Program-made: the position numbers and the translations under genes
Shown: positions 1 to 64,000 of the stretch, piece after piece
How positions within the stretch are numbered: position 1 is the stretch's first letter
How the letters are laid out: every line of letters starts with the position of its first letter
Assembly (NCBI RefSeq): GCF_046105845.1
Contig: NZ_CP151004.1
Source of the DNA: Escherichia coli
GTDB lineage: Bacteria; Pseudomonadota; Gammaproteobacteria; Enterobacterales; Enterobacteriaceae
Reading direction: 5' to 3' (one strand)
Length of the DNA: 64,000 bases
Notes under the pieces: model-generated
Told to the model about the DNA's origin: nothing
The model's input: the letters and a program-made list of their open reading frames with translations, nothing else
Databases searched by the model: none

Positions 1-762
1 CTCTGCCAAAGGCAGCGGGGGCAGCAACTCCCCAGTGTCCAGATAATGCTGGATTTCCCGAAAGATCCAGGGTCTTCCCTGAGCTGCGCGGCCTATCATC
101 AGGGCATCCGCCCCTGTATAGTCGAGCACAGCTCTGGCTTTAAGCGGGTCAGTAATGTCGCCATTCGCGATAACCGGAATGGAAACTTTCTGCTTAACTG
201 CCCGAATACTGTCGTACTCAGCTTCTCCATTGAACAAACAGGCGCGTGTACGGCCATGAATGGTCAGAGCCTGAATGCCACAGTCTTCAGCCAGTTGGGC
301 AATCTCTTCGCAGTTACGGTGTTCCGGTGCCCAGCCAGTGCGAATTTTCAGGGTAACAGGAACGTCCACTGCATTGACGACCTCGGTAAGGATCGATTTA
401 ACGACATCCGGGTACTGCAAGAGGGCTGAACCTGCGAGCTTGCGATTCACTTTTTTAGCCGGGCAACCCATATTGATATCAATAATCTGGGCACCGCTTT
501 CCACGTTAATACGTGCTGCATCTGCCATTTCTTTCGGATCGCTACCAGCAATTTGCACGGTGCGAATACCGGGTTCATCAATGTGCACCATCCGTAAACG
601 AGATTTGTCGCTTTCCCAAACCTGTGGGTTAGAAGACATCATCTCGGATACTGTCAATCCGGCTCCCATCTCGTAGCACAACGTCCGAAAAGGTCTGTCT
701 GTAATGCCAGCCATGGGCGCTGCGATCAGGCGATTTCTGAGCTGATATTGTCCGATGCGCAT
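1..762 (-). CDS. dusB: tRNA-dihydrouridine synthase B, 5' portion only (gene runs off the window start)
   Basis: Minus-strand translation from the ATG at 760-762 reads [25 protein letters not shown]..., matching E. coli DusB; no stop before position 1, so it is absent from the ORF track. Confidence 0.9.
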
Positions 763-1090
763 GAGTTAAGAAATGACCATACTGTGACTGCAAGGCGGCG
801 TATATTACGCATTTTTTGCACGAGATGAAAGGCCAAACTTTGACCAATCCTCTGAGATGGATCAAAGAATTGCATTTAAAATGAGCGCGGCGCGATAATT
901 ACTCATAAAAATCATCATATTAGAAAATAGTGACTAAAATTTACACTCAAAGAAATTTGAGTAAGTTCTCAATTTTTCTTTATGAATGAAAATTTTGGCA
1001 CGCAAATTTGCGTAAATAATCGGCAAATTAACGTGCCTTTTGTGACATCGCTCGCACTTCGCTCTGCGTCACCCTACGGCGATGCGAAGG
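763..1090 (-). promoter_or_regulatory. dusB-fis operon promoter and upstream regulatory region
   Basis: AT-rich intergenic region immediately upstream of dusB on the minus strand; position matches the known fis promoter region. Individual sites not resolved. Confidence 0.5.
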
Positions 1091-1972
1091 TTAATTCTTA
1101 CGACCGGTAATGCGGCACCACTCTTCTTTTTCCACGACCGGGTCCAGAGCGAAGCTGTCGGCATAAGCTTCGCAAACGCTCTCTGCCTGGCTTGCCAGAA
1201 TACCGGAAAGGCCCAGCAAACCGCCTGAAACTGGCAGGACGCTGATTAACGGTGCCAGTTCACGTAATGGGCCTGCAAGGATGTTAGCGACCACCACGTC
1301 GGCTTTCATTTCTTCTGGCTGATCTTTCGGTAAGTAGAGTTCCAGACGGTCAGAAACGCCATTACGTTCGGCGTTATCGCGGCTGGCCTGAATCGCCTGC
1401 GGATCGATATCAATACCAATGGCTTTTGCTGCACCCAGTTTCAGCGCCGCGATAGCCAGAATGCCGGAACCGCAGCCAAAGTCGATGACTGTTTTACCGG
1501 TTAAATCGAGGCTGTCGAGCCATTGCAGGCACAGAGAGGTGGTTGGATGGGTACCCGTACCAAACGCCAGCCCTGGATCTAACATCACGTTGACGGCGTT
1601 TTCGTCCGGCACATCACGCCAGCTAGGGCAGATCCACAGTCGTTCACCAAAGCGCATCGGGTGGAAATTATCCATCCATTCGCGCTCCCAGTCTTTATCT
1701 TCCAGTTGTTCGATTTTATGCGCGAAGCCCGCGCCGAGCAGCGGATGGTTTTCCAGAATCGCCACCACGTCGTTCATATCGGTTTCAGCGTCGAACAGAC
1801 CAATCACATCGGTGTCGCCCCACAGGCGCGTTTCGCCCGGCAGCGGCTCAAACACAGGCGTATCGTGGGTATCCTGAAAAGTGATAGAAACGGCACCCGC
1901 TTCCATCAGCGCATCGCTAAGATCTTCCGCGTTCGCGCCGGTGGTGTTCAGTTTCAGTTGGATCCAAGGCAT
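1091..1972 (-). CDS. prmA: ribosomal protein L11 methyltransferase
   Basis: 293-aa ORF; sequence recognised as E. coli PrmA with a SAM-binding DFGCGSGIL motif. Confidence 0.95.
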
Positions 1973-1983
1973 GGCAAAACTCT

Positions 1984-3435
1984 TTATTTATCAGTAGTCA
2001 AAACGGTAGCTTGCGGGACGGATGTACCGAAACGGTTTCCGACCAGGAAAGCCAGCAAACTTAGTAGTAACGAGGGCACGATAGGGTGGAAGCCCAGGTA
2101 CTGAATATTCAGTGTCGCGAGTACGGCATACAGTACGCCGCCAACGATCATCGCACTTAGCGCGCCTTTGGCGTTGGCGCGTTCCCAGTAAAGACCCAGC
2201 ACCAGCGGCCACAGGAAAACGGCTTCCAGCCCACCGAAGGCCAGCAAATTCAGCCAGATGATCATTTCTGGCGGCTTCCAGGCGGCAAGCAGCAGCAACG
2301 CACCGAGAACTAACGTAATTACCGCCGACATCCGCTTCAGACGCGTCTCGTTTTGCATTTGATCCGGACGGATATTCAGATAGAGATCTTTAATGATCGT
2401 AGCGGAACTTTGCAGCAACTGGGCATTGATCGTCGACATGATCGCGGCCATCGGTGCAGCCAGGAAGATCCCGGCAGCAAACGGTGGCAGCACTTTTACC
2501 ATTAACGTCGGGATCACCAGGTCCGGTACGGTGAGATCGGGGATCACCGCCCGACCTAACGCTCCGGCCAGGTGCATACCGAACATCAGGATTGCGACCA
2601 CAATCGTACCGATGATGATCCCCCGATGTACGGCTTTGCTGTCTTTATAAGAGATACAGCGCACCGCAGTATGCGGCAGGCCAATCACGCCAAAGCACAC
2701 CAGCACCCAGAACGATGTCATAAACGCAGGCGACAGAATATCGTCAGCGCCTTGTGGCGTAACCAGTTGCGGATCGATGGTTTGCAACGTCTCTACTGCG
2801 TTGCTTAAGCCACCTGCGGCATGTACCACGCCAATAAGCAGCACAATGGTGCCAATCAGCATCACCAGCCCTTGCATAGTGTCGTTCAGCACGCTGGCGC
2901 GAAAGCCACCAAAGGCGGTATACAACGCAATGCTGATACCGAAAATCAGCAGCCCGGTTTCATAAGGAATACCCGCCGCGGTTTCCAGCAGGCGCGCGCC
3001 GCCGATAAACTGCACGGTCATCGCGCCAATAAACGCGACCAGCAAACTCAAACTCGCCAGCCACACCAAAAGACGACTCTGGTAGCGGGCAAACAGCATA
3101 TCGTTCAGCGTCACTGCATTGTAGCGGCGCGCAAGAATCGCGAACTTCTTGCCGAGAATACCGAGTGAAAGCCAGACTGCAGGAAGCTGAATCATCGCCA
3201 GCAATACCCAGCCCAGGCCGTATTTGTAAGCAGCTCCAGGCCCGCCGATAAACGAACTGGCACTGATATAGGTCGCGGTGAGCGTCATCGCCAGCACAAT
3301 ACCGCCCATAGAGCGGCTACCGAGGAAATACTCATTAAGGAAGGTGCCGGTGCTCCGTTTACGCATCGCATAAACAGAGATACCGAACACCACCACCAGA
3401 TAGGCGACCAGCGGTAGAATCACTTCAAGCTGCAT
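1984..3435 (-). CDS. panF: sodium/pantothenate symporter
   Basis: Multi-pass membrane ORF recognised as PanF; start placed at the second ATG (MQLEVILPL...) as in K-12. Confidence 0.93.
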
Positions 3436-3667
3436 CGTCATCCTCCAGTGGGATATCGCGATAGATAAATTTCACCATCGCCCAGCACAGTCCAATAAAC
3501 AGCAGCGGCGTCAGGATGCAGGCCATCTCAAACCAGCGCGGAAAGCCGGTAAAACCGGGGGCAACGCCAGGTAAGTAAGCGGCTACTAACCATACCGCCA
3601 GATACAAAAGGGTCAGCCCCAGCGCCCAGCGCGCCTCTTTATGGGCCTGAACAAAACGAGTGTCCAT
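3425..3667 (-). CDS. yhdT: small inner-membrane protein YhdT (DUF997)
   Basis: 80-aa ORF with two hydrophobic segments; overlaps the panF start as in K-12. Confidence 0.85.
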   Translation of the reverse strand: MDTRFVQAHKEARWALGLTLLYLAVWLVAAYLPGVAPGFTGFPRWFEMACILTPLLFIGLCWAMVKFIYRDIPLEDDDAA

Positions 3668-3731
3668 TTTTTGTCCCTGATGGGTGAAGAAAGCGGGGAT
3701 TGTACCTTATGGGGGTTGTCGATCCCCAGTA

Positions 3732-3758
3732 ATAAAAAAGGCCGGAAAATCCGGCCTT
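3732..3758 (-). terminator. rho-independent terminator downstream of accBC
   Basis: GGCCGG-AAAAT-CCGGCC hairpin followed on the minus strand by a T6 run, just after the accC stop. Confidence 0.75.
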
Positions 3759-3775
3759 TTGACGCTTTTGCAGTC

Positions 3776-5125
3776 TTATTTTTCCTGAAGACCGAGTTTT
3801 TTCTCCAGATAGTGGATGTTAGTGCCACCATGCTGGAAGTTCTCGTCATTCATGATGCGGATCTGCAGATCAACGTTGGTTTTGATACCGTCGATGATCA
3901 GCTCCTGCAGCGCATTCTTCATGCGGGCAATCGCCACGTCACGGTTTTCACCGTAGCAAATCAGCTTACCGATCATTGAGTCATAGTACGGCGGTACGGT
4001 GTAGCCCGCGTAGATATGAGACTCCCAACGCACGCCAAAACCGCCTGGTGCGTGGAAACGGGTGATTTTGCCCGGGCTTGGCAGGAAGGTGTTCGGATCT
4101 TCGGCGTTGATACGGCATTCCACCGCATGGCCGCGAACGTGAACTTCTTCTTGCTTGATCGACAGCGGTTGACCGGCAGCGATACGCAGCTGTTCTTTGA
4201 TCAGGTCAACGCCGGTGATCATTTCAGTAACCGGGTGTTCTACCTGAATACGGGTGTTCATTTCGATGAAATAGAACTCGCCGTTTTCGAACAGGAACTC
4301 GAAAGTACCCGCACCGCGATAGCCGATATCAACACACGCTTTAGCGCAACGTTCACCGATGTAGCGACGCAGTTCCGGGGTAATGCCCGGTGCTGGTGCT
4401 TCTTCGACCACTTTCTGGTGGCGGCGCTGCATGGAGCAGTCACGTTCCGCCAGATAGATAGCGTTGCCCTGACCGTCAGCCAGTACCTGAATCTCGACGT
4501 GGCGAGGATTTTCCAGGTATTTCTCCATGTAAACCATATCGTTGCTGAAAGCAGCTTTCGCTTCCGCACGGGTCATGGAGATGGATTGTGCCAGTTCAGC
4601 GTCGCCGCGCACTACGCGCATACCGCGACCGCCGCCGCCGCCGGAGGCTTTGATAATCACCGGATAACCAATGCGTTTAGCAATGGCGCGGTTTTTATCC
4701 ATATCGTCACCCAGCGGGCCGTCAGAACCCGGTACGCAAGGAACGCCCGCTTTTTTCATCGCCGCGATTGCGGATACTTTGTCGCCCATCAGGCGAATGG
4801 TTTCTGCTTTCGGGCCGATGAAGATAAAGCCGGAGCGTTCAACCTGCTCGGCAAAGTTGGCGTTCTCGGAGAGGAAGCCGTAACCCGGATGGATTGCTAC
4901 TGCGCCGGTGATTTCAGCGGCGCTGATGATTGCCGGGATGTTCAGATAACTTTTTACTGACGGAGCAGGGCCGATACAGACCGTTTCATCTGCCAGTAAT
5001 ACGTGTTTTAGATCGCGATCCGCGCTGGAGTGCACAGCGACAGTCTTGATGCCCAGTTCTTTACAGGCACGAAGAATACGCAATGCAATCTCGCCGCGGT
5101 TGGCAATAACAATTTTATCCAGCAT
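3776..5125 (-). CDS. accC: biotin carboxylase subunit of acetyl-CoA carboxylase
   Basis: ORF recognised as AccC ([16 protein letters not shown]...); start set at the internal ATG at 5125, which has a GAGG Shine-Dalgarno 10 nt after the accB stop. Confidence 0.95.
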
Positions 5126-5135
5126 GTTCGCCTCG

Positions 5136-5606
5136 TTACTCGATGACGACCAGCGGCTCGTCAAATTCTACCGGTTGTCCACTTTCGACCAGAATTGCTT
5201 TCACGGTACCGGATTTGTCCGCTTCGATCTGGTTCATCATTTTCATGGCTTCAACGATGCACAGGGTATCGCCCACGTTGACTTTCTGACCCACTTCGAT
5301 GAACGCTTTTGCGTCCGGGCTTGGGGTGCGGTAGAAAGTACCAACCATCGGGGAACGTACGATGTGACCACTGATTTCCGCTGCTGCTGGCGCTTCCATG
5401 GAAGGAACGGTCGCCGGAGCGGCTGCGTTAGATTGAGCTGGCTGCTGCATCATTGGTGCAGCGTAAGCTTGTTGCATCACAGGGAAACTTGCGGCAGGAG
5501 CTGCACGGCTAATGCGTACTGACTCTTCGCCTTCAGAAATTTCCAGTTCGGAGATGCCTGATTCTTCAACCAGCTCGATCAGTTTTTTAATCTTACGAAT
5601 ATCCAT
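5136..5606 (-). CDS. accB: biotin carboxyl carrier protein
   Basis: 156-aa ORF with an Ala/Pro-rich linker and the EAMKMM biotinylation motif. Confidence 0.95.
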
Positions 5607-6583
5607 GAGTGGGTTCCGTACTCTTTGTTTAGTGTGATTGTGACAGGCGTTTCACCGCCGTCTGTAAAGCGTATGCCCCGACAGCTGTATGCATAGCGAT
5701 AAATTCCAGCAGGCCGGGACGCCGGTCTATTTTGCCCCAGAGTGTCAATGTTAGACTTGACGGACATTGTGCAGCGATCTGCTGCTATCCTCCGGCAAAA
5801 AACAAAATATACCTTCGTTGCGCCAATGTCACCTTTTCCGCAGCGCAAAAACTGCGTCAGGGAGGACGAGGTCGCACATTATAACGATTTCGTAGCAATT
5901 GGCAGCTAAATACTGGTCTTATCAGGGAAGATAATCAACAGCTAACATGTAAATAACCTTCAACACCGTGTAATTTGCAACAAGCCGCACAATTCACGAA
6001 ATTAGCGCCATCATCGACGGAACTTCTTATAACGTAAGGTGAAAAGCTGTAAAGCCAGCCCTGCGAAGATGAGGGGCTGCAATGAGATAATCTTCACAGA
6101 CCACAAATAATGTAGGGATGCCAGGATCGCGACAAGATAGACGACATTACGCAGCGGTTGCTGAGGATTACGCAATTTTCACTGTATCGTCTGGATAGAT
6201 GTGAATGCTAAAGCACGCAAAATTAACCGATTGACAATGCTCAGCATTAAATAGGTTCGAGTGATTAATTTGTAGTCAAACAAAATCAGATTATTCCCCC
6301 CATGGTACCAGAAATCAGTAACAGGTTAAGCGTAGCGTCGCCCAAGCAAAGCACCATAAACCTAACAGGCGACGGAGGCGTATCAATAATGGCTGTTTAG
6401 TGGAGTAACAGTGCGCATCAATTTGTGGTCAGTCGAAATCATGACTTTCCAGTTTGGATGATGTTGTGCAACTTCATGACCAAGATGTTCGACGAAAGCT
6501 GTCCGGCTAACCGCTTTTCCCGTTAACCGATTGAATAATGATTTCAAAATGAGTTCCCTCTCTTATTATTCCCTGCTAAATGG
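5607..6583 (-). promoter_or_regulatory. long ORF-free region upstream of accB (promoter plus long leader)
   Basis: About 1 kb with no ORF of 60 aa or more in any frame, lying between the acuI stop and the accB start. accB is known to have a long autoregulated leader. Confidence 0.4.
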
Positions 6584-7558
6584 TTAGTTAACCTTCACCA
6601 GCGTGCGACCCTGGATCTGGTTATTAATGATGGCCTCGGCAAATTTCGGTGCCTCTGCCAGAGATATCTCTTTTGCCGCCTGGGTATAGAATGATTCCGG
6701 TAAATCGGCGACCAGTCGCTGCCAGGCTTGTGCGCGGCGTGCTGGTGGCGTCATCACTGAATCCACCCCCTGTAAACGGACATTACGCAGAATAAATGGC
6801 ATGACCGTGGTTGGCAGAGTAAAACCACCCGCCAGACCACAGGCCGCCACGCAGCCGCCGTAATTCATTTGCGCCAGCACTTTTGCAAGCACTTTGTCGC
6901 CAACGGTGTCAATTGCCCCAGCCCAGACTTGTTTTTCCAGAGGACGGGATTCGGCAAACTCATCGCGAGGGAGAATACGGCTGGCACCTAAACTTTTCAG
7001 ATATTCATGGGTACTTTCGCGACCGGAAACGGCAACGACCTGATAACCCAATTTATGCAGCAGCGCCACGGCGGTACTGCCGACGCCACCACTGGCACCC
7101 GTCACGACAATCTCCCCATCCTGCGGGCGAACACCGGCATCTTCCAGCGCCATCACACACAGCATGGCGGTAAAACCGGCAGTACCGATAATCATTGCTT
7201 TACGCGCGTCCAGCCCTTGCGGCATGGCAACCAGCCAGTCACCTTTCACTCGCGCCTGCTCCGCCAGCCCACCCCAGTGGTTTTCACCAACGCCCCAGCC
7301 AGTGAGTAATACGTCCTGACCGGCATGAAAACGCGGATCTTCGCTGGTGCGTACAGTTCCGGCAAAATCGATCCCAGGAATCATCGGAAAATTACGGATG
7401 ATTTTTCCCTTACCGGTAATCGCCAGCGCATCTTTGTAGTTCAGGCTCGACCAGTGAACATCAACCGTGACATCGCCCTCCGGCAGGCAACTTTCGTCCA
7501 GAGTCTTTACCGATGCGAGAGTTTTGCCGTCCTGCTGTTCTAAAAGTAACGCCTGCAT
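6584..7558 (-). CDS. acuI: acrylyl-CoA reductase (NADPH), zinc-independent MDR family
   Basis: 324-aa ORF recognised as YhdH/AcuI, with a GASGGVGS nucleotide-binding motif. Confidence 0.9.
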   Translation of the reverse strand: MQALLLEQQDGKTLASVKTLDESCLPEGDVTVDVHWSSLNYKDALAITGKGKIIRNFPMIPGIDFAGTVRTSEDPRFHAGQDVLLTGWGVGENHWGGLAEQARVKGDWLVAMPQGLDARKAMIIGTAGFTAMLCVMALEDAGVRPQDGEIVVTGASGGVGSTAVALLHKLGYQVVAVSGRESTHEYLKSLGASRILPRDEFAESRPLEKQVWAGAIDTVGDKVLAKVLAQMNYGGCVAACGLAGGFTLPTTVMPFILRNVRLQGVDSVMTPPARRAQAWQRLVADLPESFYTQAAKEISLAEAPKFAEAIINNQIQGRTLVKVN

Positions 7559-7709
7559 AAGTGGTCCTCATGTGCATGATGGATTGGAAAATAATTTCTG
7601 AAGACTATACTCGCTAATGGAAAAGCAAAGCCGATGAAGCGCAATAAATTGCGAGATAAATCTGATTTGCTAGTATGCCCGCTTCCTCACTATCGGAGTT
7701 AACACAAGG

Positions 7710-9650
7710 ATGAGATTAACGACGAAATTTTCGGCCTTTGTTACGCTGCTCACCGGGCTAACAATTTTTGTGACTTTGCTGGGCTGTTCGCTAAGTTTCT
7801 ACAACGCCATTCAGTATAAGTTTAGTCATCGCGTTCAGGCGGTGGCGACGGCAATTGATACCCACCTTGTGTCGAATGACTTCAGCGCATTAAGGCCACA
7901 AATTACCGAATTAATGATGTCGGCAGATATCGTTCGTGTAGACCTGCTGCATGGTGATAAACAGGTATATACCCTGGCCAGAAATGGAAGTTATCGTCCG
8001 GTTGGCACCAGCGATCTGTTTCGCGAACTGAGCGTTCCGTTGATAAAGCATCCGGGGATGTCGCTGCGTCTGGTTTATCAGGATCCGATGGGCAACTATT
8101 TCCATTCGTTGATGACCACCGCGCCGCTCACGGGGGCGATTGGCTTTATCATTCTTATGCTCTTCCTGGCGGTACGCTGGTTACAACGGCAACTTGCCGG
8201 GCAAGAATTGCTGGAAACCCGGGCTACTCGTATCTTAAACGGTGAGCGTGGCTCTAATGTGTTGGGAACCATCTATGAATGGCCGCCCAGAACCAGCAGT
8301 GCGCTGGATACGCTGCTTTGTGAAATTCAGAACGCACGCGAACAACACAGCCGTCTTGATACGCTGATCCGCTCTTATGCCGCCCAGGACATGAAAACCG
8401 GCCTCAATAACCGACTCTTTTTCGATAATCAGTTAGCAACGTTACTGGAAGATCAGGAGAAAGTAGGTACCCACGGGATCGTGATGATGATTCGTCTACC
8501 GGATTTCAATATGTTGAGCGATACCTGGGGGCACAGCCAGGTTGAAGAACAGTTCTTCACTCTGACGAATCTGCTGTCGACATTTATGATGCGCTACCCT
8601 GGCGCACTGCTGGCGCGTTACCACCGCAGTGATTTTGCTGCGCTGTTGCCCCACCGGACGTTAAAAGAGGCTGAGAGCATAGCCAGTCAGTTAATCAAAG
8701 CCGTCGATACCTTGCCGAACAATAAAATGCTCGATCGCGACGATATGATCCACATTGGTATCTGTGCCTGGCGTAGTGGTCAGGATACCGAGCAGGTAAT
8801 GGAACATGCAGAGTCTGCCACGCGTAATGCGGGATTGCAGGGCGGCAATAGCTGGGCTATTTACGATGACTCGTTGCCTGAAAAAGGACGCGGTAATGTT
8901 CGCTGGCGTACGCTTATCGAGCAAATGCTGAGTCGCGGCGGCCCGCGCCTTTATCAAAAACCGGCGGTTACTCGCGAAGGTCAGGTTCATCATCGCGAAC
9001 TCATGTGCCGCATCTTCGATGGTAACGAAGAGGTTAGCTCGGCGGAGTATATGCCGATGGTCTTGCAGTTTGGCTTATCGGAAGAGTATGACCGCCTGCA
9101 AATCAGCCGTCTGATTCCACTATTGCGTTACTGGCCGGAGGAAAATCTGGCGATTCAGGTTACCGTTGAGTCGCTGATTCGCCCGCGTTTTCAGCGTTGG
9201 CTGCGAGATACGTTAATGCAATGTGAAAGATCGCAACGAAAACGCATAATTATTGAACTTGCAGAGGCCGATGTTGGTCAACATATCAGTCGCTTACAAC
9301 CTGTTATTCGTTTAGTGAATGCTTTAGGGGTACGGGTAGCCGTCAACCAGGCTGGTTTGACGCTGGTAAGCACCAGTTGGATCAAAGAACTTAATGTTGA
9401 GTTACTCAAGCTCCATCCGGGGCTGGTCAGAAACATTGAGAAGCGAACGGAGAACCAGCTGCTGGTTCAAAGCCTGGTGGAAGCCTGCTCCGGGACCAGC
9501 ACCCAGGTTTACGCCACCGGCGTGCGTTCGCGAAGCGAGTGGCAGACCCTGATTCAGCGCGGTGTTACAGGTGGGCAAGGGGATTTTTTCGCGTCCTCAC
9601 AGCCACTTGATACTAACGTGAAAAAATATTCACAAAGATACTCGGTTTAA
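7710..9650 (+). CDS. csrD: CsrB/CsrC sRNA turnover factor with degenerate GGDEF and EAL domains
   Basis: 646-aa ORF with two N-terminal transmembrane segments, recognised as YhdA/CsrD. Confidence 0.92.
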   Translation: MRLTTKFSAFVTLLTGLTIFVTLLGCSLSFYNAIQYKFSHRVQAVATAIDTHLVSNDFSALRPQITELMMSADIVRVDLLHGDKQVYTLARNGSYRPVGTSDLFRELSVPLIKHPGMSLRLVYQDPMGNYFHSLMTTAPLTGAIGFIILMLFLAVRWLQRQLAGQELLETRATRILNGERGSNVLGTIYEWPPRTSSALDTLLCEIQNAREQHSRLDTLIRSYAAQDMKTGLNNRLFFDNQLATLLEDQEKVGTHGIVMMIRLPDFNMLSDTWGHSQVEEQFFTLTNLLSTFMMRYPGALLARYHRSDFAALLPHRTLKEAESIASQLIKAVDTLPNNKMLDRDDMIHIGICAWRSGQDTEQVMEHAESATRNAGLQGGNSWAIYDDSLPEKGRGNVRWRTLIEQMLSRGGPRLYQKPAVTREGQVHHRELMCRIFDGNEEVSSAEYMPMVLQFGLSEEYDRLQISRLIPLLRYWPEENLAIQVTVESLIRPRFQRWLRDTLMQCERSQRKRIIIELAEADVGQHISRLQPVIRLVNALGVRVAVNQAGLTLVSTSWIKELNVELLKLHPGLVRNIEKRTENQLLVQSLVEACSGTSTQVYATGVRSRSEWQTLIQRGVTGGQGDFFASSQPLDTNVKKYSQRYSV

Positions 9651-9828
9651 CCTGCCGTTTAATCCGTTTTCACGTAGAATAACGCGCGCTGCGTCTCATG
9701 GGAGTGTGCTTGTCTGCTCGCCAGATTGTTGCAGCACATATGCAGATGAATGACCTTACGCGGTTGCAAACAGGCGAGGAATGCTGCTGATGCATTAAGC
9801 CTTTCTGGACTCAGGCAGAGATTTGTAA

Positions 9829-10998
<1,170 letters not shown>

Positions 10999-11005
10999 TC
11001 GGATG

Positions 11006-11037
11006 CAGGCAGGGGAAGCGTCTGTTTACCCTGCCTG
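11006..11037 (+). other. stem-loop between mreB and mreC (probable partial terminator or processing site)
   Basis: Perfect 9-bp stem CAGGCAGGG...CCCTGCCTG with a 14-nt loop, directly after the mreB stop; no U-run follows. Confidence 0.4.
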
Positions 11038-11063
11038 GTCTGATACGAGAATACGCATAACTT

Positions 11064-12655
<1,592 letters not shown>

Positions 12656-12663
12656 AGGTTTCT

Positions 12664-13257
12664 ATGACTTCTCTGTATTTAGCTTCCGGTTCTCCGCGTC
12701 GTCAGGAGTTACTTGCGCAACTTGGCGTGACCTTTGAACGTATTGTTACGGGCATTGAGGAGCAGCGTCAGCCGCAGGAGAGCGCGCAGCAGTATGTTGT
12801 GCGTCTGGCGCGCGAGAAAGCACAGGCGGGTGTCGCGCAAACGACGCAGGATCTCCCGGTGCTGGGTGCGGATACTATCGTTATCCTGAACGGAGAAGTA
12901 CTGGAGAAACCGCGCGATGCAGAGCATGCGGTGCAGATGTTGCGCAAATTATCGGGTCAGACCCATCAGGTGATGACGGCCGTGGCGTTGGCCGACAGTC
13001 AGCACATTCTCGATTGCCTGGTGGTCACCGATGTGACTTTCAGAACGTTAACAGACGAAGACATCGCGGGCTATGTCGCCAGCGGTGAACCGTTAGATAA
13101 AGCAGGTGCATACGGTATTCAGGGGCTGGGTGGCTGTTTTGTCAGGAAGATAAATGGCAGCTATCACGCCGTAGTCGGCTTACCGCTGGTTGAAACGTAT
13201 GAATTATTAAGTAATTTTAACGCACTGCGTGAGAAAAGGGATAAACATGACGGCTGA
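12664..13257 (+). CDS. yhdE: Maf-family nucleoside triphosphate pyrophosphatase
   Basis: 197-aa ORF recognised as YhdE ([17 protein letters not shown]...). Confidence 0.92.
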
Positions 13258-14716
13258 ATTGTTAGTAAACGTAACGCCTTCGGAAACGCGAGTGGCGTAT
13301 ATTGATGGCGGTATTCTGCAGGAAATTCATATTGAACGTGAGGCGCGACGCGGAATAGTAGGCAATATCTACAAGGGTCGTGTAAGTCGTGTACTTCCGG
13401 GTATGCAGGCGGCTTTTGTAGATATTGGGCTGGATAAAGCCGCGTTTCTTCATGCATCCGATATCATGCCGCACACTGAATGTGTGGCGGGTGAAGAACA
13501 AAAGCAATTCACGGTACGCGACATCTCGGAACTGGTCCGTCAGGGGCAAGATCTGATGGTGCAGGTGGTGAAAGATCCGCTTGGCACTAAAGGTGCGCGC
13601 CTGACTACCGATATCACGCTGCCTTCTCGCTATCTGGTGTTTATGCCAGGGGCTTCTCACGTTGGGGTTTCCCAACGTATTGAAAGCGAATCAGAACGTG
13701 AACGCCTGAAAAAAGTGGTCGCAGAGTATTGCGACGAGCAGGGCGGGTTTATCATCCGTACCGCAGCTGAAGGGGTTGGCGAGGCTGAACTGGCCTCCGA
13801 TGCCGCTTATCTGAAACGCGTCTGGACCAAAGTGATGGAGCGTAAAAAGCGCCCGCAGACTCGTTATCAGCTGTACGGCGAACTGGCGCTGGCGCAGCGT
13901 GTTCTGCGTGATTTCGCCGACGCCGAACTGGATCGCATTCGCGTTGACTCACGCCTGACTTACGAAGCATTACTTGAGTTCACCTCGGAGTACATTCCCG
14001 AGATGACCAGCAAGCTGGAGCATTACACCGGACGCCAGCCGATTTTCGATCTCTTTGATGTCGAAAACGAAATTCAGCGAGCGCTGGAACGCAAAGTAGA
14101 ACTGAAATCCGGTGGCTATCTGATTATCGACCAGACCGAAGCGATGACCACCGTGGACATCAATACCGGAGCGTTTGTCGGTCATCGCAATCTGGACGAC
14201 ACCATTTTCAATACCAATATTGAAGCGACGCAGGCTATCGCTCGCCAGTTACGGTTGCGCAATCTGGGCGGGATTATCATTATTGATTTCATCGACATGA
14301 ATAATGAAGATCACCGTCGCCGCGTGTTGCATTCGCTGGAGCAGGCGTTGAGCAAAGACCGGGTGAAAACCAGCGTTAATGGTTTTTCGGCGCTGGGGCT
14401 GGTGGAGATGACGCGTAAACGCACCCGCGAAAGCATTGAGCACGTACTATGTAACGAATGCCCAACCTGCCACGGTCGCGGAACGGTGAAAACCGTGGAA
14501 ACGGTATGCTATGAAATCATGCGCGAGATTGTTCGTGTACACCATGCTTACGATTCCGACCGTTTCCTGGTCTATGCTTCTCCGGCAGTAGCCGAAGCCT
14601 TGAAAGGCGAAGAGTCACACTCGCTGGCGGAAGTGGAAATTTTCGTTGGCAAACAGGTTAAAGTACAAATTGAACCGCTCTATAACCAGGAGCAGTTTGA
14701 CGTCGTAATGATGTAA
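13247..14716 (+). CDS. rng: ribonuclease G
   Basis: ORF recognised as RNase G (CafA) with an S1 domain; start at the ATG at 13247 (MTAELLVNV...), overlapping the yhdE end by 11 nt. Confidence 0.94.
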
Positions 14717-14783
14717 ACAGATGCTGGGCCGCCATCCGGCAAAGGGTTTTTGAGTCACATTTTTAGCAGACAAGGAGTGACTG

Positions 14784-17700
14784 GTGAGGCGATTGCCGGG
14801 GATTTTACTGCTTACTGGAGCCGCGCTCGTTGTGATCGCTGCCCTGCTGGTTAGCGGCCTGCGTATTGCTTTACCGCATCTTGACGCCTGGCGTCCGGAA
14901 ATCCTCAACAAAATAGAATCCGCGACTGGCATGCCGGTAGAAGCCAGTCAGCTCTCAGCCAGCTGGCAGAATTTTGGCCCGACGCTTGAAGCGCACGACA
15001 TCCGTGCAGAACTAAAAGATGGCGGCGAATTTTCGGTTAAACGCGTTACTCTGGCGCTGGATGTCTGGCAAAGCCTGTTACATATGCGCTGGCAATTTCG
15101 TGATCTCACTTTCTGGCAGCTGCGCTTTCGCACCAACACTCCTATCACCAGCGGTGGTGGTAATGATAGCCTGGAAGCCAGTCACATCAGCGATCTGTTT
15201 CTTCGTCAGTTCGACCATTTTGATCTCCGCGACAGTGAAGTCAGTTTCCTGACGCCATCCGGTCAGCGCGCCGAGCTGGCGATCCCACAACTCACCTGGC
15301 TGAACGATCCACGTCGACACCGTGCAGAAGGCCTGGTAAGCCTCTCCAGCCTTACCGGACAGCACGGCGTGATGCAGGTGCGCATGGATTTGCGTGATGA
15401 TGAGGGGTTGTTAAGCAATGGTCGCGTCTGGCTCCAGGCGGATGACATCGACCTGAAGCCGTGGCTCGGTAAATGGATGCAGGACAATATTGCGCTGGAA
15501 ACGGCGCAGTTCTCCCTTGAAGGCTGGATGACGATCGATAAAGGCGATGTAACCGGTGGCGACGTCTGGCTGAAACAGGGCGGTGCCAGCTGGTTGGGCG
15601 AGAAGGAAACGCATACGTTGTCGGTGGATAATCTGACCGCGCATATTACGCGTGAAAATCCGGGATGGCAGTTCTCTATTCCCGATACACGGATCACGAT
15701 GGACGGCAAACCCTGGCCGAGCGGAGCATTGACGCTGGCCTGGATACCGGAACAGGACGTTGGCGGCAAAGACAATAAACGCAGTGACGAACTCCGGATT
15801 CGCGCCAGTAATCTGGAGCTGGCAGGCCTGGAGGGCATACGTCCGCTGGCCGCGAAACTTTCACCTGCACTGGGTGATGTTTGGCGCTCCACACAACCGA
15901 GCGGCAAGATTAACACTCTGGCGCTGGATATCCCGCTTCAGGCGGCAGACAAGACCCGTTTTCAGGCATCGTGGAGCGATCTGGCCTGGAAGCAATGGAA
16001 ATTATTACCGGGTGCGGAACACTTCTCCGGGACGCTTTCCGGCAGCGTAGAAAATGGTTTGCTTACCGCGTCGATGAAACAGGCAAAGATGCCTTACGAA
16101 ACGGTATTCCGTGCGCCACTGGAAATCGCCGACGGCCAGGCAACGATAAGCTGGCTGAACAATGACAAAGGTTTCCAGCTGGATGGGCGTAATATTGACG
16201 TTAAAGCCAAAGCCGTCCATGCGCGCGGCGGTTTTCGTTACCTGCAACCAGCTAACGATGAACCCTGGCTGGGTATTCTGGCTGGCATCAGTACCGATGA
16301 TGGTTCACAAGCCTGGCGCTATTTCCCGGAAAACTTGATGGGTAAAGACCTGGTTGATTACTTAAGTGGCGCGATTCAGGGCGGTGTAGCGGATAACGCG
16401 ACGCTGGTTTATGGTGGCAATCCGCAACTCTTCCCCTATAAACACAACGAAGGTCAGTTTGAAGTGCTGGTGCCGCTGCGCAACGCGAAGTTTGCCTTCC
16501 AGCCGGACTGGCCTGCATTAACTAACCTTGATATTGAACTGGACTTTATCAACGACGGTTTATGGATGAAAACCGATGGCGTTAATCTGGGCGGCGTGCG
16601 CGCGAGTAATCTCACCGCAGTGATCCCTGACTACTCAAAAGAAAAACTGCTGATTGACGCTGACATTAAAGGCCCGGGTAAAGCCGTTGGCCCTTACTTT
16701 GATGAGACACCGCTGAAAGATTCTCTGGGTGCGACCCTGCAAGAACTCCAGCTCGACGGCGATGTGAATGCTCGCTTACATCTTGATATCCCGCTGAACG
16801 GCGAACTGGTAACCGCGAAAGGTGAAGTGACGCTGCGTAATAACAGTCTGTTTATCAAACCACTCGACAGCACCCTGAAAAATTTGAGCGGTAAATTCAG
16901 CTTTATCAATGGCGATCTGCAAAGTGAACCACTGACAGCAAGCTGGTTTAATCAGCCGTTGAACGTGGATTTTTCCACCAAGGAAGGGGCAAAAGCCTAC
17001 CAGGTAGCGGTAAACCTCAACGGTAACTGGCAACCGGCGAAAACCGGCGTTCTGCCTGAAGCGGTGAACGAAGCATTGAGTGGCAGCGTGGCGTGGGATG
17101 GTAAAGTGGGCATTGATCTGCCTTATCATGCTGGCGCGACCTATAACGTAGAGCTAAACGGCGATTTGAAGAATGTGAGCAGTCACTTACCTTCACCGTT
17201 AGCCAAACCTGCGGGTGAACCACTGCCGGTAAACGTTAAGGTTGATGGCAATCTCAACAGCTTTGAGTTAACCGGACAGGCTGGTGCAGATAACCATTTC
17301 AATAGCCGCTGGTTGCTTGGTCAAAAGCTGACGCTCGACCGTGCTATTTGGGCGGCAGACAGTAAAACGCTCCCGCCGTTGCCGGAACAAAGTGGCGTTG
17401 AACTCAATATGCCGCCGATGAATGGTGCCGAGTGGCTGGCCCTGTTCCAGAAAGGCGCGGCGGAGAGTGTCGGTGGTGCAGCGAGTTTCCCACAACACAT
17501 AACGTTACGTACGCCTATGTTGTCGCTGGGAAATCAGCAATGGAATAACCTGAGTATTGTTTCGCAACCGACGGCAAATGGCACCCTGGTTGAGGCGCAA
17601 GGGCGTGAAATCAACGCCACGCTGGCGATGCGTAATAACGCGCCGTGGCTGGCGAATATCAAATATCTTTATTACAACCCGAGCGTGGCGAAAACTCGTG

Positions 17701-18584
17701 GTGATTCAACACAGTCATCACCTTTCCCGACAACGGGACGCATTAACTTCCGTGGCTGGCCGGACGCACAAATACGATGCGCAGAGTGCTGGTTCTGGGG
17801 GCAAAAATTCGGGCGCATTGACAGTGATATCACCATTTCTGGCAATACATTAACGCTGACTAATGGACTGATTGATACTGGTTTTTCGCGGCTCACTGCC
17901 GATGGTGAATGGGTTAACAATCCGGGAAATGAACGCACCTCGCTGAAAGGAAAACTGCGCGGGCAGAAAATTGATGCCGCCGCAGAATTTTTTGGTGTCA
18001 CGACGCCCATACGCCAGTCGTCATTTAATGTGGATTACGATTTACACTGGCGCAAAGCACCCTGGCAACCAGATGAGGCGACGTTGAATGGCATCATTCA
18101 TACTCAACTGGGCAAAGGCGAAATTACCGAAATCAATACCGGACATGCCGGGCAATTGCTGCGCTTATTGAGCGTTGATGCCCTGATGCGTAAGCTGCGT
18201 TTTGATTTCAGAGACACCTTTGGTGAAGGGTTCTATTTTGACTCCATTCGCAGCACCGCGTGGATTAAAGACGGCGTTATGCACACCGACGACACGCTGG
18301 TGGATGGCCTGGAAGCGGACATTGCCATGAAAGGGTCGGTAAATCTGGTGCGTCGCGACCTGAATATGGAAGCGGTTGTCGCACCAGAGATTTCTGCGAC
18401 GGTGGGCGTGGCTGCGGCTTTTGCGGTTAACCCCATTGTTGGAGCGGCAGTATTTGCAGCCAGTAAAGTGCTGGGGCCGCTGTGGAGCAAAGTCTCTATT
18501 TTGCGCTATCACATTTCGGGTCCGCTGGACGATCCGCAAATCAACGAAGTGTTGCGCCAACCGCGTAAAGAAAAAGCGCAATGA
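14784..18584 (+). CDS. yhdP: AsmA-like envelope protein YhdP (phospholipid transport)
   Basis: 1266-aa ORF with an N-terminal signal anchor; GTG start 6 nt after an AAGGAG Shine-Dalgarno. Confidence 0.93.
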   Translation: MRRLPGILLLTGAALVVIAALLVSGLRIALPHLDAWRPEILNKIESATGMPVEASQLSASWQNFGPTLEAHDIRAELKDGGEFSVKRVTLALDVWQSLLHMRWQFRDLTFWQLRFRTNTPITSGGGNDSLEASHISDLFLRQFDHFDLRDSEVSFLTPSGQRAELAIPQLTWLNDPRRHRAEGLVSLSSLTGQHGVMQVRMDLRDDEGLLSNGRVWLQADDIDLKPWLGKWMQDNIALETAQFSLEGWMTIDKGDVTGGDVWLKQGGASWLGEKETHTLSVDNLTAHITRENPGWQFSIPDTRITMDGKPWPSGALTLAWIPEQDVGGKDNKRSDELRIRASNLELAGLEGIRPLAAKLSPALGDVWRSTQPSGKINTLALDIPLQAADKTRFQASWSDLAWKQWKLLPGAEHFSGTLSGSVENGLLTASMKQAKMPYETVFRAPLEIADGQATISWLNNDKGFQLDGRNIDVKAKAVHARGGFRYLQPANDEPWLGILAGISTDDGSQAWRYFPENLMGKDLVDYLSGAIQGGVADNATLVYGGNPQLFPYKHNEGQFEVLVPLRNAKFAFQPDWPALTNLDIELDFINDGLWMKTDGVNLGGVRASNLTAVIPDYSKEKLLIDADIKGPGKAVGPYFDETPLKDSLGATLQELQLDGDVNARLHLDIPLNGELVTAKGEVTLRNNSLFIKPLDSTLKNLSGKFSFINGDLQSEPLTASWFNQPLNVDFSTKEGAKAYQVAVNLNGNWQPAKTGVLPEAVNEALSGSVAWDGKVGIDLPYHAGATYNVELNGDLKNVSSHLPSPLAKPAGEPLPVNVKVDGNLNSFELTGQAGADNHFNSRWLLGQKLTLDRAIWAADSKTLPPLPEQSGVELNMPPMNGAEWLALFQKGAAESVGGAASFPQHITLRTPMLSLGNQQWNNLSIVSQPTANGTLVEAQGREINATLAMRNNAPWLANIKYLYYNPSVAKTRGDSTQSSPFPTTGRINFRGWPDAQIRCAECWFWGQKFGRIDSDITISGNTLTLTNGLIDTGFSRLTADGEWVNNPGNERTSLKGKLRGQKIDAAAEFFGVTTPIRQSSFNVDYDLHWRKAPWQPDEATLNGIIHTQLGKGEITEINTGHAGQLLRLLSVDALMRKLRFDFRDTFGEGFYFDSIRSTAWIKDGVMHTDDTLVDGLEADIAMKGSVNLVRRDLNMEAVVAPEISATVGVAAAFAVNPIVGAAVFAASKVLGPLWSKVSILRYHISGPLDDPQINEVLRQPRKEKAQ

Positions 18585-18658
18585 TTTGACGAGGGCGCGT
18601 AATTGCCCCAATCTCATATGATAATCGTTGCCAAAGGCCAACGAGCCAGAACATAACC

Positions 18659-18692
18659 GTAGGCCGGACAGGGCGTTCACGCCGCATCCGGC
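18659..18692. repeat. REP (repetitive extragenic palindromic) element, single unit
   Basis: GTAGGCCGGACAGGGCGTTCACGCCGCATCCGGC, a near match to the E. coli REP consensus, in the yhdP-tldD intergenic region. Confidence 0.8.
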
Positions 18693-18724
18693 AGCCGTAA
18701 AAAATCCTCTACTGCAGTAACTAA

Positions 18725-20185
<1,461 letters not shown>

Positions 20186-20236
20186 TAATTTCAGTATTTT
20201 CAGAAGGATAATTAATCCTTTTACGTGCACGAACGG

Positions 20237-20270
20237 TCCCCTCGCCCCTCTGGGATTAGGGTGAGGGGAA
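20237..20270. terminator. GC-rich hairpin between convergent tldD and aaeR (probable bidirectional terminator)
   Basis: TCCCCTCGCCCCT...AGGGTGAGGGGA stem-loop in the 127-bp gap between two convergent stops; weak U-tracts. Confidence 0.45.
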
Positions 20271-20312
20271 CCCGTTGGCACAGGTTTGTACAACGTAACA
20301 GTATAATATTAA

Positions 20313-21242
20313 TTACTTCTCTTTCCCGCGCCCGTGCATCTCCTGAAACAATTTACCGACCTCAACAAAATAATCCGTTAGCGAGTTGATCACGACTTGT
20401 ACCTTCAGCGGCAGCTTATCTTTTTCGGTATATAACGCATAAACCGGGCGTGGATCTGACTGGTAACGTGGCAGCAGGATCTCCAGCTCCCCGCGATTGA
20501 TCTCGTTGATCACCCACATCAGCGGCACGTAGGCGATCCCAGCGCCTGCAGTCAGCCAGCGCACCAGCGTCATCGGATCATTAGTCACAAATCTCCCTTG
20601 CGGGATCAGGCGAGTCGAGATCCCTTCCGGTGCGATCAGTTCAAATTCATTGTCGGGTCGCACGCTGTATTCAAGCCATGAATGACTACTTAAATCGGCG
20701 GGTTTTTCCGGTATGCCGTATTGTGTGAGATAGCTTTTCGCGGCGCACACCACCATTGGCATCGCGCCCAGACGGCGGGAAAACAGGCTGGAATCCTGCA
20801 ACGCGCCGACGCGGATCACCACATCCAGACCATCGGCAATCAGGTCGGGGGCAGGAATTCCGGTAACCAGATTGACGCTCAAACCTGGGTATTCTTTCAG
20901 CATTTTTGCTGTCAGCCCGGCGAGAACATTTTGTGCCATAGTTGAAGAACAGCCAATGCGCAGCGTCCCGATGGGGGTGTTATTGAAGGCATACAGTTGC
21001 TCATGAACATCCTGCACTTCATGGAGCATCCGACGGCAGCCCTGGTAGTAAATTCTGCCGGCTTCAGTCAGGCCAATGCTGCGTGTACTACGGTTTAACA
21101 GCTTTACCTGTAACTCATCTTCCAGTTTTGACACCGTCTGACTGATGGACGAAACGCTCATCTGTAGCTGTCTGGCGGCGGCGGTAAAAGAGCCAAATTC
21201 AACTACTTTGGCAAACACCGACATGCGTTTTAGTCGTTCCAT
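20313..21242 (-). CDS. aaeR: LysR-family transcriptional activator of aaeXAB
   Basis: 309-aa ORF with an N-terminal helix-turn-helix, recognised as AaeR (YhcS); divergent from aaeX. Confidence 0.92.
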   Translation of the reverse strand: MERLKRMSVFAKVVEFGSFTAAARQLQMSVSSISQTVSKLEDELQVKLLNRSTRSIGLTEAGRIYYQGCRRMLHEVQDVHEQLYAFNNTPIGTLRIGCSSTMAQNVLAGLTAKMLKEYPGLSVNLVTGIPAPDLIADGLDVVIRVGALQDSSLFSRRLGAMPMVVCAAKSYLTQYGIPEKPADLSSHSWLEYSVRPDNEFELIAPEGISTRLIPQGRFVTNDPMTLVRWLTAGAGIAYVPLMWVINEINRGELEILLPRYQSDPRPVYALYTEKDKLPLKVQVVINSLTDYFVEVGKLFQEMHGRGKEK

Positions 21243-21424
21243 TATTCACTCTGACTTAAAAGTGATTTAGATCACATAATATAGATAACAGCATAACAGT
21301 TACGCTAATATATTAAATATCAATCTACAGCAATGTTGCTCTCGCCCGGCTTTCCATGCCCTTCTCTGCGGCGACAGATGCTGAAAATAATAACGCCTGC
21401 TCTCTCTATACAACCAAGGTCAAC

Positions 21425-21628
21425 ATGAGTCTGTTTCCCGTTATCGTGGTGTTTGGGCTGTCCTTCCCACCGATATTTTTCGAATTGCTTTTATCACTGG
21501 CGATTTTCTGGCTGGTGCGCCGGGTACTTGTGCCAACAGGTATCTACGACTTTGTCTGGCATCCGGCGTTGTTCAACACCGCGCTCTATTGCTGTTTGTT
21601 TTATTTGATATCGCGACTGTTCGTTTGA
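21425..21628 (+). CDS. aaeX: small membrane protein AaeX
   Basis: 67-aa hydrophobic ORF ([16 protein letters not shown]...) at the internal ATG of the 90-aa track ORF. Confidence 0.85.
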
Positions 21629-21635
21629 GGTTGAA

Positions 21636-22568
21636 GTGAAAACACTAATAAGAAAATTCTCCCGTACGGCCATCACGGTCGTATTAGTCATTCTGGCCTT
21701 CATCGCAATTTTTAATGCCTGGGTCTATTACACCGAATCCCCGTGGACGCGTGACGCGCGCTTTAGCGCTGACGTCGTTGCGATCGCGCCGGACGTTTCT
21801 GGACTTATCACCCAGGTGAATGTTCATGATAACCAGCTGGTGAAAAAAGGACAGGTACTGTTCACCATCGACCAGCCGCGCTATCAAAAGGCGCTTGAGG
21901 AAGCGCAAGCCGATGTTGCTTATTATCAGGTACTGGCACAGGAGAAACGCCAGGAGGCCGGACGTCGTAACCGTCTCGGTGTGCAGGCGATGTCTCGCGA
22001 AGAGATCGATCAGGCCAACAACGTACTACAAACGGTTCTGCATCAGTTAGCGAAAGCGCAGGCGACCCGCGATCTGGCAAAACTGGATCTTGAACGCACG
22101 GTGATCCGCGCGCCAGCAGATGGCTGGGTGACCAACCTCAACGTCTATACCGGTGAGTTTATTACCCGTGGATCAACGGCGGTTGCGCTGGTGAAACAGA
22201 ACTCCTTCTATGTACTGGCCTATATGGAAGAAACTAAGCTGGAAGGGGTGCGCCCTGGGTATCGTGCAGAGATCACGCCGCTTGGCAGTAACAAAGTGCT
22301 AAAAGGGACTGTTGATAGTGTTGCCGCAGGGGTCACCAACGCCAGCAGCACGCGTGACGACAAAGGGATGGCGACCATCGACTCTAACCTTGAATGGGTG
22401 CGTTTGGCGCAACGTGTTCCGGTTCGTATTCGTCTCGACAACCAGCAAGAGAACATCTGGCCTGCGGGCACCACTGCTACAGTGGTGGTCACTGGCAAAC
22501 AAGATCGCGACGAAAGCCAGGATTCGTTCTTCCGTAAAATGGCCCATCGCCTGCGTGAGTTTGGTTAA
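21636..22568 (+). CDS. aaeA: p-hydroxybenzoic acid efflux pump subunit AaeA
   Basis: 310-aa ORF recognised as AaeA (membrane-fusion protein); GTG start. Confidence 0.92.
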
Positions 22569-22573
22569 TCACG

Positions 22574-24541
22574 ATGGGTATTTTCTCCATTGCTAACCAA
22601 CATATTCGCTTTGCGGTAAAACTGGCGACCGCCATTGTACTGGCGCTGTTTGTTGGCTTTCACTTCCAGCTGGAAACGCCACGCTGGGCAGTACTGACAG
22701 CGGCGATTGTTGCCGCCGGTCCGGCCTTTGCTGCGGGAGGTGAACCGTATTCTGGCGCTATTCGCTATCGTGGCTTTTTGCGCATCATCGGCACATTTAT
22801 TGGCTGTATTGCCGGACTGGTGATCATCATTGCGATGATCCGCGCACCATTATTGATGATTCTGGTGTGCTGTATCTGGGCCGGTTTTTGTACCTGGATA
22901 TCCTCGCTGGTACGAATAGAAAACTCGTATGCGTGGGGGCTGGCCGGTTATACCGCGCTGATCATTGTGATCACCATTCAGCCGGAACCATTGCTTACGC
23001 CGCAGTTTGCCGTCGAACGTTGTAGCGAGATCGTTATCGGTATTGTGTGTGCGATTATGGCGGATTTGCTCTTTTCTCCGCGATCGATCAAACAAGAAGT
23101 GGATCGAGAGCTGGAAAGTTTGCTGGTCGCGCAATATCAATTAATGCAACTCTGTATTAAGCATGGCGATGGTGAAGTTGTCGATAAAGCCTGGGGCGAT
23201 CTGGTGCGACGCACCACGGCGTTACAAGGTATGCGCAGCAACCTGAATATGGAATCTTCCCGCTGGGCGCGGGCCAATCGACGTTTAAAAGCGATCAATA
23301 CGCTATCGCTGACGCTGATTACACAATCCTGCGAAACTTATCTTATTCAGAATACGCGCCCGGAATTGATCACTGATACTTTCCGCGAATTTTTTGACAC
23401 GCCGGTAGAAACCGCGCAGGACGTCCACAAGCAGCTCAAACGCCTGCGGAGAGTTATCGCCTGGACCGGGGAACGGGAAACGCCTGTCACCATTTATAGC
23501 TGGGTCGCGGCGGCAACGCGTTATCAGCTTCTCAAGCGCGGCGTTATCAGTAACACAAAAATCAACGCCACCGAAGAAGAGATCCTGCAAGGCGAACCGG
23601 AAGTCAAAGTAGAGTCAGCCGAACGTCATCATGCGATGGTTAACTTCTGGCGAACCACTCTTTCCTGCATTCTGGGGACGCTTTTCTGGCTGTGGACGGG
23701 CTGGACTTCCGGCAGTGGTGCAATGGTGATGATTGCGGTAGTGACGTCACTGGCAATGCGTTTGCCAAATCCACGCATGGTGGCGATCGACTTTATCTAC
23801 GGGACGCTGGCCGCGCTGCCGTTAGGGCTGCTCTACTTTTTGGTGATTATCCCTAATACTCAACAGAGCATGTTGCTGCTGTGTATTAGCCTGGCAGTGC
23901 TGGGATTCTTCCTCGGTATAGAAGTACAGAAACGGCGACTGGGCTCGATGGGGGCGCTGGCCAGCACCATAAATATTATCGTGCTGGATAACCCGATGAC
24001 TTTCCATTTCAGTCAGTTTCTCGACAGCGCATTAGGGCAAATCGTCGGCTGTGTGCTCGCGTTCACCGTTATTTTGCTGGTGCGGGATAAATCGCGCGAC
24101 AGGACTGGACGTGTACTGCTTAATCAGTTCGTTTCTGCTGCTGTTTCCGCGATGACTACCAATGTGGCACGTCGTAAAGAGAACCACCTCCCGGCACTTT
24201 ATCAGCAGCTGTTTTTGCTGATGAATAAGTTCCCAGGGGATTTGCCGAAATTTCGCCTGGCGCTGACGATGATTATCGCGCACCAGCGCCTGCGTGATGC
24301 GCCGATCCCGGTTAACGAGGATTTATCGGCGTTTCACCGACAAATGCGCCGCACAGCAGACCATGTGATATCTGCCCGTAGCGATGATAAACGTCGTCGG
24401 TACTTTGGCCAGTTGCTGGAAGAACTTGAAATCTATCAGGAAAAGCTACGCATCTGGCAAGCGCCACCGCAGGTGACGGAACCGGTTCATCGGCTGGCGG
24501 GGATGCTCCATAAGTATCAACATGCGTTGACCGATAGTTAA
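22574..24541 (+). CDS. aaeB: p-hydroxybenzoic acid efflux pump subunit AaeB
   Basis: 655-aa polytopic membrane ORF recognised as AaeB. Confidence 0.92.
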
Positions 24542-24545
24542 GTCA

Positions 24546-24573
24546 AAACCGACGCCAAAAGCGTCGGTTTTTT
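24546..24573 (+). terminator. rho-independent terminator after aaeB
   Basis: ACCGACGC-CAAAA-GCGTCGGT hairpin followed by a T6 run. Confidence 0.8.
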
Positions 24574-24632
24574 CATGGCTATACTTAGCGATGAACGGCA
24601 GAACTCGCCGCGAAACGTGACGGTGGCAACAG

Positions 24633-24905
24633 ATGAATATTTATACCTTTGATTTTGATGAGATTGAGAGTCAGGAGGATTTTTATCGCGACTTCAGCCA
24701 AGCCTTTGGTCTGGCGAAAGATAAGGTACGCGATCTCGACTCACTATGGGATGTGTTAATGAACGATGTCCTGCCGCTACCACTTGAGATTGAATTTGTT
24801 CATCTGGGAGAGAAAACGCGTCGCCGTTTTGGCGCGTTAATATTGCTGTTTGATGAGGCAGAGGAAGAGCTGGAAGGGCATTTGCGTTTTAATGTTCGTC
24901 ATTAG
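24633..24905 (+). CDS. yhcO: barstar-like protein YhcO
   Basis: 90-aa ORF recognised as YhcO ([21 protein letters not shown]...). Confidence 0.88.
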
Positions 24906-24907
24906 CG

Positions 24908-24933
24908 CAAAAAAAAGCCCCCGAACCGGGGGC
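24908..24933 (-). terminator. rho-independent terminator after yhcN
   Basis: GCCCCCG-AA-CCGGGGGC hairpin preceded on the plus strand by an A-run, which is a T-run on the minus strand. Confidence 0.7.
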
Positions 24934-24960
24934 AATATCGTCGGACAAGACGATGAGGGT

Positions 24961-25224
24961 TTATTTGTACAGTTCAGCCGTAGCGTGCCAAGTGTCACCA
25001 CTACGAGCTTCCGTAATCTGGTAGGCCGTTGCGCCTTTCTCTTCCGCTTTTTTGTTCAGCATTTCACGCATATCCATTGGCGAAGACGCCACACCACTTA
25101 CGGATACGGTCCCGATTGCTTCACGATTTTGTGCTTGTGCAGCATCAATGGAGTCGGCAGCGAATGCACCGAAAGAGAGAACAGAAAGTACGCTTAATGC
25201 AGCAACAGTGGTTTTGATTTTCAT
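24961..25224 (-). CDS. yhcN: periplasmic stress protein YhcN (BhsA/YdgH family)
   Basis: 87-aa product with a signal peptide (MKIKTTVAALSVLSVLSFGAFA); start at the internal ATG of the 104-aa track ORF. Confidence 0.88.
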   Translation of the reverse strand: MKIKTTVAALSVLSVLSFGAFAADSIDAAQAQNREAIGTVSVSGVASSPMDMREMLNKKAEEKGATAYQITEARSGDTWHATAELYK

Positions 25225-25588
25225 GATTTTTACCTCGACATAATCTTTTAGCTGGGCCTTTGTTTCGTGACCCATATCACAAAATCAAGTATACACTAAT
25301 TGTTGGACTAATTAATACCACGCTAACTGTTTCAGTTGATACTAAGTGTTAAAAATGTGAATTTTAATAACAAAAAAGAATTAAAAACACGGTTATTTAT
25401 TATTAATTCTATTGTTTTCAATTAGATAATGAATTTTGCATAATGTGCTTTTTTTACCGTATGTATTCATTGTGTGAATGACATGTCGCAGTAAAACGCA
25501 CTATTCGTTAAATTAATCGCAGAGGAAAGCAGGGGGTTGAGAGGGATAAGCAACATTTTCCCCGCCGCCAGAAGCGACGGGGCAGAGA

Positions 25589-26062
<474 letters not shown>

Positions 26063-26082
26063 TCACCCGATATGGTGGTTGA

Positions 26083-26122
26083 TACAACATTATTGTGCAT
26101 ACAGATGAATTTTTATGCAAAC
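26083..26122 (-). promoter_or_regulatory. putative ARG-box operator in the argR promoter
   Basis: TGAAT-N4-ATGCA half-sites (ATGAATTTTTATGCA) about 45 bp upstream of the argR start; argR is known to be autoregulated. Confidence 0.45.
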
Positions 26123-26418
26123 AGTCAGCCCTGAAGAAGGCTGAAATAATGTTATGAAAGAGCGGGATTTTATCAAATTTCGTTATTGAGAAACATGCCT
26201 GCGTCACGGCATGCAAATTCTGCTTAAAAGTAAATTAATTGTTATCAAATTGATGTTGTTTTGGCTGAACGGTAGGGTATATTGTCACCACCTGTTGGAA
26301 TGTTGCGCTAATGCATAAGCGACTGTTAATTACGTAAGTTAGGTTCCTGATTACGGCAATTAAATGCATAAACGCTAAACTTGCGTGACTACACATTCTT
26401 GAGATGTGGTCATTGTAA

Positions 26419-27432
<1,014 letters not shown>

Positions 27433-27449
27433 TTGATTAGCGGATAATA

Positions 27450-27484
27450 AAAAACCGGAGCATAGACTCCGGTTTTTTGTTTTG
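27450..27484. terminator. bidirectional rho-independent terminator between mdh and degS
   Basis: CCGGAG...CTCCGG hairpin flanked by an A-run on one side and a T-run on the other, between convergent stops. Confidence 0.8.
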
Positions 27485-27494
27485 AGCGCACGAC

Positions 27495-28562
27495 TTAATT
27501 GGTTGCCGGATATTCCTGAATGGTGACCTGCAGCGTTAACTGCTTATCATCACGCATCACTACAACCGGGATCACCGAACCAGGGCGAATTTCCGCCACC
27601 TGATCCATCGTCTCCAGAGCAGAGATGGCCGGTTTGTTATCCACCGAAATAATCAGATCGTTGACCTGAATACCCGCATTCGCCGCCGGGCCGTCAGGTG
27701 ACACTTCATTAACCACGATCCCTTGCAGTTGATCTATACCACCGCCCTGCGCGTGCAGTGGTGCGATCTCACGTCCGCCGATACCAATGTAGCCGCGGAT
27801 CACGCGACCATCGCGGATCAGCTTATCCATAATTTTGGTTGCTAACTGGAAAGGAATCGCAAAGCCGATACCTTCCGGCGTTTCGCCATCGTTACTCTTA
27901 TCAAACGACAGCGTGTTAATGCCCATCAGTTCGCCCAGCGAGTTCACCAGCGCGCCGCCAGAGTTACCGTGGTTAATGGAAGCATCGGTTTGCAGGAAGT
28001 TTTGCCGCCCGGTCGGGTTCAGACCAATTCGACCCGTGGCACTAATAATCCCCTGGGTAATGGTCTGCCCGAGGTTGTACGGGTTACCGATCGCCAGTAC
28101 CACGTCGCCAATGTGCGGTACGCGACGTGCATTGATTGGAATGGTAGGTAAACCGCCAGTGGCATTAATTTTAAGTACCGCCAGATCGGTTAGAGAGTCA
28201 GATCCCACCAGCAATGCTTCAAATACACGTCCATCCTGTAAGGCGACGATGATCTGATCGGCGTCGTTGATGACGTGTTTATTGGTGATGATATAACCGC
28301 GTTGATCCATGATTACACCGGATCCCAGGGTGCGGATCTCAAGCTGGTTGTGAGAGTTGGTGTTCAAACCACGGTTGTAAACGTTAACCACCGCTGGCGC
28401 GGCGCGGCGAACCGCCAGATTATAGCTGGCAGGCGTCTCATCGGTACTGTCAAATTGCGGAGTGGAAAGCGGGTTAAGGCTGCGCAGCGAAGGCATGGCA
28501 ACCAGCAGAATAGCGCCGACAATTAATCCAATCGCAACGGAACGTAAGAGCTTCACAAACAT
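27495..28562 (-). CDS. degS: envelope-stress sensor protease DegS
   Basis: 355-aa ORF with an N-terminal membrane anchor, a trypsin-like GNSGGAL motif and a PDZ domain. Confidence 0.94.
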   Translation of the reverse strand: MFVKLLRSVAIGLIVGAILLVAMPSLRSLNPLSTPQFDSTDETPASYNLAVRRAAPAVVNVYNRGLNTNSHNQLEIRTLGSGVIMDQRGYIITNKHVINDADQIIVALQDGRVFEALLVGSDSLTDLAVLKINATGGLPTIPINARRVPHIGDVVLAIGNPYNLGQTITQGIISATGRIGLNPTGRQNFLQTDASINHGNSGGALVNSLGELMGINTLSFDKSNDGETPEGIGFAIPFQLATKIMDKLIRDGRVIRGYIGIGGREIAPLHAQGGGIDQLQGIVVNEVSPDGPAANAGIQVNDLIISVDNKPAISALETMDQVAEIRPGSVIPVVVMRDDKQLTLQVTIQEYPATN

Positions 28563-28651
28563 GATGGAGGCGTCATTAAAAAAGGGAACGGCAGCAGCAT
28601 ACCACGAGTTAACCGGACATCACACGACAGCCTGATGCCCGGTTTACGACA

Positions 28652-30019
28652 TTAACGCATCAGCAGATAGATGCTTTCATTGCCGCGTACAATTTGCAGG
28701 GCGATGATGGCCGGTTTTGCCGCCAGCACTTTACGCATTTCAGCAATCGAGTTCACCCGATCGCGGTTGACGCCAATGATCACATCGTCTTTTTGCAAGC
28801 CAGCCTGAGCAGCTGGGCTTCCTTTGACAACCTCATCGATCTTAATACCTTTGCCGCCATCTTTTAGCTGACCATCGCTCAACGTTGCACCTTCAAGCGC
28901 TGGCGTGATCATTTCAGCGCTGGCCGACGAAGAGGTGCTGGTATCAAGCGTCACTTCTACTTCCAGTGGTTTGCCGTTACGCAGCAGGCCAAGCTTCACT
29001 TTCGTGCCCGGCTCGGTGGTTGCGATACGAGAGCGCAACTCAGCAAAGCTATTCAGCGGTTTGCCGTTGAGGCTGGTAATAATATCGCCCGCTTTGACGC
29101 CCGCTTTCGCCGAGCCAGAACCTGGCAACACTTCGCTGACAAACGCGCCACGCTGCACGTCAAGGTTGAAGGCTTTGGCGATATCGGCACTCATCTCTGT
29201 GCCTTTGATGCCTAACAGACCGCGTTTGATTTCACCAAAGTCGATAAGCTGCTGCGCCAGTGTTCGCGCCATATTACTGGGGATGGCAAATCCAATCCCG
29301 ACGCTCCCGCCACCAGGCGCAAGGATTGCCGTGTTGATGCCAATTAACTCACCGTTAAGATTTAACAGTGCACCGCCGGAGTTACCGCGGTTAATGGAAG
29401 CATCTGTCTGGATAAAGTTTTCCAGACCTTCAAGATTCAACCCACTGCGGCCTAATGCTGACACAATGCCAGAGGTGGCGGTTTGCCCAAGGCCAAATGG
29501 GTTACCGACCGCCACGGCAAAATCACCGACGCGCAATTTATCGGAGTCGGCAATAGCGATTTGCGTTAATTTGCTCGGGTTTTGAATTTGCAACAGGGCG
29601 ATATCGCTCTGGTCATCGCTACCAATCAGTTTTGCATCAAACTCGCGCCCATCATTGAGCTGAATACTGATTTTCTGTGCCTGATTAATCACATGGTTGT
29701 TAGTCAGCACATAGCCTTTACTGGCGTTGATGATGACACCGGAGCCTAAACCTTCGAAGGGTTGTGCAGGTTGATCCGGTAAATCATCACCAAAAAACTT
29801 TTTGAATTCTTCCGGGATTTTCTGTCCCTGACTGGCCGTTCCTTCCACCCGTACGCTCACCACTGCCGGAAGCACTTTTTCCAGCATTGGGGCCAGACTG
29901 GGGAGGGGGGCCTGATCGGCAACCTGGCCTGGAATCGACGCAACGGCCTGAAATGACGCCGAGAGAGTTAACCCGACACTTAACGCTAATGCACTCAACA
30001 GCTGGGTTTGTTTTTTCAT
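28652..30019 (-). CDS. degQ: periplasmic serine endoprotease DegQ
   Basis: 455-aa ORF with a signal peptide, a GNSGGAL motif and two PDZ-like regions. Confidence 0.94.
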   Translation of the reverse strand: MKKQTQLLSALALSVGLTLSASFQAVASIPGQVADQAPLPSLAPMLEKVLPAVVSVRVEGTASQGQKIPEEFKKFFGDDLPDQPAQPFEGLGSGVIINASKGYVLTNNHVINQAQKISIQLNDGREFDAKLIGSDDQSDIALLQIQNPSKLTQIAIADSDKLRVGDFAVAVGNPFGLGQTATSGIVSALGRSGLNLEGLENFIQTDASINRGNSGGALLNLNGELIGINTAILAPGGGSVGIGFAIPSNMARTLAQQLIDFGEIKRGLLGIKGTEMSADIAKAFNLDVQRGAFVSEVLPGSGSAKAGVKAGDIITSLNGKPLNSFAELRSRIATTEPGTKVKLGLLRNGKPLEVEVTLDTSTSSSASAEMITPALEGATLSDGQLKDGGKGIKIDEVVKGSPAAQAGLQKDDVIIGVNRDRVNSIAEMRKVLAAKPAIIALQIVRGNESIYLLMR

Positions 30020-30172
30020 TATTCCTGCTCTCGTACCTGAATGATAAGAAAAGAGATTTAAAACAGTTTGATGTTATTGAATTTTCAGACGGCTAACAAT
30101 GAGACACCAGATTAAATGATAGTCGGGGAGGGAAAGAAGAGGAGGGCGCAATGGCTGCGCCCGAAAAATAAA

Positions 30173-30571
30173 TTAGTCGCGCTTCGCGCCAGTACGCAGC
30201 AGGCCGGATGCGCCTTCAGAATAGTCGCGAGGCATCTGCACCGGTGCCTGATCGTTGCTGGCTTCAGACTCTGCCAGACGATTACGGAACGGGTTTGCTT
30301 CAGCAGACAGTTCCGGCAGCAGGCTGCTGGAGCTTTTCGCCATGTGTTGATACAGCTGGCGATAGTCGTGCGCCATGGTATCCAGTAATTCCGCGCTGCG
30401 GGCAAAGTGGCTAACCAGCTCTTCGCGATACTCGTCCAGTTCAGCTTTATTCTTTTCCAGTTCGTACTGCAACGCCTGTTGCTGGCGTAGTTTACGATTA
30501 CCAAAACGCATGGCCACAGCACCAATAATGATGCCGACGACTAACCCAATTAGCGCATATTCCCAGGTCAT
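30173..30571 (-). CDS. zapG: inner-membrane cell-division protein ZapG (YhcB)
   Basis: 132-aa product (MTWEYALIGLVVGIIIG...) starting at the second ATG. Confidence 0.88.
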   Translation of the reverse strand: MTWEYALIGLVVGIIIGAVAMRFGNRKLRQQQALQYELEKNKAELDEYREELVSHFARSAELLDTMAHDYRQLYQHMAKSSSSLLPELSAEANPFRNRLAESEASNDQAPVQMPRDYSEGASGLLRTGAKRD

Positions 30572-30764
30572 GAACATCTCCCGTTGTCTTTTGTTTCCGT
30601 AGGGTGTTGGCTTCAGGCTCCATGCCTGCGGCTGATTATGCCACTATAACCGTTAATTCCACAGAAGTGGAATCCCGACTGCATATCGCGTAGTGTAGAA
30701 CGGCCTTTTTTTCGTCAACCGTGAACAACGGCGCACCGATTATTCAAGGAATAACAATAAGATC

Positions 30765-31892
30765 ATGCAAAGCGTTACCCCAACATCGCAATACCTGAAG
30801 GCGCTCAATGAAGGCAGCCATCAACCCGACGACGTTCAAAAAGAGGCCGTCAGCCGCCTGGAAATTATTTATCAGGAACTCATCAATAGCACGCCTCCAG
30901 CCCCCAGGACGAGTGGGCTAATGGCGCGGGTCGGTAAGCTGTGGGGTAAACGCGAAGACACAAAGCATACGCCAGTGCGTGGCTTATATATGTGGGGCGG
31001 TGTAGGACGCGGGAAAACCTGGCTGATGGACCTTTTCTATCAAAGCCTGCCGGGAGAGCGGAAACAGCGCCTGCACTTTCACCGTTTTATGCTGCGGGTG
31101 CATGAAGAGCTAACTGCCTTACAGGGGAAGACCGATCCGCTGGAAATTATTGCCGATCGCTTTAAAGCAGAAACTGACGTGCTCTGTTTTGACGAATTTT
31201 TTGTTTCTGATATTACCGACGCCATGCTACTTGGCGGTCTGATGAAAGCCCTGTTCGCCCGCGGTATTACCCTGGTAGCGACGTCAAATATTCCGCCGGA
31301 CGAACTTTATCGAAATGGCCTACAACGTGCGCGTTTTTTGCCTGCAATCGATGCCATTAAACAGTATTGTGATGTAATGAACGTGGACGCTGGTGTTGAT
31401 TATCGACTGCGTACACTCACTCAGGCGCATCTGTGGCTTTCGCCCCTCAACGATGAAACCCGGGCGCAAATGGATAAACTATGGTTGGCGCTGGCGGGGG
31501 CGAAACGAGAAAATTCACCGACGTTAGAAATCAACCATCGGCCATTGGCGACAATGGGCGTCGAGAACCAGACGCTGGCGGTCTCTTTTACTACGCTGTG
31601 CGTCGACGCCCGCAGTCAGCATGACTATATTGCGCTCTCACGCCTCTTTCACACGGTCATGTTGTTTGATGTACCAGTTATGACGCGGTTGATGGAGAGC
31701 GAAGCGCGGCGCTTTATTGCGCTGGTGGATGAGTTTTACGAGCGCCATGTCAAATTAGTGGTGAGTGCAGAAGTGCCGCTATATGACATTTATCAGGGCG
31801 AGCGGCTGAAATTTGAGTTCCAGCGTTGCCTGTCACGTCTGCAAGAGATGCAAAGCGAAGAGTATCTGAAGCGCGAGCATTTAGCGGGTTAA
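30765..31892 (+). CDS. zapE: cell-division ATPase ZapE (YhcM)
   Basis: 375-aa ORF with a Walker A motif GGVGRGKT. Confidence 0.92.
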   Translation: MQSVTPTSQYLKALNEGSHQPDDVQKEAVSRLEIIYQELINSTPPAPRTSGLMARVGKLWGKREDTKHTPVRGLYMWGGVGRGKTWLMDLFYQSLPGERKQRLHFHRFMLRVHEELTALQGKTDPLEIIADRFKAETDVLCFDEFFVSDITDAMLLGGLMKALFARGITLVATSNIPPDELYRNGLQRARFLPAIDAIKQYCDVMNVDAGVDYRLRTLTQAHLWLSPLNDETRAQMDKLWLALAGAKRENSPTLEINHRPLATMGVENQTLAVSFTTLCVDARSQHDYIALSRLFHTVMLFDVPVMTRLMESEARRFIALVDEFYERHVKLVVSAEVPLYDIYQGERLKFEFQRCLSRLQEMQSEEYLKREHLAG

Positions 31893-32023
31893 AACCTGCC
31901 ACAAATCACAAAAAGGGGTCGATCTTTGACCCCGACTTCTCTATAATCCTGCGACCCCACGTTACAAGAAAGTTTTTTTCCCAAAACTTTTTGTGTGCTG
32001 GCATAGGCTATTCGAAGGGGTAG

Positions 32024-32539
<516 letters not shown>

Positions 32540-32551
32540 TCGGGATTATAG

Positions 32552-32947
<396 letters not shown>

Positions 32948-32979
32948 TTGGCTTCTGCTCCGGCAGAAAACAATTTGCG

Positions 32980-33008
32980 AAAAAACCCGCTTCGGCGGGT
33001 TTTTTTAT
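32980..33008 (+). terminator. rho-independent terminator after rplM-rpsI
   Basis: CCCGC-TTCG-GCGGG hairpin followed by a T8 run. Confidence 0.85.
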
Positions 33009-33341
33009 GGCTAAATTCTGAATCAGCGTAAAAAATGGAAAGTTGCTTTTTGCTGCCGTCTGACAGACAGGTAAAACAAAAACCACATCGCCAATAAGGG
33101 ACTAAGTCAACTATTTCAGACTAAAGCGCATCTCTTTTTCCCCATTTCCGGCATCGACTCACCACAAAGGTCGCAAAATCTGGTAAACTATCATCCAATT
33201 TTCTGCCCAAATGTCGGGTATTGCTCATTTTTTGTTTGATTTTCGAACAAAGAGAGTCGTTCCTTACTGGGTAACACAACTTCTGACTGGCCACCTGGTG
33301 GCTGGTAGCAGTAAAAATTCTGACTATACCTGGAGGTTTTC

Positions 33342-33980
33342 ATGGCTGTCGCTGCCAACAAACGTTCGGTAATGACGCTGTTTTCCGGTCCTACTGACAT
33401 CTATAGCCATCAGGTCCGCATTGTGCTGGCTGAGAAAGGTGTAAGTTTCGAGATCGAACACGTGGAAAAGGACAATCCGCCTCAGGATCTGATTGACCTC
33501 AACCCGAATCAGAGCGTTCCGACCCTGGTGGATCGTGAGCTGACCCTGTGGGAATCTCGCATCATTATGGAATATCTGGATGAGCGTTTCCCGCATCCGC
33601 CACTGATGCCTGTTTACCCGGTAGCTCGCGGTGAAAGCCGTCTGTACATGCATCGCATCGAAAAAGATTGGTACACGCTGATGAACACCATCATCAACGG
33701 TTCAGCTTCTGAAGCAGATGCCGCACGTAAGCAACTGCGCGAAGAACTGCTGGCGATTGCGCCGGTCTTCGGTCAGAAGCCGTACTTCCTGAGCGATGAG
33801 TTCAGCCTGGTCGATTGCTACCTTGCTCCGCTGCTGTGGCGTTTGCCGCAACTGGGCATCGAGTTCAGCGGCCCGGGTGCGAAAGAGCTGAAAGGCTATA
33901 TGACCCGCGTCTTTGAGCGTGACTCTTTCCTTGCTTCTTTAACTGAAGCTGAACGTGAAATGCGTCTGGGCCGGAGTTAA
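33342..33980 (+). CDS. sspA: stringent starvation protein A
   Basis: 212-aa ORF with a GST-like fold, recognised as SspA. Confidence 0.96.
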   Translation: MAVAANKRSVMTLFSGPTDIYSHQVRIVLAEKGVSFEIEHVEKDNPPQDLIDLNPNQSVPTLVDRELTLWESRIIMEYLDERFPHPPLMPVYPVARGESRLYMHRIEKDWYTLMNTIINGSASEADAARKQLREELLAIAPVFGQKPYFLSDEFSLVDCYLAPLLWRLPQLGIEFSGPGAKELKGYMTRVFERDSFLASLTEAEREMRLGRS

Positions 33981-33985
33981 TCTGT

Positions 33986-34483
33986 ATGGATTTGTCACAG
34001 CTAACACCACGTCGTCCCTATCTGCTGCGTGCATTCTATGAGTGGTTGCTGGATAACCAGCTCACGCCGCACCTGGTGGTGGATGTGACGCTCCCTGGCG
34101 TGCAGGTTCCTATGGAATATGCGCGTGACGGGCAAATCGTACTCAACATTGCGCCGCGAGCTGTCGGCAATCTGGAACTGGCGAATGATGAGGTGCGCTT
34201 TAACGCGCGCTTTGGTGGCATTCCGCGTCAGGTTTCTGTGCCGCTGGCTGCCGTGCTGGCTATCTACGCCCGTGAAAATGGCGCAGGCACGATGTTTGAA
34301 CCTGAAGCTGCCTACGATGAAGATGCCAGCATCATGAATGATGAAGAGGCATCGGCAGACAACGAAACCGTTATGTCGGTTATTGATGGCGACAAGCCAG
34401 ATCACGATGATGACACTCATCCTGACGATGAACCACCGCAGCCACCACGTGGTGGTCGACCAGCATTACGCGTTGTGAAGTAA
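33986..34483 (+). CDS. sspB: ClpXP adaptor SspB
   Basis: 165-aa ORF with an acidic C-terminal region ending ...RGGRPALRVVK (ClpX-binding tail). Confidence 0.95.
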   Translation: MDLSQLTPRRPYLLRAFYEWLLDNQLTPHLVVDVTLPGVQVPMEYARDGQIVLNIAPRAVGNLELANDEVRFNARFGGIPRQVSVPLAAVLAIYARENGAGTMFEPEAAYDEDASIMNDEEASADNETVMSVIDGDKPDHDDDTHPDDEPPQPPRGGRPALRVVK

Positions 34484-34486
34484 TAC

Positions 34487-34520
34487 TAAAACAGGCCCTG
34501 GCGGCCTGTTTTGTCTTTTT
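34487..34520. terminator. terminator between convergent sspB and dcuD
   Basis: CAGGCC-CTGGC-GGCCTG hairpin followed by TTTTGTCTTTTT. Confidence 0.75.
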
Positions 34521-34526
34521 AATGAC

Positions 34527-35894
34527 TTAATAAAATAGCGTGATTGTGGCAATCATATTCACCACGAAACCGACTGCCATGGGGATCGCTGTCCGCTTCA
34601 CTACCGCAAAAGGCGAAACGCCTGCAATTCCTGACGTAACGACCACCACCGCAGTAATCGGCGAAACAGCGCGCGCTAGCGTCGTGGCAAAATGCATCGG
34701 CATAATCATTACAACCGCTGGTACATGTAGTCCGGCTGCGATATTCGGAATAAGACTGGCAAATGACATAAACGGCGCATTGCCTGAGCCCATCACAATG
34801 GCACAAATGGCAATGACCAGCGCCATAATAATCATCACGCCAATACCGCCCAGGCCAGAATGCTCCGCACCCCTGATAACCGCATCGACAGTGCCAATCG
34901 TCGTTAAGCCTTTCGCAAATATTTCACCCGCGACCACCAGCGTTACCACGTTGGCAAACTGCGTACCCATGCCGTCAAAAAACGCCTGCACATCGTCCAT
35001 TGTTTCGCGCAAGTTATGCTTGCGGAAGAACTCAACAAACATCGTCACCGTCAAACTCAGTAACATCACCACCACCAGATGCAGTTCTGACTGCATCAGC
35101 CCGACGTGGGCAAGGAACAGCGAGCCGAGCATCAGGATTAACGGCATCACCGGTAAAATGGCGTAATAGAGCGGCGGGACATTATCGAGAGCTTTTTGCT
35201 CTGCCTGTTCGTGATTGATATTTTTATCTTTTTTGTCGAAAGCGCGTTGCACGAAAAAGTGGGAGATCGCCACCGAGATAATGACGCAAGAGGCGACCGG
35301 AAGCTGGTAGTGGAAGAAGTAAGTGGCAATTTTCATTCCTGCGACCTGGGCAGCAAAAATAGAGTTCGTTTCCAGAATCCCCCACTCAATGGACATGGTG
35401 GTTGCGATAACCGCCACCGCAGAGAGACGACTTACTCCCAGACTCACCAGCGTCGGAAATAAGGTGACCATCAGCAACATACCCAGACCGGAGGCGCTGG
35501 TAATAAACTGCGCCATGATTTGGCCGATGACGTAAGTTGCCGACAGAATAATATACGGCGAGCGAATGAGTTTTAACGGGCGGCTTAACAAGCTCACCAT
35601 CGCGCGACTTGCCCCTATGCGCTCCATATAGCGGGCATAACCGCCCACTGCCATAATCGACAGCCCCAATCCGGCAATGCGGTTGGACAGCATGCGCAGG
35701 ATTTCATTATAAATATCGACGATCAAGTAGCCGCTGCTTTTGGCGGGATCGAGCACACCACCGAACCCTAACCAGACACCGCACATCATCAGGAAGATAC
35801 CTGCGGCAGCCAGCACCACCTGAGGTTTGTAGTTTTTCAGGATCAAATAGCCCATCGTAATTAATACGATGACAGATATAATTATGCCGAACAT
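34527..35894 (-). CDS. dcuD: anaerobic C4-dicarboxylate transporter DcuD
   Basis: 455-aa polytopic membrane product ([17 protein letters not shown]...) starting at the internal ATG. Confidence 0.9.
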
Positions 35895-36273
35895 TGTTGA
35901 ACTCCGTGTCAAAAGAAAACGGTCAATCCCATAAACGGCAGATTGAAAACAATGATGTTATATTTTTTGCAAGGCTATTTATGGTGCGGATGTCGTGTTT
36001 TTAATTGTAGGTGAGGTGATTTTTCATTAAAAAATATGCGCTTATGATTATTTTGTAAGAACACATTCATAATATTCATAATGCTCGTGAATAGTCTTAT
36101 AAATAATTCAATCGGGATGTTTTTATCTGCGTTACATTAATTTTTCGCAATAGTTAATTATTCCGTTAATTATGGTAATGATGAGGCACAAAGAGAAAAC
36201 CCTGCCATTTTCCCCTACTTTCAATCCTGTGATAGGATGTCACTGATGATGTTAATCACACTGACCTTACAGA

Positions 36274-37065
36274 ATGGGCCTTATGAACGCATTTGATTCG
36301 CAAACCGAAGATTCTTCACCTGCAATTGGTCGCAACTTGCGTAGCCGCCCGCTGGCGCGTAAAAAACTCTCCGAAATGGTGGAAGAAGAGCTGGAACAGA
36401 TGATCCGCCGTCGTGAATTTGGCGAAGGTGAACAATTACCGTCTGAACGCGAACTGATGGCGTTCTTTAACGTCGGGCGTCCTTCGGTGCGCGAAGCGCT
36501 GGCAGCGTTAAAACGCAAAGGTCTGGTGCAGATAAACAACGGCGAACGCGCTCGCGTCTCACGTCCTTCTGCGGACACCATCATCGGCGAGCTTTCCGGC
36601 ATGGCGAAAGATTTCCTTTCTCATCCTGGCGGGATTGCCCATTTCGAACAATTACGTCTGTTCTTTGAATCCAGCCTGGTGCGCTATGCGGCTGAACACG
36701 CCACCGATGAACAAATCGATTTGCTGGCAAAAGCACTGGAAATCAACAGTCAGTCGCTGGATAACAACGCGGCATTCATTCGCTCAGACGTTGATTTCCA
36801 CCGCGTTCTGGCGGAGATCCCCGGTAACCCAATCTTCATGGCGATCCACGTTGCCCTGCTCGACTGGCTGATCGCCGCACGTCCAACCGTGGCTGATCAG
36901 GCTCTGCACGAGCATAACAACGTTAGCTATCAACAGCATATTGCGATCGTTGACGCGATCCGGCGTCATGATCCTGACGAAGCCGATCGTGCGTTGCAAT
37001 CGCATCTCAACAGCGTCTCTGCTACCTGGCACGCCTTCGGTCAGACCACCAACAAAAAGAAATAA
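36274..37065 (+). CDS. nanR: GntR/FadR-family repressor of sialic-acid genes
   Basis: 263-aa ORF recognised as NanR. Confidence 0.94.
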
Positions 37066-37128
37066 TGCCACTTTAGTGAAGCAGATCGCATTATAAGCTT
37101 TCTGTATGGGGTGTTGCTTAATTGATCT

Positions 37129-37151
37129 GGTATAACAGGTATAAAGGTATA
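37129..37151 (+). promoter_or_regulatory. NanR operator (three GGTATA repeats) in the nanA promoter
   Basis: GGTATA-aca-GGTATA-aa-GGTATA read directly, 36 bp upstream of the nanA ATG. Confidence 0.85.
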
Positions 37152-37186
37152 TCGTTTATCAGACAAGCATCACTTCAGAGGTATTT

Positions 37187-38080
37187 ATGGCAACGAATTT
37201 ACGTGGCGTAATGGCTGCACTCCTGACTCCTTTTGATCAACAACAAGCACTGGATAAAGCGAGTCTGCGTCGCCTGGTTCAGTTCAATATTCAGCAGGGC
37301 ATTGACGGTTTATACGTGGGTGGTTCGACCGGCGAAGCCTTTGTACAAAGCCTTTCCGAGCGTGAACAGGTACTGGAAATCGTCGCCGAAGAGGCGAAAG
37401 GTAAGATTAAACTCATCGCCCACGTCGGTTGTGTCAGCACCGCCGAAAGCCAACAACTTGCGGCATCGGCTAAACGTTATGGCTTCGATGCCGTCTCCGC
37501 CGTCACGCCGTTCTACTATCCTTTCAGCTTTGAAGAACACTGCGATCACTATCGGGCAATTATTGATTCGGCGGATGGTTTGCCGATGGTGGTGTACAAC
37601 ATTCCTGCCCTGAGCGGGGTAAAACTAACCCTGGATCAGATCAACACCCTGGTTACGCTGCCTGGTGTCGGCGCGCTGAAACAGACCTCTGGCGATCTCT
37701 ATCAGATGGAACAGATCCGTCGTGAACATCCTGATCTGGTGCTCTATAACGGTTACGACGAAATCTTCGCCTCTGGTCTTCTGGCGGGCGCTGATGGTGG
37801 TATCGGTAGTACCTACAACATCATGGGCTGGCGTTATCAGGGGATTGTGAAGGCGCTGAAAGAAGGCGATATCCAGACCGCGCAGAAGCTGCAAACCGAA
37901 TGTAATAAAGTCATTGATTTACTGATCAAAACGGGCGTATTCCGCGGCCTGAAAACGGTCCTGCATTATATGGATGTCGTTTCTGTGCCGCTGTGCCGCA
38001 AACCGTTTGGACCGGTAGATGAAAAATATCTGCCAGAACTGAAGGCGTTGGCCCAGCAGTTGATGCAAGAGCGCGGGTGA
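37187..38080 (+). CDS. nanA: N-acetylneuraminate lyase
   Basis: 297-aa ORF recognised as NanA (DHDPS-family aldolase). Confidence 0.95.
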
Positions 38081-38085
38081 GTTGT

Positions 38086-38119
38086 TTCCCCTCGCTCGCC
38101 CCTACCGGGTGAGGGGAAA
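38086..38119 (+). other. GC-rich hairpin in the nanA-nanT spacer, related to the tldD-aaeR hairpin
   Basis: TTCCCCTCGCTCGCCCCTACCGGGTGAGGGGAA; shares TCCCCTCGC...GGGTGAGGGGAA with the element at 20237-20270. Confidence 0.5.
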
Positions 38120-38188
38120 TAAACGCATCTGTACCCTACAATTTTCATACCAAAGCGTGTGGGCATCGCCCACCGCGGGAGACTCACA

Positions 38189-39679
38189 ATGAGTACTACA
38201 ACCCAGAATATCCCGTGGTATCGCCATCTCAATCGTGCACAATGGCGGGCATTTTCCGCTGCCTGGTTGGGATATCTGCTTGACGGTTTTGATTTCGTTT
38301 TAATCGCCCTGGTACTCACCGAAGTACAAGGTGAATTCGGGCTGACGACGGTGCAGGCGGCAAGTCTGATCTCCGCAGCCTTTATCTCTCGCTGGTTCGG
38401 CGGCCTGATGCTCGGCGCTATGGGTGACCGCTACGGGCGTCGTCTGGCAATGGTCACCAGCATCGTTCTCTTCTCGGCCGGGACGCTGGCCTGCGGCTTT
38501 GCGCCAGGCTACATCACCATGTTTATCGCTCGTCTGGTCATCGGCATGGGGATGGCGGGTGAATACGGTTCCAGCGCCACCTATGTCATTGAAAGCTGGC
38601 CAAAACATCTGCGTAATAAAGCCAGTGGTTTTCTGATTTCCGGCTTCTCTGTGGGGGCCGTCGTTGCCGCTCAGGTCTATAGCCTGGTGGTTCCGGTCTG
38701 GGGCTGGCGTGCGCTGTTCTTTATCGGCATTTTGCCAATCATCTTTGCTCTCTGGCTGCGTAAAAACATCCCGGAAGCGGAAGACTGGAAAGAGAAACAT
38801 GCTGGTAAAGCACCAGTACGCACGATGGTAGATATTCTCTACCGTGGTGAACATCGCATTGCCAATATCGTAATGACACTGGCGGCGGCTACTGCGCTGT
38901 GGTTTTGCTTCGCCGGTAACCTGCAAAATGCCGCGATCGTCGCTGTTCTTGGGCTGTTATGCGCCGCAATCTTTATCAGCTTTATGGTGCAAAGTACGGG
39001 CAAACGCTGGCCAACGGGCGTAATGCTGATGGTGGTCGTGTTGTTTGCTTTCCTCTACTCATGGCCGATTCAGGCGCTGCTGCCAACGTATCTGAAAACC
39101 GATCTGGCTTATAACCCGCATACTGTCGCCAATGTGCTGTTCTTTAGTGGCTTTGGCGCGGCGGTGGGATGCTGCGTAGGTGGCTTCCTCGGTGACTGGC
39201 TGGGAACCCGCAAAGCGTACGTTTGTAGCCTGCTGGCCTCGCAGCTGCTGATTATTCCGGTATTTGCGATTGGCGGCGCAAACGTCTGGGTGCTCGGTCT
39301 GTTACTGTTCTTCCAGCAAATGCTTGGACAAGGGATCGCCGGGATCTTACCGAAACTGATTGGCGGTTATTTCGATACCGACCAGCGTGCAGCGGGCCTG
39401 GGCTTTACCTACAACGTCGGCGCATTGGGCGGTGCACTGGCCCCAATCATCGGCGCGTTGATCGCTCAACGTCTGGATCTGGGTACTGCGCTGGCATCGC
39501 TCTCGTTCAGTCTGACATTTGTGGTGATCCTGCTGATTGGTCTGGATATGCCTTCCCGCGTTCAGCGTTGGTTGCGCCCGGAAGCATTGCGTACTCATGA
39601 CGCTATCGACGGCAAACCATTTAGCGGTGCCGTGCCATTTGGCCGCGCCAAAAACGATTTAGTCAAAACCAAAAGTTAA
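38189..39679 (+). CDS. nanT: sialic acid:H+ symporter
   Basis: 496-aa MFS transporter ([19 protein letters not shown]...) starting at the internal ATG. Confidence 0.94.
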
Positions 39680-39726
39680 TCCTGTTGCCCGGTCTCTGTA
39701 CCGGGCCTTTCGCTAAGGGAAGATGT

Positions 39727-40412
39727 ATGTCGTTACTTGCACAACTGGATCAAAAAATCGCTGCTAACGGTGGCCTGATTGTCTCCTGCCAGCCGGTTCC
39801 GGACAGCCCGCTCGATAAACCCGAAATCGTCGCCGCCATGGCATTAGCGGCAGAACAGGCGGGCGCGGTTGCCATTCGCATTGAAGGTGTGGCAAATCTG
39901 CAAGCCGCGCGTGCGGTGGTGAGCGTGCCAATTATCGGGATTGTGAAACGCGATCTGGAGGATTCTCCGGTACGCATCACGGCCTATATTGAAGATGTTG
40001 ATGCGCTGGCGCAGGCGGGCGCGGACATTATCGCCATTGACGGCACCGACCGCCCGCGTCCGGTGCCTGTTGAAACGTTGCTGGCACGTATTCACCATCA
40101 CGGTTTACTGGCGATGACCGACTGTTCCACGCCGGAAGACGGCCTGGCATGCCAAAAGCTGGGAGCCGAAATTATTGGCACTACGCTTTCTGGCTATACC
40201 ACGCCTGAAACGCCAGAAGAGCCGGATCTGGCGCTGGTGAAAACGTTGAGCGACGCCGGATGTCGAGTGATTGCCGAAGGGCGTTACAACACGCCTGCTC
40301 AGGCGGCGGATGCGATGCGCCACGGCGCGTGGGCGGTGACGGTCGGTTCTGCCATTACGCGTCTTGAACACATTTGTCAGTGGTACAACACAGCGATGAA
40401 AAAGGCGGTGCT

Positions 40413-40416
<4 letters not shown>
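39727..40416 (+). CDS. nanE: N-acetylmannosamine-6-phosphate 2-epimerase
   Basis: 229-aa product ([23 protein letters not shown]...) starting at the internal ATG. Confidence 0.93.
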
Positions 40417-41749
<1,333 letters not shown>

Positions 41750-41824
41750 ATTTATTAGATCAGGTGTGACCTGACCCATCTTTGGCACAGAGCCAAACCT
41801 GAACTGACGGACCGCTCTGTGCCA

Positions 41825-42130
41825 TTACCTGACGTTGTATTCTTTTATGTTAACACCCTTGATACTGTATATACCTGTCCGCTTAATTCGCTTGCCCTTT
41901 TTATTCGTAATAGTTGCTGTAAGTGTACTGCAGCGAATGGAATGACGTTCATCAATCACCAGCCGAATTGCTTCTGAAGCATCTTCCACCTCTAGAAGGT
42001 CGTGAGTCTTATTTAAGCCGAATGGAACAAGGTGGAAGGCCGTTTTTCCAGATGATTTTCTGGTTATTTTTACTGGATACAACACATCACCACTTTTATG
42101 GATTAATTCAAGCTGTTCAATGTAAATCAT
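41825..42130 (-). other. AT-rich degenerate ORF downstream of the yhcG-like fragment
   Basis: 101-aa ORF in the same frame as 42218-42574 but separated from it by two in-frame stops; markedly AT-rich; no motif recognised. Confidence 0.25.
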
Positions 42131-42217
42131 GGCAACTTTCCTTCGTTTATCTGCATGAATATATAAACCGAAAATAGGAGATGCAATACAAAAGCTGTGG
42201 AAATATCAAATAGCCTC

Positions 42218-42574
42218 TCAATTTGGCAGACAGCGTCTGCCAAATCTTTGCCGATGGGAATTCTGCAGAATTTCAACATGTTGATAAAAAAGGTAAAAAA
42301 GCTTCATTTGGCGTAAGTTTTTTGCAGAGACCCCACGTTTATACCGTCGACTTAAATCCTGCGATAACCGATCAATCAGCTGTGCAGCATAAGCCGCTCT
42401 TGCCTCGCCGCCTTGTTCAAATTCGACAATTCGTCGGCCAATTTCCCAGTATGTGGCGGTCATTAACGCGTTAACACTACGTACCGTTTCCGTCCGGGCG
42501 CTATCGACCAGGTGAATAATACCGTCGTGGATTTGCTGGTAGCCTGTTGAGGTTCTCTCTGAGAGCGATTCCAT
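42218..42574 (-). pseudogene. yhcG-like (DUF1016-family) N-terminal fragment, probably a gene remnant
   Basis: 118-aa ORF whose sequence (...VNALMTATYWEIGRRIVEFEQGGEARAAYAAQLIDRLSQDLSRRY...) resembles the N-terminal domain of YhcG/DUF1016 proteins; it ends in stops with no PD-(D/E)xK domain. Confidence 0.4.
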
Positions 42575-42727
42575 TATCTGTCCCTTTATATGGCGCTGCG
42601 TTGAATAATGGAATCAGCTATACGCCGGGCATCTACCGGTAACAATCCAGATGAGCGTATTACATTGGTTTTCTTCACATTATGCGAGGCACCTTCCAGC
42701 GAGGTGTCACGTTGTGGTGAAGATAAA

Positions 42728-42760
42728 TCAAAAAAGGCCGGAGCGGGCGTATCCGGCCAG
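42728..42760 (-). terminator. rho-independent terminator of the five-gene operon
   Basis: GGCCGG...CCGGCC hairpin 7 nt after the vWA gene stop, followed on the minus strand by a T6 run. Confidence 0.8.
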
Positions 42761-42765
42761 AATTT

Positions 42766-43935
42766 TCAGGCGGTTTCTCTTGCTGTCACTACGCCATTTT
42801 GCGCAGCCCACAGATTCACATCTTCCTTACGAATGGCGGCGGCCATCATGCCGGGGAATAAATCTGGGGTACAGGCAAAGGAGGGAATACCCATGGCGGC
42901 GAGTTTTCCTGCCAGTGACCGGTCGTAAAACGGCGCACCTTCATCGCTTAAGGCCAGCAGGGTAACCACCTGTACGCCGGACTGAATCAACTCACTGGCG
43001 CGTTGCAACAGATTGCGTTCCACCCCGCCTTCGTAGAGGTCGGAAATCAGCACCAGAATGGTATTGCGCGGATCGCGAATCAAAGACTGGCAGTAGCCCA
43101 CCGCGCGGTTGATGTCGGTGCCGCCACCCAGCTGTACGCCAAACAGCAGCTCTACCGGATCGTCGAGCTTCTCTGTCATATCAACGACTGCGGTGTCGAA
43201 AACCACCAGATGCGTTTTTACCGCCGGGAGCGATGCCATTACTGCGCCAAAAATACTGGAATAGACCACCGAGGAGGCCATCGACCCACTCTGGTCGATA
43301 CATAAAATGATCTCCTTTTGCGTGCGTTGAGACTTGCGCCCGTAGCCGATCAGCGTTTCAGGAACAATACTTTTATACTCTTCCTGCCAGTGGCGCAGGT
43401 TGGCGCGAATGGTGCGCTGCCAGTCAATTTCCGCGTGGCGCGGGCGACGATTACGTACCGCACGATTAAGAGCGCCGCTTACCGCGCTACGCATTGGCTC
43501 TTCAAGCTGTTTCATCAATTGCTCGACAACTTTACGCACCACAAGCCTGGCGGTTTCTTTGGTTTTGGCCGGAATTACGCCATTCAGCGACATCAGCGTG
43601 GAGACCAGATGAACATCAGGCTGGACGTTTGCCAGCATCTCTGGCTCCAGCAGCATACTGTGCAAATTAAGACGTTCAAAGGCGTCTTTTTGCATCACCT
43701 GAACCACAGAAGAAGGGAAATACTGGCGAATATCACCCAGCCAGCGAGCGACTTTGGGTGACGATCCACCCGTGCCGCCGCGTAATCCATGTTTACCGTC
43801 TGGCTGATAGAGCGCCGCCAGCGCGGCATCAATCGCGGACTCTCTGGCATCCAGCGCCACGTTACAGGCATTGTCGGCATCTTCTCCAAGGATCAGACGC
43901 CAGCGGCGCAGCCGTTCCATTTCGTTACTCGACAT
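42766..43935 (-). CDS. von Willebrand factor A (vWA) domain protein with an intact MIDAS motif; gene 5 of the operon
   Basis: 389-aa ORF with ILCIDQSGSM (DxSxS), a downstream GGGTD and LISDLYEGG; AAGGG Shine-Dalgarno; start overlaps the upstream gene by 11 nt. Confidence 0.8.
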   Translation of the reverse strand: MSSNEMERLRRWRLILGEDADNACNVALDARESAIDAALAALYQPDGKHGLRGGTGGSSPKVARWLGDIRQYFPSSVVQVMQKDAFERLNLHSMLLEPEMLANVQPDVHLVSTLMSLNGVIPAKTKETARLVVRKVVEQLMKQLEEPMRSAVSGALNRAVRNRRPRHAEIDWQRTIRANLRHWQEEYKSIVPETLIGYGRKSQRTQKEIILCIDQSGSMASSVVYSSIFGAVMASLPAVKTHLVVFDTAVVDMTEKLDDPVELLFGVQLGGGTDINRAVGYCQSLIRDPRNTILVLISDLYEGGVERNLLQRASELIQSGVQVVTLLALSDEGAPFYDRSLAGKLAAMGIPSFACTPDLFPGMMAAAIRKEDVNLWAAQNGVVTARETA

Positions 43936-46174
43936 GATTTTCCCTTTCGTGTGGTGGCAAAGCCAGAATGCGGCGCAGTAGCGGCAGCATTAACGCGGCA
44001 CGCTGTTCATCCCATATACCGCAGGTCTCTTCTTGCTGCGCGACACGCTCGCCCTGCGCGGCGCGTTCGCCTAACTGGCGGCGTTCCGGGCTGGAAAAAC
44101 GGCCGAATGTCCGCCGCAGCATCGGCAGGATCCGGGTGAAGTGATCGTCGTTCAGACCGCTTAGCCAGGCATCGATCAACTGCCATAATTCGCTATTGTG
44201 CAGTAGCACCATCGCGCTGTCGTTGAGGAAACCTTCCGCCCATGCGGCACTTTCCGCCGGGGGATTGGCTGGCGATAGCGCCAGGTTCATCAGCGTGGTG
44301 ATCCGTTCTGTCGTTAACGTTTGCAGATCAAACAGCAGGCGCGTCGCCGTTCCGCGAAGCAGCGCGTGTGCGGTACTGCCCTCTGCCAGCACCATCAACG
44401 CCTGCAACCAGCCCGCCAACAGATCTTCGTTATCCAGCAACCGCAGCGCGGCGTGGGCGTCGATAACTTTTTCTCTCATACTGGCGGCGCTGTCGTCGTT
44501 GAGCGCCGAACAGGCTCCGGGTAGGGCGATGGCGGCGCGCGGGGCGAGGCTCATCAGTACCTGCATTACCATACCAGAGTCGGTCTGGCGCACGTTGCCG
44601 TAGCGGACAATCGCCACCAGTGGTGCCAGGGATTCCAGCAACTGTTCGATATTGCCCTGAGTGGCAGCCAGTGATTCCAGTGTATTGGCGATGGGGGCAA
44701 TCGCGGTCTGTAAATCGGCCAGTAGCACCTGTTGGATAAGCTTTGCCAGTTCCGGCAGCGTGCTGGCGTATTGCGCCCTCACAATGGCATAGCGGGAGCT
44801 GGCCTGCTCAATGCTGTTACCCCAACGGCTGGCGGTAATGATGTTCATTGCCAGTGCCGGTTCCCAGCGCAGCGACCAGACTTCGTGGAACGTCCCTTTG
44901 CTGTTATTTCCTTGTCCAGCCAGACGGCCCCAGGGAATGTCGAGTAAGGTCAGGCGATGCAGTAAATGGCTACGCGCCAGATCGCCGGGGTTGCGCAGAT
45001 CAAGATCCAGCACTTTTTCGCTGGCTTCTGCCTTCAGGCGCAGCGTTTTTTGCTGTTGCGTAATGTCGCGTTGGAGCGGCACGACGGGCGTATCATCCGG
45101 TACGCTTCCCAGCGCGTAGCCGACAATTAACTTCTGGCGAATCATCTGCATTGGCGCGCTTTCGCCCATACACACTACGGTTTGCAGCGCTTCGCAAAGT
45201 TCGTCAAGCCCCGGCTGCGGGTGATGGCGCATAATCGCCAGCGTCTGCGCCAGCCGCGCCGCTTCGATAATGTGGGCGCTGGAACAGTCGAGATCGGCTT
45301 CGCGAAACAGCCTTGCCGCGCGTGACAGCCAGCCGATATCGCGGTGAGAAGCGCCCTGATAACGCCACAGATGATCGTACCATTCCGGTGACACCACCCC
45401 TGCGCCATAACCGCTGGCGCGGCTTAACGCCTCGTAGCTCCAGGGCGTCCAGGCTGCCGCGACCTTGCACTTCGGCAAATTTTTCAGCAGTTCGTTATCA
45501 TTCTTTGCGGGCGGCAGGTTTTCCAGCGCCGGAACGTGCCACGCACCGCAGACTACCGCGATGCGCGAGAAGCCCTCTTTTTTCGCCTGACGTAGCGTCT
45601 TGCGCATATACGCTTCACGCAGTTGATCTCTGGCTGAGTTTCGGGCTTCGGGAGTTGCCTGGCGTAGGGCAATCATCGCCTCGCGAATCGCCTCGAACAG
45701 AGACAAATCATCTTCGCGTTCCTCTACTCTGTGGCTCCACCAGCTTTCCCCATCGGTGTAACCGGCGGCGCGGCCCAGCCAGTCCAGCGGATCGCCGTCG
45801 GGACTGGCTTCAACGGCATCATCGTCATCGCTTTCTTTTTCGTCATCAAGCGCGAACTGATGACTGATGGGCAAGTCCATAAAGCGCACGGCGATATTTT
45901 GCTCAAAACCATAGCGCAGCGCCTGCCATTCCGGGGAGAACGCCGCAAAGGGGTAAAACGCGGCGTGATGTGAGTCGTCCGGGGCATAAATCAGTAGCGC
46001 GACCGGCGGTTGCATCTGTTCATGCTGCATGAAAGGCAGAATGGATTCGCCGTCGGGCGGCCCTTCCACCAGCAGGCAGTCGGGCTGTAGCGTCTCCAGC
46101 GCCTTTCGCAGGCTGCGCGCGCAGCCAGGGCCATGGTGACGGATGCCAAACAAATGAACGGTTTGTTCAGTCAT
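43925..46174 (-). CDS. large uncharacterised protein, gene 4 of the operon (from memory resembles DUF5682-type, YehM-like proteins; unverified)
   Basis: 749-aa ORF with E. coli-like codon usage, an AAGG Shine-Dalgarno 9 nt upstream and an internal acidic stretch (DDEKESDDDDAVEASPDGD); no catalytic motif recognised. Confidence 0.7.
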   Translation of the reverse strand: MTEQTVHLFGIRHHGPGCARSLRKALETLQPDCLLVEGPPDGESILPFMQHEQMQPPVALLIYAPDDSHHAAFYPFAAFSPEWQALRYGFEQNIAVRFMDLPISHQFALDDEKESDDDDAVEASPDGDPLDWLGRAAGYTDGESWWSHRVEEREDDLSLFEAIREAMIALRQATPEARNSARDQLREAYMRKTLRQAKKEGFSRIAVVCGAWHVPALENLPPAKNDNELLKNLPKCKVAAAWTPWSYEALSRASGYGAGVVSPEWYDHLWRYQGASHRDIGWLSRAARLFREADLDCSSAHIIEAARLAQTLAIMRHHPQPGLDELCEALQTVVCMGESAPMQMIRQKLIVGYALGSVPDDTPVVPLQRDITQQQKTLRLKAEASEKVLDLDLRNPGDLARSHLLHRLTLLDIPWGRLAGQGNNSKGTFHEVWSLRWEPALAMNIITASRWGNSIEQASSRYAIVRAQYASTLPELAKLIQQVLLADLQTAIAPIANTLESLAATQGNIEQLLESLAPLVAIVRYGNVRQTDSGMVMQVLMSLAPRAAIALPGACSALNDDSAASMREKVIDAHAALRLLDNEDLLAGWLQALMVLAEGSTAHALLRGTATRLLFDLQTLTTERITTLMNLALSPANPPAESAAWAEGFLNDSAMVLLHNSELWQLIDAWLSGLNDDHFTRILPMLRRTFGRFSSPERRQLGERAAQGERVAQQEETCGIWDEQRAALMLPLLRRILALPPHERENHVE

Positions 46175-46191
46175 AGTGGTTGCCTTGCTGA

Positions 46192-47286
46192 TTACACAAT
46201 TTCGCGGCAGGCGCGATAGAGATCGTTCCAGTCGCTGCGCTCTTTGACGATGGTTTCCAGATATTCACGCCATACCACGTCGTCCTGCACGGGGTCTTTT
46301 ACCACCGCGCCGACCAGGCTTGCGGCAATATCCCGCGGATGCAGTACGCCGTCGCCAAAATGGCCTGCCAGCGCCATACCGTTGTTGATAACGGAGATCG
46401 CCTCCGCGGTGCTGAGAGTGCTGGTTGGCGACTTAATTTTTGTTTTGCCGTCAACCGTCAGGCCGTTTCGTAGTTCGCGGAATATCTGCACGACTCGCTG
46501 AATCTCCTTTAATGCTGGTGGTTCGGCGGGCAGCGCAAGCGCCTGGCCGAGTTCAGCGACGCGGCGAGTGACAATGTTAATCTCTTCTTCTTCGCTGGCG
46601 GGTACGGGCAAAATAACTGTGTTGAAACGACGTTTAAGCGCGGAAGAAAGTTCGTTAACACCTTTATCCCGGTTGTTGGCGGTGGCGATAACGTTAAAGC
46701 CGCGCGTCGCCTGGACCTCTTCATTCAGTTCGGGGATAGGCAGCGTTTTTTCCGACAGGATCGTGATCAGCGTGTCCTGAACATCAGCAGGAATACGCGT
46801 CAGCTCTTCTACGCGTGCAATCTGCCCGCGCGCCATCGCCCGCATCAACGGACTTTCTACCAGCGCCGAACGTGACGGACCTTTAGAGAGCAACTCCGCG
46901 TAGTTCCAGCCATAACGCATTTGTTCTTCACCGGTGCCTGCGGTGCCCTGAATAATTAACGTTGAGTCGCCGCTGATGGCGGCCGCCAGATGTTCAGAGA
47001 CCCAGGATTTCGCAGTGCCGGGTACGCCATACAACAGCAGTGCGCGATCGGTTGCCAGAGTGGCAACGGCAGTTTCGATAATCCGCCGGTTGCCGATATA
47101 TTTCGGCGTGACCTCAAAGCCATTTTCCAGCTGCCCGCCCAACAGATAGGTGGCGACGGACCATGGAGAAATGGCCCAGTTTTCCGGGCGCGGATGAGTA
47201 TCGTTTTTTTGCAGCTCATCCAGTTCTTCAGCAAATTGTTGTTCGGCATGTCGGCGTAAAACGGCGGCAGTAGCGGTGGAAGTCAT
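46192..47286 (-). CDS. MoxR-family AAA+ ATPase, gene 3 of the operon
   Basis: 364-aa product from the ATG at 47286 (ATGA overlap with the upstream stop; GGAG Shine-Dalgarno). Walker A GVPGTAKS, Walker B region IARVEEL, sensor-1 NVIATANN, arginine motif ALKRRF. Confidence 0.85.
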   Translation of the reverse strand: MTSTATAAVLRRHAEQQFAEELDELQKNDTHPRPENWAISPWSVATYLLGGQLENGFEVTPKYIGNRRIIETAVATLATDRALLLYGVPGTAKSWVSEHLAAAISGDSTLIIQGTAGTGEEQMRYGWNYAELLSKGPSRSALVESPLMRAMARGQIARVEELTRIPADVQDTLITILSEKTLPIPELNEEVQATRGFNVIATANNRDKGVNELSSALKRRFNTVILPVPASEEEEINIVTRRVAELGQALALPAEPPALKEIQRVVQIFRELRNGLTVDGKTKIKSPTSTLSTAEAISVINNGMALAGHFGDGVLHPRDIAASLVGAVVKDPVQDDVVWREYLETIVKERSDWNDLYRACREIV

Positions 47287-48887
47287 AAAGTAGTTTCTCC
47301 GACAAAAAACGAATGAAGTTGAATTCGGTGCGCCAGCGTGGCGCTCAGGGCAGTAAAGGCTGCCTCGCAATAAGGCGTTTGTTGTGCGTCGTGCGGCCAC
47401 TTTTCAATGACATCATTGAGGACTTCGGGGGCCAGCAGGCAGGCGAAATCACTCATCACATGGCGCAGGGCGTAGTCAAAGCGCGCGGAATCATGTTTCA
47501 CCCAACGGTGCAGCTCCGTGACCATTTGCTGGCTCAGGCGCAGGCTAAAGAGCGACGCATCCGGCGGTAACAGGCTGATGTAGCGATGTAAATGTTCGCC
47601 GCCCACCACTGAGAACAATGACCGTAACATCGGCTCGTGTTCTTCTACAGGCAGACATTGCAAAAGCTCAAAGGCGTTAATCTTCACGCCTGCAGTATGA
47701 TGAATGCTCATTCCGACGGGCAGCATGGCGAGAAACGCCTGCGCCCACTGCGGATTTTTTTCGCGCAGTACGGCGTGATACCAGGCGCGCAGTAGCGCCT
47801 CCTGCCAGTCGGTTTTCCCGGCCCAGCGCAGCAGTTCAACGGGGGTAGCCTGCAGTTGCGTTTGCCACCAGTCGAGCGGAACCGCTGCAACTATCTGATA
47901 CAGCCACCATGCGCGCTGGCCCAACTTTTCGCCTTTGGGCTTAGTTTCTTCCAGCGCATCGGCCTTCCACTCTGGTAAGAACGCCTCCGGGGCATCAAGG
48001 GCGACGCGCAGCGTTTTTTCTCCGCGCAGTAAACCTTTTCGCCGCGCAAGCCAGCTCTCAGGATCGGGGGAGGAATTGAGCAGCGGCGCTAACCTGGACT
48101 TCATGCGCCAGACCCAGGCGCTTTCTGGCAGACAAAGCAGTAATCGTGCCGCAGTTTGCCGCACCTCTTTGCTGCGATCGGATAATGTCTGTTCCAGAAA
48201 GGCTTCGTCGTATTGGGAGATCTCCACTTCCAGCACAGCCAGCAGCTGTGCGCGTTCGCGGGCATCCAGCGAACTCATCTCCTGCGCCAGCCGATCGCGA
48301 CCCTGTTCCGGGGCGCGAATGCGCATTTGCGTCAGATATTGCAGACGCTGTTCGGACGTGCCGTGCAGCCACATTTCTTCATCCAGCGGAGCGTCAACGG
48401 AGGCAAGAAAATAGCGCCAGTCGGCGTTAATCTGCGCCAGCCAGCGCCCGCGAGCGCCGAGGACATTGGGCAGAATGCCGCGTATTGATGGATTTTGTAC
48501 GCCGTAATTCAGCAGTGCCGGTAACAGCAGGGGCGGAGAAAGAAGCTGACGCTGGACCAGGTGATCAAGCGCTGACCACAGTAAACGCGGCGGCCCTTCT
48601 GCCAGCAACAGATGCAGCAGTCCCGCAAAAGCCGGGTTGTTTATTGGCTCGGCATTTTCTTTATCGATTTCCGGCAGCGGTGCGGGGTCAATCGCCTGCG
48701 GCTCCCAGCCAGCCAGATGGCAGAGTGCCAGAACGCCCGCCGAGCGCAGTAGCTGTTGCTCTGCAGATGTGTTATTCGCCAGTTCAGACAGTAGCAGCCC
48801 AATCTCACTTTGCGACGCTGACGGTGTAAACGCTTTTTTGTCTGTGCCGAGTAGCGCTGTGCGGGTTAAATTTTTCCATTCGTTCAT
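47283..48887 (-). CDS. uncharacterised Leu/Trp-rich protein, gene 2 of the operon (from memory resembles DUF5691-type proteins; unverified)
   Basis: 534-aa product from the ATG at 48887 (ATGA overlap with the SWIM gene stop; GGAGG Shine-Dalgarno 8 nt upstream); the track ORF begins at an upstream TTG. Confidence 0.7.
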   Translation of the reverse strand: MNEWKNLTRTALLGTDKKAFTPSASQSEIGLLLSELANNTSAEQQLLRSAGVLALCHLAGWEPQAIDPAPLPEIDKENAEPINNPAFAGLLHLLLAEGPPRLLWSALDHLVQRQLLSPPLLLPALLNYGVQNPSIRGILPNVLGARGRWLAQINADWRYFLASVDAPLDEEMWLHGTSEQRLQYLTQMRIRAPEQGRDRLAQEMSSLDARERAQLLAVLEVEISQYDEAFLEQTLSDRSKEVRQTAARLLLCLPESAWVWRMKSRLAPLLNSSPDPESWLARRKGLLRGEKTLRVALDAPEAFLPEWKADALEETKPKGEKLGQRAWWLYQIVAAVPLDWWQTQLQATPVELLRWAGKTDWQEALLRAWYHAVLREKNPQWAQAFLAMLPVGMSIHHTAGVKINAFELLQCLPVEEHEPMLRSLFSVVGGEHLHRYISLLPPDASLFSLRLSQQMVTELHRWVKHDSARFDYALRHVMSDFACLLAPEVLNDVIEKWPHDAQQTPYCEAAFTALSATLAHRIQLHSFFVGETTL

Positions 48888-50206
48888 TGTGCGCCTCCGG
48901 TTGCCCAAATCACGCTACCGGCAAGCCAGGCGCTACAGGGCGTCAGTTGCTGACCGTCCCATTCCCCCATTAGCATAAACGGCGCGCCGCCGCTGGCAGC
49001 CAGTAACCGCCAACCCTCGTCCGATGACAGGAGCGTCGGTAAGTGCTGGCCCTGTGTCGAGACGAATCGCCAGCCGCTCTCGTGCGGGTAAATCAATATT
49101 TCGCTTACTCGCAGCGGCAGAGGCCATTGCCAGGGATTCGCGCTAAGCCGCTGCGCCATGTCATGCAGCGCGTCCGGGAGGGGTAATTCTGCAAGCGGGA
49201 ATCTTTCACCGCGGGTAAACGGCTCCACAACCCGCGCCCGTAGCGGTGATGCGCCAGGGAAAAAGGCAAGCGCGCCCTGGCAGACTTGCCCGGTGATAAA
49301 GTGCTGGGGAAAGTTTTTACCACCGTGTGAATAGTCCAGCAGTAGCGCGGTGCGGTGGCTCTTTTCTCCGTACAACCAGACCCGGCGTCGCCACAGATTA
49401 TTCTCTTCTTGCGCGCTTTGACCTAAGATCTGCCAGTTATCGAGGCAGGTTAATCCGTCAGTGACGTCGTGTTTTTCCGGGGGTATTCCCAATGCCGCAT
49501 GGAGATCGCTAAGTTGTGCCGGGGATAACATTTGTTGCTGGCGCCAGGCGTCAATAATCAGCTGTAGCTGCCCCAGTTCTTTGCACAGGCTCGATGGCCA
49601 TACCTCGGCGGTAGTAAAAAGAGTGGTCAGATTGTTCAGGCGAGCGGCAATTCCCGGTAGTTGGGCGTCGACCATGCGGGCGGCGATCCCGGCAAAAGGC
49701 AACTGTTGTGCAGAGATCTGCGCCAGACCGTGGCGGATCAGGTCGTGCATCCACTGTTCGAGGAAATCCAGCCCCGCCGTCATTTTTTGGTTACGTGCCG
49801 CTTCCCGTTTGGCGGCAGCCTGCGGGTCGGCAGCTTTTGCCTCAGCCTGCTCTTTCTTCTCTTCTTTGTGAACCGCCCGCTGCTGGCGCGAGGTTAGCCA
49901 CTCGCTTACCCATTCCGGCGGCTCGCCAGCGGTGAAACTTGCGGTGTGTTGCACCTGGAGCAAAAGCAACGCAAGGCTATGTTTACAGGGGAATTTACGG
50001 CTGGGGCAGGAACATTTACAGGCCAGATCCTGTCTGTCGATTCGTACCTGATAAGGGCGGGAGCCGCTACCTTTACACTCTCCCCAGAAGGCGGTCTCGC
50101 TATATCCCAGCGTCGGCCATTTTGCGGGGGCAACCAGGCCACGAGCCGCTTTAACCGAGGCGTCATCGGGCGCCAGGGCTTGCACTGATTCAACGGTCAG
50201 TTCCAT
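48884..50206 (-). CDS. SWIM zinc-finger domain protein, gene 1 of the operon
   Basis: 440-aa ORF with a CxCxnCxH motif (CKCSCPSRKFPCKH) near residue 60, then a Lys/Glu/Ala-rich charged linker and a C-terminal domain of unknown function. Confidence 0.8.
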   Translation of the reverse strand: MELTVESVQALAPDDASVKAARGLVAPAKWPTLGYSETAFWGECKGSGSRPYQVRIDRQDLACKCSCPSRKFPCKHSLALLLLQVQHTASFTAGEPPEWVSEWLTSRQQRAVHKEEKKEQAEAKAADPQAAAKREAARNQKMTAGLDFLEQWMHDLIRHGLAQISAQQLPFAGIAARMVDAQLPGIAARLNNLTTLFTTAEVWPSSLCKELGQLQLIIDAWRQQQMLSPAQLSDLHAALGIPPEKHDVTDGLTCLDNWQILGQSAQEENNLWRRRVWLYGEKSHRTALLLDYSHGGKNFPQHFITGQVCQGALAFFPGASPLRARVVEPFTRGERFPLAELPLPDALHDMAQRLSANPWQWPLPLRVSEILIYPHESGWRFVSTQGQHLPTLLSSDEGWRLLAASGGAPFMLMGEWDGQQLTPCSAWLAGSVIWATGGAQ

Positions 50207-50398
50207 TACAATTCTCTATTGGCGTGGGGAAATCGATGGGGTCAAGGAGGCGTTAAGCAAAGCAGGAGGAGACTGTTTTCCGTAACAGCGTATTGCGCGT
50301 CCATCGCAAATTTGTAGTGAGTATAGCGGGCGGTAAATTCAGGAAACAATGGCGGATAGCGGAAAGTGTAGTTTTTCGGAAAAAGATAACTTTATCCC

Positions 50399-50431
50399 GT
50401 GTAACCCGTTTTAAGCGGGCTACACGGGAGG
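50399..50431 (-). terminator. strong hairpin immediately downstream of gltD (probable terminator)
   Basis: 13-bp stem CCCGTGTAGCCCG / CGGGTTACACGGG with one G-U pair, starting 8 nt after the gltD stop; the U-tract is displaced about 12 nt. Confidence 0.5.
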
Positions 50432-50438
50432 CTGCAAT

Positions 50439-51869
<1,431 letters not shown>

Positions 51870-54800
51870 TTACTGCGCCTGCACGCGCAACTCTGCTGCG
51901 CTACGACTACGGTGACCCAGCAGTGCTTTTACATCACTGGACTTCGGTTTAACCAGCGCGAATTTCGTGGCGAAGGTTGACCAGTTCGCCAGAATCTCTT
52001 CACCGCGCTGGGAACCGGTATGCTGCACATGCTCGGTGATAAGACCGCGCAGATGCTCTTCATGGATCGCCAGATCGTCAACGCTTAAGACCTCGACCAG
52101 TTCCGGGTTAACGCGTTTGCGGAAATCGCCGCTTTCATCGAGAACGTAAGCGAAGCCTCCGGTCATACCCGCGCCGAAATTCACGCCGGTTTTACCCAGA
52201 ATACAGACAATACCGCCCGTCATATATTCACAGCCATTATCGCCAATGCCTTCTACCACGGTGATAGCACCGGAGTTCCGCACGCCGAAACGTTCACCCG
52301 CGCGGCCTGCGGCATACAGACGACCACCGGTCGCGCCATACAGGCAGGTGTTGCCGATAATACTTGCTTCATGGCTGCGGAAGGCTGAGCCAACCGGAGG
52401 GCGAATGGCGATTAAGCCGCCCGCCATGCCTTTACCGACATAGTCGTTGGCATCACCGGTCAGGTACAGTTCCACGCCGCCCGCGTTCCACACACCGAAG
52501 CTCTGGCCTGCGGTGCCGTTGAAGTACGCTTTGATCGGATCGGCTGCCAGACCCTGATCGCCGTGCGTCTGGGCGATATAGCCTGAAAGCGACGCGCCGA
52601 CAGAACGGTCGGTGTTGCGAATATCGAACCAGAAGGTTTTGCTCTGACGCTCATCGACAAACGGTTTTGCCTGTTGCAGCAACTGTGCGTTCAGCAGGCC
52701 GTTATCAAACGGCGGGTTGTTTTCGGTACAGTAGAGCGCCTTACCTGGATGCGGCTCAGCGGTCTCCAGCAGTTTCGACAGCGCCAGTTTCTGCTGTTTG
52801 GCGGTGAAACCGTCCAGCTCTTTAAGCAGGTCGGTGCGACCAATCAGATCCACCAGCCGCGTTACCCCCAGCTGTGCCATCAGCTCGCGGGTTTCACGTG
52901 CGATAAACTCAAAGTAATTGGTCACCTTGAACGGCAGGCCGTGATAGTGATTCTTACGCAGTTTGTCATCCTGAGTTGCAACACCCGTCGCGCAGTTGTT
53001 CAGATGGCAAATACGCAGATATTTACAACCGAGCGCCACCATCGGGCCAGTGCCGAAGCCGAAGCTTTCTGCGCCGAGAATCGCCGCTTTGATGATATCA
53101 ACGCCGGTTTTCAGGCCGCCATCAACCTGCAAACGGATCTTATGACGCAGACCATTGGCAACCAGCGCCTGTTGGGTTTCAACAAGCCCCAGCTCCCACG
53201 GACAGCCTGCGTATTTCACCGATGAAAGCGGACTTGCGCCGGTGCCGCCGTCATAGCCTGCGATGGTGATTAAATCGGCATAAGCTTTTGCCACGCCAGT
53301 CGCGATGGTGCCTACGCCTGGTTCGGAAACCAGCTTCACGGAGATCATCGCTTTTGGATTGACCTGCTTGAGGTCGAATATCAGCTGCGCTAAATCCTCG
53401 ATAGAGTAGATATCGTGGTGCGGCGGCGGGGAGATCAGCGTCACTCCGGGCACCGAATAGCGCAGTTTGGCAATGTAAGGAGTGACTTTATCACCCGGCA
53501 ATTGACCGCCTTCGCCCGGCTTCGCGCCCTGGGCGACTTTAATCTGAATGACGTCGGCATTGACCAGGTACGCCGGAGTAACACCGAAGCGACCGGACGC
53601 CACCTGCTTGATGCGCGACACTTTGTTAGTGCCATAGCGCGCCGGGTCTTCACCGCCTTCGCCGGAGTTTGAGTTACCGCCGATGCTGTTCATCGCTTCC
53701 GCCAGCGCCTCGTGGGCTTCCGGGCTTAACGCGCCGATAGACATCGCGGCGGTATCGAAGCGTTTAAACAGTTCGCTTGCCGGTTCAACATCAGCAATGT
53801 TGACCGCGTTTTCACCCGGCGTAATTGCCAGCAGATCGCGCAGCGTGGTTGCCGGACGCTCATTAACCAGCTTCGCGTATTCCTGATAGTCGCTATACTC
53901 GCCGCTTTGTACCGCCTGCTGCAGTGTGCGCACCACGTCCGGGTTGTAGGCGTGGTATTCGCCGCCGTGCACGTATTTCAGCAGGCCGCCCTGGCTGATG
54001 GGCTTGCGCGCCAGCCAGGCACGTTTCGACAGATTCAGCAGATCCTGCTGGAAGTCTTCAAAGCTCGCCCCGCCAATGCGGCTAACCGCGCCCTGGAAGC
54101 ACAGGCCTACGACATCATCGTGTAGACCGACCGCTTCAAACAGTTTCGAGCAGCGGTAAGAGGCGATGGTGGAGATGCCCATTTTGGACATGATTTTGTA
54201 CAAGCCTTTGTTGATGCCGTTACGGTAGTTGAGCATCACGGTACGATAATCTTTGGCAATCGCGTGGGTGTCTACCAGGCGGCCCAGCGTTTCATAGGCA
54301 AGGTACGGATAAATAGCCGTCGCACCGAAGCCCAGCAACACGGCGAAGTGGTGCGGATCACGGGCGCTGGCGGTTTCGACGATGATGTTGGCATCGCAAC
54401 GCAGGCTTTGCTCGACCAGACGGGTCTGGATCGCGCCAACCGCCATCGGGGCTGGAACCGGCAGGCGATCTTTAGCGATATTCCTGTCGGAGAGCACCAG
54501 CAACACGGTGCCGCTACGTACCATTTTTTCAGCTTTGTCGCACAGCTCTTTGACCGTCGCTTCGAGCGTGGTTTTGGTGACGTCAAAGGTGATATCCAGT
54601 GTATCTGCGCGGTAGTGCTCCTCTTTCATCGTCGTGAGCTGTTTGAAATCGGAGTAGAGCAGAATCGGCGATTTAAAACTTAAACGGTGCGCCTGGCCCT
54701 CTGCTTCACAGAAGACGTTCATTTCACGCCCGATGCTGGTGGCGAGCGACATAACATGCGCTTCACGCAGTGGGTCGATTGGCGGGTTGGTGACCTGGGC

Positions 54801-56423
54801 AAATTGCTGGCGGAAGTAATCGTAAATAATGCGCGGCTGACTGGAGAGCACGGCGAATGGGGTGTCGTCGCCCATCGAACCGACCGCTTCCTGACCGTTT
54901 TCGCCCAGTACGCGAATTACGGAGTCCAGCTCTTCCGCGCTGTAGTTAAACTGTTTCTGGTAGCTGGCAAGTGTGTCGTCGTCCAGTTCGCGGCTACCTA
55001 CTTCTTCATCGGGCAGATCTTCAAACGGTACCAGTCGGCGGACGTTTTTCTCCATCCACTCTTTATATGGATGGCGGCTTTTCAGATCGTCATCGGTTTC
55101 TGCCGAGTGCAGAATACGCCCACTGCGGGTGTCGATAACCATCAGTTCGCCTGGCCCGACGCGGCCTTTTTCGACCACTTCGTCAGGCTGGTAATCCCAG
55201 ATACCGACTTCAGAGGCGCAGGTGATGAGCTTATCTTTGGTGATGACGTAGCGCGCCGGACGCAGACCGTTACGGTCGAGGTTACAGGCAGCGAAGCGAC
55301 CATCGGACATCACGATGCCCGCCGGACCATCCCACGGCTCCATATGCATGGAGTTAAAGTCAAAGAAGGCACGCAGTTCCGGGTCCATATCCGGGTTGTT
55401 CTGCCAGGCGGGTGGTACTAACAGACGCATGGCGCGGATGATATCCATCCCGCCTGCCAGCAGCAGTTCCAGCATGTTATCCATCGAACTGGAGTCAGAA
55501 CCGGTTTCGTTGACGAACGGCGCGGCGTCGTGCAGGTCAGGGATCAGCGGCGTCTGGAATTTATAGGTACGTGCGCGCGCCCATTGGCGGTTACCGGTGA
55601 TGGTGTTGATTTCACCGTTATGCGCCAGGTAGCGGAACGGCTGCGCCAGCGGCCAGCGCGGTACGGTGTTAGTGGAAAAGCGCTGGTGAAACAGGCAGAT
55701 GGCCGATTCCAGACGCAGGTCCGCGAGGTCCAGGTAGAAGCGCGGCAGATCCGCCGGCATACACAGACCTTTATAGATGTTCACCAGATTCGACAGGCTA
55801 CAGACGTAGAAGTCTTTGTCGGCTTCGAGACGCTTTTCAATGCGGCGGCGGGCGATAAACAGACGGCGCTCCATATCGCGCGGACGCCAGCCTGCCGGGG
55901 CGTTCACAAAAATTTGCTCAATGCGTGGCAGAGAGGAGAGGGCGATTTCACCCAGCACGCCTTCGTTAGTGGGGACATCACGCCAGCCCACAATCGACAA
56001 CGTTTCGCGTTGCAGCTCTTCTTCAACGATGTGGCGTGCGGCAGCAGCGAGTTCAGGATCTTTATTCAGGAATAGCATCCCGACGGCGTAGTTTTTTGCT
56101 AAACGCCAGCCGCGCTCCTGCGCAACGATGCGAAAAAAGCGATCCGGTTTTTGTAACAGCAAGCCGCAACCGTCACCGGTTTTACCATCGGCGAGAATCG
56201 CGCCACGGTGCTGCATGCGGGCCAGTGCGTGTATTGCAGTACGCACTACCTTGTGGCTAGGTTCGCCTTCTATGTGGGCGATCAGGCCGAAACCACAGTT
56301 ATCCCTCTCAAGGGATTTATCGTACAACATATCGTGAACCTCCCCCAGGCTCTGCGGGAACCCCACTTCCGAACCGCTGCGCACGGGCACAGAAAGAGCG
56401 TGGCGACGGGGGTTGCGTGTCAT
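51870..56423 (-). CDS. gltB: glutamate synthase large subunit
   Basis: About 1517-aa product from the ATG at 56423 ([14 protein letters not shown]...), including the propeptide before the Cys of [11 protein letters not shown]. Confidence 0.96.
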
Positions 56424-57004
56424 ACGCGCGCCTCGCATTCGCCCCCTTGTTGTCCTTTTCGCATCGGTTAATACGGTGAAGAGGGGATCTCAATTACTGC
56501 ATAAATATGATGAGCAGGCTGCTCATCCAGAAAGCTTCCAGCGGATTTCCAACTTATCGGGAAAGCTGATACAGGTCAAATGGCAAGCTTATTGGTACAG
56601 AAATGTGCTTTAGCGCAAAATTCTTTATTAAATGGCTGAAATTAAAATAGATTTTATCTTTAAGGCTAAAAGGGAAGTCGTTAGAGAAACAGTCAATTCC
56701 TGACTGTCATAAAGGCGTGTTAACCCTTATCCTGCCTTGAACTGACGAGAAAACCAGCATTTTATACTGCCTTAATTGATAATGACGTTTCATGCTACTG
56801 TTTTTGCCTAAAATCCATAAGGAGATAAAAAAATCTGACACAAGATAAGCAAAAGTGATTTATGTGATTATGCATGAAATTTCGGTAATTTTGATTGATT
56901 ATGCAGTTGATAAAAGCAGGCCGGGACGATTGATCCAGGTCATCGCCGAATTGGGCTAAAAATGGCAGGCTTTGGCCTCTTTTCAAGGCGCGGTCTATCA
57001 GATT
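56424..57004. promoter_or_regulatory. divergent gltB / yhcC promoter region
   Basis: 580-bp AT-rich intergenic region between divergent starts; contains a 19-bp perfect palindrome at 56509-56527. Confidence 0.5.
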
Positions 57005-57934
57005 ATGCAGTTACAGAAATTAGTCAATATGTTTGGTGGTGATCTCACCCGTCGTTATGGGCAAAAGGTGCATAAGCTGACGCTGCACGGCGGTTTTAGC
57101 TGCCCTAACCGTGACGGTACCATCGGGCGTGGTGGCTGCACATTCTGTAATGTTGCCTCGTTTGCCGATGAAGCGCAGCAACATCGTTCCATTGCCGAAC
57201 AACTGGCGCACCAGGCGAATTTAGTTAACCGCGCTAAACGCTATCTGGCCTACTTTCAGGCGTATACCAGCACCTTTGCGGAAGTTCAGGTGCTGCGTTC
57301 TATGTATCAGCAGGCGGTGAGCCAGGCCAATATTGTCGGTTTGTGTGTTGGTACCCGCCCGGACTGCGTGCCGGATGCAGTGCTGGATCTGCTTTGTGAA
57401 TATAAAGACCAGGGCTACGAAGTGTGGCTGGAGCTGGGGCTACAAACCGCCCACGACAAAACGCTACATCGCATTAATCGCGGTCATGATTTTGCCTGCT
57501 ATCAGCGCACGACGCAGCTGGCGCGTGAGCGCGGGCTGAAGGTGTGTTCTCACTTAATTGTCGGCCTGCCTGGCGAAGGGCAGGCTGAATGTTTGCAAAC
57601 GCTGGAGCGAGTGGTTGAAACCGGCGTGGACGGCATAAAGCTGCATCCGCTGCATATAGTAAAAGGCAGCATTATGGCGAAAGCCTGGGAAGCGGGGCGT
57701 TTGAATGGTATTGAACTGGAGGATTACACGCTCACTGCCGGAGAAATGATTCGCCATACGCCACCGGAAGTGATCTACCACCGCATTTCCGCCAGCGCCC
57801 GTCGCCCGACGCTGCTTGCTCCGCTGTGGTGCGAAAATCGATGGACGGGAATGGTCGAGCTGGATCGCTATCTGAATGAACATGGCGTACAGGGATCGGC
57901 GCTGGGACGTCCGTGGCTACCTCCTACGGAGTAG
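57005..57934 (+). CDS. yhcC: radical-SAM family protein YhcC
   Basis: 309-aa product (MQLQKLVNMFGG...) with a CPNRDGTIGRGGCTFC cysteine motif; start at the internal ATG. Confidence 0.9.
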   Translation: MQLQKLVNMFGGDLTRRYGQKVHKLTLHGGFSCPNRDGTIGRGGCTFCNVASFADEAQQHRSIAEQLAHQANLVNRAKRYLAYFQAYTSTFAEVQVLRSMYQQAVSQANIVGLCVGTRPDCVPDAVLDLLCEYKDQGYEVWLELGLQTAHDKTLHRINRGHDFACYQRTTQLARERGLKVCSHLIVGLPGEGQAECLQTLERVVETGVDGIKLHPLHIVKGSIMAKAWEAGRLNGIELEDYTLTAGEMIRHTPPEVIYHRISASARRPTLLAPLWCENRWTGMVELDRYLNEHGVQGSALGRPWLPPTE

Positions 57935-58029
57935 GTCATTGAGGGGAATTCCGCATTTCTCACACAATTTATAACGTAACTGTCAGAATTGGGTATTATT
58001 GGGGCAGGTTGTCGTGAAGGAATTCCCTA

Positions 58030-60366
58030 ATGAAGCAAATTCGTCTGCTGGCGCAGTATTATGTTGACCTGATGATGAAGTTAGGTCTGGTGCGCTTCTC
58101 AATGTTGCTGGCGCTGGCCCTCGTCGTTCTTGCCATTGTGGTACAAATGGCGGTAACCATGGTGCTGCATGGTCAGGTCGAAAGCATTGATGTTATTCGT
58201 TCTATCTTCTTTGGTTTGCTGATTACGCCGTGGGCGGTCTACTTTCTATCGGTGGTCGTCGAGCAACTGGAGGAGTCACGGCAACGTCTGTCACGGCTGG
58301 TGCAAAAACTGGAGGAGATGCGCGAGCGCGATTTGAGCCTCAACGTTCAGTTAAAAGATAATATTGCCCAGCTAAATCAGGAAATCGCCGTTCGTGAAAA
58401 AGCGGAAGCAGAACTGCAGGAAACCTTCGGCCAACTGAAAATTGAAATCAAAGAGCGCGAAGAGACACAAATTCAGCTCGAGCAGCAATCCTCATTCTTA
58501 CGTTCCTTCCTTGACGCTTCACCCGACCTGGTTTTTTATCGTAACGAAGATAAAGAGTTTTCCGGCTGTAACCGCGCGATGGAGCTGCTGACCGGAAAAA
58601 GCGAAAAACAACTGGTTCACCTGAAACCTGCTGATGTTTACTCACCGGAAGCCGCTGCGAAAGTCATTGAAACCGATGAAAAAGTGTTCCGTCATAATGT
58701 GTCACTGACCTATGAGCAGTGGCTGGATTATCCCGACGGACGCAAAGCCTGCTTTGAAATTCGTAAAGTGCCGTACTACGACCGCGTGGGTAAACGTCAC
58801 GGTTTGATGGGCTTTGGTCGCGACATTACCGAGCGTAAGCGGTATCAGGATGCGCTTGAACGGGCCAGCCGCGACAAAACGACGTTTATCTCCACCATCA
58901 GTCACGAATTGCGTACACCGCTGAACGGTATCGTCGGCCTGAGCCGCATCCTACTGGATACCGAACTCACCGCCGAGCAGGAAAAATATCTCAAAACCAT
59001 CCATGTTTCGGCCGTCACGCTCGGGAATATCTTCAACGATATTATCGACATGGATAAGATGGAACGGCGTAAGGTCCAGCTTGATAATCAGCCGGTTGAT
59101 TTCACCAGCTTCCTTGCCGATCTGGAAAATCTCTCCGCATTGCAGGCGCAACAAAAAGGATTGCGCTTTAATCTGGAGCCTACGCTGCCATTACCGCATC
59201 AGGTCATTACCGACGGGACGCGTTTACGGCAGATCCTGTGGAACCTCATCAGTAACGCCGTCAAATTCACCCAGCAAGGCCAGGTTACTGTGCGCGTGCG
59301 CTACGATGAAGGCGATATGCTGCATTTTGAAGTGGAAGACTCTGGTATCGGCATTCCGCAAGATGAGCTGGATAAAATCTTCGCCATGTATTACCAGGTG
59401 AAAGACAGTCATGGCGGTAAACCTGCCACCGGCACCGGTATTGGTCTGGCCGTTTCTCGTCGTCTGGCGAAAAATATGGGCGGCGATATTACGGTTACCA
59501 GCGAACAGGGCAAAGGTTCAACCTTTACGTTGACGATCCACGCACCGTCGGTAGCAGAAGAGGTTGATGATGCGTTTGATGAAGACGATATGCCTTTACC
59601 GGCGCTGAATGTGCTGCTGGTGGAAGATATTGAACTGAACGTGATTGTCGCACGCTCTGTGCTGGAAAAATTAGGTAACAGCGTTGATGTCGCCATGACC
59701 GGCAAGGCGGCGCTGGAAATGTTTAAACCGGGCGAATACGACCTGGTGTTGCTGGATATTCAGTTGCCAGATATGACCGGGCTGGATATCTCTCGTGAAC
59801 TGACGAAGCGTTATCCGCGCGAGGATTTACCGCCGCTGGTGGCCTTAACCGCTAACGTGCTGAAAGACAAGCAAGAGTACCTCAATGCTGGAATGGATGA
59901 TGTGCTGAGTAAGCCGCTTTCTGTTCCGGCGCTAACCGCGATGATCAAGAAATTCTGGGATACCCAGGATGATGAGGAAAGTACGGTGACGACAGAAGAG
60001 AACAGTAAATCAGAAGCATTGCTCGATATTCCCATGCTGGAACAGTATCTCGAACTTGTAGGACCGAAGCTGATCACCGACGGGTTAGCGGTGTTTGAGA
60101 AGATGATGCCGGGCTATGTCAGCGTGCTGGAGTCGAATCTGACGGCGCAGGATAAAAAAGGCATTGTTGAGGAAGGACATAAAATTAAAGGTGCGGCGGG
60201 GTCAGTGGGGTTACGCCATCTGCAACAGCTGGGTCAGCAAATTCAGTCTCCTGACCTTCCCGCCTGGGAAGATAACGTCGGTGAATGGATTGAAGAGATG
60301 AAAGAAGAGTGGCGTCACGACGTAGAAGTGCTGAAAGCGTGGGTGGCAAAAGCCACTAAAAAATGA
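58030..60366 (+). CDS. arcB: aerobic respiration control sensor kinase ArcB
   Basis: 778-aa ORF with two transmembrane segments, PAS, a histidine-kinase H-box (ISHELRTPLN), receiver and HPt domains. Confidence 0.96.
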   Translation: MKQIRLLAQYYVDLMMKLGLVRFSMLLALALVVLAIVVQMAVTMVLHGQVESIDVIRSIFFGLLITPWAVYFLSVVVEQLEESRQRLSRLVQKLEEMRERDLSLNVQLKDNIAQLNQEIAVREKAEAELQETFGQLKIEIKEREETQIQLEQQSSFLRSFLDASPDLVFYRNEDKEFSGCNRAMELLTGKSEKQLVHLKPADVYSPEAAAKVIETDEKVFRHNVSLTYEQWLDYPDGRKACFEIRKVPYYDRVGKRHGLMGFGRDITERKRYQDALERASRDKTTFISTISHELRTPLNGIVGLSRILLDTELTAEQEKYLKTIHVSAVTLGNIFNDIIDMDKMERRKVQLDNQPVDFTSFLADLENLSALQAQQKGLRFNLEPTLPLPHQVITDGTRLRQILWNLISNAVKFTQQGQVTVRVRYDEGDMLHFEVEDSGIGIPQDELDKIFAMYYQVKDSHGGKPATGTGIGLAVSRRLAKNMGGDITVTSEQGKGSTFTLTIHAPSVAEEVDDAFDEDDMPLPALNVLLVEDIELNVIVARSVLEKLGNSVDVAMTGKAALEMFKPGEYDLVLLDIQLPDMTGLDISRELTKRYPREDLPPLVALTANVLKDKQEYLNAGMDDVLSKPLSVPALTAMIKKFWDTQDDEESTVTTEENSKSEALLDIPMLEQYLELVGPKLITDGLAVFEKMMPGYVSVLESNLTAQDKKGIVEEGHKIKGAAGSVGLRHLQQLGQQIQSPDLPAWEDNVGEWIEEMKEEWRHDVEVLKAWVAKATKK

Positions 60367-60478
60367 CCCCGGCTAGACCGGGGTGCGCGAATACTGCGCC
60401 AACACCAGGGAAATCTTGGCTGCGCCGTAAATTATTATGATGAGTTACAAGGGCACAGCACTGTTTTTCAGGCCGCAC
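60358..60478 (-). ncRNA. arcZ: Hfq-dependent sRNA ArcZ (RyhA/SraH)
   Basis: The minus-strand sequence GTGCGGCCTGAAAAACAGTGCTGTGCCC...CACCCCGGTCTAGCCGGGGTCATTTTTT matches ArcZ as I remember it, with its terminator hairpin and U6; its 3' end overlaps the arcB stop codon. Confidence 0.9.
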
Positions 60479-60595
60479 GCAGTTAAGATAGCAAAACTTA
60501 AATGATTTGTTACATGAATCAGTTAAATGTGTGATGCGTAGCATTTTTATTAAAAAAATTAATGTGTTTCAGTCAATTGCGAAAGGATGATCACA

Positions 60596-61249
60596 ATGAA
60601 GAAAATTGGCGTAATTCTGAGCGGATGCGGCGTCTATGACGGTTCTGAAATTCATGAAGCGGTGTTGACGTTGTTAGCTATTTCACGCAGCGGTGCGCAG
60701 GCGGTCTGCTTTGCACCGGATAAGCAGCAGGTTGATGTTATCAACCATTTAACGGGCGAAGCGATGACGGAAACGCGCAATGTGCTGATTGAAGCGGCAC
60801 GAATAACGCGCGGTGAAATCCGTCCTCTGGCTCAGGCCGATGCCGCTGAACTGGATGCGTTGATTGTGCCGGGGGGGTTTGGCGCGGCGAAGAATTTAAG
60901 CAATTTTGCCAGTCTTGGTAGCGAATGCACCGTTGACCGTGAATTAAAGGCGCTGGCACAAGCGATGCATCAGGCCGGAAAACCGCTTGGTTTTATGTGT
61001 ATTGCCCCGGCGATGCTGCCGAAAATTTTCGATTTCCCGCTGCGTTTGACCATCGGTACTGATATCGATACCGCAGAAGTGCTGGAAGAGATGGGCGCGG
61101 AGCATGTGCCGTGTCCTGTCGATGATATCGTGGTTGATGAAGACAATAAGATTGTCACCACCCCGGCATATATGCTGGCGCAGAACATTGCAGAAGCGGC
61201 GAGCGGCATTGATAAGCTGATTTCCCGCGTGCTGGTTCTGGCTGAATGA
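60596..61249 (+). CDS. elbB: DJ-1/PfpI-family protein ElbB (YhbL)
   Basis: 217-aa product ([23 protein letters not shown]...); AGGA Shine-Dalgarno 8 nt upstream of the ATG at 60596. Confidence 0.92.
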
Positions 61250-61974
61250 GTAAAAGCCGCTTAACGGTGTTTAGTTTCATTCGCCGTTTTCTTCTGCGGT
61301 TAATGGTTGTCCTCGCCGTTTTCTGGGGCGGGGGCATCGCGTTGTTTAGCGTTGCGCCTGTTCCTTTCTCAGCGGTAATGGCCGAGCGACAAGTCAGCGC
61401 CTGGCTGCATGGCAATTTTCGTTACGTGGCACATTCTGACTGGGTCAGTATGGATCAAATTTCGCCGTGGATGGGACTGGCGGTGATTGCCGCAGAAGAT
61501 CAGAAGTTTCCTGAGCACTGGGGCTTTGATGTCGCCTCCATTGAGCAAGCCCTGGCCCACAACGAGCGCAATGAAAACCGTATTCGCGGTGCGTCAACGA
61601 TTTCTCAGCAGACAGCCAAAAATCTCTTTTTATGGGATGGGCGTAGCTGGGTTCGAAAAGGGCTGGAAGCTGGATTAACGCTGGGGATAGAAACAGTCTG
61701 GAGCAAAAAGCGTATCCTGACGGTTTACCTGAATATCGCCGAATTTGGCGACGGTGTGTTTGGCGTCGAAGCTGCGGCACAACGTTATTTCCACAAACCC
61801 GCGAGCAAACTTACCCGGTCGGAAGCTGCATTACTGGCAGCTGTATTACCTAATCCACTTCGTTTCAAAGTCTCCGCGCCATCGGGCTACGTGCGTGGCC
61901 GTCAGGCGTGGATTTTACGGCAGATGTATCAGTTAGGCGGTGAGTCGTTTATGCAACAGCACCAGCTGGATTAA
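61246..61974 (+). CDS. mtgA: monofunctional peptidoglycan glycosyltransferase
   Basis: 242-aa ORF with an N-terminal membrane anchor and a transglycosylase motif (RGASTISQQ); overlaps the elbB stop. Confidence 0.93.
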
Positions 61975-62603
61975 GCTTCGCGCGAAGTGAGGGCCAGCGT
62001 TTTGCTCTCACGAGGTTGCAGATCTTTCTGCAGGGCAATAGCCAGCGCCGGTTGGGCGATAAATCGTTTCCATAACCGCTCTTGCTTACGCAGACAACAC
62101 CACTTCGACCAGGTCGCCAGTGGAATCAATGTGCTTTCACCAATGTTGTCGCAGACGACTGGGATAACCTCTGACTCACTGATGCGGTGACAGAGGATAT
62201 TCTGCGGCTTCAGCGACATCGTCACGATACGGTTATCCTGCAAATAACGCTTCAGCTGTTTCAGTAACTGGCGCAGTTGTGCAATGTCTTCTTCGTAACG
62301 GCATTGTTCTGCAAATTCGGTCAGCGTAATGGAAGGCTTGCCGTCGAAATCGGCAATCACATCGTAGACATAACCGGTTCCGCAATCCGTCTCAACGGTA
62401 CCGTGATAGCGCGGTATTCCACTCCAGTCTTTTAACCGGCGACCAAGATGCGCGTAGTACTTTAACTCACGGCGGATCTCTTTATCGCCACCATCGCCAC
62501 GATGGTAGACAATCTTGATACAGCGTTGGGCATCTTCCGGATGCGCATAACATTTCCGATGTCTTCCGGTGCCCAGGGGACTTTGTTCAGATAAGCGAAT
62601 CAT
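61971..62603 (-). CDS. yrbL: PhoP-regulated protein YrbL
   Basis: 210-aa ORF recognised as YrbL; convergent with mtgA, with a 4-nt overlap of the gene ends. Confidence 0.88.
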
Positions 62604-62653
62604 GCCATCTCCTGGAAATATTTTCTGACGATCTCCAGTATGGTCGATTAACT

Positions 62654-62670
62654 TAAACGAAACCTAAACA
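62654..62670 (-). promoter_or_regulatory. PhoP box upstream of yrbL
   Basis: The minus strand reads TGTTTA-GGTTT-CGTTTA, a direct hexamer repeat with a 5-nt spacer, 51-67 nt upstream of the yrbL ATG. Confidence 0.6.
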
Positions 62671-62815
62671 ATGCTTCTTAAGGTTTTCTTAAGGTTCTTC
62701 TGAAAGTAAAAAGCGCACGAAATGTACAATTGACGTTGATTGAGAACGATTTCAGTACGCGCTTTTCTTATTGCCGGGGGAGCTTGAAGGGATTTGAATG
62801 TCAAAGTGATGAAGA

Positions 62816-63088
62816 TTAATCTTCATCAAAACCAGAGTTAAAGAGGGCGATAACGGCGGCCAGTGCTTCCTCTTCCTGTGGACCGGTCGCTTCAACTTCA
62901 ATCTGCCGTCCTTTGGCAGAATCCAACATCAGCAGCGCAATAACGCTGTTGGCTTCAGCCTCGGTGCCTTCGTCATTACGTAACAGCACTTCAGCGTCAA
63001 AACCTTGCATTAATTCAAACAGCTTCATTGCAGGCCGGGCATGCATGCCCAGCTTGTTTGTGATTTCAACAGTTTGCTTGACGGTCAT
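62816..63088 (-). CDS. npr: nitrogen-PTS phosphocarrier protein NPr
   Basis: 90-aa HPr-like ORF ([20 protein letters not shown]...), with the active-site His in GMHARPA. Confidence 0.93.
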
Positions 63089-63939
63089 GGTTTACGTTTT
63101 TCCAGCGTACGATGGCGTGACTGGACATTTTTACCGCGCGAGCGGAAGTAGTCTGCCAGTTGCTCTGCAATATACACCGAACGGTGCTTCCCGCCGGTAC
63201 AACCAATGGCGACCGTCAGGTAGCTACGGTTGTTGGTTTCCAGCATAGGTAACCATAGCTCAAGATAGCTTCGCGTCTGGTAGATAAAATTGTGTACTTC
63301 TGTGTGGCGGTCGAGGAACGCGGCGACAGGTTTATCAAGACCTGTCATTGGACGCAGTTTCGGATCCCAGTGCGGGTTCGGCAAGAAGCGCACGTCAAAG
63401 ACGTAATCTGCATCGATAGGGATACCGTGTTTGAAGCCGAAAGACTCAAAGACCATGGTCAGTTCGCGTTCACGTTTACCCAGCAGACGGGTACGCAGCA
63501 TTTCAGCCAGCTCGTGAACGGACATTTCTGAGGTATCGACAATCAGATCCGCTCGCGAACGCAGAGGCTCCAGCAAATCGCTTTCTTTGTCGATAGCACT
63601 TTCCAGCGACAGGTTTTTGCTGGAAAGCGGATGCAGTCGGCGCGTGTCACTGTAACGACGAATTAAGGTATTACGGTCGGCATCCAGGAACAGTAGTTGC
63701 GGTGAGAAAGCGTCAGGCAGGTTACTCATCGCCTGTTCGAATATTTCTGGTGACTCCGGCATATTACGAACATCAATGCTGACGGCGGCAGAAATCTCGC
63801 GATCGGCCAGGGTTCGAGCCAGATCGGGTAACAACACTACGGGAAGGTTATCCACGCAGTAAAAACCCATATCTTCCAGCGCACGCAGGGCGACAGATTT
63901 ACCTGAACCTGAACGTCCGCTGACGATCATCAGTACCAT
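63085..63939 (-). CDS. rapZ: RNase adaptor protein RapZ (YhbJ)
   Basis: 284-aa ORF with a P-loop GRSGSGKS; overlaps the npr start by 4 nt. Confidence 0.94.
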
Positions 63940-64000
63940 GTACTGTTTCTCCTCACAACGTCTAAAAGAGACATTACCGAATAACTACGCTTCATCCGGA

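Follow-up and report, generated by a model that had tools for sequence, protein, structure and literature searches.

A yhcG pseudogene joined to foreign DNA with a probable small expression unit next to nanQ in Escherichia coli

The DNA adjoining nanQ in the 64-kb stretch of E. coli sequence analysed here (the window) most probably consists of a yhcG pseudogene joined to unrelated foreign DNA that holds a small, self-contained expression unit; we put the probability of this reading at about 0.8. The yhcG product is a DUF1016 protein, helical in its N-terminal domain and with a PD-(D/E)xK nuclease at its C-terminus. The arrangement is a common and already annotated E. coli polymorphism, in which the yhcG pseudogene is accompanied by a small foreign open reading frame, here called ORF101. 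RefSeq labels the two pieces a DUF1016 N-terminal domain pseudogene and a 'transposase' (WP_000639208.1). The features of the region are collected in Table 1.

Table 1 Features of the yhcG/ORF101 region, with positions numbered within the window.
Feature	Position	Strand	Description
yhcG remnant, part A	42263..42574	-	codons 1-104, original frame; DUF1016_N
yhcG remnant, part B	42222..42269	-	codons 120-135, out of frame with part A
52-nt internal deletion junction	42262..42269		removes yhcG nt ~314-365; frameshift
Perfect palindrome	42221..42245		ATTTGGCAGAC-N3-GTCTGCCAAAT; 11+11 bp, yhcG's own sequence
Foreign ~400-bp cassette	41812..42216	-	promoter-like site, Shine-Dalgarno and 101-aa ORF
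Putative sigma70-like promoter	42158..42186	-	TTGCAT (42186-42181), 17-nt spacer, TATATT (42163-42158)
Shine-Dalgarno-like AAGGA	42139..42143	-	8 nt before ATG; read from sequence
ORF101	41825..42130	-	intact 101-aa gene, rare uncharacterised family
Spacer between cassette and nanQ stop	41750..41811		61-62 bp; replaces normal yhcG-nanQ spacer
nanQ (yhcH)	41285..41749	+	convergent neighbour, far end of replaced segment; RefSeq annotation of matching loci

The remnant was compared by tblastn with an intact, 375-aa E. coli YhcG. Residues 1 to 104, encoded at 42574-42263, were identical at 96 of 104 positions (92%). The 118-aa ORF that starts here (42218-42574, minus strand) matched DUF1016_N in Pfam (PF17761; E 1.9e-25, 90 bits against a cut-off of 32.8) and nothing beyond it, in agreement with the initial annotation, which had assigned the ORF to the N-terminal part of a YhcG/DUF1016 protein. 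The match extends over profile positions 2-90 of 137, so that the domain in this ORF is only a partial one. A second piece with the residues SAEFPSAKIWQTLSAK was identical to YhcG at 16/16 positions in frame -3, and its DNA was 100% identical to intact yhcG. Residues 136 to 375 had no similarity to anything in the whole 64-kb window, even at E = 10. The PD-(D/E)xK motif is therefore missing, as had been remarked initially of the downstream sequence. In YhcG, the nuclease domain with its E-D-E(I/L/V)K motif occupies residues 235-375 (PMC1189080).

Intact YhcG (COG4804; PF17761 plus the DUF1016/PDDEXK family PF06250; PADLOC PDC-S02) shares its chromosomal position beside nanQ with the remnant but possesses residues 136-375, whereas the remnant is without them, nuclease domain included. 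Nor does the remnant have the uninterrupted frame of about 340-380 codons seen in YhcG/DUF1016 proteins: its frame is broken after codon 103-104 by a 52-nt deletion, and yhcG sequence stops at codon 135. Judged from its sequence, the stretch 42222-42574 is a non-functional yhcG/DUF1016 pseudogene that has lost the nuclease domain. The description 'decayed DUF1016 gene' thus holds for this stretch and fails for the 101-aa ORF, which is a separate gene. Comparison of the yhcG 5' part with intact alleles gave dN/dS values of 0.10-0.23; ratios of 0.1-0.2 indicate that its divergence accumulated while yhcG was still functional. The gene was lost by being cut in a replacement event and then by one secondary deletion, not by point-mutation decay.

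The deletion was delineated by blastn against intact yhcG and BL21, which aligned in two pieces with an 8-nt overlap. Its junction coincides with an imperfect repeat of 8 nt that reads TCGCCAGA in intact genes and TCTGCAGA in the window. None of 5426 complete E. coli genomes covered at least 80% of an 86-nt probe for this junction, and on this survey the deletion is unique to the window's lineage. It is the kind of change expected of DNA no longer under selection. Because of it, the 118-aa ORF ends in 14 residues that are read out of frame. Translation of 41825-42574 (minus strand) in a single frame yields 118 aa, a stop, three codons, a second stop, 25 codons and ORF101, which reproduces the initial observation that two in-frame stops (42218-42220 and 42206-42208) are followed by an AT-rich 101-aa ORF in the same frame. 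The starts of the two ORFs are 444 nt apart. In BL21-type alleles without the deletion, by comparison, the spacing is 496 nt, a number not divisible by 3. Thus, the shared frame is a consequence of the lineage-specific 52-nt deletion.

Sequence belonging to yhcG stops at the edge of a perfect palindrome, which identifies that edge as the breakpoint. The palindrome is also present in intact yhcG (nt 383-405), with related copies both at yhcG nt 306-326 and, at intact loci, between yhcG and nanQ; its position suggests that it may have had a part in the breakage. Homology to the cassette begins sharply at 42216, 5 bp from the yhcG breakpoint. At the other end, homology to intact loci picks up again exactly at the nanQ stop. 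The DNA between cassette and nanQ shows no similarity to the intact locus beyond this stop and is identical in BL21. An 11-bp inverted repeat has its left arm in this spacer (41783-41793) and its right arm in the cassette tail (41814-41824). The replaced stretch amounts to ~780 bp, from yhcG codons 136-375 through the yhcG-nanQ spacer.

Searches with ORF101 yielded 37 homologues, mostly of exactly 101 aa. The protein recurs with 82-90% identity in Enterobacter, Yersinia, Kosakonia, Kluyvera and Cedecea, where its loci have no connection with yhcG. For ORF101, dS was 0.42-0.59 and dN 0.07-0.10 (dN/dS 0.14-0.22), and most differences fell in third codon positions (24-28 of 38-46). On these alignments, ORF101 is a separate, real gene under purifying selection. 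The family is rare: an exhaustive profile search recovered 39 cluster representatives among 1.84 billion. Its members, of about 100 aa, share the motif H-x-S-G-D-x-L-Y-P ... G ... V-R ... G-L-Y ... S-I, and ORF101 aligns to them over its full length, conserved motif positions included. Across 32 sequences G14 and R66 are invariant, and H11, L17, P19, G28, G38, V58, G86, Y88 and I95 are conserved in at least 90%. An AF2 model built from this 32-sequence alignment (pLDDT 93.4; only 48 with a shallow alignment of 19 close sequences) predicts a small beta-rich domain with one helix. ORF101 had no match in Pfam, NCBIfam, PHROG or PADLOC, nor in the PDB or BFVD by sequence/profile or by fold. No Pfam or NCBIfam family was hit by eight family members, among them the fusion proteins P0049 and P0060; both databases were searched with the two fusion proteins, and the PHROG search covered ORF101 only.

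ORF101 lies within a cassette whose DNA is 83-86% identical to copies in other genera over 395-409 nt (blastn). These copies come from Yersinia, two species of Enterobacter, Kosakonia, Kluyvera, Cedecea and one further genome (L014), and across them the cassette ends are constant within about 12 bp, at 42215/42216 and 41809-41821. Outside the locus in the window, the cassette occupies at least seven contexts at unrelated sites. The E. coli form is 5'-truncated relative to the ~570-bp unit of the other genera. The region of ORF101 has 33-43% G+C, against 50-60% in the flanks. Terminal inverted repeats, a target duplication and a recombinase were all absent from the E. coli copy. A 17-nt motif, TGAGCGAAGAGCGGAAG, may be an att-like direct repeat at the cassette ends. 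Rfam gave no match at E <= 1 for 41500-43000 and nothing for three related loci either, and RNAalifold found no covariation in the conserved 250-nt upstream region of the cassette in other genera.

Prophage 'morons' are self-contained promoter-gene units placed between phage genes. The cassette resembles them in being small and AT-rich with its own promoter-like site, and an 84%-identical Enterobacter copy lies among cargo genes between prophage replication and nin regions. Unlike prophage morons, however, the copy in the window and those of several other genera are chromosomal and outside any prophage, and no T-run terminator follows ORF101. The closest copies of ORF101 were absent from 50,697 sequenced phage genomes (tblastn), and a plasmid search returned only one mislabelled chromosome and two partial Klebsiella matches.

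Upstream of ORF101, 11 cassette copies were aligned, among them 47-68% diverged ones from Pantoea, Rahnella and Cronobacter; the invariant leader positions include the -35 TTG and the -10 T-A-n-A-T-T of a sigma70-like site, which may serve as the promoter of the small gene. A generic promoter/terminator scan reported nothing relevant in the region; it did not flag the predicted promoter because the -35 element matches the consensus at only 3/6 positions. The Shine-Dalgarno position reads GGAG in other cassette copies. A hairpin that would sequester the Shine-Dalgarno, and for which the E. coli copy seems to have two compensatory changes, was considered and rejected, since its 5' arm falls between the -35 and -10 of the promoter-like element, which is conserved much better. 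Given that ORF101 is intact and under purifying selection, it most likely yields a protein; transcription would start at its own predicted promoter or read through from that of yhcG, which lies on the same strand.

The same yhcG/cassette junction is present in 716-725 of 5426 complete E. coli genomes (~13%), BL21 among them. Cassette identity across the 725 is 98.5-98.8%; the median genome has one copy, and none has more than two. An arrangement shared by ~13% of complete genomes is thus ordinary, apart from the role of the small gene. The BL21/REL606-type allele (ECBD_RS02720 plus ECBD_RS02715) is identical to that of the window in its junction, its 62-bp spacer and its ORF101 protein, and 98.9% identical to 41701-42269 overall. 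It differs, however, in being without the 52-nt deletion, in having gltD on the other side, where the window has a five-gene operon, and in its yhcG 5' part, which is a different allele (dS 0.37). Mismatches against BL21 number 0-3 per 100 nt in 41700-42299 but 19 in 42300-42399, and no complete E. coli genome matches the yhcG 5' part of the window at more than 93.5% identity. A mosaic allele with its deletion junction beside so divergent a patch means that recombination certainly occurred here. The yhcG'/ORF101 allele is old and common in E. coli, and the window carries its copy in a mosaic background.

Several other readings of the region were weighed. ORF101 had been taken initially as a continuation of yhcG, in which case the whole 750 bp would be one decayed DUF1016 gene and ORF101 its degenerated C-terminal half. 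Both ORFs do lie on one strand and in one frame, and their combined 250 codons come near the length of a DUF1016 protein. Nevertheless, the frame is shared only through the lineage-specific deletion, ORF101 bears no resemblance to YhcG 136-375 even at E = 10, homology to loci of other genera sets in abruptly 5 bp from the yhcG breakpoint, and the 101-aa protein stands alone in those genera, away from yhcG, at 82-90% identity and with a dN/dS of 0.14-0.22. Such an origin is practically inconceivable, and the downstream ORF has turned out to be a real conserved gene. Somewhat different is the proposal that the DUF1016_N fragment is alive, a stand-alone domain forming a new two-gene module with ORF101. 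Of complete E. coli genomes, 13% retain the truncated allele, which varies very little among them, the fragment and ORF101 are co-oriented and could be co-transcribed, and several short PADLOC PDC-S02 models cover only the N-terminal part. In the window, however, the reading frame of the fragment is shifted by a 52-nt deletion that no other complete genome showed, from which it follows that the fragment is dispensable here; the BL21 version is flagged as a pseudogene by PGAP, and none of the ORF101 copies in other genera adjoins a DUF1016_N gene. A living module is accordingly improbable in our judgement.

RefSeq's name implies that ORF101 is a transposase or IS fragment and that insertion of a mobile element cut yhcG. 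PGAP and UniRef both call the protein 'transposase', one Cronobacter entry reads 'IS600 orf', and the cassette does sit at different sites in different genera. Against this, transposase and HTH_Tnp domains were absent from ORF101 (Pfam, NCBIfam, PHROG) and from eight family members (Pfam, NCBIfam), and the AF2 model, which has no PDB match, contains no DDE fold and no HTH of the kind in IS3/IS600 OrfA. The low copy number in E. coli genomes and the lack of terminal inverted repeats or target duplication flanking the cassette in the window speak the same way, and the event replaced about 780 bp, unlike an insertion into an otherwise complete gene. We consider this origin very improbable. A further possibility is that the truncation is the scar of an insertion of the five-gene MoxR/VWA/SWIM operon between yhcG and gltD, as was suggested when the remnant was called a scar of the rearrangement that produced this locus. 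The remnant directly adjoins the operon, and the allele in the window is a mosaic whose deletion junction lies next to the highly divergent patch. Yet an identical yhcG/ORF101 junction exists in about 720 operon-free E. coli genomes (BL21 is truncated without the operon), the operon stands beside an intact yhcG in N96 and three others and beside a different yhcG remnant in SMS-3-5, and it lies on the 5' (promoter) side of yhcG, while the truncation is at the 3' side. There is little chance that the scar reading is correct; from this pattern of occurrence, the yhcG truncation is independent of the neighbouring MoxR/VWA operon.

For the pseudogene joined to foreign DNA, the most probable course is as follows. 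A single recombination event removed yhcG from codon 136 through the yhcG-nanQ spacer, breaking at the palindrome edge, and about 470 bp of foreign AT-rich DNA (the cassette plus 61-62 bp) took the place of the removed segment. In the lineage of the window, a divergent yhcG 5' part adjoins this old allele, and a further deletion of 52 nt between two 8-nt imperfect repeats has frameshifted the remnant. The putative promoter-gene unit also occurs sporadically in other Enterobacterales.

The surroundings of the wider family bear on what ORF101 may do. In three clusters whose mutual identity is below 50%, the family gene is flanked by hsdR and hsdM. Like accessory genes of type I restriction-modification operons, these relatives of ORF101 (32-36% identity) overlap or abut hsdR and hsdM; the copy in the window, by contrast, has no hsd neighbours. 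Two of the loci (L025 and L027) have the same gene order, so the three type I contexts may represent one or two related lineages. DUF1016, RhuM, Fic and GIY-YIG genes also occur between hsd genes, and DUF1016 genes are enriched beside restriction-modification and BREX loci (PMC9881135). Another member lies between MzaC/MzaD-like genes and an Eco57I/MmeI-type enzyme (type IIG restriction-modification), and one adjoins a PADLOC dCTPase gene (E 1.3e-100), a dCTP-deaminase defence gene. In lambdoid prophages, a 59% relative of ORF101 neighbours gene N but is encoded on the other strand; two viral contigs from IMG/VR also carry family members. YhcG in its intact form hits PDC-S02, a PADLOC candidate (E 1.3e-134); PDC entries are non-validated 'guilt-by-embedding' candidates (PMC10855318). 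ORF101 matched no family in PADLOC-DB v2, and 32 members gave only two chance-level matches (E about 0.02); the family thus has no counterpart among known models of defence or anti-defence proteins. The cassette copies of Kosakonia, Kluyvera and Pantoea adjoin ordinary genes (MCP, NmrA, DUF1345, response regulator). The embedding in defence loci is therefore mixed, with restriction-modification, Mza-like and dCTPase contexts and the displacement of PDC-S02/yhcG on one side and none in Kosakonia, Kluyvera and Pantoea on the other. This company suggests that ORF101 may be a stand-alone accessory protein in phage-host or restriction-related conflict.

The interval between nanQ and gltD acts as an exchange site, with cargo of accessory or candidate-defence genes. 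Its contents include an intact yhcG, yhcG' with ORF101, other remnants with hypothetical genes, and the five-gene MoxR/VWA/SWIM operon; these states combine independently, with breakpoints at palindromes within yhcG. For annotation, the RefSeq name 'transposase' given to WP_000639208.1 and its relatives has no detectable basis, and 'hypothetical protein' would be better. The name has also spread to Enterobacter, Yersinia, Cronobacter and Pantoea entries.

As an orphan, ORF101 lends itself well to study, being very small, modelled with confidence, under selection, and present in BL21 but not in K-12. That it represents an undescribed family of ~100 residues, whose fold is without a confident counterpart in the PDB and BFVD, travelling on a ~570-bp cassette and acting in phage-host conflict, is a tentative proposal that we think has a modest chance of being right. 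If it is, ORF101 could be a restriction accessory or modulator, or a prophage-encoded exclusion or anti-restriction factor, and its presence in BL21 and absence from K-12 would constitute a difference between two standard laboratory lineages.

Translation of 41825-42574 (minus strand) in a single frame yields a 118-aa ORF that ends at a stop codon (42218-42220), three further codons, a second stop (42206-42208), 25 more codons and then, still in the same frame, a 101-aa ORF (ORF101). The G+C content is 33-43% over 41775-42375 versus 50-60% in the flanks, and Pfam recognises DUF1016_N in the 118-aa ORF (E 1.9e-25). The coordinates, paired stops, shared frame, AT-richness and N-terminal YhcG/DUF1016 domain described in the initial annotation are thus confirmed; its interpretation, of a decayed DUF1016 gene or a rearrangement scar, is supported only in part.

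The alignment to intact yhcG that had been proposed as a check was carried out with the 375-aa YhcG of an E. coli genome possessing the normal nanQ, yhcG, gltD order. YhcG residues 1-104 align to 42574-42263 with 92% identity and residues 120-135 align perfectly to 42269-42222 in a different frame, while residues 136-375 have no match anywhere in the 64-kb window. The PD-(D/E)xK nuclease domain (residues 235-375; PMC1189080) lies inside this absent portion, in agreement with the earlier failure to recognise a nuclease motif. A 52-nt deletion (yhcG nt ~314-365) accounts for the change of frame; its ends lie within an 8-nt imperfect repeat, TCGCCAGA versus TCTGCAGA. Consequently, the "118-aa protein" finishes with 14 residues read through out of frame, and the frame shared with ORF101 is accidental, the two starts being 496 nt apart without the deletion. 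Of 5426 complete E. coli genomes, not one covered 80% or more of an 86-nt probe over the deletion junction; thus, the deletion is private to this lineage.

Homology to yhcG extends as far as ~42221, where a perfect 11+11-bp palindrome of yhcG itself (intact-gene nt 383-405) has its edge; the intact locus is matched again only from the nanQ stop codon onward. The intervening stretch of roughly 470 bp is foreign. Within it, the segment 41812-42216 aligns over 395-409 nt, at 83-86% identity, with one site each in several other genomes: in Yersinia canariae the site adjoins an integrase beside icd, in Enterobacter cloacae it lies inside a lambdoid prophage, and the others are in Enterobacter vonholyi, Kosakonia arachidis, Kluyvera ascorbata, Cedecea davisae and one further genome (L014). 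The end points agree within about 12 bp. In those genomes the conserved unit reaches about 165 nt further upstream, to about 570 bp in total; the E. coli-type copy is truncated at the 5' end, precisely at its junction with yhcG. No Rfam match, covariation or conserved small ORF was found in the additional upstream region. The region is therefore a yhcG pseudogene whose 3' two-thirds have been replaced by a foreign promoter-plus-gene cassette.

Locations of features in the window and at related loci
Feature	Location	Strand	Remarks
nanR-nanA-nanT-nanE-nanK-nanQ	ends 41749	+	
yhcG remnant/ORF101 region	41825-42574	-	between nanQ and five-gene operon
Five-gene operon	42766-50206	-	
gltB-gltD	50439-56438	-	
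ORF101 -35 element (putative)	42186-42181	-	TTGCAT; TTG invariant in leader alignment
ORF101 -10 element (putative)	42163-42158	-	TATATT; T-A-n-A-T-T invariant; 17-nt spacer from -35
ORF101 Shine-Dalgarno	8 nt before ATG		GGAG/AAGGA
yhcG-type palindromes/repeats, window	42221-42245; 42262-42269		
yhcG-type palindromes/repeats, intact yhcG (L002)	nt 306-326; 383-405		
Additional ~165-nt upstream region	L003, L005, L031-L034, about 5750-5915		conserved, non-coding; missing from E. coli copy
17-nt motif, upstream edge	L003 5750-5766; L005 5756-5772; L032/L033 5756-5772		
17-nt motif, downstream	L014 6347-6363; L031 6346-6362		about 40 nt past stop codon
SMS-3-5 locus	L010 2114-3017		third locus state; 123-nt internal yhcG fragment, codons ~24-68
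Fusion protein P0049	L038 1331-2314		327 aa

Related palindromes in yhcG (core GCAGAC-N3-GTCTGC) encode repeated Q-T-x-S peptides, and a third copy occupies the yhcG-nanQ spacer of the intact locus, after the yhcG stop codon. The repeats coincide with both breakpoints present here, that of the cassette junction and that of the 52-nt deletion, and are thus suggested to be hot spots for illegitimate recombination. In four genomes the cassette's upstream edge is marked by a 17-nt motif, TGAGCGAAGAGCGGAAG (≤3 mismatches), which may be an att-like flanking direct repeat. At L014 and L031 it is not at the upstream edge, only Cedecea possesses an upstream motif together with a degenerate downstream copy, and the window's cassette copy has none.

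The initial proposal of a decayed DUF1016 gene holds for the upstream remnant, which is a broken yhcG. It does not hold for ORF101, which is foreign DNA and, judged by its substitution pattern, is a gene under purifying selection and not decaying sequence. Across the other genera the protein is 82-90% identical, with a length that hardly ever departs from 101 aa; pairwise Nei-Gojobori estimates gave dS 0.42-0.59, dN 0.07-0.10 and omega 0.14-0.22, with 24-28 of 38-46 differences at third codon positions. A real, conserved downstream gene is the very outcome that the initial annotation had named as refuting its reading. An alignment of the leaders of 11 cassette copies, including those of the 47-68% diverged Pantoea, Rahnella and Cronobacter genes, indicates that the window's copy appears to keep its own promoter-like site. 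A generic promoter scan did not report this site because its -35 element matches only 3/6 positions. Since ORF101 is co-oriented with the yhcG remnant, it may also be transcribed by read-through from the yhcG promoter.

The suggestion that the region is a scar of the rearrangement that formed this locus was not supported. The adjacent operon (encoding VWA_CoxE, DUF5682, an AAA_5 MoxR-like ATPase, DUF5691 and a SWIM zinc finger) occupies the yhcG-gltD site in only 33 of the 5426 genomes. It accompanies an intact yhcG in N96 and a different 123-nt yhcG remnant plus two hypothetical genes in SMS-3-5, and is absent from BL21, which carries the ORF101 allele. Since yhcG and operon states assort freely among strains, the truncation is independent of the operon. 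The operon's VWA protein had no PADLOC match. The SMS-3-5 hypothetical genes, between nanQ and the operon, encode 190 and 48 aa; the 190-aa protein matched nothing in Pfam or PADLOC.

The window's allele is nevertheless a mosaic: relative to BL21 it has 0-3 mismatches per 100 nt in 41700-42299, 19 in 42300-42399 and 6 in 42400-42499. The divergent patch at 42300-42450 (codons ~42-92), with flanks differing by 0-6 per 100 nt, looks like an imported segment of a divergent allele. For the 5' part of yhcG (probe 42263-42765), the best match among complete E. coli genomes reaches 93.5% identity, and the dN/dS of this part, 0.10-0.23, shows that it diverged while yhcG was still a working gene. For three stretches searched within 41700-50500, no complete E. 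coli genome reached 99% identity (best 96.6-98.8% by segment); the sequence probably comes from an Escherichia/Shigella lineage that the 5426 complete genomes do not include. On the simplest reading, homologous recombination would have brought the ORF101 allele into a genome that already possessed the operon and a divergent yhcG, and the 52-nt deletion would have arisen at or after that event.

RefSeq names the ORF101 protein a transposase. Nothing was found to support this identity: the protein lacks a transposase domain, neither inverted repeats nor a target duplication accompany the gene, and genomes carry essentially a single copy. One Cronobacter relative is labelled "IS600 orf", and "transposase" appears to be a propagated label. 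ORF101 matched nothing in Pfam, NCBIfam, PHROG or PADLOC, and only 39 family members emerged when 1.84 billion cluster representatives were searched exhaustively by profile. The majority, about 100 aa in length, have in common the motif H-x-S-G-D-x-L-Y-P ... G ... V-R ... G-L-Y ... S-I; two are fusions with a longer N-terminal region, which itself matches no family. Close relatives occur in only seven of 100,044 species (one genome each), all Enterobacterales. AlphaFold2, run on a 32-sequence alignment, predicted a mostly beta-stranded protein (seven segments of at least 3 residues) with a single helix (pLDDT 93.4, pTM 0.83); Foldseek against PDB and BFVD returned nothing below E 0.1. Proteins of identical sequence are recorded under Shigella flexneri. 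In both metagenomic fusions, P0049 and P0060 (365 aa), the ORF101-like domain is C-terminal. By eye, the N-terminal P0060 motifs …LGFSKG… and …HPSGSNGHF… recall uracil-DNA-glycosylase-fold proteins; near P0049 are a Fic-domain gene and a weakly Pycsar-effector-like protein (E 3e-5, below cut-off).

Genomic company offers a tentative guess at function. Three clusters of relatives, mutually <50% identical and 32-36% identical to ORF101, lie between hsdR and hsdM of type I restriction-modification operons, overlapping or abutting both neighbours, with an AAA_15 ATPase resembling NsnB/PDC-M55A downstream. Another relative sits between MzaC/MzaD-like genes and an Eco57I/MmeI-type enzyme, and a close copy (86%) adjoins a defence dCTP deaminase (PADLOC E 1.3e-100). 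In lambdoid prophages a 59% relative neighbours gene N, on the opposite strand, and it also occurs on two IMG/VR contigs; the Enterobacter prophage copy is among cargo genes between the replication and nin genes. Intact YhcG itself matches the PADLOC candidate PDC-S02 (E 1.3e-134); PDC entries are non-validated "guilt-by-embedding" candidates (PMC10855318), and DUF1016 genes are enriched beside restriction-modification and BREX loci (PMC9881135). The Kosakonia, Kluyvera and Pantoea copies, however, adjoin ordinary genes, which counts against a defence role. A phage-host or restriction-related role for ORF101 is the best guess at present, though rather less than an even bet.

The cassette is present in 725 of the 5426 complete E. 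coli genomes (98.5-98.8% identity), on chromosomes only and, in all copies inspected, at the nanQ-yhcG junction; a 1.1-kb probe was at least 80% covered in 718. Carriers include BL21 and O104:H4, and yhcG is intact in most other E. coli. RefSeq gives the BL21 order as nanQ, "transposase" WP_000639208.1 (101 aa), a DUF1016_N pseudogene (405 nt; "incomplete; missing C-terminus") and gltD, so the feature is already recorded. The allele is thus common and annotated, and its novelty is low. What retains interest is a mis-named, uncharacterised small protein, ORF101, together with the modular turnover of the nanQ-gltD locus.

Follow-up and report, generated by a model that had tools for sequence, protein, structure and literature searches.

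The locus lies within a window of 64,000 nucleotides of Escherichia coli DNA, in which five tightly coupled open reading frames occupy positions 42766-50206 of the minus strand. The initial annotation had described a coupled operon that encodes a SWIM protein, an unknown protein, a MoxR-type ATPase, a second unknown protein and a VWA/MIDAS protein, and the ORF check agrees with this layout in coordinates, overlaps and Pfam families. The two proteins left as unknown in fact belong to catalogued Pfam families, DUF5691 (PF18944) and DUF5682 (PF18934). The features of the locus are the following.

42688-50438, strand not applicable: accessory island of 7.75 kb, delimited by blastn of the window against the K-12 gltD-nanR region
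50207-50438, minus strand: region upstream of the operon, 232 bp, from the gltD stop to the SWIM start
48884-50206, minus strand: gene 1, SWIM zinc-finger protein, 440 aa; PF04434 at residues 59-82
47283-48887, minus strand: gene 2, DUF5691, 534 aa from the ATG that overlaps the SWIM stop; PF18944, E 5e-121
46192-47286, minus strand: gene 3, AAA_5/MoxR ATPase, YehL-like, 364 aa; PF07728, E 2e-38
43925-46174, minus strand: gene 4, DUF5682, YehM-like, 749 aa; PF18934, E 8e-267
42766-43935, minus strand: gene 5, VWA_CoxE, YehP-like, 389 aa; PF05762, E 4e-52
42730-42758, minus strand: intrinsic terminator of the operon, with a 7-bp GC stem, a 9-nt loop and a U6 tract

By their coordinates, two junctions in the operon are 4-nt ATGA overlaps (SWIM stop with DUF5691 start, and DUF5691 stop with ATPase start), one is a 17-nt gap, and the end of DUF5682 overlaps the start of the VWA gene by 11 nt. 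The same five CDSs are annotated by RefSeq in 33 E. coli genomes, and transmembrane segments are predicted in none of the five proteins. The terminator, GGCCGGA-N9-TCCGGCC followed by six U, begins 8 nt past the VWA stop codon and folds with -13.2 kcal/mol (z-score -1.9); a simple terminator scan missed it because its loop is longer than 8 nt. At the other end, a strong hairpin with a 14-bp stem (50395-50429; -26.7 kcal/mol, z-score -5.5) directly follows gltD, and the region 50207-50438 has no Rfam match. On the minus strand, a consensus scan of the sequence that precedes the SWIM gene found no sigma-70-like site, in line with the initial annotation, which had seen only weak candidate -10 and -35 elements there. 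The gltBD genes are co-oriented with the operon, and read-through transcription is therefore possible.

The island stands in place of the K-12 genes gltF-yhcA-yhcD-yhcE-yhcF, between gltD and nanQ, and blastn homology to K-12 ends exactly at the gltD stop codon. Its GC content is 55-60%, compared to 44-47% in the adjacent yhcG remnant. An integrase, flanking repeats, a tRNA and an Rfam element were looked for at the island as signs of mobility, and none was seen. The cassette is carried by 33 of the 5426 complete E. coli genomes (0.6%). Such sporadic carriage of a high-GC island at a variable locus would suit an anti-phage or anti-mobile-element conflict system, whereas the negative search for mobility genes and flanking repeats argues against one. 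The island could also be a decaying or silent passenger that has no current function in its host. The consensus scan without a promoter match and a deletion of ~300 bp in 2 of the 33 carriers point in that direction, as does the silencing by H-NS/StpA of the paralogous genes yehL and yehM in K-12, which they share with other horizontally acquired loci (PMC3686432) and which would equally fit a conflict system. However, in the remaining 31 carriers the 7441-bp copy has no gaps and contains all five CDSs, so that the pseudogenisation in most carriers that had been considered beforehand is not found, and all motifs are intact. Furthermore, dN/dS of the five genes is 0.01-0.42 relative to the copy in SMS-3-5 and 0.03-0.27 relative to that in Klebsiella huaxiensis. 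On the latter values the five genes are real and selected and not chance ORFs, and codon comparison indicates that all five are under purifying selection. A passenger island is thus very improbable.

A gene-neighbourhood survey, which the initial annotation had proposed, recovered the order SWIM-DUF5691-MoxR-DUF5682-VWA in about 60 of 80 sampled loci from at least ten phyla, among them Proteobacteria, Desulfobacterota, Bacteroidota, Cyanobacteria, Chloroflexota, Planctomycetota, Verrucomicrobiota, Deinococcota and Armatimonadota; Bilophila, Klebsiella and Rhizobium are among the genera with the same five-gene order. All-against-all clustering of 736 flanking ORFs gave no recurrent flanking family in the 80 loci, with the best cluster scattered over 11 of them, and the flanks differ among E. 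coli, Bilophila and Rhizobium. As no neighbour gene is conserved, the cassette is self-contained, a property that would suit a conflict system. The same result bears on a second alternative, in which the operon is a dedicated maturation or cofactor-insertion chaperone of the CoxD/CoxE, NorQ/NorD, CbbQ/CbbO, RavA/ViaA or class I chelatase type, acting on a client encoded elsewhere in the genome, with DUF5682, DUF5691 and the SWIM protein as accessory assembly factors. The characterised pairs adjoin the genes of their clients, unlike the cassette. In addition, the cassette is restricted to 0.6% of E. coli genomes, yet cassettes of distant phyla share up to 58% identity, and the client would therefore have to be universal. 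In favour of a maturation role, most of the genes directly flanking the cassette are ordinary ones of metabolism or regulation, and a clear defence-island signal is absent. Only 3 of 40 immediate neighbours at 20 loci are credibly defence-like, a small sample without a background rate, and phages essentially lack the cassette while few plasmids carry it, most of these being megaplasmids; both observations count against a conflict system. Median identity across phyla falls from 72% for MoxR and 62% for VWA to 46% for DUF5682, 36% for SWIM and 26% for DUF5691, a gradient in keeping with a motor that is conserved and specificity subunits that vary.

Protein comparisons identify the cassette ('type A') as a paralogous variant of the likewise uncharacterised YehI/YehLMPQ system ('type B'; the yehI/yehK/yehLMPQ cluster of K-12). 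A kinship to yehLMPQ had been suggested, and it holds for the core trio, which BLASTP recovers in the same order (YehL, 41% identity over the full length, E 5e-77; YehM, 27%, E 5e-41; YehP, 37%, E 2e-79), with YehM- and YehP-type genes as neighbours of the ATPase gene in both systems. It does not extend to the other two subunits, as the SWIM protein shares the zinc-finger motif alone and DUF5691 replaces DUF4132. Each system has five components, two of which are a SWIM-domain protein and a large helical protein, but in the cassette these two come first, whereas yeh ends with its SWIM protein. That of the cassette has 440 aa, compared to 614 aa for YehQ; BLASTP gives no match between the two, and hhalign aligns only the CxC...CxH motif (E 0.006 in the pairwise comparison; 22 columns around the zinc finger against a YehQ-family alignment). 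A YehQ-type SWIM protein (~600-650 aa) downstream of the VWA gene is absent from the cassette. The slot of YehI, a DUF4132 protein of ~1200 aa, is filled by the 534-aa DUF5691; the cassette has no DUF4132 protein, and comparing DUF5691 with an alignment of four DUF4132 sequences in hhalign gives E 0.44. The distribution also differs, as yehLMPQ is near-core, being present in 5352 of the 5426 E. coli genomes (98.6%). Such a core-like paralogue is unlike most defence systems; it speaks for a maturation role and against a conflict system. In the literature searched, yeh genes are mentioned only incidentally, in connection with H-NS silencing and with deletions in Shigella.

MoxR-VWA pairs are widespread, but a client is known for only a few of them. 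In general, these pairs combine a ring ATPase with capture of a peptide by the MIDAS site (PMC7159879, PMC3893208). Among the MoxR ATPases, the YehL subfamily has borne its name since 2006 (PMC3893208). The ATPase of the cassette retains all motor motifs, with Walker A (G87-x-PGTAKS), Walker B (E160-E161), sensor 1 (N204) and the arginine finger (R219/R220) conserved in at least 95% of 67 sequences. PDB sequence searches with the five proteins gave matches for the ATPase alone, its solved relatives being the midasin AAA domains and NorQ. Weak Pfam matches are to bpMoxR (3.4e-4) and, on the P-loop region, to nSTAND (E 0.03-0.13), and NCBIfam yields no informative family for any of the five proteins other than weak MadB and GvpN matches for the ATPase. 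The VWA_CoxE gene follows two genes downstream in the same operon. PF05762 covers residues 149-359 of this 389-aa protein, leaving a short tail after the VWA domain, and the MIDAS site is intact, with D214-x-S216-x-S218, T273 and D299 at least 95% conserved. Several of these features would suit a maturation chaperone: the VWA protein is of the CoxE family, the ATPase weakly matches NorQ and GvpN/MadB-type models, and the motor is constrained like a housekeeping gene (dN/dS 0.03, compared to 0.047 for gltD). However, when compared to RavA-ViaA, NorQ-NorD, CbbQ-CbbO, CoxD-CoxE, BchI-BchD-BchH and CobS-CobT-CobN, the cassette has no adjacent client operon, contains the SWIM protein and DUF5691 as extra components, and shows a sporadic, horizontal distribution.

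The 749-aa DUF5682 protein had been described as lacking a recognisable catalytic motif, which now appears unlikely on moderate evidence, namely a TIKI-like fold and an invariant GxxH/Glu/Arg set. The protein divides into a TIKI/TraB-like alpha/beta domain (residues 1 to ~275) with an acidic disordered loop at ~103-128, an AAA-lid or winged-helix-like region (~276-440) and a HEAT-like solenoid (~441-740). The N-terminal ~270 residues are modelled with confidence and find their best solved-structure likenesses in TraB, ChaN and HopBA1; the domain is predicted to adopt an alpha/beta fold with a parallel beta-sheet core, as in TraB, ChaN, HopBA1 and Ere. The residues G10xxH13, E37, R186/E187 and G210xxH213 are invariant, also in YehM, and in the model these motifs fall at the ends of beta1, beta2 and the last core strand. 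The TraB protein YbaP (GSIH, VEAD, VGALH) appears to share this motif order and secondary-structure layout, in that it carries a pair of GxxH motifs, a Glu that follows strand beta2 and, in the preceding helix, a basic residue. Catalysis in the TIKI superfamily, of which ChaN and HopBA1 are recognised members, relies on a 2His/2Glu motif plus Arg (PMC6254334). Searches for a significant match return little: PF01963 (TraB_PrgY_gumN) matches none of 58 DUF5682 family members, hhalign finds no significant match to YbaP alone and covers only the first two motifs (E 0.099) against a TraB (YbaP-family) alignment of low diversity (at least 59% identical), a PDB profile search with DUF5682 does not find TraB, and Foldseek against the PDB gives nothing at E <=1e-3. 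The TIKI fold also occurs in non-enzymes such as ChaN and PMT, which counts against a hydrolase. Taken together, the assignment of the N-terminal domain as a TIKI/TraB-type hydrolase is moderately supported, not decisively. In a maturation system, a TIKI/ChaN-like domain might instead bind a ligand or cofactor without hydrolysis, and the structural relative ChaN does bind haem; the invariant GxxH/Glu/GxxH set, however, would point to catalysis over mere binding. With this added, a maturation chaperone is a possible but somewhat improbable account of the operon.

The acidic loop is present in all sampled DUF5682 homologues (median 24% D/E) and spans 17-87 residues in the sequences printed, an acidic disordered insert that the TIKI/TraB superfamily does not have. 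Unlike its TIKI/TraB relatives, DUF5682 is also fused to lid-like and HEAT domains and genetically coupled to a MoxR-VWA motor; no report of such a coupling for this superfamily was found in the literature searched.

The SWIM protein carries an N-terminal SWIM module with an invariant C65-x-C67...C74-x-H76, after which the chain forms a long helical hairpin and a helical bundle and ends in two beta-rich domains. Its resemblance to ZSWIM8, a eukaryotic Cullin-3 substrate receptor, amounts to 11% sequence identity over part of each protein, and ZSWIM8 works with Cullin/ubiquitin machinery, whereas the cassette contains none; a ZSWIM8-like substrate receptor is accordingly put forward by analogy, as a hypothesis only. 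DUF5691 is the fastest-evolving component (dN/dS 0.27), in which just 14 positions are at least 95% conserved, including the HEAT-type motif LxDxSxxVRxxAxxLL. Besides PF18944 it gives a weak HEAT match in Pfam, and hhalign detects no homology to DUF4132, YehQ, the DUF5682 C-terminus or other components. It probably acts as a scaffold or specificity subunit built from helical, HEAT-like repeats.

That the module has no assigned function, as the initial annotation stated, is borne out by the databases and literature searched: PADLOC, NCBIfam, PDB sequence searches and the literature searched assign none to the cassette, PHROGs yield two rare unannotated families and nothing informative for the five proteins, and the literature searched contains nothing on DUF5682/DUF5691 or on DUF4132 with SWIM. 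As the Pfam families are catalogued and the YehL lineage is named, the module is uncharacterised but not unseen.

The reading that is tentatively preferred, at somewhat less than even confidence, is that the operon encodes a self-contained, cytoplasmic, five-protein MoxR-VWA remodelling machine, in which an ATP-driven motor gates a built-in DUF5682 hydrolase. The MoxR ATPase would form a hexameric ring, with the CoxE-type VWA protein as its adaptor, the MIDAS site of which would grip an acidic residue of a partner. The cassette itself would encode this partner, DUF5682, as a hydrolase of TIKI/TraB fold that is joined to a lid-like domain and a HEAT solenoid, with peptidase or esterase as the likeliest activity. 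ATP hydrolysis would make DUF5682 alternate between an inactive form and one that is active or assembled, and the most plausible handle for this switch, purely by inference, would be its conserved acidic disordered loop. The fast-evolving ZSWIM8-like SWIM protein and the DUF5691 solenoid would then serve as a specificity or scaffold module that picks the target. The cassette is a five-protein version of the MoxR-VWA theme, with a gene order kept across at least ten phyla and no characterised member, and if the TIKI/TraB assignment of DUF5682/YehM holds, its 'client' would be a built-in hydrolase, the first link known to us between the TIKI/TraB superfamily and an AAA+ motor. It is more doubtful, though a real chance, that the cassette and its yeh paralogue together represent an undescribed class of bacterial regulated-hydrolysis machines, a MoxR-VWA-gated TIKI peptidase for which a ZSWIM8-like receptor and a solenoid choose the targets. 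If true, hundreds of species would possess a prokaryotic system of proteolysis or conflict that is coupled to a substrate receptor. The paralogue yehI/yehLMPQ is present in nearly every E. coli including K-12, which opens the system to direct study there.

The built-in hydrolase could alternatively serve in conflict, according to the MoxR-VWA 'threshold switch' type. Here, the SWIM protein and DUF5691 would sense an invader, upon which MoxR-VWA would free the effector, the TIKI-like peptidase in DUF5682, to act in abortive infection or against the invader. Precedent exists in MoxR-VWA ternary systems with peptidase effectors (PMC7159879, PMC12839542). The ternary conflict systems of Kaur et al. 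2020 (PMC7159879) resemble the cassette in having a MoxR AAA+/vWA core with dedicated extra components, a vWA protein that has a CoxE-type helical domain at its N-terminus, a (putative) peptidase as the output and a self-contained organisation. However, none of their third-component classes (VMAP, inactive STAND or iSTAND, FtsH, and a beta-propeller fused to the vWA protein) is found by Pfam in the five proteins, and their vWA proteins bear a variable C-terminal effector, whereas the VWA protein of the cassette lacks one and is 62% identical across phyla. The candidate effector here is instead a fixed TIKI-like domain in a separate protein. That paper does not mention SWIM, YehL or YehM, and the cassette architecture is not covered in the MoxR-vWA conflict-system literature searched. 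Among the 5027 models of PADLOC-DB v2, four of the proteins have no match and the ATPase matches only IetA at the P-loop level (E 1.5e-3, 30 residues). Although a conflict system is for these reasons unlikely, TIKI-fold toxins do exist, among them RRSP and HopBA1 (PMC6254334), the putative sensor subunits evolve fast, with DUF5691 being mosaic and 7.7% diverged within E. coli, and on an Iodobacter plasmid a type-B cassette adjoins a type I restriction-modification system.

Five long open reading frames (ORFs) occupy the minus strand of 42766-50206, an interval with no competing long ORF, and are assigned as follows:

48884-50206, minus strand, SWIM zinc-finger protein, 440 aa (Pfam PF04434, residues 59-82)
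47283-48887, minus strand, DUF5691 protein, 534 aa (Pfam PF18944, E 5e-121)
46192-47286, minus strand, AAA_5/MoxR ATPase, 364 aa (Pfam PF07728, E 2e-38)
43925-46174, minus strand, DUF5682 protein, 749 aa (Pfam PF18934, E 8e-267)
42766-43935, minus strand, VWA_CoxE protein, 389 aa (Pfam PF05762, E 4e-52)

The starts of the DUF5691 and MoxR genes are those chosen by RefSeq in the carrier strain E. coli SMS-3-5, ATG for both, and each forms an ATGA overlap with the stop codon of the preceding gene. The end of the MoxR gene is separated by 17 nt from the DUF5682 start, while the DUF5682 and VWA genes overlap by 11 nt. A hairpin (GGCCGGA-N9-TCCGGCC) followed by U6 is located 8 nt past the stop codon of the VWA gene. 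Segments of transmembrane-strength hydrophobicity are absent from all five proteins. The operon anatomy given in the initial annotation is correct.

That annotation assigned no function to the operon, and this is borne out: the cassette is uncharacterised within reach of database and literature searches. PADLOC contains no model matching it, NCBIfam returns only sub-threshold MadB and GvpN matches for the ATPase, PDB searches by sequence give no solved relative for four of the five proteins, and literature searches brought up no paper dealing with DUF5682, with DUF5691 or with a SWIM-MoxR-VWA operon. Four classes of MoxR-vWA ternary conflict systems have been described, namely VMAP, iSTAND, FtsH and beta-propeller (PMC7159879). 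None of these fits the cassette, and SWIM or Yeh proteins are not mentioned in that study (PMC7159879). The cassette is nevertheless not unseen, because its parts are catalogued by the Pfam DUF families and by the YehL subfamily, one of seven named MoxR subfamilies (PMC3893208). The finding is real, and the initial reading of it is largely correct. Added here are the finding that the order of the five genes is conserved among phyla, a comparison of the window's arrangement (type A) with the paralogous E. coli yehI/yehLMPQ arrangement (type B), the conservation gradient among the components, and the prediction of DUF5682/YehM as a TIKI/TraB-fold hydrolase, which provides a testable mechanism for the module.

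The operon is carried by 33 of 5426 complete E. coli genomes, chromosomally in every case. In 31 of the 33 it is matched in one piece of 7441 bp, ungapped and annotated with five CDSs, and pseudogenisation in most carriers, raised in the initial annotation as evidence that would count against the module, does not apply. In NZ_CP190349.1 and NZ_AP040954.1 the match falls into two pieces with 96% coverage, indicating a deletion of ~300 bp in the operon; here the ATPase is labelled 'AAA family ATPase' instead of 'ATP-binding protein'. Klebsiella huaxiensis carries this operon too, likewise between gltD and nanQ (DUF5682 76% identical), and Bilophila wadsworthia has it at 58% identity in another genomic context. 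The DUF5682 family comprises 4434 clusters (50% identity, E <=1e-3), and a scan in which each species was represented by one genome yielded at least 571 loci. The best 80 of these were examined further and belong to Gamma- and Betaproteobacteria, Desulfovibrionaceae, Bacteroidota, Cyanobacteria, Chloroflexota, Planctomycetota, Verrucomicrobiota, Deinococcales, Armatimonadota and Ktedonobacter. When six-frame ORFs at these 80 loci were searched with the five window proteins, all five genes were found in the order SWIM-DUF5691-MoxR-DUF5682-VWA at about 60 loci, the remainder being mostly contigs that end inside the cassette. Clustering of the 736 flanking ORFs revealed no recurrent neighbour gene, the largest cluster being present at 11 of the 80 loci and spread over both sides. 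The cassette is therefore self-contained, a unit of five genes that passes between distant lineages. At one sampled locus (9001-14895), a 690-aa WD40 beta-propeller protein is encoded after a DUF5682-VWA pair, and the 9 kb upstream contain no called MoxR gene; several genomes contain a DUF5682 gene without a detected partner nearby.

The K-12 proteins YehL, YehM and YehP are clearly homologous to MoxR, DUF5682 and VWA (41%, 27% and 37% identity, respectively), and the yeh-type cluster likewise has five components. Its order is DUF4132-AAA-DUF5682-VWA-SWIM in K-12 and Iodobacter, and AAA-DUF5682-DUF4132-VWA-SWIM in Agrobacterium vitis and Sinorhizobium. Between the types, the SWIM proteins have the zinc-finger motif alone in common, and hhalign detected no homology between DUF5691 and DUF4132. 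Architecturally, the window cassette represents a distinct variant of the yeh system. In E. coli, type B is near-core (5352 of 5426 complete genomes), so that type A carriers most likely hold both types. In an hns/stpA mutant yehL and yehM are de-repressed (PMC3686432), and both genes are reported to have been lost by deletion from Shigella sonnei lineages 2 and 3 (PMC12795559). The upstream yehH of the K-12 yeh region is a pseudogene. On the mobilizable 77-kb plasmid pl1 of Iodobacter fluviatilis, a type B cassette (1339-18743) is situated between IS elements, and a type I restriction-modification system that includes a PDDEXK nuclease gene lies immediately downstream of it.

DUF5682 was analysed in an alignment of 58 diverse homologues, YehM among them, and its AlphaFold model is confident (pLDDT 89.7, pTM 0.83). 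Strands 1 and 2 end in the invariant residues G10-I-R-H13-H14 and E37, respectively; these are followed by an invariant R186-E187 in a helix and an invariant G210-A-W-H213 that closes the last core strand. This series resembles, in the same order, the GSIH, VEAD, QRN and VGALH motifs of the E. coli TraB protein YbaP. None of the 58 members scanned matched Pfam TraB_PrgY_gumN, hhalign against TraB aligned the first two motifs at a non-significant E of 0.099, and Foldseek returned a Tetrahymena complex IV chain, possibly the TraB subunit (probability 0.92, E 0.14). As the sequence-level tests stay below significance, a TIKI/TraB fold of the N-terminal domain is moderately supported. The C-terminus forms a HEAT-like solenoid, and the hydrolase-like domain carries an acidic disordered loop in all homologues examined (variable in length, with 17-87 residues among the sequences listed and a median D/E content of 24%). 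DUF5691 has a canonical HEAT-type motif and a weak Pfam HEAT match.

Conservation forms a gradient among the components.

Conservation of the five proteins, with gltD for comparison (median identity to the window protein; dN/dS vs Klebsiella huaxiensis)
MoxR: 72%; 0.03
VWA: 62%; 0.05
DUF5682: 46%; 0.12
SWIM: 36%; 0.17
DUF5691: 26%; 0.27
gltD: dN/dS 0.047

At least 95% conserved are Walker A (G87xPGTAKS), Walker B (E160-E161), N204 and R219/R220 in MoxR, the MIDAS residues D214xS216xS218, T273 and D299 in VWA, and C65xC67...C74xH76 in SWIM. The picture suggested by these values is that of a strongly constrained motor with quickly evolving accessory subunits, every one of them functional. Against SMS-3-5, dS is 0.15-0.20 for DUF5691 and MoxR (46192-48887) and 0.01-0.03 for SWIM (48884-50206) and for DUF5682 and VWA (42766-46174), a mosaic that suggests recombination within the operon; 7.7% of DUF5691 residues differ in this within-species comparison.

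In MoxR-VWA pairs, a hexameric ATPase acts with a VWA adaptor, the MIDAS of which captures a peptide of the partner, and ATP hydrolysis remodels the captured partner (PMC7159879; PMC3893208). Since the cassette moves on its own and lacks a conserved neighbour, its partner is either universal or cassette-encoded. DUF5682 is the best internal candidate, because it alone has enzyme-like invariant residues and is present in both types, which leads to the proposal that the motor gates or assembles this putative hydrolase. The acidic loop would be a candidate handle for the motor, while the SWIM protein and DUF5691 may function in target recognition and scaffolding. Beyond a conserved five-gene MoxR-VWA operon with intact motifs, we infer this scheme tentatively and rate it somewhat below an even chance. 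A maturation chaperone with a client encoded at a distance would agree with the kinship to CoxE and NorQ and with the tight constraint acting on the motor, but a linked client is lacking and the distribution is horizontal and sporadic; we hold this role to be rather doubtful.

The operon lies between gltD (50439-51857) and nanQ (41285-41749) in a chromosome of E. coli type, with flanks 97.5-98.6% identical to SMS-3-5. Homology to K-12 ends precisely at the gltD stop codon and restarts in a truncated yhcG, implying that the 7.75-kb island 42688-50438 replaces gltF-yhcADEF. Its GC content is 55-60%, compared to 44-47% for the adjoining yhcG remnant, and neither an integrase or tRNA nor, in repeat and Rfam searches, any flanking repeat or Rfam element marks it. 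A role in defence or conflict would account for this island location, the sporadic occurrence, the self-contained cassette and the fast evolution of the putative sensors, and has precedent. However, PADLOC gives no match, just 3 of 40 immediate neighbours look defence-like, the effector is fixed, phages are virtually devoid of the cassette, the few plasmid matches are mostly to megaplasmids, and type B is near-core; we consider such a role unlikely.

The gltBD genes and the operon share one strand. Directly 3' of the gltD stop, a hairpin that K-12 lacks (50395-50429; 14-bp stem, -26.7 kcal/mol, z -5.5) is followed 11 nt further by a U-run, and could be a partial terminator or RNA-stability element parting gltBD from the operon. 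Upstream of the SWIM gene, a consensus scan gave no sigma-70-like site, and read-through from gltBD into the operon is possible. Between nanQ and the island, the low-GC (44-47%) segment 41751-42743, which is missing from SMS-3-5 and matches the 5' end of K-12 yhcG only in part, contains two features:

41825-42130, minus strand, orphan 101-aa ORF (no match in PHROGs)
42218-42574, minus strand, truncated yhcG, a DUF1016 N-terminal fragment

What the first reader, a model, noticed from the sequence alone, without database searches (positions are those of the whole stretch)
42766..43935. vWA protein has a complete MIDAS site and an unassigned N-terminal extension
The DxSxS (DQSGSM), Thr (GGGTD) and Asp (SDLYEGG) MIDAS elements are all present in the C-terminal half. 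The N-terminal ~190 residues have no recognised fold and may dock onto the ATPase or a client protein.
Basis: seen in the sequence. Interest (0 to 1): 0.35.

Follow-up and report, generated by a model that had tools for sequence, protein, structure and literature searches.

The report
YehP-like MIDAS adaptor of MoxR ATPase
This gene encodes an ordinary, already annotated member of a widespread bacterial protein family (a relative of E. coli YehP and of CoxE) that carries an intact metal-dependent binding site and most likely links a neighbouring ATP-driven motor protein to its target; its first 115 residues form a conserved helical domain that nobody has characterised.

Summary
Window 42766-43935 (minus strand) encodes a 389-aa protein with a C-terminal von Willebrand A domain. 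Its MIDAS residues (D214, S216, S218, T273, D299) are complete and are kept in 75-76 of 76 homologues of 33-86% identity.

About 206 residues precede the first VWA strand, and they fall into two parts:
- Residues 116-206 are a long helix plus an arginine-rich segment. This part is shared with true CoxE and is partly inside Pfam VWA_CoxE.
- Residues 1-115 are a well-predicted helical domain with no Pfam family, no specific solved-structure match and no detectable homology to the CoxE N-terminus. It is as conserved as the VWA domain.

The protein is a 38%-identical, full-length paralogue of E. coli YehP. It is the last gene of a translationally coupled five-gene operon: SWIM protein, DUF5691, YehL-subfamily MoxR ATPase, DUF5682 (YehM-like), VWA. 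The full island occurs in 33 of 5426 complete E. coli genomes.

The closest solved relatives of both the ATPase and the VWA domain are Midasin and NorQ/NorD. I therefore infer a MIDAS adaptor for an AAA+ remodelling machine. The role of the N-domain was not tested.

This is a new member of a known kind, and interest is low to moderate.

The parts
42766..43935 (-). Whole CDS: 389-aa YehP-like / CoxE-like VWA protein
   Evidence: ORF with ATG start. Pfam VWA_CoxE E 2.7e-52. Same CDS annotated in E. coli SMS-3-5. 38% identical to YehP over residues 9-357.
43591..43935 (-). Residues 1-115: YehP-type helical N-domain. Near-invariant positions W12, L14, L16, G17 (RWRLxLG), L39, Y43, W65, F73, Q82. 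Includes a lower-confidence loop at about residues 44-59.
43318..43590 (-). Residues 116-206: long helix (about 123-158) plus an arginine-rich pre-beta1 segment with the conserved motif IDWxRTIRxNL (T175, N179, L180). Net charge +10.
   Evidence: Pfam VWA_CoxE starts at residue 149. On its own it is homologous to CoxE 156-228 (hhalign 79.5%, E 1.5e-5). Composition. It occupies the position of the NorD 'finger' (residues 403-448, just before the VWA core; PMC13036017); that equivalence is an inference.
42799..43317 (-). Residues 207-379: VWA (Rossmann-like) domain, beta1 to alpha7
43282..43296 (-). MIDAS motif 1, D214-Q-S216-G-S218
   Evidence: Translation check. D, S and S each kept in 75 of 76 homologues.
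43117..43119 (-). MIDAS Thr273 (in GGGTD)
   Evidence: Translation check. Invariant, 76 of 76.
43039..43041 (-). MIDAS Asp299 (in SDLYEGG)
   Evidence: Translation check. Kept in 75 of 76.
43925..46174 (-). Upstream partner gene: DUF5682 protein (749 aa, YehM-like). Its stop overlaps the VWA start by 11 nt.
   Evidence: Pfam DUF5682 E 7e-267. 29% identical to YehM. Natural DUF5682-VWA fusions P0238, P0249, P0256, P0220, P0266. Junction sequence.
46192..47286 (-). YehL-subfamily MoxR AAA+ ATPase (364 aa)
   Evidence: Pfam AAA_5 E 1.2e-38. 40% identical to E. coli YehL. Best PDB sequence matches are Midasin AAA domains (E 1e-15) and NorQ (E 5.5e-6). Start codon checked.
47283..48887 (-). DUF5691 protein (534 aa). 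ATGA overlaps with both neighbouring genes.
   Evidence: Pfam DUF5691 E 4e-121. Junctions. No PDB relative.
48884..50206 (-). SWIM zinc-finger protein (440 aa), first gene of the operon
   Evidence: Pfam SWIM E 6.6e-7. Shares only the SWIM motif with YehQ. No PDB relative.

Best explanation
The gene encodes the MIDAS-bearing adaptor subunit of a YehL-subfamily MoxR AAA+ machine. It is a paralogue of the E. coli K-12 YehL-YehM-YehP module.

Shown:
- The protein has three layers: a family-specific helical N-domain (1-115), a basic long-helix/pre-beta1 segment shared with CoxE (116-206), and a VWA domain with a complete, conserved MIDAS site (207-379).
- It is co-transcribed, and by overlapping start and stop codons probably co-translated, with a YehL-like ATPase, a DUF5682 protein, a DUF5691 protein and a SWIM protein.

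Inferred, by analogy with NorQ/NorD and Midasin:
- One VWA protein sits on the hexameric ATPase ring.
- The basic segment just before beta1 couples it to the ring, as the counterpart of the NorD 'finger' in the pore.
- The MIDAS metal ion captures an acidic side chain of a client.
- ATP hydrolysis then remodels that client.
- The most likely partner or client is the DUF5682 protein encoded immediately upstream, which is fused to the VWA protein in some organisms.

The N-domain most likely acts as a second attachment point, to the lid of the ATPase or to the partner protein, as the unrelated N-domain of NorD does. The cellular process served is unknown.
For: - Complete and conserved MIDAS site.
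- High-confidence three-part model.
- Best structural neighbours of the VWA part are the AAA+-coupled MIDAS domains of MDN1/Rea1 and NorD. They align 191-200 residues, against about 150-160 for classical VWA domains.
- The ATPase's best solved sequence relatives are Midasin and NorQ.
- Full-length paralogy to YehP, YehL and YehM. YehL is a recognised MoxR subfamily (PMC3893208).
- Overlapping gene junctions.
- DUF5682-VWA fusion proteins in five different 50%-identity clusters. One lies in an AAA_5 - fusion - 763-aa gene order.
- The same AAA_5 - DUF5682 - VWA order at 35% identity and on Rhizobium, Methylosinus and Streptomyces replicons.
- Experimental NorQD mechanism: finger in the pore, N-domain on the ATPase small subdomain, MIDAS needed for the client but not for ATPase binding (PMC13036017 and PMC9976466).
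Against: - I could not see whether the pre-beta1 segment protrudes as a finger or whether the N-domain covers the MIDAS face.
- DSSP shows only a tiny hairpin there (model residues 182-183 and 188-189), not a long finger.
- Five of seven distant full-length homologues that I looked up are not next to any DUF5682 gene. Four of these have no ATPase gene within the stretch recovered, and one is near an AAA_3 MoxR. The N-domain therefore cannot be a DUF5682-specific dock in all members.
- The fusion proteins are singleton metagenomic predictions.
- The N-domain shows no similarity to the NorD N-domain, so the analogy is functional only.
Confidence: 0.6

Rival explanations
1. The N-domain is an intramolecular regulatory cap. 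It packs on the VWA domain and controls access to, or the open/closed state of, the MIDAS site. It is not a docking site for the ATPase or DUF5682.
For: - The full-length model has a fixed inter-domain geometry: pTM 0.85, against 0.67 for residues 1-204 modelled alone.
- The N-domain is retained with an intact MIDAS site in 'solo' genes that have no ATPase or DUF5682 gene nearby.
- It is conserved as strongly as the VWA domain.
Against: No coordinates were available, so contact with the MIDAS face is unknown. Retention in solo genes is equally explained if the partners are encoded elsewhere in those genomes.
Confidence: 0.15
2. The operon is a metal-cofactor insertion system of the CoxD/CoxE, NorQ/NorD or chelatase type. 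The VWA protein escorts a metalloenzyme, possibly the DUF5682 protein, during metal-centre assembly.
For: - Membership of Pfam VWA_CoxE, and homology to true CoxE over residues ~116-348, probability 98.3%.
- CoxD/E and NorQ/D act in metal insertion (PMC4240915, PMC13036017).
- The paralogous yeh locus of K-12 lies beside molR, a gene linked to molybdate utilisation (cited in PMC8533742 and PMC3950696). This is a lead only.
Against: - No cox, nor, cbb or chelatase client gene lies in the neighbourhood; the flanks are gltBD and nanATEKQ.
- The N-terminus is unrelated to that of CoxE.
- No metal-binding family was detected in DUF5682, DUF5691 or the SWIM protein beyond the SWIM zinc finger.
Confidence: 0.15
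3. The five-gene island is a biological-conflict (for example anti-phage) system. In it the MoxR-VWA pair acts as a threshold switch, as proposed for the MoxR-vWA ternary systems of Kaur et al. 2020.
For: - Patchy distribution as an island: the full island is in 33 of 5426 complete E. coli genomes, and it replaces gltF-yhcADEF.
- About 78% protein identity across beta- and gamma-proteobacteria suggests horizontal spread.
- Kaur et al. derive their conflict systems from CoxD-CoxE-like pairs.
- SWIM domains could bind nucleic acid (from general knowledge, not tested here).
Against: - No PADLOC model matches any of the five proteins above noise.
- The bpMoxR hit on the ATPase is below Pfam's cut-off, 21.4 against 27 bits.
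- There is no effector domain C-terminal to the VWA domain and no VMAP or iSTAND component.
- No paper mentions DUF5682 or DUF5691.
Confidence: 0.08

Closest known systems
E. coli K-12 YehP (with YehL and YehM; YehL subfamily of MoxR ATPases)
   Same: - Full-length alignment: 38% identity over residues 9-357, including the RWRLILG N-terminus and a complete MIDAS site (DLSGS, GGGT, SD).
- The partner ATPase is 40% identical to YehL and the DUF5682 protein 29% identical to YehM.
- A SWIM protein is present in both loci.
   Different: - Gene order is permuted: SWIM and DUF5691 come first here, whereas yehQ comes last in K-12.
- The SWIM proteins share only the zinc-finger motif.
- This island has DUF5691, whereas the yeh locus has the DUF4132 proteins YehI/MolR.
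- The +1 frameshift cassette reported in yehP is not conserved here (PMC2790909).
- The function of YehP itself is unknown.
CoxE of Afipia (Oligotropha) carboxidovorans, partner of the MoxR ATPase CoxD
   Same: - Same Pfam family (VWA_CoxE), similar length (399 aa) and a C-terminal VWA domain with a full MIDAS site.
- Profile-profile homology over residues ~116-348 (probability 98.3%, E 1.7e-14), including the arginine-rich segment before beta1.
   Different: - The first ~115 residues show no detectable homology to the first 155 residues of CoxE (hhalign probability 0.2%).
- There is no cox gene context.
- CoxD is adjacent to coxE, whereas here DUF5682 lies between the ATPase and VWA genes.
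NorD (with NorQ) and the Midasin/Rea1 MIDAS domain
   Same: - The ATPase is most similar in sequence to Midasin AAA domains and to NorQ.
- The architecture is an N-terminal domain plus a C-terminal VWA domain that works with an AAA_5-type ring.
   Different: - There is no sequence-level relationship, even with a profile.
- NorD is larger (about 640 aa) and has a long disordered linker that is absent here.
- The N-domains are unrelated.
- Presence of a pore-inserting finger could not be verified.

Membership tests
VWA domain with functional MIDAS site | Rossmann-like beta1-alpha1...beta6-alpha6 fold | tested here: met
   [not shown]
VWA domain with functional MIDAS site | DxSxS, Thr and Asp metal ligands present and conserved | tested here: met
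   D214, S216, S218, T273 and D299 are present. They are kept in 75-76 of 76 homologues. Actual metal binding was not tested.
Pfam PF05762 VWA_CoxE | Score above the curated gathering threshold (26.4 bits) | tested here: met
   177.9 bits, E 2.7e-52, residues 149-359.
CoxE proper (CO-dehydrogenase maturation factor) | Encoded in a coxMSL-coxD-coxE-coxF cluster | tested here: not met
   The neighbours are DUF5682, a YehL-like ATPase, DUF5691, a SWIM protein, gltD and nan genes. Compare the cox cluster of pHCG3.
CoxE proper (CO-dehydrogenase maturation factor) | Homology along the whole length, including the CoxE N-terminal domain | tested here: not met
   Homology covers only residues ~116-348. 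N-domain against CoxE residues 1-155 gives hhalign probability 0.2%.
YehP family / YehL-subfamily MoxR system | Full-length similarity to E. coli YehP | tested here: met
   38% identity, E 1e-80, residues 9-357.
YehP family / YehL-subfamily MoxR system | Operon with a YehL-like AAA_5 ATPase and a YehM-like DUF5682 protein | tested here: met
   40% identity to YehL and 29% to YehM, in the same strand and operon.
YehP family / YehL-subfamily MoxR system | YehQ-like SWIM protein and DUF4132 (YehI/MolR) neighbours | tested here: inconclusive
   A SWIM protein is present but shares only the motif with YehQ. There is no DUF4132; DUF5691 is present instead.
MoxR-associated VWA adaptors with 'finger-in-pore' binding (NorD, CbbO, Midasin MIDAS) | Finger-like extension next to the VWA core that enters the AAA+ pore | not testable with these tools
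   A conserved 48-residue basic segment occupies the equivalent position.
MoxR-associated VWA adaptors with 'finger-in-pore' binding (NorD, CbbO, Midasin MIDAS) | Physical complex with a hexameric MoxR ATPase | not testable with these tools
   Only operon linkage and analogy support this.
MoxR-vWA ternary conflict systems (VMAP/iSTAND; Kaur et al. 2020) | bpMoxR-type ATPase, a third VMAP or iSTAND component, and effector domains C-terminal to the vWA domain | tested here: not met
   bpMoxR scores 21.4 bits, below the 27-bit cut-off. The VWA protein ends about 10 residues after the domain. No such third component was found in Pfam scans. No PADLOC hits.

The most novel reading that the evidence does not exclude
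Residues 1-115 would define a previously undescribed helical domain family. It marks a large YehP-type branch of the CoxE-like VWA proteins (637 50%-identity cluster representatives at E <= 1e-30) and is distinct from the CoxE N-domain. The SWIM / DUF5691 / YehL / DUF5682 / YehP operon would then be an uncharacterised Midasin-like AAA+-MIDAS remodelling machine. Its client and cellular role (metal-centre assembly, DNA-damage response or conflict) would be new biology.
Probability: 0.25. Interest if true: 0.55.

Novelty: new member of a known kind. Interest (0 to 1): 0.25.

Why it matters
By itself it matters little. The protein is a typical, already annotated member of the VWA_CoxE / YehP family, and an intact MIDAS site is the family norm.

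The modest value lies in three points:
- The 'extension' is now split into a CoxE-shared basic coupling segment and a YehP-type N-domain that no database describes.
- Both the ATPase and the VWA protein of this operon point to the Midasin/NorQD type of machine. That gives concrete mutants and complexes to test.
- The YehL subfamily has been listed among the seven MoxR subfamilies for years without any known function. E. coli strains such as SMS-3-5 carry two paralogous copies, which could be used for genetics.

Tried and rejected
- **Solved-structure sequence searches.** Single-sequence and profile searches with the VWA protein found nothing meaningful. Single-sequence searches with the DUF5682, DUF5691 and SWIM proteins also found nothing.
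- **Foldseek against AFDB50.** This would have shown remote structural relatives of the N-domain, but the library was not available.
- **Homology of the N-domain to the CoxE N-domain.** Rejected: hhalign probability 0.2%. Kaur et al. mention a '4-helical N-terminal domain' in CoxE-type vWA proteins; I could not test structurally whether the first four helices here correspond to it.
- **Defence-system assignment.** PADLOC gave only sub-threshold IetA noise on the ATPase.
- **Literature.** No paper mentions DUF5682 or DUF5691, and none combines SWIM, MoxR and vWA.
- **DUF5682 as a TraB/Tiki-like hydrolase.** This was a motif resemblance from memory. hmmscan at E <= 10 returned only DUF5682, so the idea is not supported.
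- **dN/dS against SMS-3-5.** Uninformative, with only 4 differences in 1170 nt.
- **Promoter and terminator scans around the operon ends.** Nothing above the shuffle expectation.
- **yehP +1 frameshift site.** Not conserved in this gene.

Full report
**1. The observation**

Window 42766-43935 holds one long ORF on the minus strand: ATG start, 389 aa. The plus-strand frame is full of stops.

- D214-Q-S216-G-S218
- T273 in GGGTD
- D299 in SDLYEGG

Pfam assigns VWA_CoxE to residues 149-359 (177.9 bits, E 2.7e-52) and VWA_2 to residues 209-299. NCBIfam has no model for the protein.

I aligned 76 full-length homologues of 33-86% identity. They were drawn from a 5.8-billion-protein search and from an exhaustive search of 1.84 billion cluster representatives. 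The five MIDAS residues are kept in 75, 75, 75, 76 and 75 sequences. That alignment and both structure models lack Met1, so their residue numbers are one lower than the true numbers used in this report.

**2. Anatomy of the protein**

An AlphaFold2 model built on that alignment is confident: mean pLDDT 91.9, pTM 0.85.

A complete VWA fold, beta1 to alpha6, occupies model residues 206-367. Everything before it is outside the fold:
- helices at 2-23, 29-42, 59-71, 74-87, 91-115 and a 36-residue helix at 122-157
- a lower-confidence loop at 43-58
- an ordered but irregular segment at 158-205, with one short helix and a tiny hairpin

Column conservation is about the same in the N-terminal part (0.46) as in the VWA part (0.50). 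Near-invariant N-terminal positions are W12, L14, L16 and G17 (RWRLxLG), L39, Y43, W65, F73, and T175, N179, L180 (RTIRxNL).

**3. Is the N-terminal region really unassigned?**

Only in part.

I fetched genuine CoxE from the CO-dehydrogenase cluster of plasmid pHCG3 and built a CoxE alignment. Profile-profile comparison gives probability 98.3%, E 1.7e-14. The alignment starts only at model residue ~115 and runs to 347.

Tested piecewise:
- Residues 115-205 match CoxE 156-228 on their own (79.5%, E 1.5e-5).
- Residues 1-114 do not match CoxE 1-155 (probability 0.2%).

The middle segment is strikingly basic: 14.3% Arg, net charge +10. The N-domain has net charge -3 and the VWA domain -8.

The resulting picture has three layers:
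- Residues 1-115: a conserved helical domain with no family and no fold assignment.
- Residues 116-206: a module shared with CoxE, half of it inside the Pfam model.
- Residues 207-379: the VWA domain.

Kaur et al. (PMC7159879) mention a '4-helical N-terminal domain' in CoxE-type vWA proteins. The AFDB library was unavailable, so I could not test whether the first four helices here correspond to it.

**4. What the protein is related to**

A tblastn search of plasmid records turned up E. coli yehP. Direct comparison gives 38% identity over residues 9-357, E 1e-80. The match includes the LQRWRLILGE N-terminus and a complete MIDAS site.

The other genes of the operon match too:
- The ATPase is 40% identical to YehL.
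- The DUF5682 protein is 29% identical to YehM.
- The SWIM protein shares only the zinc-finger motif with YehQ.

YehL is one of the seven recognised MoxR subfamilies and, with RavA, one of the two MoxR proteins of E. coli K-12 (PMC3893208).

The full-length family is large. There are 2531 cluster representatives at E <= 0.001 and 637 at E <= 1e-30. Most of the 150 best cover nearly the whole query, even at 34-40% identity.

**5. Genomic context**

The gene is the last of five on the minus strand:

| Gene | Window coordinates |
|---|---|
| SWIM zinc-finger protein | 48884-50206 |
| DUF5691 protein | 47283-48887 |
| YehL-like AAA_5 ATPase | 46192-47286 |
| DUF5682 protein | 43925-46174 |
| VWA protein | 42766-43935 |

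The first two junctions are ATGA overlaps. The DUF5682 stop overlaps the VWA start by 11 nt, and a GGG-rich Shine-Dalgarno-like stretch lies upstream. This argues for translational coupling.

The island lies between gltD and nanQ. K-12 has gltF-yhcADEF-yhcG in that position. Only a DUF1016_N remnant of yhcG remains here.

The full island is present in 33 of 5426 complete E. coli genomes, for example SMS-3-5, where RefSeq annotates the same five CDSs.

**6. Linkage to DUF5682, and its limits**

Five representatives from different 50%-identity clusters are DUF5682-VWA fusion proteins that retain the whole N-domain. One further representative is a VWA-SWIM fusion. One of the DUF5682-VWA fusions sits in an AAA_5 - fusion - 763-aa gene order. 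These are singleton metagenomic predictions, so the evidence is only suggestive.

The AAA_5 - DUF5682 - VWA order recurs at 35% identity, together with a DUF4132 gene, which is the Yeh-type arrangement. VWA-DUF5682 adjacency is also annotated on Rhizobium, Methylosinus and Streptomyces replicons.

However, five of the seven distant full-length homologues that I looked up have no DUF5682 gene nearby. Four have no ATPase gene within the stretch recovered, and one is near an AAA_3-type MoxR. All five were in the 76-sequence alignment, in which only one sequence departs from the MIDAS consensus. The N-domain is therefore an integral part of the protein, not an accessory specific to DUF5682.

**7. 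How it probably works**

These align 191-200 residues, against about 150-160 for classical VWA domains. The extra residues must come from outside the core.

Independently, the ATPase's best solved sequence relatives are Midasin AAA domains (E 1e-15) and NorQ (E 5.5e-6). Both halves of the pair thus point to the same class of machine.

What is known for NorQ/NorD (PMC9976466, PMC13036017):
- Cryo-EM shows one NorD on a NorQ hexamer.
- A 46-residue finger just N-terminal of the VWA core (residues 403-448) sits in the pore.
- The NorD N-domain binds the small helical subdomain of a NorQ protomer.
- MIDAS mutants still bind NorQ but cannot mature the client.

By analogy I infer four things. The protein is the adaptor of the YehL-like ring. 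The conserved basic segment 160-206 is the ring-coupling element. The MIDAS ion captures an acidic residue of the client. The N-domain is a second anchor. None of these steps was tested here, and the DSSP string shows no long hairpin finger.

**8. Comparison, novelty and scores**

- The protein meets the tests for a MIDAS-competent VWA domain, for Pfam VWA_CoxE and for the YehP family.
- It fails the tests for CoxE proper, both on context and on the N-terminus.
- It fails the tests for the MoxR-vWA conflict systems of Kaur et al.: bpMoxR is below threshold, there is no third component and there is no C-terminal effector.
- No paper mentions DUF5682 or DUF5691, and the function of YehP is unknown (PMC2790909).

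The finding is a correct but ordinary description of a family-typical architecture: a new member of a known kind. Residual interest lies in the undescribed N-domain and in the unknown role of the YehL-type machines. I score interest at 0.25. The most novel reading, a new domain family in an uncharacterised Midasin-like bacterial machine with a new cellular role, has probability about 0.25 and interest 0.55 if true.

Noticed in passing
window 42218-50206, compared with K-12 locus L013: The five-gene island occupies the site where K-12 has gltF-yhcA-yhcD-yhcE-yhcF-yhcG. Only a 118-aa DUF1016_N remnant of yhcG is left (42218-42574). The full island is in 33 of 5426 complete E. coli genomes.
   Followed up: yes
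window 42766-43935 compared with L001 4023-5192: The VWA gene differs from the SMS-3-5 copy at only 4 of 1170 nt (3 synonymous, plus D46E). The island as a whole is about 97.5% identical. Divergence along the island is uneven, which may reflect recombination.
   Followed up: no
window about 43080-43100 (codons 279-284), compared with L004 yehP: [quoted passage not shown]
   Followed up: yes
P0238, P0249, P0256/P0391, P0220, P0266, P0244; loci L011, L012: Metagenomic proteins fuse DUF5682 to the complete YehP-type protein, and one fuses the VWA protein to a SWIM domain. Each is a singleton cluster. One sits in an AAA_5 - fusion - 763-aa operon.
   Followed up: partly
L002, L003, L007, L008, L009: Full-length YehP-type proteins (34-45% identical, N-domain retained) occur as 'solo' genes with no DUF5682 gene nearby and, in four of five cases, no ATPase gene within the stretch recovered. 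One is near an AAA_3 MoxR with DUF4129 and DUF4350 genes.
   Followed up: partly
window 43925-46174 (DUF5682 N-terminus): The motifs GIRHHGPG and VVCGAWHVPAL reminded me of TraB/Tiki-type hydrolase motifs (from memory only). hmmscan at E <= 10 returned only DUF5682, and the PDB sequence search found nothing.
   Followed up: partly
window 41825-42130 and 42000-42999: A 101-aa minus-strand ORF with no Pfam hit lies in a lower-GC stretch (46.8% against about 55-60% around it) between nanQ and the yhcG remnant. SMS-3-5 has different small hypothetical CDSs at this position.
   Followed up: no
L004 (E. coli yeh locus) and the literature: The K-12 yeh locus places the DUF4132 gene yehI upstream of yehLMPQ. 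molR/yehH, which carries a WGR domain, is reported to be linked to molybdate utilisation and to the LexA regulon. In Deinococcus, a DUF4132 gene (DRA0166) and a WGR-domain gene (DR2173) are induced on DdrO depletion (PMC8533742, PMC3950696). These are leads for the function of the paralogous system. In L004 yehM appears split into two ORFs.
   Followed up: no

Follow-up and report, generated by a model that had tools for sequence, protein, structure and literature searches.

The MoxR AAA+ ATPases form seven subfamilies, one of which is named for YehL, and E. coli K-12 has two MoxR proteins, RavA and YehL (PMC3893208). The activity of RavA is enhanced by the VWA protein ViaA (PMC3893208), and RavA, which binds LdcI, contains LARA and triple-helix domains (PMC6987120). 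In the NorQ-NorD system, a finger of the VWA protein sits inside the AAA+ pore, and the partner is twisted as ATP is slowly turned over, at ∼13 per min per hexamer for NorQ and at 18 with NorD (PMC13036017). The targets of NorQ-NorD and CbbQ-CbbO (the CGN subfamily) are NO reductase metal insertion and Rubisco activation, respectively, while CoxD-CoxE acts in CO dehydrogenase maturation and midasin (Rea1) in eukaryotic ribosome assembly. In the literature searched we found no functional papers on the YehL subfamily, on yehL, yehM, yehP or yehQ, or on the DUF5682/DUF5691 system, and no biochemical data for any YehL-subfamily protein; the subfamily is thus without functional papers in that literature, though yehLMPQ is near-core in E. 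coli. YehL is annotated in K-12 as a putative AAA(+) MoxR family ATPase. The division of the MoxR proteins into subfamilies is reportedly due to Snider and Houry (2006).

We analyzed a stretch of 64,000 nucleotides of E. coli DNA (contig NZ_CP151004.1 of assembly GCF_046105845.1; the window), in which a gene on the minus strand (46192..47286) encodes a protein of 364 residues that is, by both its sequence and its neighbourhood, a MoxR AAA+ ATPase of the YehL subfamily. The gene was taken from the list of open reading frames and its product matches Pfam AAA_5 (E 1e-38); the ATG (47286-47284) shares the sequence ATGA with the TGA of the upstream gene. A start at the GTG at 47400 (402 aa) was dropped, since homologues and RefSeq begin at the ATG, which overlaps the upstream stop. 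The orthologue in SMS-3-5 has identical boundaries in RefSeq, where it is labelled ‘ATP-binding protein’.

The preliminary description had placed four motifs in this protein, and all four were recovered at these places when we re-translated the DNA. On the minus strand, Walker A reads GVPGTAKS (47005..47028), with A92 in the second-Gly position followed by K93 and S94; Walker B reads IARVEEL (46801..46821), with R158, E160 (codon GAA, 46807-46809) in the Asp position and E161 (codon GAG, 46804-46806) as the catalytic Glu; sensor 1 reads ATAN (46675..46686), in which N204 closes strand beta4; and KRRF (46624..46635) supplies R219 and R220 as arginine-finger candidates. A candidate for sensor 2 is R273 (46468..46470, minus strand, within FRELR), which is invariant in the homologue alignment and lies in a lid helix (259-274) of the predicted structure. 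The P-loop, Walker B, sensor 1, arginine finger and sensor 2 are found in canonical order on an alpha/beta core with a helical lid, and the sole departure is the Glu that replaces the Walker B Asp.

The Glu-Glu pair had been taken for a variant of this particular enzyme, with the proviso that it might instead be the norm of the family, and it is the latter that is borne out by the homologue census and by K-12 YehL. Both G[VSL]PGTAKS and AR[VI]EELTR are present in 120 of the 120 closest database clusters (78–99% identity), a set that includes E. coli, Superficieibacter, Pseudomonas, Bilophila, Roseateles and Verrucomicrobium. To sample the family more widely, we used the best 150 representatives of 50%-identity clusters, which reach down to ∼40% identity. 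Among these best 150, the residue at position 160 is Glu in 120/124, that at 161 is Glu in 120/125 and that at 158 is Arg in 124/126, such that the Glu-Glu pair occurs in ∼97%; position 92 is Ala in 90/112 and Gly in 16/112, and K93 (107/113), N204 (100/115), R219 (105/112) and R220 (103/111) are likewise retained. R-h-E-E is found in all 73 of the ATPases from a scan of species-representative genomes. K-12 YehL, which is 41% identical to the window ATPase, reads GEPGTAKS and IVRFEEITR. The Arg two residues ahead of the acidic pair, which was overlooked in the preliminary description, is as invariant as the pair itself, and Q113, at the end of beta2, is also invariant in the homologue alignment. 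Since the motifs are invariant in relatives, they are due neither to chance nor to a strain-specific change. We infer instead that selection has fixed both GxPGTAK[ST] and the block around Walker B, G-x-h-h-R-h-E-E-h-T-R, as hallmarks of the YehL subfamily, and that neither is a lesion or a local variant. The subfamily signature, GxPGTAK[ST] plus hhRhEEhTR, was derived in this analysis and not from the literature; the window ATPase has both parts. Because the motifs are a subfamily signature, they reveal nothing special about the enzyme of this strain, which can be annotated as a YehL-subfamily MoxR ATPase; it is an ordinary representative, strongly conserved, of a known MoxR subfamily.

The claim that Glu-Glu stands where Asp-Glu is usual holds when the comparison is extended beyond the subfamily, as the other MoxR proteins, midasin and NorQ have Asp at the position of E160. 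K-12 RavA has the P-loop LLGPPGIAKSL and the Walker B IVFLDEIWKA; the MoxR-proper structure 2R44 has GVPGLAKT and FILADEV; the midasin modules aligned by phmmer have DE in Walker B (IED in AAA1) and Gly at the second-Gly position of the P-loop; and the Walker B of NorQ is described as having an Asp that binds Mg, with E109, the catalytic Glu, directly after it. At the position of R158, the relatives compared outside the subfamily (midasin, RavA and 2R44) have Leu, Val or Phe. Among these relatives (RavA, 2R44, midasin and NorQ), Glu at the Mg-ligand Asp position together with Arg two residues earlier thus appears only in the YehL subfamily. A search of ∼1.7 Mb of loci found no further MoxR-type paralogues for comparison of Walker B. 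The P-loop Ala had been compared to that of RavA, and the motif given for it, GPPGIAKS, is indeed that of K-12 RavA with Ala at the second-Gly position. However, the P-loop is not specifically RavA-like: 2R44 has the Ala as well, and the family profile misses RavA at E≤1e-3, to which the window ATPase is 16% identical. The Ala is common to the YehL, RavA and MoxR-proper subfamilies.

The assignment to the YehL subfamily draws on both similarity and gene neighbourhood. The window ATPase is 41% identical to K-12 YehL over 350 residues, the full length, with an E-value of 1e-77. Its match to Pfam AAA_3 (MoxR-proper) scores 23.2 bits, under the gathering score of 27, and therefore the MoxR-proper subfamily is excluded, but not the wider MoxR family as defined in PMC3893208. 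The protein is a single-module ATPase encoded near a VWA gene with a MIDAS, the two co-occurring in 65 of the 80 loci from the genome scan; with the AAA_5 match, the similarity to YehL and the VWA_CoxE gene in the operon, the earlier identification of a MoxR-family AAA+ ATPase with a vWA partner stands. In a search of solved structures with the family profile, midasin modules gave the best matches (E 1.7e-31), followed by the MoxR structure 2R44 (3.8e-8) and NorQ (6.6e-5), and RavA was not recovered at E≤1e-3. We considered membership in the RavA subfamily and rejected it, given the low identity to RavA, a C-terminal helical bundle that has no match in RavA, and the lack of ldcI or viaA nearby. 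A role as an anti-phage defence system was also considered and rejected; for the ATPase, PADLOC-DB 2.0 gave only two IetA P-loop matches, both of them sub-threshold (E ∼1e-3), and for the partners it gave none. NCBIfam gave only far-sub-threshold matches to MadB and GvpN for the ATPase, and none for the partners.

The window ATPase is the third gene of an operon on the minus strand, in the order SWIM, DUF5691, ATPase, DUF5682, VWA_CoxE. The operon is translationally coupled and its genes are tightly packed: the first two junctions each have an ATGA overlap, and at the last the genes overlap by 11 bases. Scans of the operon for promoters and terminators gave counts equal to the shuffle background. 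The first gene (48884..50206) encodes a SWIM zinc-finger protein of 440 aa (Pfam SWIM, E 6.6e-7; CxC..CxH at 49961-50032), and is co-located with the ATPase gene in most loci scanned. The second (47283..48887), with an ATGA overlap at both ends, encodes a DUF5691 protein of 534 aa from the ATG at 48887 (Pfam DUF5691, E 4e-121), with a HEAT-like repeat of consensus LxDRSxxVRxxAAxLL. Following the ATPase gene, the DUF5682 (YehM-like) gene (43925..46174) encodes 749 aa, with a putative TIKI/TraB/ChaN-like N-terminal domain and a remainder that is a HEAT/MIF4G-like helical solenoid. Family invariants of the DUF5682 protein are two GxxH motifs, G10-I-R-H13-H14 and G210-A-W-H213, and E37, E82, R12 and R186; its N-terminal domain tentatively appears to be a TIKI/TraB-like hydrolase (of the TIKI/TraB/ChaN/erythromycin-esterase superfamily), and a Foldseek search gave no confirmation of a TIKI/TraB-like match. 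The last gene (42766..43935) encodes a VWA_CoxE (YehP-like) protein of 389 aa (Pfam VWA_CoxE, E 2.7e-52) that is 37% identical to YehP. Its MIDAS is intact, with D214-x-S-x-S218 (43282-43296), T273 and D299 invariant in 51 of 51 homologues.

The closest described system is yehL-yehM-yehP-yehQ of K-12, whose partners belong to the same families (YehM is a DUF5682 protein, YehP a VWA_CoxE protein and YehQ a SWIM protein), and the gene order ATPase-DUF5682-VWA is found in both. The same three-gene order, with one further gene after it, also occurs with a 41%-identical homologue, as in K-12, where that gene encodes YehQ (SWIM). However, yehQ lies downstream, whereas the SWIM gene of the window is upstream and is accompanied by a separate DUF5691 gene with no yeh counterpart; in hhalign comparisons of YehQ with the SWIM and DUF5691 families, probabilities were <6%. 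The two systems also differ in their distribution, since yehL is near-core in E. coli (5218 of 5426 complete genomes), compared to 33 of 5426 for the window operon, and it is the window version that is found across about ten phyla at 70–80% identity, among the matches listed. We view the operon as a rarer relative of yehLMPQ.

Other relatives resemble the window system in the pairing of an ATPase with a VWA partner, but differ in sequence, architecture or associated genes. In a search with an AlphaFold model of the ATPase (made from a 28-sequence alignment; pLDDT 92.5, pTM 0.89), the top fold matches were NorQ (9qh4) and CbbQ (AfCbbQ2, 6l1q), with a TM of ∼0.8 normalized to NorQ and 17–20% identity; MCM and dynein also matched. 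The NorQ-NorD and CbbQ-CbbO systems share with the window the helix-2 insert, the pre-sensor-1 hairpin and a VWA partner with DxSxS-T-D, but apart from their low identity and their distinct targets, NorQ has an Asp-Glu Walker B and does not have the ∼60-residue N-terminal extension or the ∼70-residue C-terminal bundle of the window ATPase. Midasin likewise matches Pfam AAA_5 and pairs an AAA ring with a MIDAS/VWA domain, located at its C terminus; however, it is a single chain of 4900 residues with six fused modules, whereas the ATPase and VWA protein of the window are separate small proteins. RavA-ViaA resembles the window system in its MoxR ATPase, its Ala P-loop and the VWA partner encoded in the same operon, but differs in the canonical DE Walker B and in the extent of sequence divergence. 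CoxD-CoxE also pairs a MoxR-type ATPase with a CoxE-type VWA protein, but the third component of the window system is a DUF5682 protein, and no gene for CO dehydrogenase or another metalloenzyme was found in the operon or in its conserved neighbourhood.

The five families are found together in ∼60 of 83 loci, and are colinear in 41 of these, from many phyla. In Streptomyces, the SWIM and DUF5691 genes are divergent from ATPase-DUF5682-VWA, and in one Nocardia locus SWIM and DUF5691 share a single ORF. Across the scanned loci, we found no sixth conserved gene family around the operon, Streptomyces synteny aside. In the 31 loci with all five genes, the median identity to the window is 74% for the ATPase, 61% for VWA, 46% for DUF5682, 36.5% for SWIM and 30% for DUF5691.

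The conservation of the ATPase is high over great evolutionary distances. Among the matches listed, the window ATPase is 68–82% identical to those of Cellvibrionaceae, Verrucomicrobia, Chitinophaga (Bacteroidota), cyanobacteria, Chloroflexi, Acidobacteria, Planctomycetes, Deinococcus and Streptomyces (Actinobacteria), and matches occur in at least 596 species. The ∼70% identity between E. coli and Streptomyces is at the level of housekeeping proteins, yet the distribution is patchy. Compared to its orthologue in SMS-3-5, the ATPase gene has 49 synonymous changes and 1 nonsynonymous change (pN/pS 0.007), which points to extreme purifying selection.

The reading that best explains these observations as a whole, and in which we have good confidence, is that the protein is a YehL-subfamily MoxR ATPase whose motifs are selected hallmarks and which probably works as a ring that engages its VWA partner. 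The ATPase is most likely a working hexameric enzyme, because K93, S94, E161, N204, R219/R220 and R273 are conserved and purifying selection is extreme; purifying selection would equally keep a nucleotide-binding switch that hydrolyses very slowly. By analogy to NorQ-NorD and RavA-ViaA, the ring would engage the CoxE-type VWA protein, the product of the second gene downstream, and the invariant metal site of this partner may grip a target by holding a target carboxylate. ATP turnover would then remodel either the target held by the VWA protein or the DUF5682 protein. The TIKI-like DUF5682 protein, in which a helical scaffold would carry a putative TIKI/TraB-type hydrolase, could be a regulated effector or a client. 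The less conserved SWIM and DUF5691 proteins might be adaptors or sensors. The MIDAS-bearing VWA protein, the putative TIKI/TraB-like hydrolase, the SWIM protein and the HEAT-like protein each provide a handle on the role of the system.

One alternative concerns only the rate, and is compatible with a working ring: the enzyme may, owing to its Glu-Glu Walker B alone or in combination with the P-loop Ala, be an intrinsically slow ATPase that is switched on by partners, much as the preliminary description supposed. We consider this possible but rather unlikely. E160 occupies the position of the Mg-coordinating Asp with a side chain that is one methylene longer, and the invariant Arg two residues earlier is on the same face of beta3. 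Since E160 and R158 share this face (i, i+2), a salt bridge between them or an altered Mg geometry is plausible in the model. Moreover, the invariant Q113 is located where the glutamate-switch residue is expected and could be the partner in such a switch. P-loop ATPases are generally impaired when the Mg-ligand Asp is replaced by Glu, and thus an unusual or low rate would be compatible with this site. Characterized MoxR enzymes are also slow and modulated by their partners, as is the case for NorQ with NorD and RavA with ViaA. However, MoxR enzymes are as a rule slow and dependent on partners, with a canonical DE too, and therefore these traits are not attributable to Glu-Glu; furthermore, the invariance across the family and the extreme constraint favour an optimized over an impaired site.

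A bolder proposal, which we regard as doubtful, is that R-h-E-E provides a distinct active-site chemistry, with altered metal coordination or an Arg-gated Glu, in a constrained motor that, with the MIDAS adaptor, drives or gates a TIKI-type DUF5682 protease or hydrolase. If true, this would define a widespread ‘split midasin-like’ machine for ATP-dependent processing in about ten bacterial phyla, of which yehLMPQ would be the K-12 relative. In themselves, the invariant Glu at the Mg-ligand position and the Arg embedded in the strand depart from the hhhhDE rule of AAA+ proteins in a clean and testable way.

It is highly improbable that the protein is a pseudo-ATPase or a pure nucleotide-binding scaffold in which hydrolysis was lost through the change of Asp to Glu. 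While the canonical Walker B Asp is indeed missing across the family, degenerate AAA+ modules usually lose several catalytic residues, and here E161, the P-loop Lys and Ser, the sensor-1 Asn, both Arg residues of KRRF and R273 are conserved at 87–100%. The pN/pS of 0.007 also argues against this possibility.

There is scarcely any room for the possibility that Walker B was misassigned and that another part of the protein contains a canonical hhhhDE. Pfam AAA_5, phmmer, MAFFT and the AlphaFold model agree that Walker B is indeed IARVEEL, and all four motifs are correctly assigned. The Pfam AAA_5 match runs end to end (profile 2–139 of 139, 132.9 bits). In a phmmer search against PDB sequences, GQIARVEELTRIP was aligned to the midasin segments GEWLLLDEVNLA, GYWIVLDELNLAP, GNFFLLDEISLA and GEWVLLDEMNLA, in which LLLDEV, IVLDEL, FLLDEI and VLLDEM lie opposite IARVEEL. 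The alignment to RavA, one of the checks proposed in advance, was run by MAFFT with YehL included, and it places E160/E161 over RavA D114/E115. In the model, strand beta3 spans residues 156–160, with E160 as its last residue and E161 next. Beta1 (82–87) precedes the P-loop, beta4 (198–204) ends at the sensor-1 N204 and is followed by a helix (215–220) that bears R219/R220 and by beta5 (221–225), and lid helices (232–274) carry the invariant R273. The predicted fold has both hairpins that mark the helix-2-insert clade of AAA+ proteins (MoxR, midasin, dynein and chelatase), that of the helix-2 insert at 125–127/142–144 and that before sensor 1 at 181–184/189–192, as well as an N-terminal extension of ∼60 residues and a C-terminal helical bundle of ∼70 residues. 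Thus three independent alignments (to midasin, to RavA and to full-length AAA_5) and the predicted beta3 all give residues 156–161, while no hydrophobic strand precedes D171 (in a QD pair after beta3), the one remaining acidic residue that is invariant in the ATPase core, and neither the alignments nor the model gave any support for a Walker B elsewhere in the ATPase. Finally, the chance that Glu-Glu and Ala arose by mutation in this strain alone, or through an error in sequencing the window, is negligible, as hundreds of species and 33 E. coli genomes have the same residues, and the homologue census gave no evidence for either.

Within E. coli, the copies of the operon in the 33 complete genomes are 97.5–98.2% identical to that in the window, and the window gltB is at most 98.1% identical to that of any of these 33 genomes, which is the same divergence as that of the operon. 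Immediately upstream of the operon is gltBD; in SMS-3-5 the operon is found between gltD and nan genes, adjoining a DUF1016 remnant. We considered whether the operon is cargo of mobile elements and rejected this idea; of the 49 plasmid records on which the ATPase was detected by tblastn, most are megaplasmids or chromids and 36 are non-mobilizable. The ATPase is also found in one unannotated ‘Bacteriophage sp.’ contig, with an identity and E-value equal to those of a Fusobacterium record in the plasmid collection, and therefore this contig is possibly bacterial DNA.

Synonymous divergence between two E. coli lineages is not uniform across the operon. When the window genes (42766-50206, minus strand) are compared with those of E. 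coli SMS-3-5 (locus L001), pS is 0.18 for the YehL-subfamily MoxR ATPase gene (46192-47286) and 0.15 for the DUF5691 gene (47283-48887), but only 0.01-0.03 for the SWIM, DUF5682 and VWA genes. This mosaic pattern, high in two adjacent genes and low in the other three, suggests that a segment of roughly 46.2-48.9 kb may have been recombined. In these lineages the operon lies with gltD on one side and the nan operon on the other, and the divergence of the island equals that of the core; at the gltD-nan locus, the operon gives the appearance of a long-standing insertion or replacement. The flank regions correspond to window 41750-42766 and L001 5092-5995, and the operon flanks in SMS-3-5 hold small hypothetical genes and the remnant of a DUF1016 pseudogene.

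The ATPase is 68-82% identical over about ten bacterial phyla (window versus L007-L086, loci with ATPase homologues; among the matches listed), and in the same comparison the identity of its operon partners goes down to 30-61%. The constraint on the ATPase is thus at housekeeping level, though the gene is patchily distributed. At the loci of Acaryochloris marina (L022) and Xanthocytophaga flavus (L023), the ATPase is 73-74% identical, and the full 10 kb flanks around it showed no member of the four partner families. Gln113 (46948-46950), the last residue of strand beta2, does not vary across the family alignment; it occupies the position in which the 'glutamate switch' residues of AAA+ proteins occur, which makes it a candidate for such a role.

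Gene arrangement elsewhere suggests that the operon may consist of two functional sub-modules, because SWIM and DUF5691 are joined in a single ORF in Nocardia aurantiaca (L072, 7068-9977) and, in Streptomyces (L057-L086), form a separate unit divergent from ATPase-DUF5682-VWA. A mechanical ORF call starts DUF5691 at a TTG at 48908 (48884-48908). The ATG at 48887 agrees with the RefSeq start in SMS-3-5 and forms an ATGA overlap with the stop codon of SWIM, and thus the product is probably 534 amino acids.

The YehM-like DUF5682 protein (43925-46174, minus strand) carries two invariant GxxH motifs in its N-terminal part, GIRHH (46133-46147) and GAWH (45536-45547), together with conserved Glu and Arg residues, and a HEAT/MIF4G-like solenoid follows this domain. 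The N-terminus seems to be a TIKI/TraB/ChaN/erythromycin-esterase-like domain; Foldseek did not confirm such a domain in DUF5682, and we found no account of it for YehM-like proteins in the literature searched.

The related yehLMPQ genes of K-12 are preceded by yehI, which encodes a 1210-amino-acid DUF4132 protein, yehK (yehI and yehK, L087 5280-9290) and the yehH pseudogene; the window operon has no counterpart of any of these. Among solved structures, the closest relatives of the ATPase are midasin AAA modules, and Walker B of yeast midasin AAA1 (PDB 6i27_A, residues ∼325-345) reads VLIEDIDKAP, with Glu-Asp rather than Asp-Glu, a further naturally occurring exception to hhhhDE.

Follow-up and report, generated by a model that had tools for sequence, protein, structure and literature searches.

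The 674-bp spacer between yhcC and gltB in Escherichia coli contains a perfect inverted repeat, which raises the question of whether these 19 bp act as DNA, as RNA, or not at all. The window, that is, the whole stretch of 64,000 nucleotides that was analysed, is from E. coli, and its yhcC-gltB spacer was matched in 5416 of 5426 complete E. coli genomes. Within it, gltB is encoded on the minus strand and diverges from yhcC and arcB, both of which are on the plus strand. Positions 56509-56527 of the plus strand read GATGAGCAGGCTGCTCATC, comprising two 9-nt arms that are 100% complementary and separated by a spacer of 1 nt (GATGAGCAG-G-CTGCTCATC), which confirms from the window sequence the perfect 19-bp palindrome with 9-bp arms described in an earlier note. 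A first-order Markov simulation of the window yielded 1.75 +/- 1.6 perfect inverted repeats per 64 kb for arms of at least 9 bp and spacers of 0-5 nt, and 0.4 for a spacer of 1 nt, and the window itself contains 11 nested inverted-repeat entries at approximately 7 sites, most of them terminator-like. As a bare statistic, one such palindrome somewhere in 64 kb is unremarkable. Scaled by proportion, about 0.02 palindromes would be expected in the yhcC-gltB spacer. Folded as RNA, the hairpin has an energy of -11.1 kcal/mol (z = -2.4), a value matched or exceeded by 5 of 200 shuffled sequences.

Any distance quoted for this region varies with the choice of gltB start codon, 56330 or the historical 56423. 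The longest gltB open reading frame begins at 56438, and the historical K-12 start (MTRNPRR...) corresponds to the ATG at 56423. The earlier note placed the palindrome 86-104 nt upstream of gltB, arithmetic that is right for the old K-12 codon; measured from the RefSeq start at 56330, the distance is 179-197 nt. The DNA sequence ATG-TTG-TAC-GAT at 56330 is conserved in 65 other genomes and is preceded by GGGGGAGG, and alignment indels in the stretch 56331-56423 are not multiples of three. On this comparative evidence, the real gltB start is evidently 56330 and not the old K-12 position 56423. The features of the promoter and start region are as follows.

56328-56330, minus strand: gltB start codon ATG (RefSeq PGAP start at 56330).
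56336-56352, minus strand: invariant hairpin GAGCC-UGGGGGA-GGUUC with the Shine-Dalgarno sequence, part of the feature 56328..56352 together with the start codon.
56546-56579, minus strand: gltBDF promoter and start region, from the numbering of Paul et al. 2007 and conservation.
56574-56579, minus strand: gltBDF -35 element TTGACC.
56551-56556, minus strand: gltBDF -10 element TAAGTT.
56546/56547 (+/- 2), minus strand: gltBDF transcription start, from the numbering of the Crp site.

The Crp site at gltBDF spans -76 to -55 (centre -65.5) and is identified by a mutagenic primer as AATTTTGCGCTAAAGCACATTT (Paul et al. 2007, PMC1784095). This sequence occupies positions 56622..56601 of the minus strand in the window, and its published numbering therefore places +1 at 56546. 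The leader is numbered here from 56547, and 1 is to be subtracted to obtain the numbering of Paul et al. 2007. Besides this numbering, the start site rests on conservation of the promoter, since conservation of the block TTGACC...GATAAGTTGGAAATCCGC reaches Vibrionaceae and Aeromonas, and TTGACC-N17-TAAGTT-GGAAATCCGC is kept in every Enterobacterales genome examined and is recognisable in Plesiomonas, Photobacterium, Vibrio and Aeromonas. With transcription starting at 56546/56547, the gltBDF mRNA has a 5' leader of approximately 217 nt, and the palindrome falls inside it, at +21 to +39. In support of this location, a downstream part of the leader has been recovered as RNA in Hfq-CLASH, and one 3' end detected by Term-seq falls within the leader.

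In the mRNA, the palindrome reads GAUGAGCA-GCC-UGCUCAUC and forms a hairpin, P1, with an 8-bp stem and a 3-nt loop.

56509..56527, minus strand: hairpin P1, identical with the palindrome, leader +21..+39.
56520-56527 with 56509-56516, minus strand: P1 stem.
56517-56519, minus strand: P1 loop, 3 nt.

We collected gltB loci from 80 species and built a gap-free alignment of the initial 74 nt of 45 leaders, drawn from Enterobacteriaceae, Erwiniaceae, Yersiniaceae and Pectobacteriaceae, representing 38 distinct sequences. The sequence of P1 varies widely, with 32 distinct 19-mers among the 38 distinct leaders and the E. coli arms present in 9 of the 45, and the stem and loop have mean column identities of 73% and 57%, compared with 94% and 96% in the 5' and 3' flanks, respectively. 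Pairing is nevertheless retained in 91-92% of the P1 cells of the 45 leaders, against 24-54% in a control in which the partner strand was slid by 1-3 columns. Six of the 8 pairs show changes on both sides, and the 55 double-change cells compare with 16.9 in column shuffles, none of 500 shuffles reaching the observed value. The two strands differ, in that 91% of cells pair on the sense strand versus 83% on the antisense strand, the latter pairing less well because 26 cells are G·U, which become A·C on the opposite strand. Such a pattern marks an RNA helix on the sense strand of gltB, and P1, which is transcribed, is shown by this comparative evidence to be under selection for pairing on that strand. 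Beyond the alignment, a covariance model recovered the same layout, built on unrelated stem sequences, in Photorhabdus (UCAGAU/AUCUGA), Hafnia, Rouxiella and Rosenbergiella, as well as a stem GACGAUC/GAUUGUC at the place of P1 in Photobacterium. Inspection by eye added P. pectinilyticum and Plesiomonas, the latter likewise with an unrelated stem. Among 5416 E. coli genomes, 5381 share an identical leader over its first 60 nt; over a 701-nt region spanning the yhcC-gltB spacer, only 1858 of 5416 genomes reach at least 99% identity. The one E. coli variant inspected, a polymorphism at 56526, converts an A-U pair of the P1 stem into G·U.

These data bear directly on two explanations that would assign the palindrome no role as RNA. 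According to one, a dimeric transcription factor, the kind of regulator that the earlier note had considered, binds the palindrome just downstream of the start and blocks RNA polymerase. The perfect 9+1+9 symmetry in E. coli and the position at +20..+39 would suit repression by roadblock, and ChIP-exo work has reported that the LysR-type regulator YiaU binds at an unspecified position near gltB. An operator half-site, however, is not conserved, as seen from the 32 distinct 19-mers and the E. coli arms in 9 of 45 leaders, and the 26 G·U cells break the symmetry of the DNA, leaving a perfect palindrome in only 11 of 45 leaders. Moreover, footprints of Lrp, IHF, Crp, ArgR and RNA polymerase on fragments extending to between +51 and +161 lie upstream of the start, with the polymerase at the promoter. 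The comparison with mapped regulator sites proposed in the earlier note thus yields no coincidence: the palindrome is at +21..+39, and the sites all lie upstream of -50, namely Crp at -65.5, IHF at -75..-113, Lrp at -152, -215 and -246, and ArgR at -361..-318 (PMC1784095). The covariation pattern appears largely to refute a DNA operator, which we regard as very improbable. According to the other explanation, the palindrome arose by chance and has no function. The simulated expectation of about 0.4 repeats with a 1-nt spacer per 64 kb would allow this, but compensatory changes and a structure kept in at least four Enterobacterales families and beyond speak against it. Because the stem is conserved and covaries across the 45 leaders, a chance origin is refuted, and we assign it a probability close to nil. 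By contrast, the suggestion in the earlier note that the palindrome, if transcribed, could be a leader hairpin is borne out, since compensatory and G·U changes specific to the sense strand have preserved the stem at +21..+39 of the mRNA; its expectation of conservation in related species holds for the structure but not for the palindromic sequence. In a search by eye, a sigma-54 promoter, a Nac or LysR box, a K-turn and a likeness to the glutamine riboswitch were each set aside, their key positions being unmatched or unconserved.

The segments on either side of P1 comprise the following features.

56528..56547, minus strand: 5' flank AAUCCGCUGGAAGCUUUCUG, leader +1..+20.
56534-56541, minus strand: octamer CUGGAAGC, +7..+14, invariant in 45 leaders.
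56492..56508, minus strand: 3' flank AUAUUUAUGCAGUAAUU, leader +40..+56.
56496-56504, minus strand: UUAUGCAGU, invariant.
56494-56502, minus strand: mini-ORF AUG-CAG-UAA, inside the 3' flank.
56492-56503, minus strand: 12-nt complement to FnrS, inside the 3' flank.
56496..56542, minus strand: helix P0 enclosing P1, from RNAalifold and single-sequence minimum-energy folds.
56539-56542 (+6..+9) with 56496-56499 (+49..+52), minus strand: P0 strands, GCUG with CAGU.
56486..56547, minus strand: whole 5'-terminal domain (tentative), +1..+62.

Their column identities of 94% and 96% show the P1 flanks to be under strong selection on the primary sequence. The 3'-flank motif recurs ahead of gltB in Photorhabdus, Photobacterium, Plesiomonas and Aeromonas, with TTATGCAGT alone being kept in Aeromonas, and UUAUGCAGU is present also in taxa in which the candidate partners discussed below do not fit. 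The strands of P0 are 100% paired and almost invariant, and therefore covariation cannot test this helix; in Photorhabdus, P0 is longer, with 7 bp (GUCACUG/CAGUGAC) and changes on both strands. Between P0 and P1 is an internal loop of invariant nucleotides, GAAGCUUUCUG opposite AUAUUUAUG. A further, tentative outer helix may close the 5' end, predicted to pair +1..+4 (AAUC) with +59..+62, which read GAUU in most genera and GAUC in E. coli. Its cells are 93.8% paired, and the pair 2-63 is AU in 33 leaders, GC in 5 and GU in 1; the helix is mismatched in E. coli and Pectobacteriaceae, thermodynamically marginal and absent from minimum-energy folds, and it too is almost invariant, so that covariation cannot test it. 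Folding of the leader as a whole is no better than that of shuffled sequence (z = -0.15). The P1 element occurs in one copy per E. coli genome, and a scan of the spacer against Rfam 15 at E <= 10 gave no family match, with only noise at E >= 0.67.

Collectively, these observations make it fairly probable, in our judgement, that the palindrome belongs to a conserved cis-acting RNA structure of the gltBDF leader and is neither a DNA operator nor a terminator. In the arrangement that we propose, P1 would be the apical helix of a conserved 5'-terminal RNA domain of approximately 50-60 nt, around which P0 (GCUG/CAGU), and perhaps the outer helix, would close. The flanks of P1 would thereby be juxtaposed in an internal loop whose nucleotides are invariant, and P1 would serve as a scaffold of fixed size that presents them to trans-acting factors. 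The 5'-terminal domain is probably a module of post-transcriptional control, as we infer from the covarying leader structure and its invariant flanks, which indicate a control point at that level. In its broadest form, which we put forward as a tentative proposal, the first ~60 nt of the gltBDF mRNA would constitute an undescribed RNA motif, composed of P0, the invariant internal loop and P1, extending from Enterobacterales to Photobacterium and Plesiomonas and with its 3' strand recognisable in Aeromonas; the invariant loop would be the specific site for a factor that sets the output of glutamate synthase after transcription, be it an sRNA with Hfq (RyhB, for example), a protein or a small molecule. 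A literature search, outside which older gltB papers fall, returned no paper describing the gltB leader hairpin and no experiment on it.

Two other readings would also place P1 in the RNA, as a signal for RNA polymerase or for the ribosome. P1 followed by AUAUUUAU might be a weak intrinsic terminator or a hairpin-dependent pause early in gltBDF. The stem-loop, at -11.1 kcal/mol, is stable, contains G+C and lies on the transcribed strand, a terminator consensus scan picks it out on the minus strand (8 pairs, including 4 G-C, and a 3-nt loop, then ATATTTATGC), and 32 of 38 distinct leaders retain the tail AUAUUUAU. Intrinsic terminators and attenuators share with the gltB element such a stem-loop with G-C pairs and a U-rich tail on the sense strand, but differ from it in that the U-tract of AUAUUUAU is interrupted (5 U in 8, longest run 3), that visual inspection reveals no antiterminator that would compete by pairing with the 5' flank, and that the conserved stretch extends into GCAGUAA, superfluous for a terminator. 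Furthermore, Term-seq under three conditions detected no 3' end near +45..+50, where RNAs shorter than 50 nt may be under-sampled, and the Term-seq tables list no Rho-termination region there (Adams et al. 2021). The sole 3' end in the leader in these tables is at MG1655 position 3354657 (Adams et al. 2021), which corresponds to window position 56398, or +150, by a mapping that was confirmed. Since Term-seq is without a 3' end at the hairpin, a terminator is argued against, and we consider termination or pausing at P1 unlikely. Alternatively, P1 could fold out the 19 nt that separate a Shine-Dalgarno-like GGAAG (+9..+13) from the AUG at +46, allowing translation of AUG-CAG-stop, which would modulate the downstream leader and which RyhB pairing would block. 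The AUG at +46..+48 is invariant in all 38 distinct leaders and is also found in Photorhabdus, Photobacterium, Plesiomonas and Aeromonas, codon 3 is UAA, UAG or UGA depending on the lineage, and the size of the hairpin is constant. Against this, GGAAG is a weak Shine-Dalgarno sequence at a long effective spacing of ~13 nt, codon 3 is UUA or UUU in 5-6 lineages, and the reading frame has only 2 codons and varies in length in distant taxa; another AUG, at +22 within the arm of P1, is missing from 15 of 38 leaders. A ribosome-binding site split and bridged by the hairpin is possible, albeit with a low probability. In a separate search for boxA/boxB (Nus) antitermination signals, the sole boxA-like string, GCUCUUUCUG, was found 110 nt downstream and is variable (GCCCUU, ACCUUA and others), and this candidate was rejected.

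Returning to the leader domain as a docking site for trans-acting factors, the octamer CUGGAAGC is an exact 8-nt complement of the RyhB core GCUUCCAG, with a predicted duplex energy of -16.2 kcal/mol. The RyhB sequence was checked against 5424 E. coli genomes and Rfam RF00057. The core is invariant within the family (upper-case in the Rfam consensus) and the octamer is invariant in the 45 leaders, so that contiguous seed complementarity of at least 7 nt is conserved in both partners. An equally good pairing with the RyhB core was obtained for 1.45% of random 74-nt windows, and the 8-nt match could be due to chance. In the mechanism envisaged, Hfq and RyhB would pair with CUGGAAGC (+7..+14), which would also open P0 and the 5'-terminal structure and would lower synthesis of the Fe-S glutamate synthase when iron is scarce; we hold this RyhB-docking step to be possible but doubtful. 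Glutamate synthase is an Fe-S enzyme that iron-sparing sRNAs target in Gram-positive bacteria too, and the pairs IsrR-gltB2 in Staphylococcus aureus and FsrA-gltAB in Bacillus subtilis are analogues of RyhB-gltB. In V. cholerae, gltB1 is cited as a RyhB target. Like gltB1 and the E. coli RyhB target sdhC, gltBDF mRNA encodes an Fe-S enzyme, and the octamer is common to the gltB leader and a fragment of the sdhC 5' UTR. Unlike known RyhB sites, the putative gltB site is located ~200 nt upstream of the ribosome-binding site, with no overlap, and is partly paired in P0; in addition, the hairpin lies outside the predicted conserved duplex. In E. coli, following RyhB expression for 10 min, gltB was placed among the genes putatively repressed by RyhB, with a change of 1.06 by Ribo-seq (P = 0.014) and of 0.23 by RNA-seq, with no change in gltB RNA, a call that the authors did not validate (Wang et al. 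2015, Table 1). A three-way junction with RyhB bound to both flanks was examined by hand and rejected, the complementary RyhB segments being in the wrong 5'-3' order.

A different sRNA could dock on the other side of the hairpin. The anaerobic sRNA FnrS may pair with UAUGCAGUAAUU just 3' of P1 and repress gltBDF, which would explain the reported effect of FNR in the face of an Fnr site that is marked as unconfirmed at gltB (Paul et al. 2007, PMC1784095). The complementarity to FnrS nt 63-74 comprises a perfect 12-nt match plus one G·U pair (-17.5 kcal/mol), and the FnrS segment involved, GAAUUACUGCAUAGCAC, is identical in Klebsiella, Dickeya and Serratia; the FnrS sequence was verified, and the energies are from local duplex searches. 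Matches of this kind are nevertheless not rare, given that the window holds 2 12-mers complementary to FnrS, versus ~0.85 estimated by hand for random sequence, and that a local duplex search with FnrS nt 44-94 gives scores as good for 8.9% of random 74-nt windows. Nor does the FnrS loop show trans-covariation with the leader (FnrS next to zntB, six genera): FnrS of Erwinia and Pantoea carries a C-to-A change opposite the invariant leader nucleotide G51, and FnrS of Arsenophonus is without the loop sequence. Five of the 12 pairing nucleotides sit in an FnrS stem. The leader motif, conserved in Aeromonas and Photobacterium, is older than the FnrS loop, and a literature search found no paper linking FnrS to gltB. 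Because of the missing covariation and the greater age of the leader motif, FnrS is ranked low, and we give its docking here little credence.

Compared with known leader RNAs, the gltB element resembles the cis-regulatory leader families of Rfam in its 5' UTR position, covariation, conserved loops and single gene context, and differs from them in having no match in Rfam 15, even at E <= 10. Another point of comparison is the ompA 5' UTR, which reportedly carries the 5'-terminal stem-loop of a long-lived E. coli mRNA, as described by Emory, Bouvet and Belasco in 1992. In both, a long leader begins with a structured hairpin domain that is conserved among enterobacteria and has U-rich single strands beside the stems, able to bind Hfq or sRNAs. 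Unlike in ompA, P1 on its own begins 20 nt from the 5' end, too far for protection, and the 5' end is paired only by the tentative outer helix, mismatched in E. coli.

As one of the two routes of ammonia assimilation, gltBDF has been studied mainly for its control at the promoter. Should the motif exist as proposed, it would add an RNA layer to an operon investigated almost exclusively through Lrp, IHF, Crp and ArgR. A reporter fusion that stops at +8 would miss the leader structure, and one extending to +246 would contain it but not reveal it. If the link to RyhB holds, the leader would offer a concrete site through which iron-sparing control could act on an abundant Fe-S enzyme of E. coli, a theme already documented for glutamate synthase in Vibrio, Staphylococcus and Bacillus. 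The only direct evidence that we found for the leader as an sRNA target comes from Hfq-CLASH, in which a GcvB-gltB chimera at +83..+112 is the only chimera within the leader, the two other gltB entries being inside the coding region.

Any distance quoted for the gltB leader depends on which of three candidate start codons is chosen, and the following features of this region and of the yhcC-gltB spacer are considered here:

56438, minus strand: ATG, gltB candidate start 1, which gives the longest ORF
56423, minus strand: ATG, gltB candidate start 2, the historical K-12 start (1517-aa form)
56330, minus strand: ATG, gltB candidate start 3, used by RefSeq and kept across genera
56388-56465, minus strand: leader segment +83..+160, with a Term-seq 3' end and a GcvB chimera inside
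56914 (in 56909-56935), minus (gltB-sense) strand: Term-seq 3' end

The 3' end within the downstream leader segment, MG1655 3354657 (Adams et al. 2021), corresponds to window position 56398, or leader +150; it is directly preceded by a GGCGA...UCGCC hairpin and lies at the 5' edge of the boxA-like GCUCUUUCUG (56390-56399). Attenuation within the leader or RNA processing may account for this end. In the same segment, the published GcvB-gltB Hfq-CLASH chimera maps to 56436-56465 (minus).

Further downstream, an invariant hairpin, GAGCC-UGGGGGA-GGUUC (56336-56352, minus), contains the gltB Shine-Dalgarno sequence and resembles a CsrA site in carrying GGA within its loop. In Vibrionaceae, Aeromonas and Pseudoalteromonas (L066-L081), it is replaced by GCAA-GGGAGAn-UUGC directly upstream of the ATG; the two hairpins have a common architecture built from different stems.

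Comparison of the aligned gltB leaders revealed a hairpin, AAGCAAGUCCUCAAACUUGU, between the tentative 5' domain and the GCGAAAAGG block in all non-E. coli Enterobacterales leaders examined, absent from E. coli alone (alignment columns 72-98; E. coli equivalent near window 56470-56480), which looks like a lineage-specific deletion. CCCUCU, directly 3' of the 5' domain, and AGAGGG, within the AAAGAGGGCGA block, are possible pairing partners by eye (56481-56491 and 56436-56447, minus), with CCCCUC and AGGGGG as counterparts in E. coli and CCCCC and GGGG in locus L050. These complementary motifs may form a long-range helix, in competition with pairing to CUCUU farther downstream.

Within the 5' arm of P1, the leader hairpin at 56509-56527, E. 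coli strain 23CRST011 carries an A-to-G change at 56526, through which an A-U pair becomes G·U and the AUG lying in this arm becomes GUG; this G·U is the same intermediate as for the G-C pair fixed in Pseudescherichia. The longest perfect palindrome of the window is another one, TGATGAAGATTAATCTTCATCA (62807-62828, 22 bp, no spacer).

Relative to the gltB start site, the 3' end at 56914 lies ~368 nt upstream; its distance from the yhcC start is 91 nt, and it falls within EcoCyc G0-10702. An Hfq-dependent 'yhcC-gltB' sRNA is attributed to E. coli by an RNA-seq study, as cited in PMC4070566.

The sRNA FnrS, considered as a leader partner, is encoded directly downstream of zntB in Klebsiella, Dickeya, Erwinia, Pantoea, Serratia and Arsenophonus (L084-L089). 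Across these six genera the first 60 nt of FnrS hardly vary; stem-loop II carries a C-to-A change in Erwiniaceae and is divergent in Arsenophonus.

Follow-up and report, generated by a model that had tools for sequence, protein, structure and literature searches.

The arcZ gene of Escherichia coli converges on arcB and overlaps its last two lysine codons and stop codon

Two bacterial systems in which a small RNA (sRNA) is encoded opposite the 3' end of its neighbor resemble the arrangement considered here. GadY is, like ArcZ, an Hfq-binding sRNA antisense to the 3' end of the mRNA of its neighbor gadX, and at both the GadY/gadX and the ArcZ/arcB locus double-stranded RNA has been reported and RNase III is implicated. 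The outcomes differ, since GadY stabilizes or processes gadX-gadW, whereas ArcZ lowers the level of arcB mRNA. Furthermore, ArcZ is mainly trans-acting and has hundreds of targets, unlike the cis-encoded GadY. McaS is likewise trans-acting, and its gene extends into the 3' UTR of abgR, with which it is convergent. In contrast to the mutual influence reported for ArcZ and arcB, McaS reportedly leaves abgR unaffected.

The closest described system is the ArcZ locus of E. coli K-12 itself (SraH/RyhA; RF00081; b4450). ArcZ ties the sensing of oxygen and energy status by ArcB/ArcA to the RpoS stress response, motility, mutagenesis and virulence in enterobacteria, and its tail-to-tail overlap with arcB is the proposed physical basis of a mutual repression. 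In the literature, ArcZ figures as an antisense RNA acting in cis at the 3' end of arcB, the two regulating each other negatively; ArcZ reportedly lowers arcB mRNA and arcB mRNA lowers ArcZ, and several papers report that ArcZ destabilizes the antisense arcB mRNA. A 2024 review, on the other hand, treats the antisense role of arcB mRNA on ArcZ as speculation. The same review states that phosphorylated ArcA (ArcA-P) represses arcZ by binding to its promoter, whereas in one study ChIP did not reveal any site for ArcA ahead of arcZ. The Hfq-dependent ArcZ is cut by RNase E at RN/WUU (the slash marks the cut) just before CCCUGGUGUUGGCGCA, giving rise to an active 3' form of about 56 nt (review), and it is this processed form which carries the seed and activates rpoS. 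Owing to the overlap with arcB, outright deletion of arcZ has been avoided by experimenters.

We analyzed a stretch of 64,000 nucleotides of E. coli DNA (the window), in which the original prediction had placed ArcZ at 60358-60478. These coordinates coincide exactly with the curated K-12 gene: in a pairwise alignment, 121 of 121 bases of the stretch at 60358-60478 (- strand) are identical to K-12 arcZ, so that the comparison which had been proposed as a check revealed full identity and hence no substantial divergence. Across 60300-60600, 300 of 301 bases match K-12 MG1655, and the lone difference is a substitution at 60541, 63 nt ahead of the first base of arcZ; the gene itself and the promoter region up to -62 are hence the same as at the characterized K-12 locus. 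The RNase E site, the seed and the terminator are therefore shared, and the neighborhood is alike as well, with arcB convergent, elbB divergent and the same 9-bp overlap. In the annotation of MG1655, arcZ occupies 3350577-3350697 (+; 121 nt) and arcB 3350689-3353025 (-), overlapping by 9 bp. In addition, the Rfam family RF00081 (ArcZ) matches 60371-60478 (- strand) with 120.8 bits (E 5.8e-28), the gathering score being 66, spanning positions 1-106 of the 106 in the model, and this is the sole gathering-level Rfam match in the entire window. The identity that had been claimed for the RNA is thus borne out by the Rfam score and the K-12 alignment together. Judged by its sequence, the stretch at 60358-60478 represents E. 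coli arcZ, encoding the Hfq-dependent sRNA ArcZ, with the G at 60478 as the +1 of the full-length 121-nt RNA. A lack of transcripts of about 121 and 56 nt from this strand, which would speak against the identification, is at odds with the published work on ArcZ.

The elements expected of such a gene can be located along the - strand. An intrinsic terminator hairpin, ACCCCGG-UCUAG-CCGGGGU, lies at 60366-60384. A terminator scan of 60200-60700 returned a single site, on the - strand, consisting of ACCCCGGTCTAGCCGGGGT and then the tail CATTTTTTAG; the arms of the inverted repeat are found at 60366-60372 and 60378-60384, and the minimum free energy (MFE) fold of the 121-nt ArcZ ends in the terminator hairpin followed by an unpaired tail. 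This tail comprises the 3' U-run of six U (60358-60363), identified by direct reading and by the scan, which is expected to be the Hfq-binding tail, in keeping with the role in Hfq binding given for it in the literature. Next to the hairpin lies the invariant ArcZ core GGUGUUGGCGCAGUAUUCGCGC (60385-60406), which forms part of the seed and of the internal stem-loop in the Rfam structure line, and which recurs as an exact 22-mer in the genomes of at least 120 Enterobacterales species. A predicted RNase E site, AG/AUU in the context ...CCAAG/AUUUCCCUGGUGUUGGCGCA, fits the RN/WUU consensus and stands directly ahead of the conserved seed; cleavage there would yield the processed ArcZ of about 56 nt (60358-60414), whose 5' end would lie at 60413 or 60414. 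Upstream of the gene, visual inspection starting at the annotated +1 suggested a putative promoter, with a -10 element TATCTT at 60485-60490, a -35 element GTAACA at 60508-60513 and a spacer of 17 bp. This candidate would agree with the consensus at 8 of 12 positions, which is under the cut-off of the scan, and when 60200-60700 and 60300-63000 were scanned for sigma-70 promoters, nothing exceeded that cut-off. Compared with the ArcA box WGTTAATTAW, the putative promoter contains just matches with two mismatches, at a frequency which does not exceed the background of 0.52 per 180 bp.

On the + strand, arcB extends from 58030 to 60366 and encodes 778 amino acids, ending in ...AKATKK, with its stop codon TGA at 60364-60366 (ORF list, NCBIfam and RefSeq). 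The protein scores 1483.1 bits against the NCBIfam equivalog NF008302 (cut-off 838), residues 1-778 aligning to profile positions 1-779 of 779. The original prediction that arcB and arcZ converge and overlap at the stop codon is confirmed: arcB lies on the + strand, arcZ on the - strand, and 60358-60366 is common to both. By direct reading, in agreement with the K-12 annotation, these shared 9 bp are AAAAAATGA on the + strand (Lys-Lys-stop) and UCAUUUUUU at the 3' end of ArcZ; the pair is accordingly a cis-antisense, 3'-overlapping convergent one whose opposite-strand overlap amounts to 9 bp. The + strand at 60352-60389 reads ...GCC ACT AAA AAA TGA CCCCGGCTAGACCGGGG TGCGCG..., from which it can be seen that the six U with which ArcZ ends face AAA AAA, the final Lys-Lys codons of arcB, in antisense, and that the UCA spacer of ArcZ (60364-60366) is antisense to the TGA stop. 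It had been predicted that the terminator hairpin, too, lies antisense to the last codons and stop of arcB. This holds for the U-run and the UCA spacer, but the hairpin touches the stop codon only at base 60366, and the remainder of it is located 3' of the arcB coding sequence (CDS). ArcZ's binding to the arcB 3' UTR has been reported to take in 6 nt upstream of the stop codon, and the 6 nt found at this position are AAAAAA, exactly the reported ArcZ-bound stretch.

The arrangement is widely maintained. Within the species, 5416 of 5426 complete E. coli genomes contain the 301-bp stretch, 5394 of them with at least 99% identity. Beyond the species, a comparative set was assembled by looking for exact copies of the 22-nt ArcZ core in one genome per species, which yielded at least 120 Enterobacterales loci and, by its design, favors species with an unchanged core and leaves out those with seed changes. 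Dickeya, Pectobacterium, E. amylovora and Edwardsiella fall outside this set. In the 120 species genomes listed from this search, arcB is located upstream of the ArcZ core and convergent with it, and layouts were assigned after the arcB frame had been read at each of these loci. A canonical layout, in which ArcB ends in Lys-Lys encoded by an A-run of 6-8, the stop codon abuts the hairpin and the overlap measures 9-11 nt, is found in 99 of the 120 (stop codon TGA in 68, TAA in 31). The stop codon falls within the A-run in seven, two show a longer overlap resulting from a one-base difference in the A-run, possibly a homopolymer error, and three were left unassigned. The other nine, belonging to Pantoea, Mixta and Chimaeribacter, have no overlap; all nine retain the A-run, the TGA and the hairpin, and their ArcB, which stops upstream, mostly lacks the KK end and terminates in EK, KP, DK, KQ, QA or KS. 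Given the 5416 of 5426 E. coli genomes and the 99 of 120 listed Enterobacterales species, the layout is not due to chance. The CDS overlap itself is dispensable, as illustrated by the nine listed species and by P. carotovorum, in which it is absent according to the 2024 review. That review puts the overlap at usually ten bases, and the present tally adds numbers to what reviews state, namely an overlap of about ten bases as a rule, with exceptions.

The RNA features are retained along with the layout. The spacer between hairpin and U-run is UCA or UUA without exception among the variants counted, and each of the 121 sequences inspected has a U-run 5-9 long. A hairpin is predicted for every one of the 54 distinct 3' tails, with energies from -8.7 to -17 kcal/mol. 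Of 39 distinct variants, 38-39 preserve the seven pairs of the terminator stem, and pairs 6 and 7 show double changes between G-C and A-U. These pairs were counted by a script anchoring both arms, since a MAFFT alignment of the tails placed its gaps at the 5' end and not in the loop and was thus unsuitable.

The reading which we favor, with a probability of about 0.9, is that arcZ is a gene convergent with arcB whose tail overlaps the Lys-Lys-stop end of arcB, and that read-through arcB mRNA pairs with ArcZ, leading to mutual repression. Transcription of arcZ would proceed from 60478 leftwards and end at the intrinsic terminator opposite the Lys-Lys-TGA of arcB. Transcripts of arcB would in turn continue through arcZ and thereby match the whole of ArcZ, or most of it, in perfect complementarity, and the resulting duplex would be cut by RNase III or otherwise degraded. 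The loss of both partners in the duplex would amount to mutual repression and could act as a switch between a state of high ArcB/ArcA with low ArcZ and the reverse state. As a by-product, the Lys-Lys tail of ArcB would be dictated by the U-tail which ArcZ needs.

An alternative, which we consider unlikely, is that the overlap reflects genome compaction only and has no regulatory role. In that case arcB mRNA would end at a hairpin shared by both genes and acting as a bidirectional terminator, complementarity would not exceed about 27 nt, and ArcZ would influence arcB, if at all, by an indirect route, via ArcA or RpoS circuits or via the trans-acting seed. The small size of the annotated overlap, its absence from the nine listed species and P. 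carotovorum, and the reserve of the 2024 review towards the antisense mechanism would all fit such a view. It conflicts, however, with the papers reporting that ArcZ destabilizes arcB mRNA, and furthermore with the properties of the + strand and of the double-stranded RNA recovered from this locus in vivo, as outlined below.

Bidirectional intrinsic terminators of convergent genes likewise involve one GC-rich hairpin with an A-run on one side, but their defining feature, a U-run on either strand, is missing from the arcB (+) side here. On this strand the hairpin is followed by GUGCGCGAAUAC (GUGCGCG in the fold), without a U-run; what stands after the hairpin is GTGCGCGAAT, and the site was returned by the scan on the - strand only. 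The locus is therefore no canonical bidirectional terminator, and we rejected this reading. A terminator scan of 60300-61735 found no terminator-like site on the + strand. One candidate for an arcB terminator on this strand, a long-loop stem GCUGCGCC...GGCACAGC followed by UGUUUUUC, was discarded as the fold gives it no support. The hairpin is accordingly expected to terminate efficiently only ArcZ. As the + strand has no intrinsic terminator behind arcB, transcription of this gene probably continues across the arcZ region. Next in line on this strand comes elbB (60596-61249, +; K-12 annotation and NCBIfam ElbB equivalog). The genes arcB, elbB and mtgA share one orientation, arcZ being placed antisense between the first two, and elbB follows arcB on the same strand in 67 of the 97 loci with enough flanking sequence.

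Double-stranded RNA has been recovered at arcZ in vivo. Among the RNase III products captured by p19, a 332-bp dsRNA cluster, S-273, maps to arcZ (U00096.2 3,348,440-3,348,771) and is the fourth most abundant sRNA-associated dsRNA cluster in stationary phase; arcZ was also flagged in two earlier, independent data sets of dsRNA or overlapping transcripts. Whatever the offset between the two sequence versions, the 332 bp of S-273 far exceed the 121 nt of arcZ. We take the offset from U00096.2 to U00096.3 to be about 1978 bp, which would place S-273 at about 60306-60637 of the window. The lack of a + strand terminator and the extent of this cluster together suggest that the RNA-RNA complementarity probably covers all of ArcZ and not just 9 nt. 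The partner of ArcZ in the S-273 duplex could, instead of arcB read-through RNA, be the elbB leader or other transcripts.

The comparison of species also bears on the question of whether the shared bases are maintained for the RNA or for the protein. Where arcB stops upstream, the A-run, the TGA and the hairpin are kept as non-coding sequence, so that the constraint on these bases appears to follow the RNA. We consider it somewhat better than an even bet that it is the U-tail of ArcZ which makes ArcB end in Lys-Lys and holds its stop codon in a fixed place, and that the actual duplex forms between ArcZ and a long arcB 3' UTR. The poly-U which ArcZ would need for termination and Hfq binding reads AAA AAA on the opposite strand, the arcB stop would be tolerated as the UCA or UUA interruption and thus fixed between hairpin and U-run, and in lineages which gained an upstream arcB stop, the old codons would persist unchanged as pure RNA sequence. 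If this is true, the locus would show cleanly, over a whole bacterial order, how the terminator of an sRNA prescribes the sequence of a protein, and the regulatory duplex would consist of ArcZ and the long arcB 3' UTR, not of the 9-nt overlap.

The converse, that AAAAAA-TGA is kept on behalf of ArcB because a Lys-Lys C-terminus is functionally required, and that the ArcZ terminator exploits a sequence already present, is in our view distinctly improbable. ArcB does end in KK in all 99 of the listed canonical species, but the ArcB proteins with an upstream stop have other ends in spite of an intact A-run, TGA and hairpin, and the residues directly preceding KK vary freely. We therefore rejected the reading that ArcB needs its KK end, as the constraint tracks the RNA and not the protein. 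That the stretch might be a diverged or silent remnant of ArcZ, or mere arcB 3' UTR, as the failure of the consensus scan to detect a sigma-70 promoter-like site and the missing annotation in one strain (see below) might suggest, is next to impossible in view of its 100% identity to the characterized K-12 gene, the promoter region to -62 included, the full-length Rfam match and the identity of at least 99% in 5394 genomes.

The arrangement of arcZ and arcB is thus real and already known from the literature of 2001-2010; that it is known for ArcZ, as had been noted at the outset, is evident from the K-12 annotation and from the 2024 review. What the present analysis adds is modest: a quantified conservation of the layout, the suggestion that ArcB owes its Lys-Lys tail to the U-tail of ArcZ, and some caveats of annotation. 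Earlier descriptions of the ArcZ feature are reportedly those of Argaman in 2001, Papenfort in 2009, and Mandin and Gottesman in 2010.

As to annotation, the RefSeq record NZ_CP028379.1 (PGAP) contains the same 301 bases without an arcZ feature. The Rfam match, which ends at 60371 inside the terminator, would leave a gap of 4 nt to arcB in place of the overlap. It had been cautioned that the sequence could be mis-annotated as arcB 3' UTR; the PGAP record lacking arcZ lends substance to this concern, but the choice it implies is a false one, as the two strands differ. The + strand of the arcZ stretch probably constitutes arcB 3' UTR or read-through RNA, and the - strand encodes ArcZ. The locus is easily missed, being invisible to ORF tracks, unannotated by PGAP in the strain checked, and having its overlap hidden by the Rfam coordinates.

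The gene arcZ (60358-60478, minus strand), which encodes the 121-nt sRNA ArcZ, is convergent with arcB (58030-60366, plus strand) and overlaps it by 9 bp. The Rfam model RF00081 matches 60371-60478 and ends inside the terminator hairpin (60366-60384, minus strand), and therefore an Rfam-based annotation is 13 nt shorter than the curated gene and replaces the overlap by a 4-nt gap between arcZ and arcB. In the PGAP-annotated RefSeq record NZ_CP028379.1 (E. coli O145 RM9872), which carries the same 301 bp as 60300-60600 (positions 1501-1801 of the locus taken from it), only arcB and elbB are annotated there and an arcZ feature is absent; likewise, none of the 15 best-matching records carries an arcZ feature under the 301-bp match. 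Across 60300-60600, O145 strains are identical to the window (301/301), and the sole mismatch to K-12 MG1655 is located at 60541 (plus strand, G in the window versus C in MG1655), which is 63 nt 5' of the first base of arcZ and falls within the AT-rich intergenic DNA separating arcZ from elbB. A mechanical ORF of 62 aa (60356-60544, minus strand) spans all of arcZ. With an ATG 66 nt 5' of the arcZ start, it would not be carried by the ArcZ transcript and is presumably spurious.

Among the listed loci of Enterobacterales species genomes sharing the exact 22-nt ArcZ core (numbered L), 30 of the 97 with enough flank have no elbB homologue within the downstream sequence covered; these belong to Erwinia, Pantoea, Rahnella and Kluyvera (for example L014, L023, L039, L038 and L062). 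The canonical overlap, with ArcB ending in Lys-Lys and the arcB stop abutting the ArcZ hairpin, is nonetheless present in many of these 30 loci, and thus the overlap is independent of the elbB neighbour. At the start of the elbB ORF itself (plus strand), two in-frame ATGs occur at 60587 and 60596 (ATG ATC ACA ATG AAG); RefSeq starts the protein at the second (217 aa), and the longer form aligns to the NCBIfam profile from its residue 4 onwards.

In loci of Pantoea, Mixta and Chimaeribacter (L013, L022, L034, L040, L044, L085, L105, L107 and L112), arcB stops 4-58 nt short of the A-run that is complementary to the ArcZ U-run, leaving no CDS overlap. Even so, these loci keep the A-run, TGA and hairpin as non-coding sequence; the loss of overlap looks derived, with the former codons preserved for the RNA. 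In Pantoea sp. 1.19 (L026) and Serratia sp. M24T3 (L104), the A-run differs in length by one base, which puts arcB into another frame, and the ORF reaches into the terminator loop in the former and 36 nt beyond the start of the ArcZ core in the latter. These may be either genuine extended overlaps or homopolymer sequencing errors.

The final arcB codons also contain a small hairpin (60342-60357, GGUGGC-AAAA-GCCACU), which on the minus strand lies immediately 3' of the ArcZ U-run. It looks specific to Escherichia, because other genera have different codons at this place.
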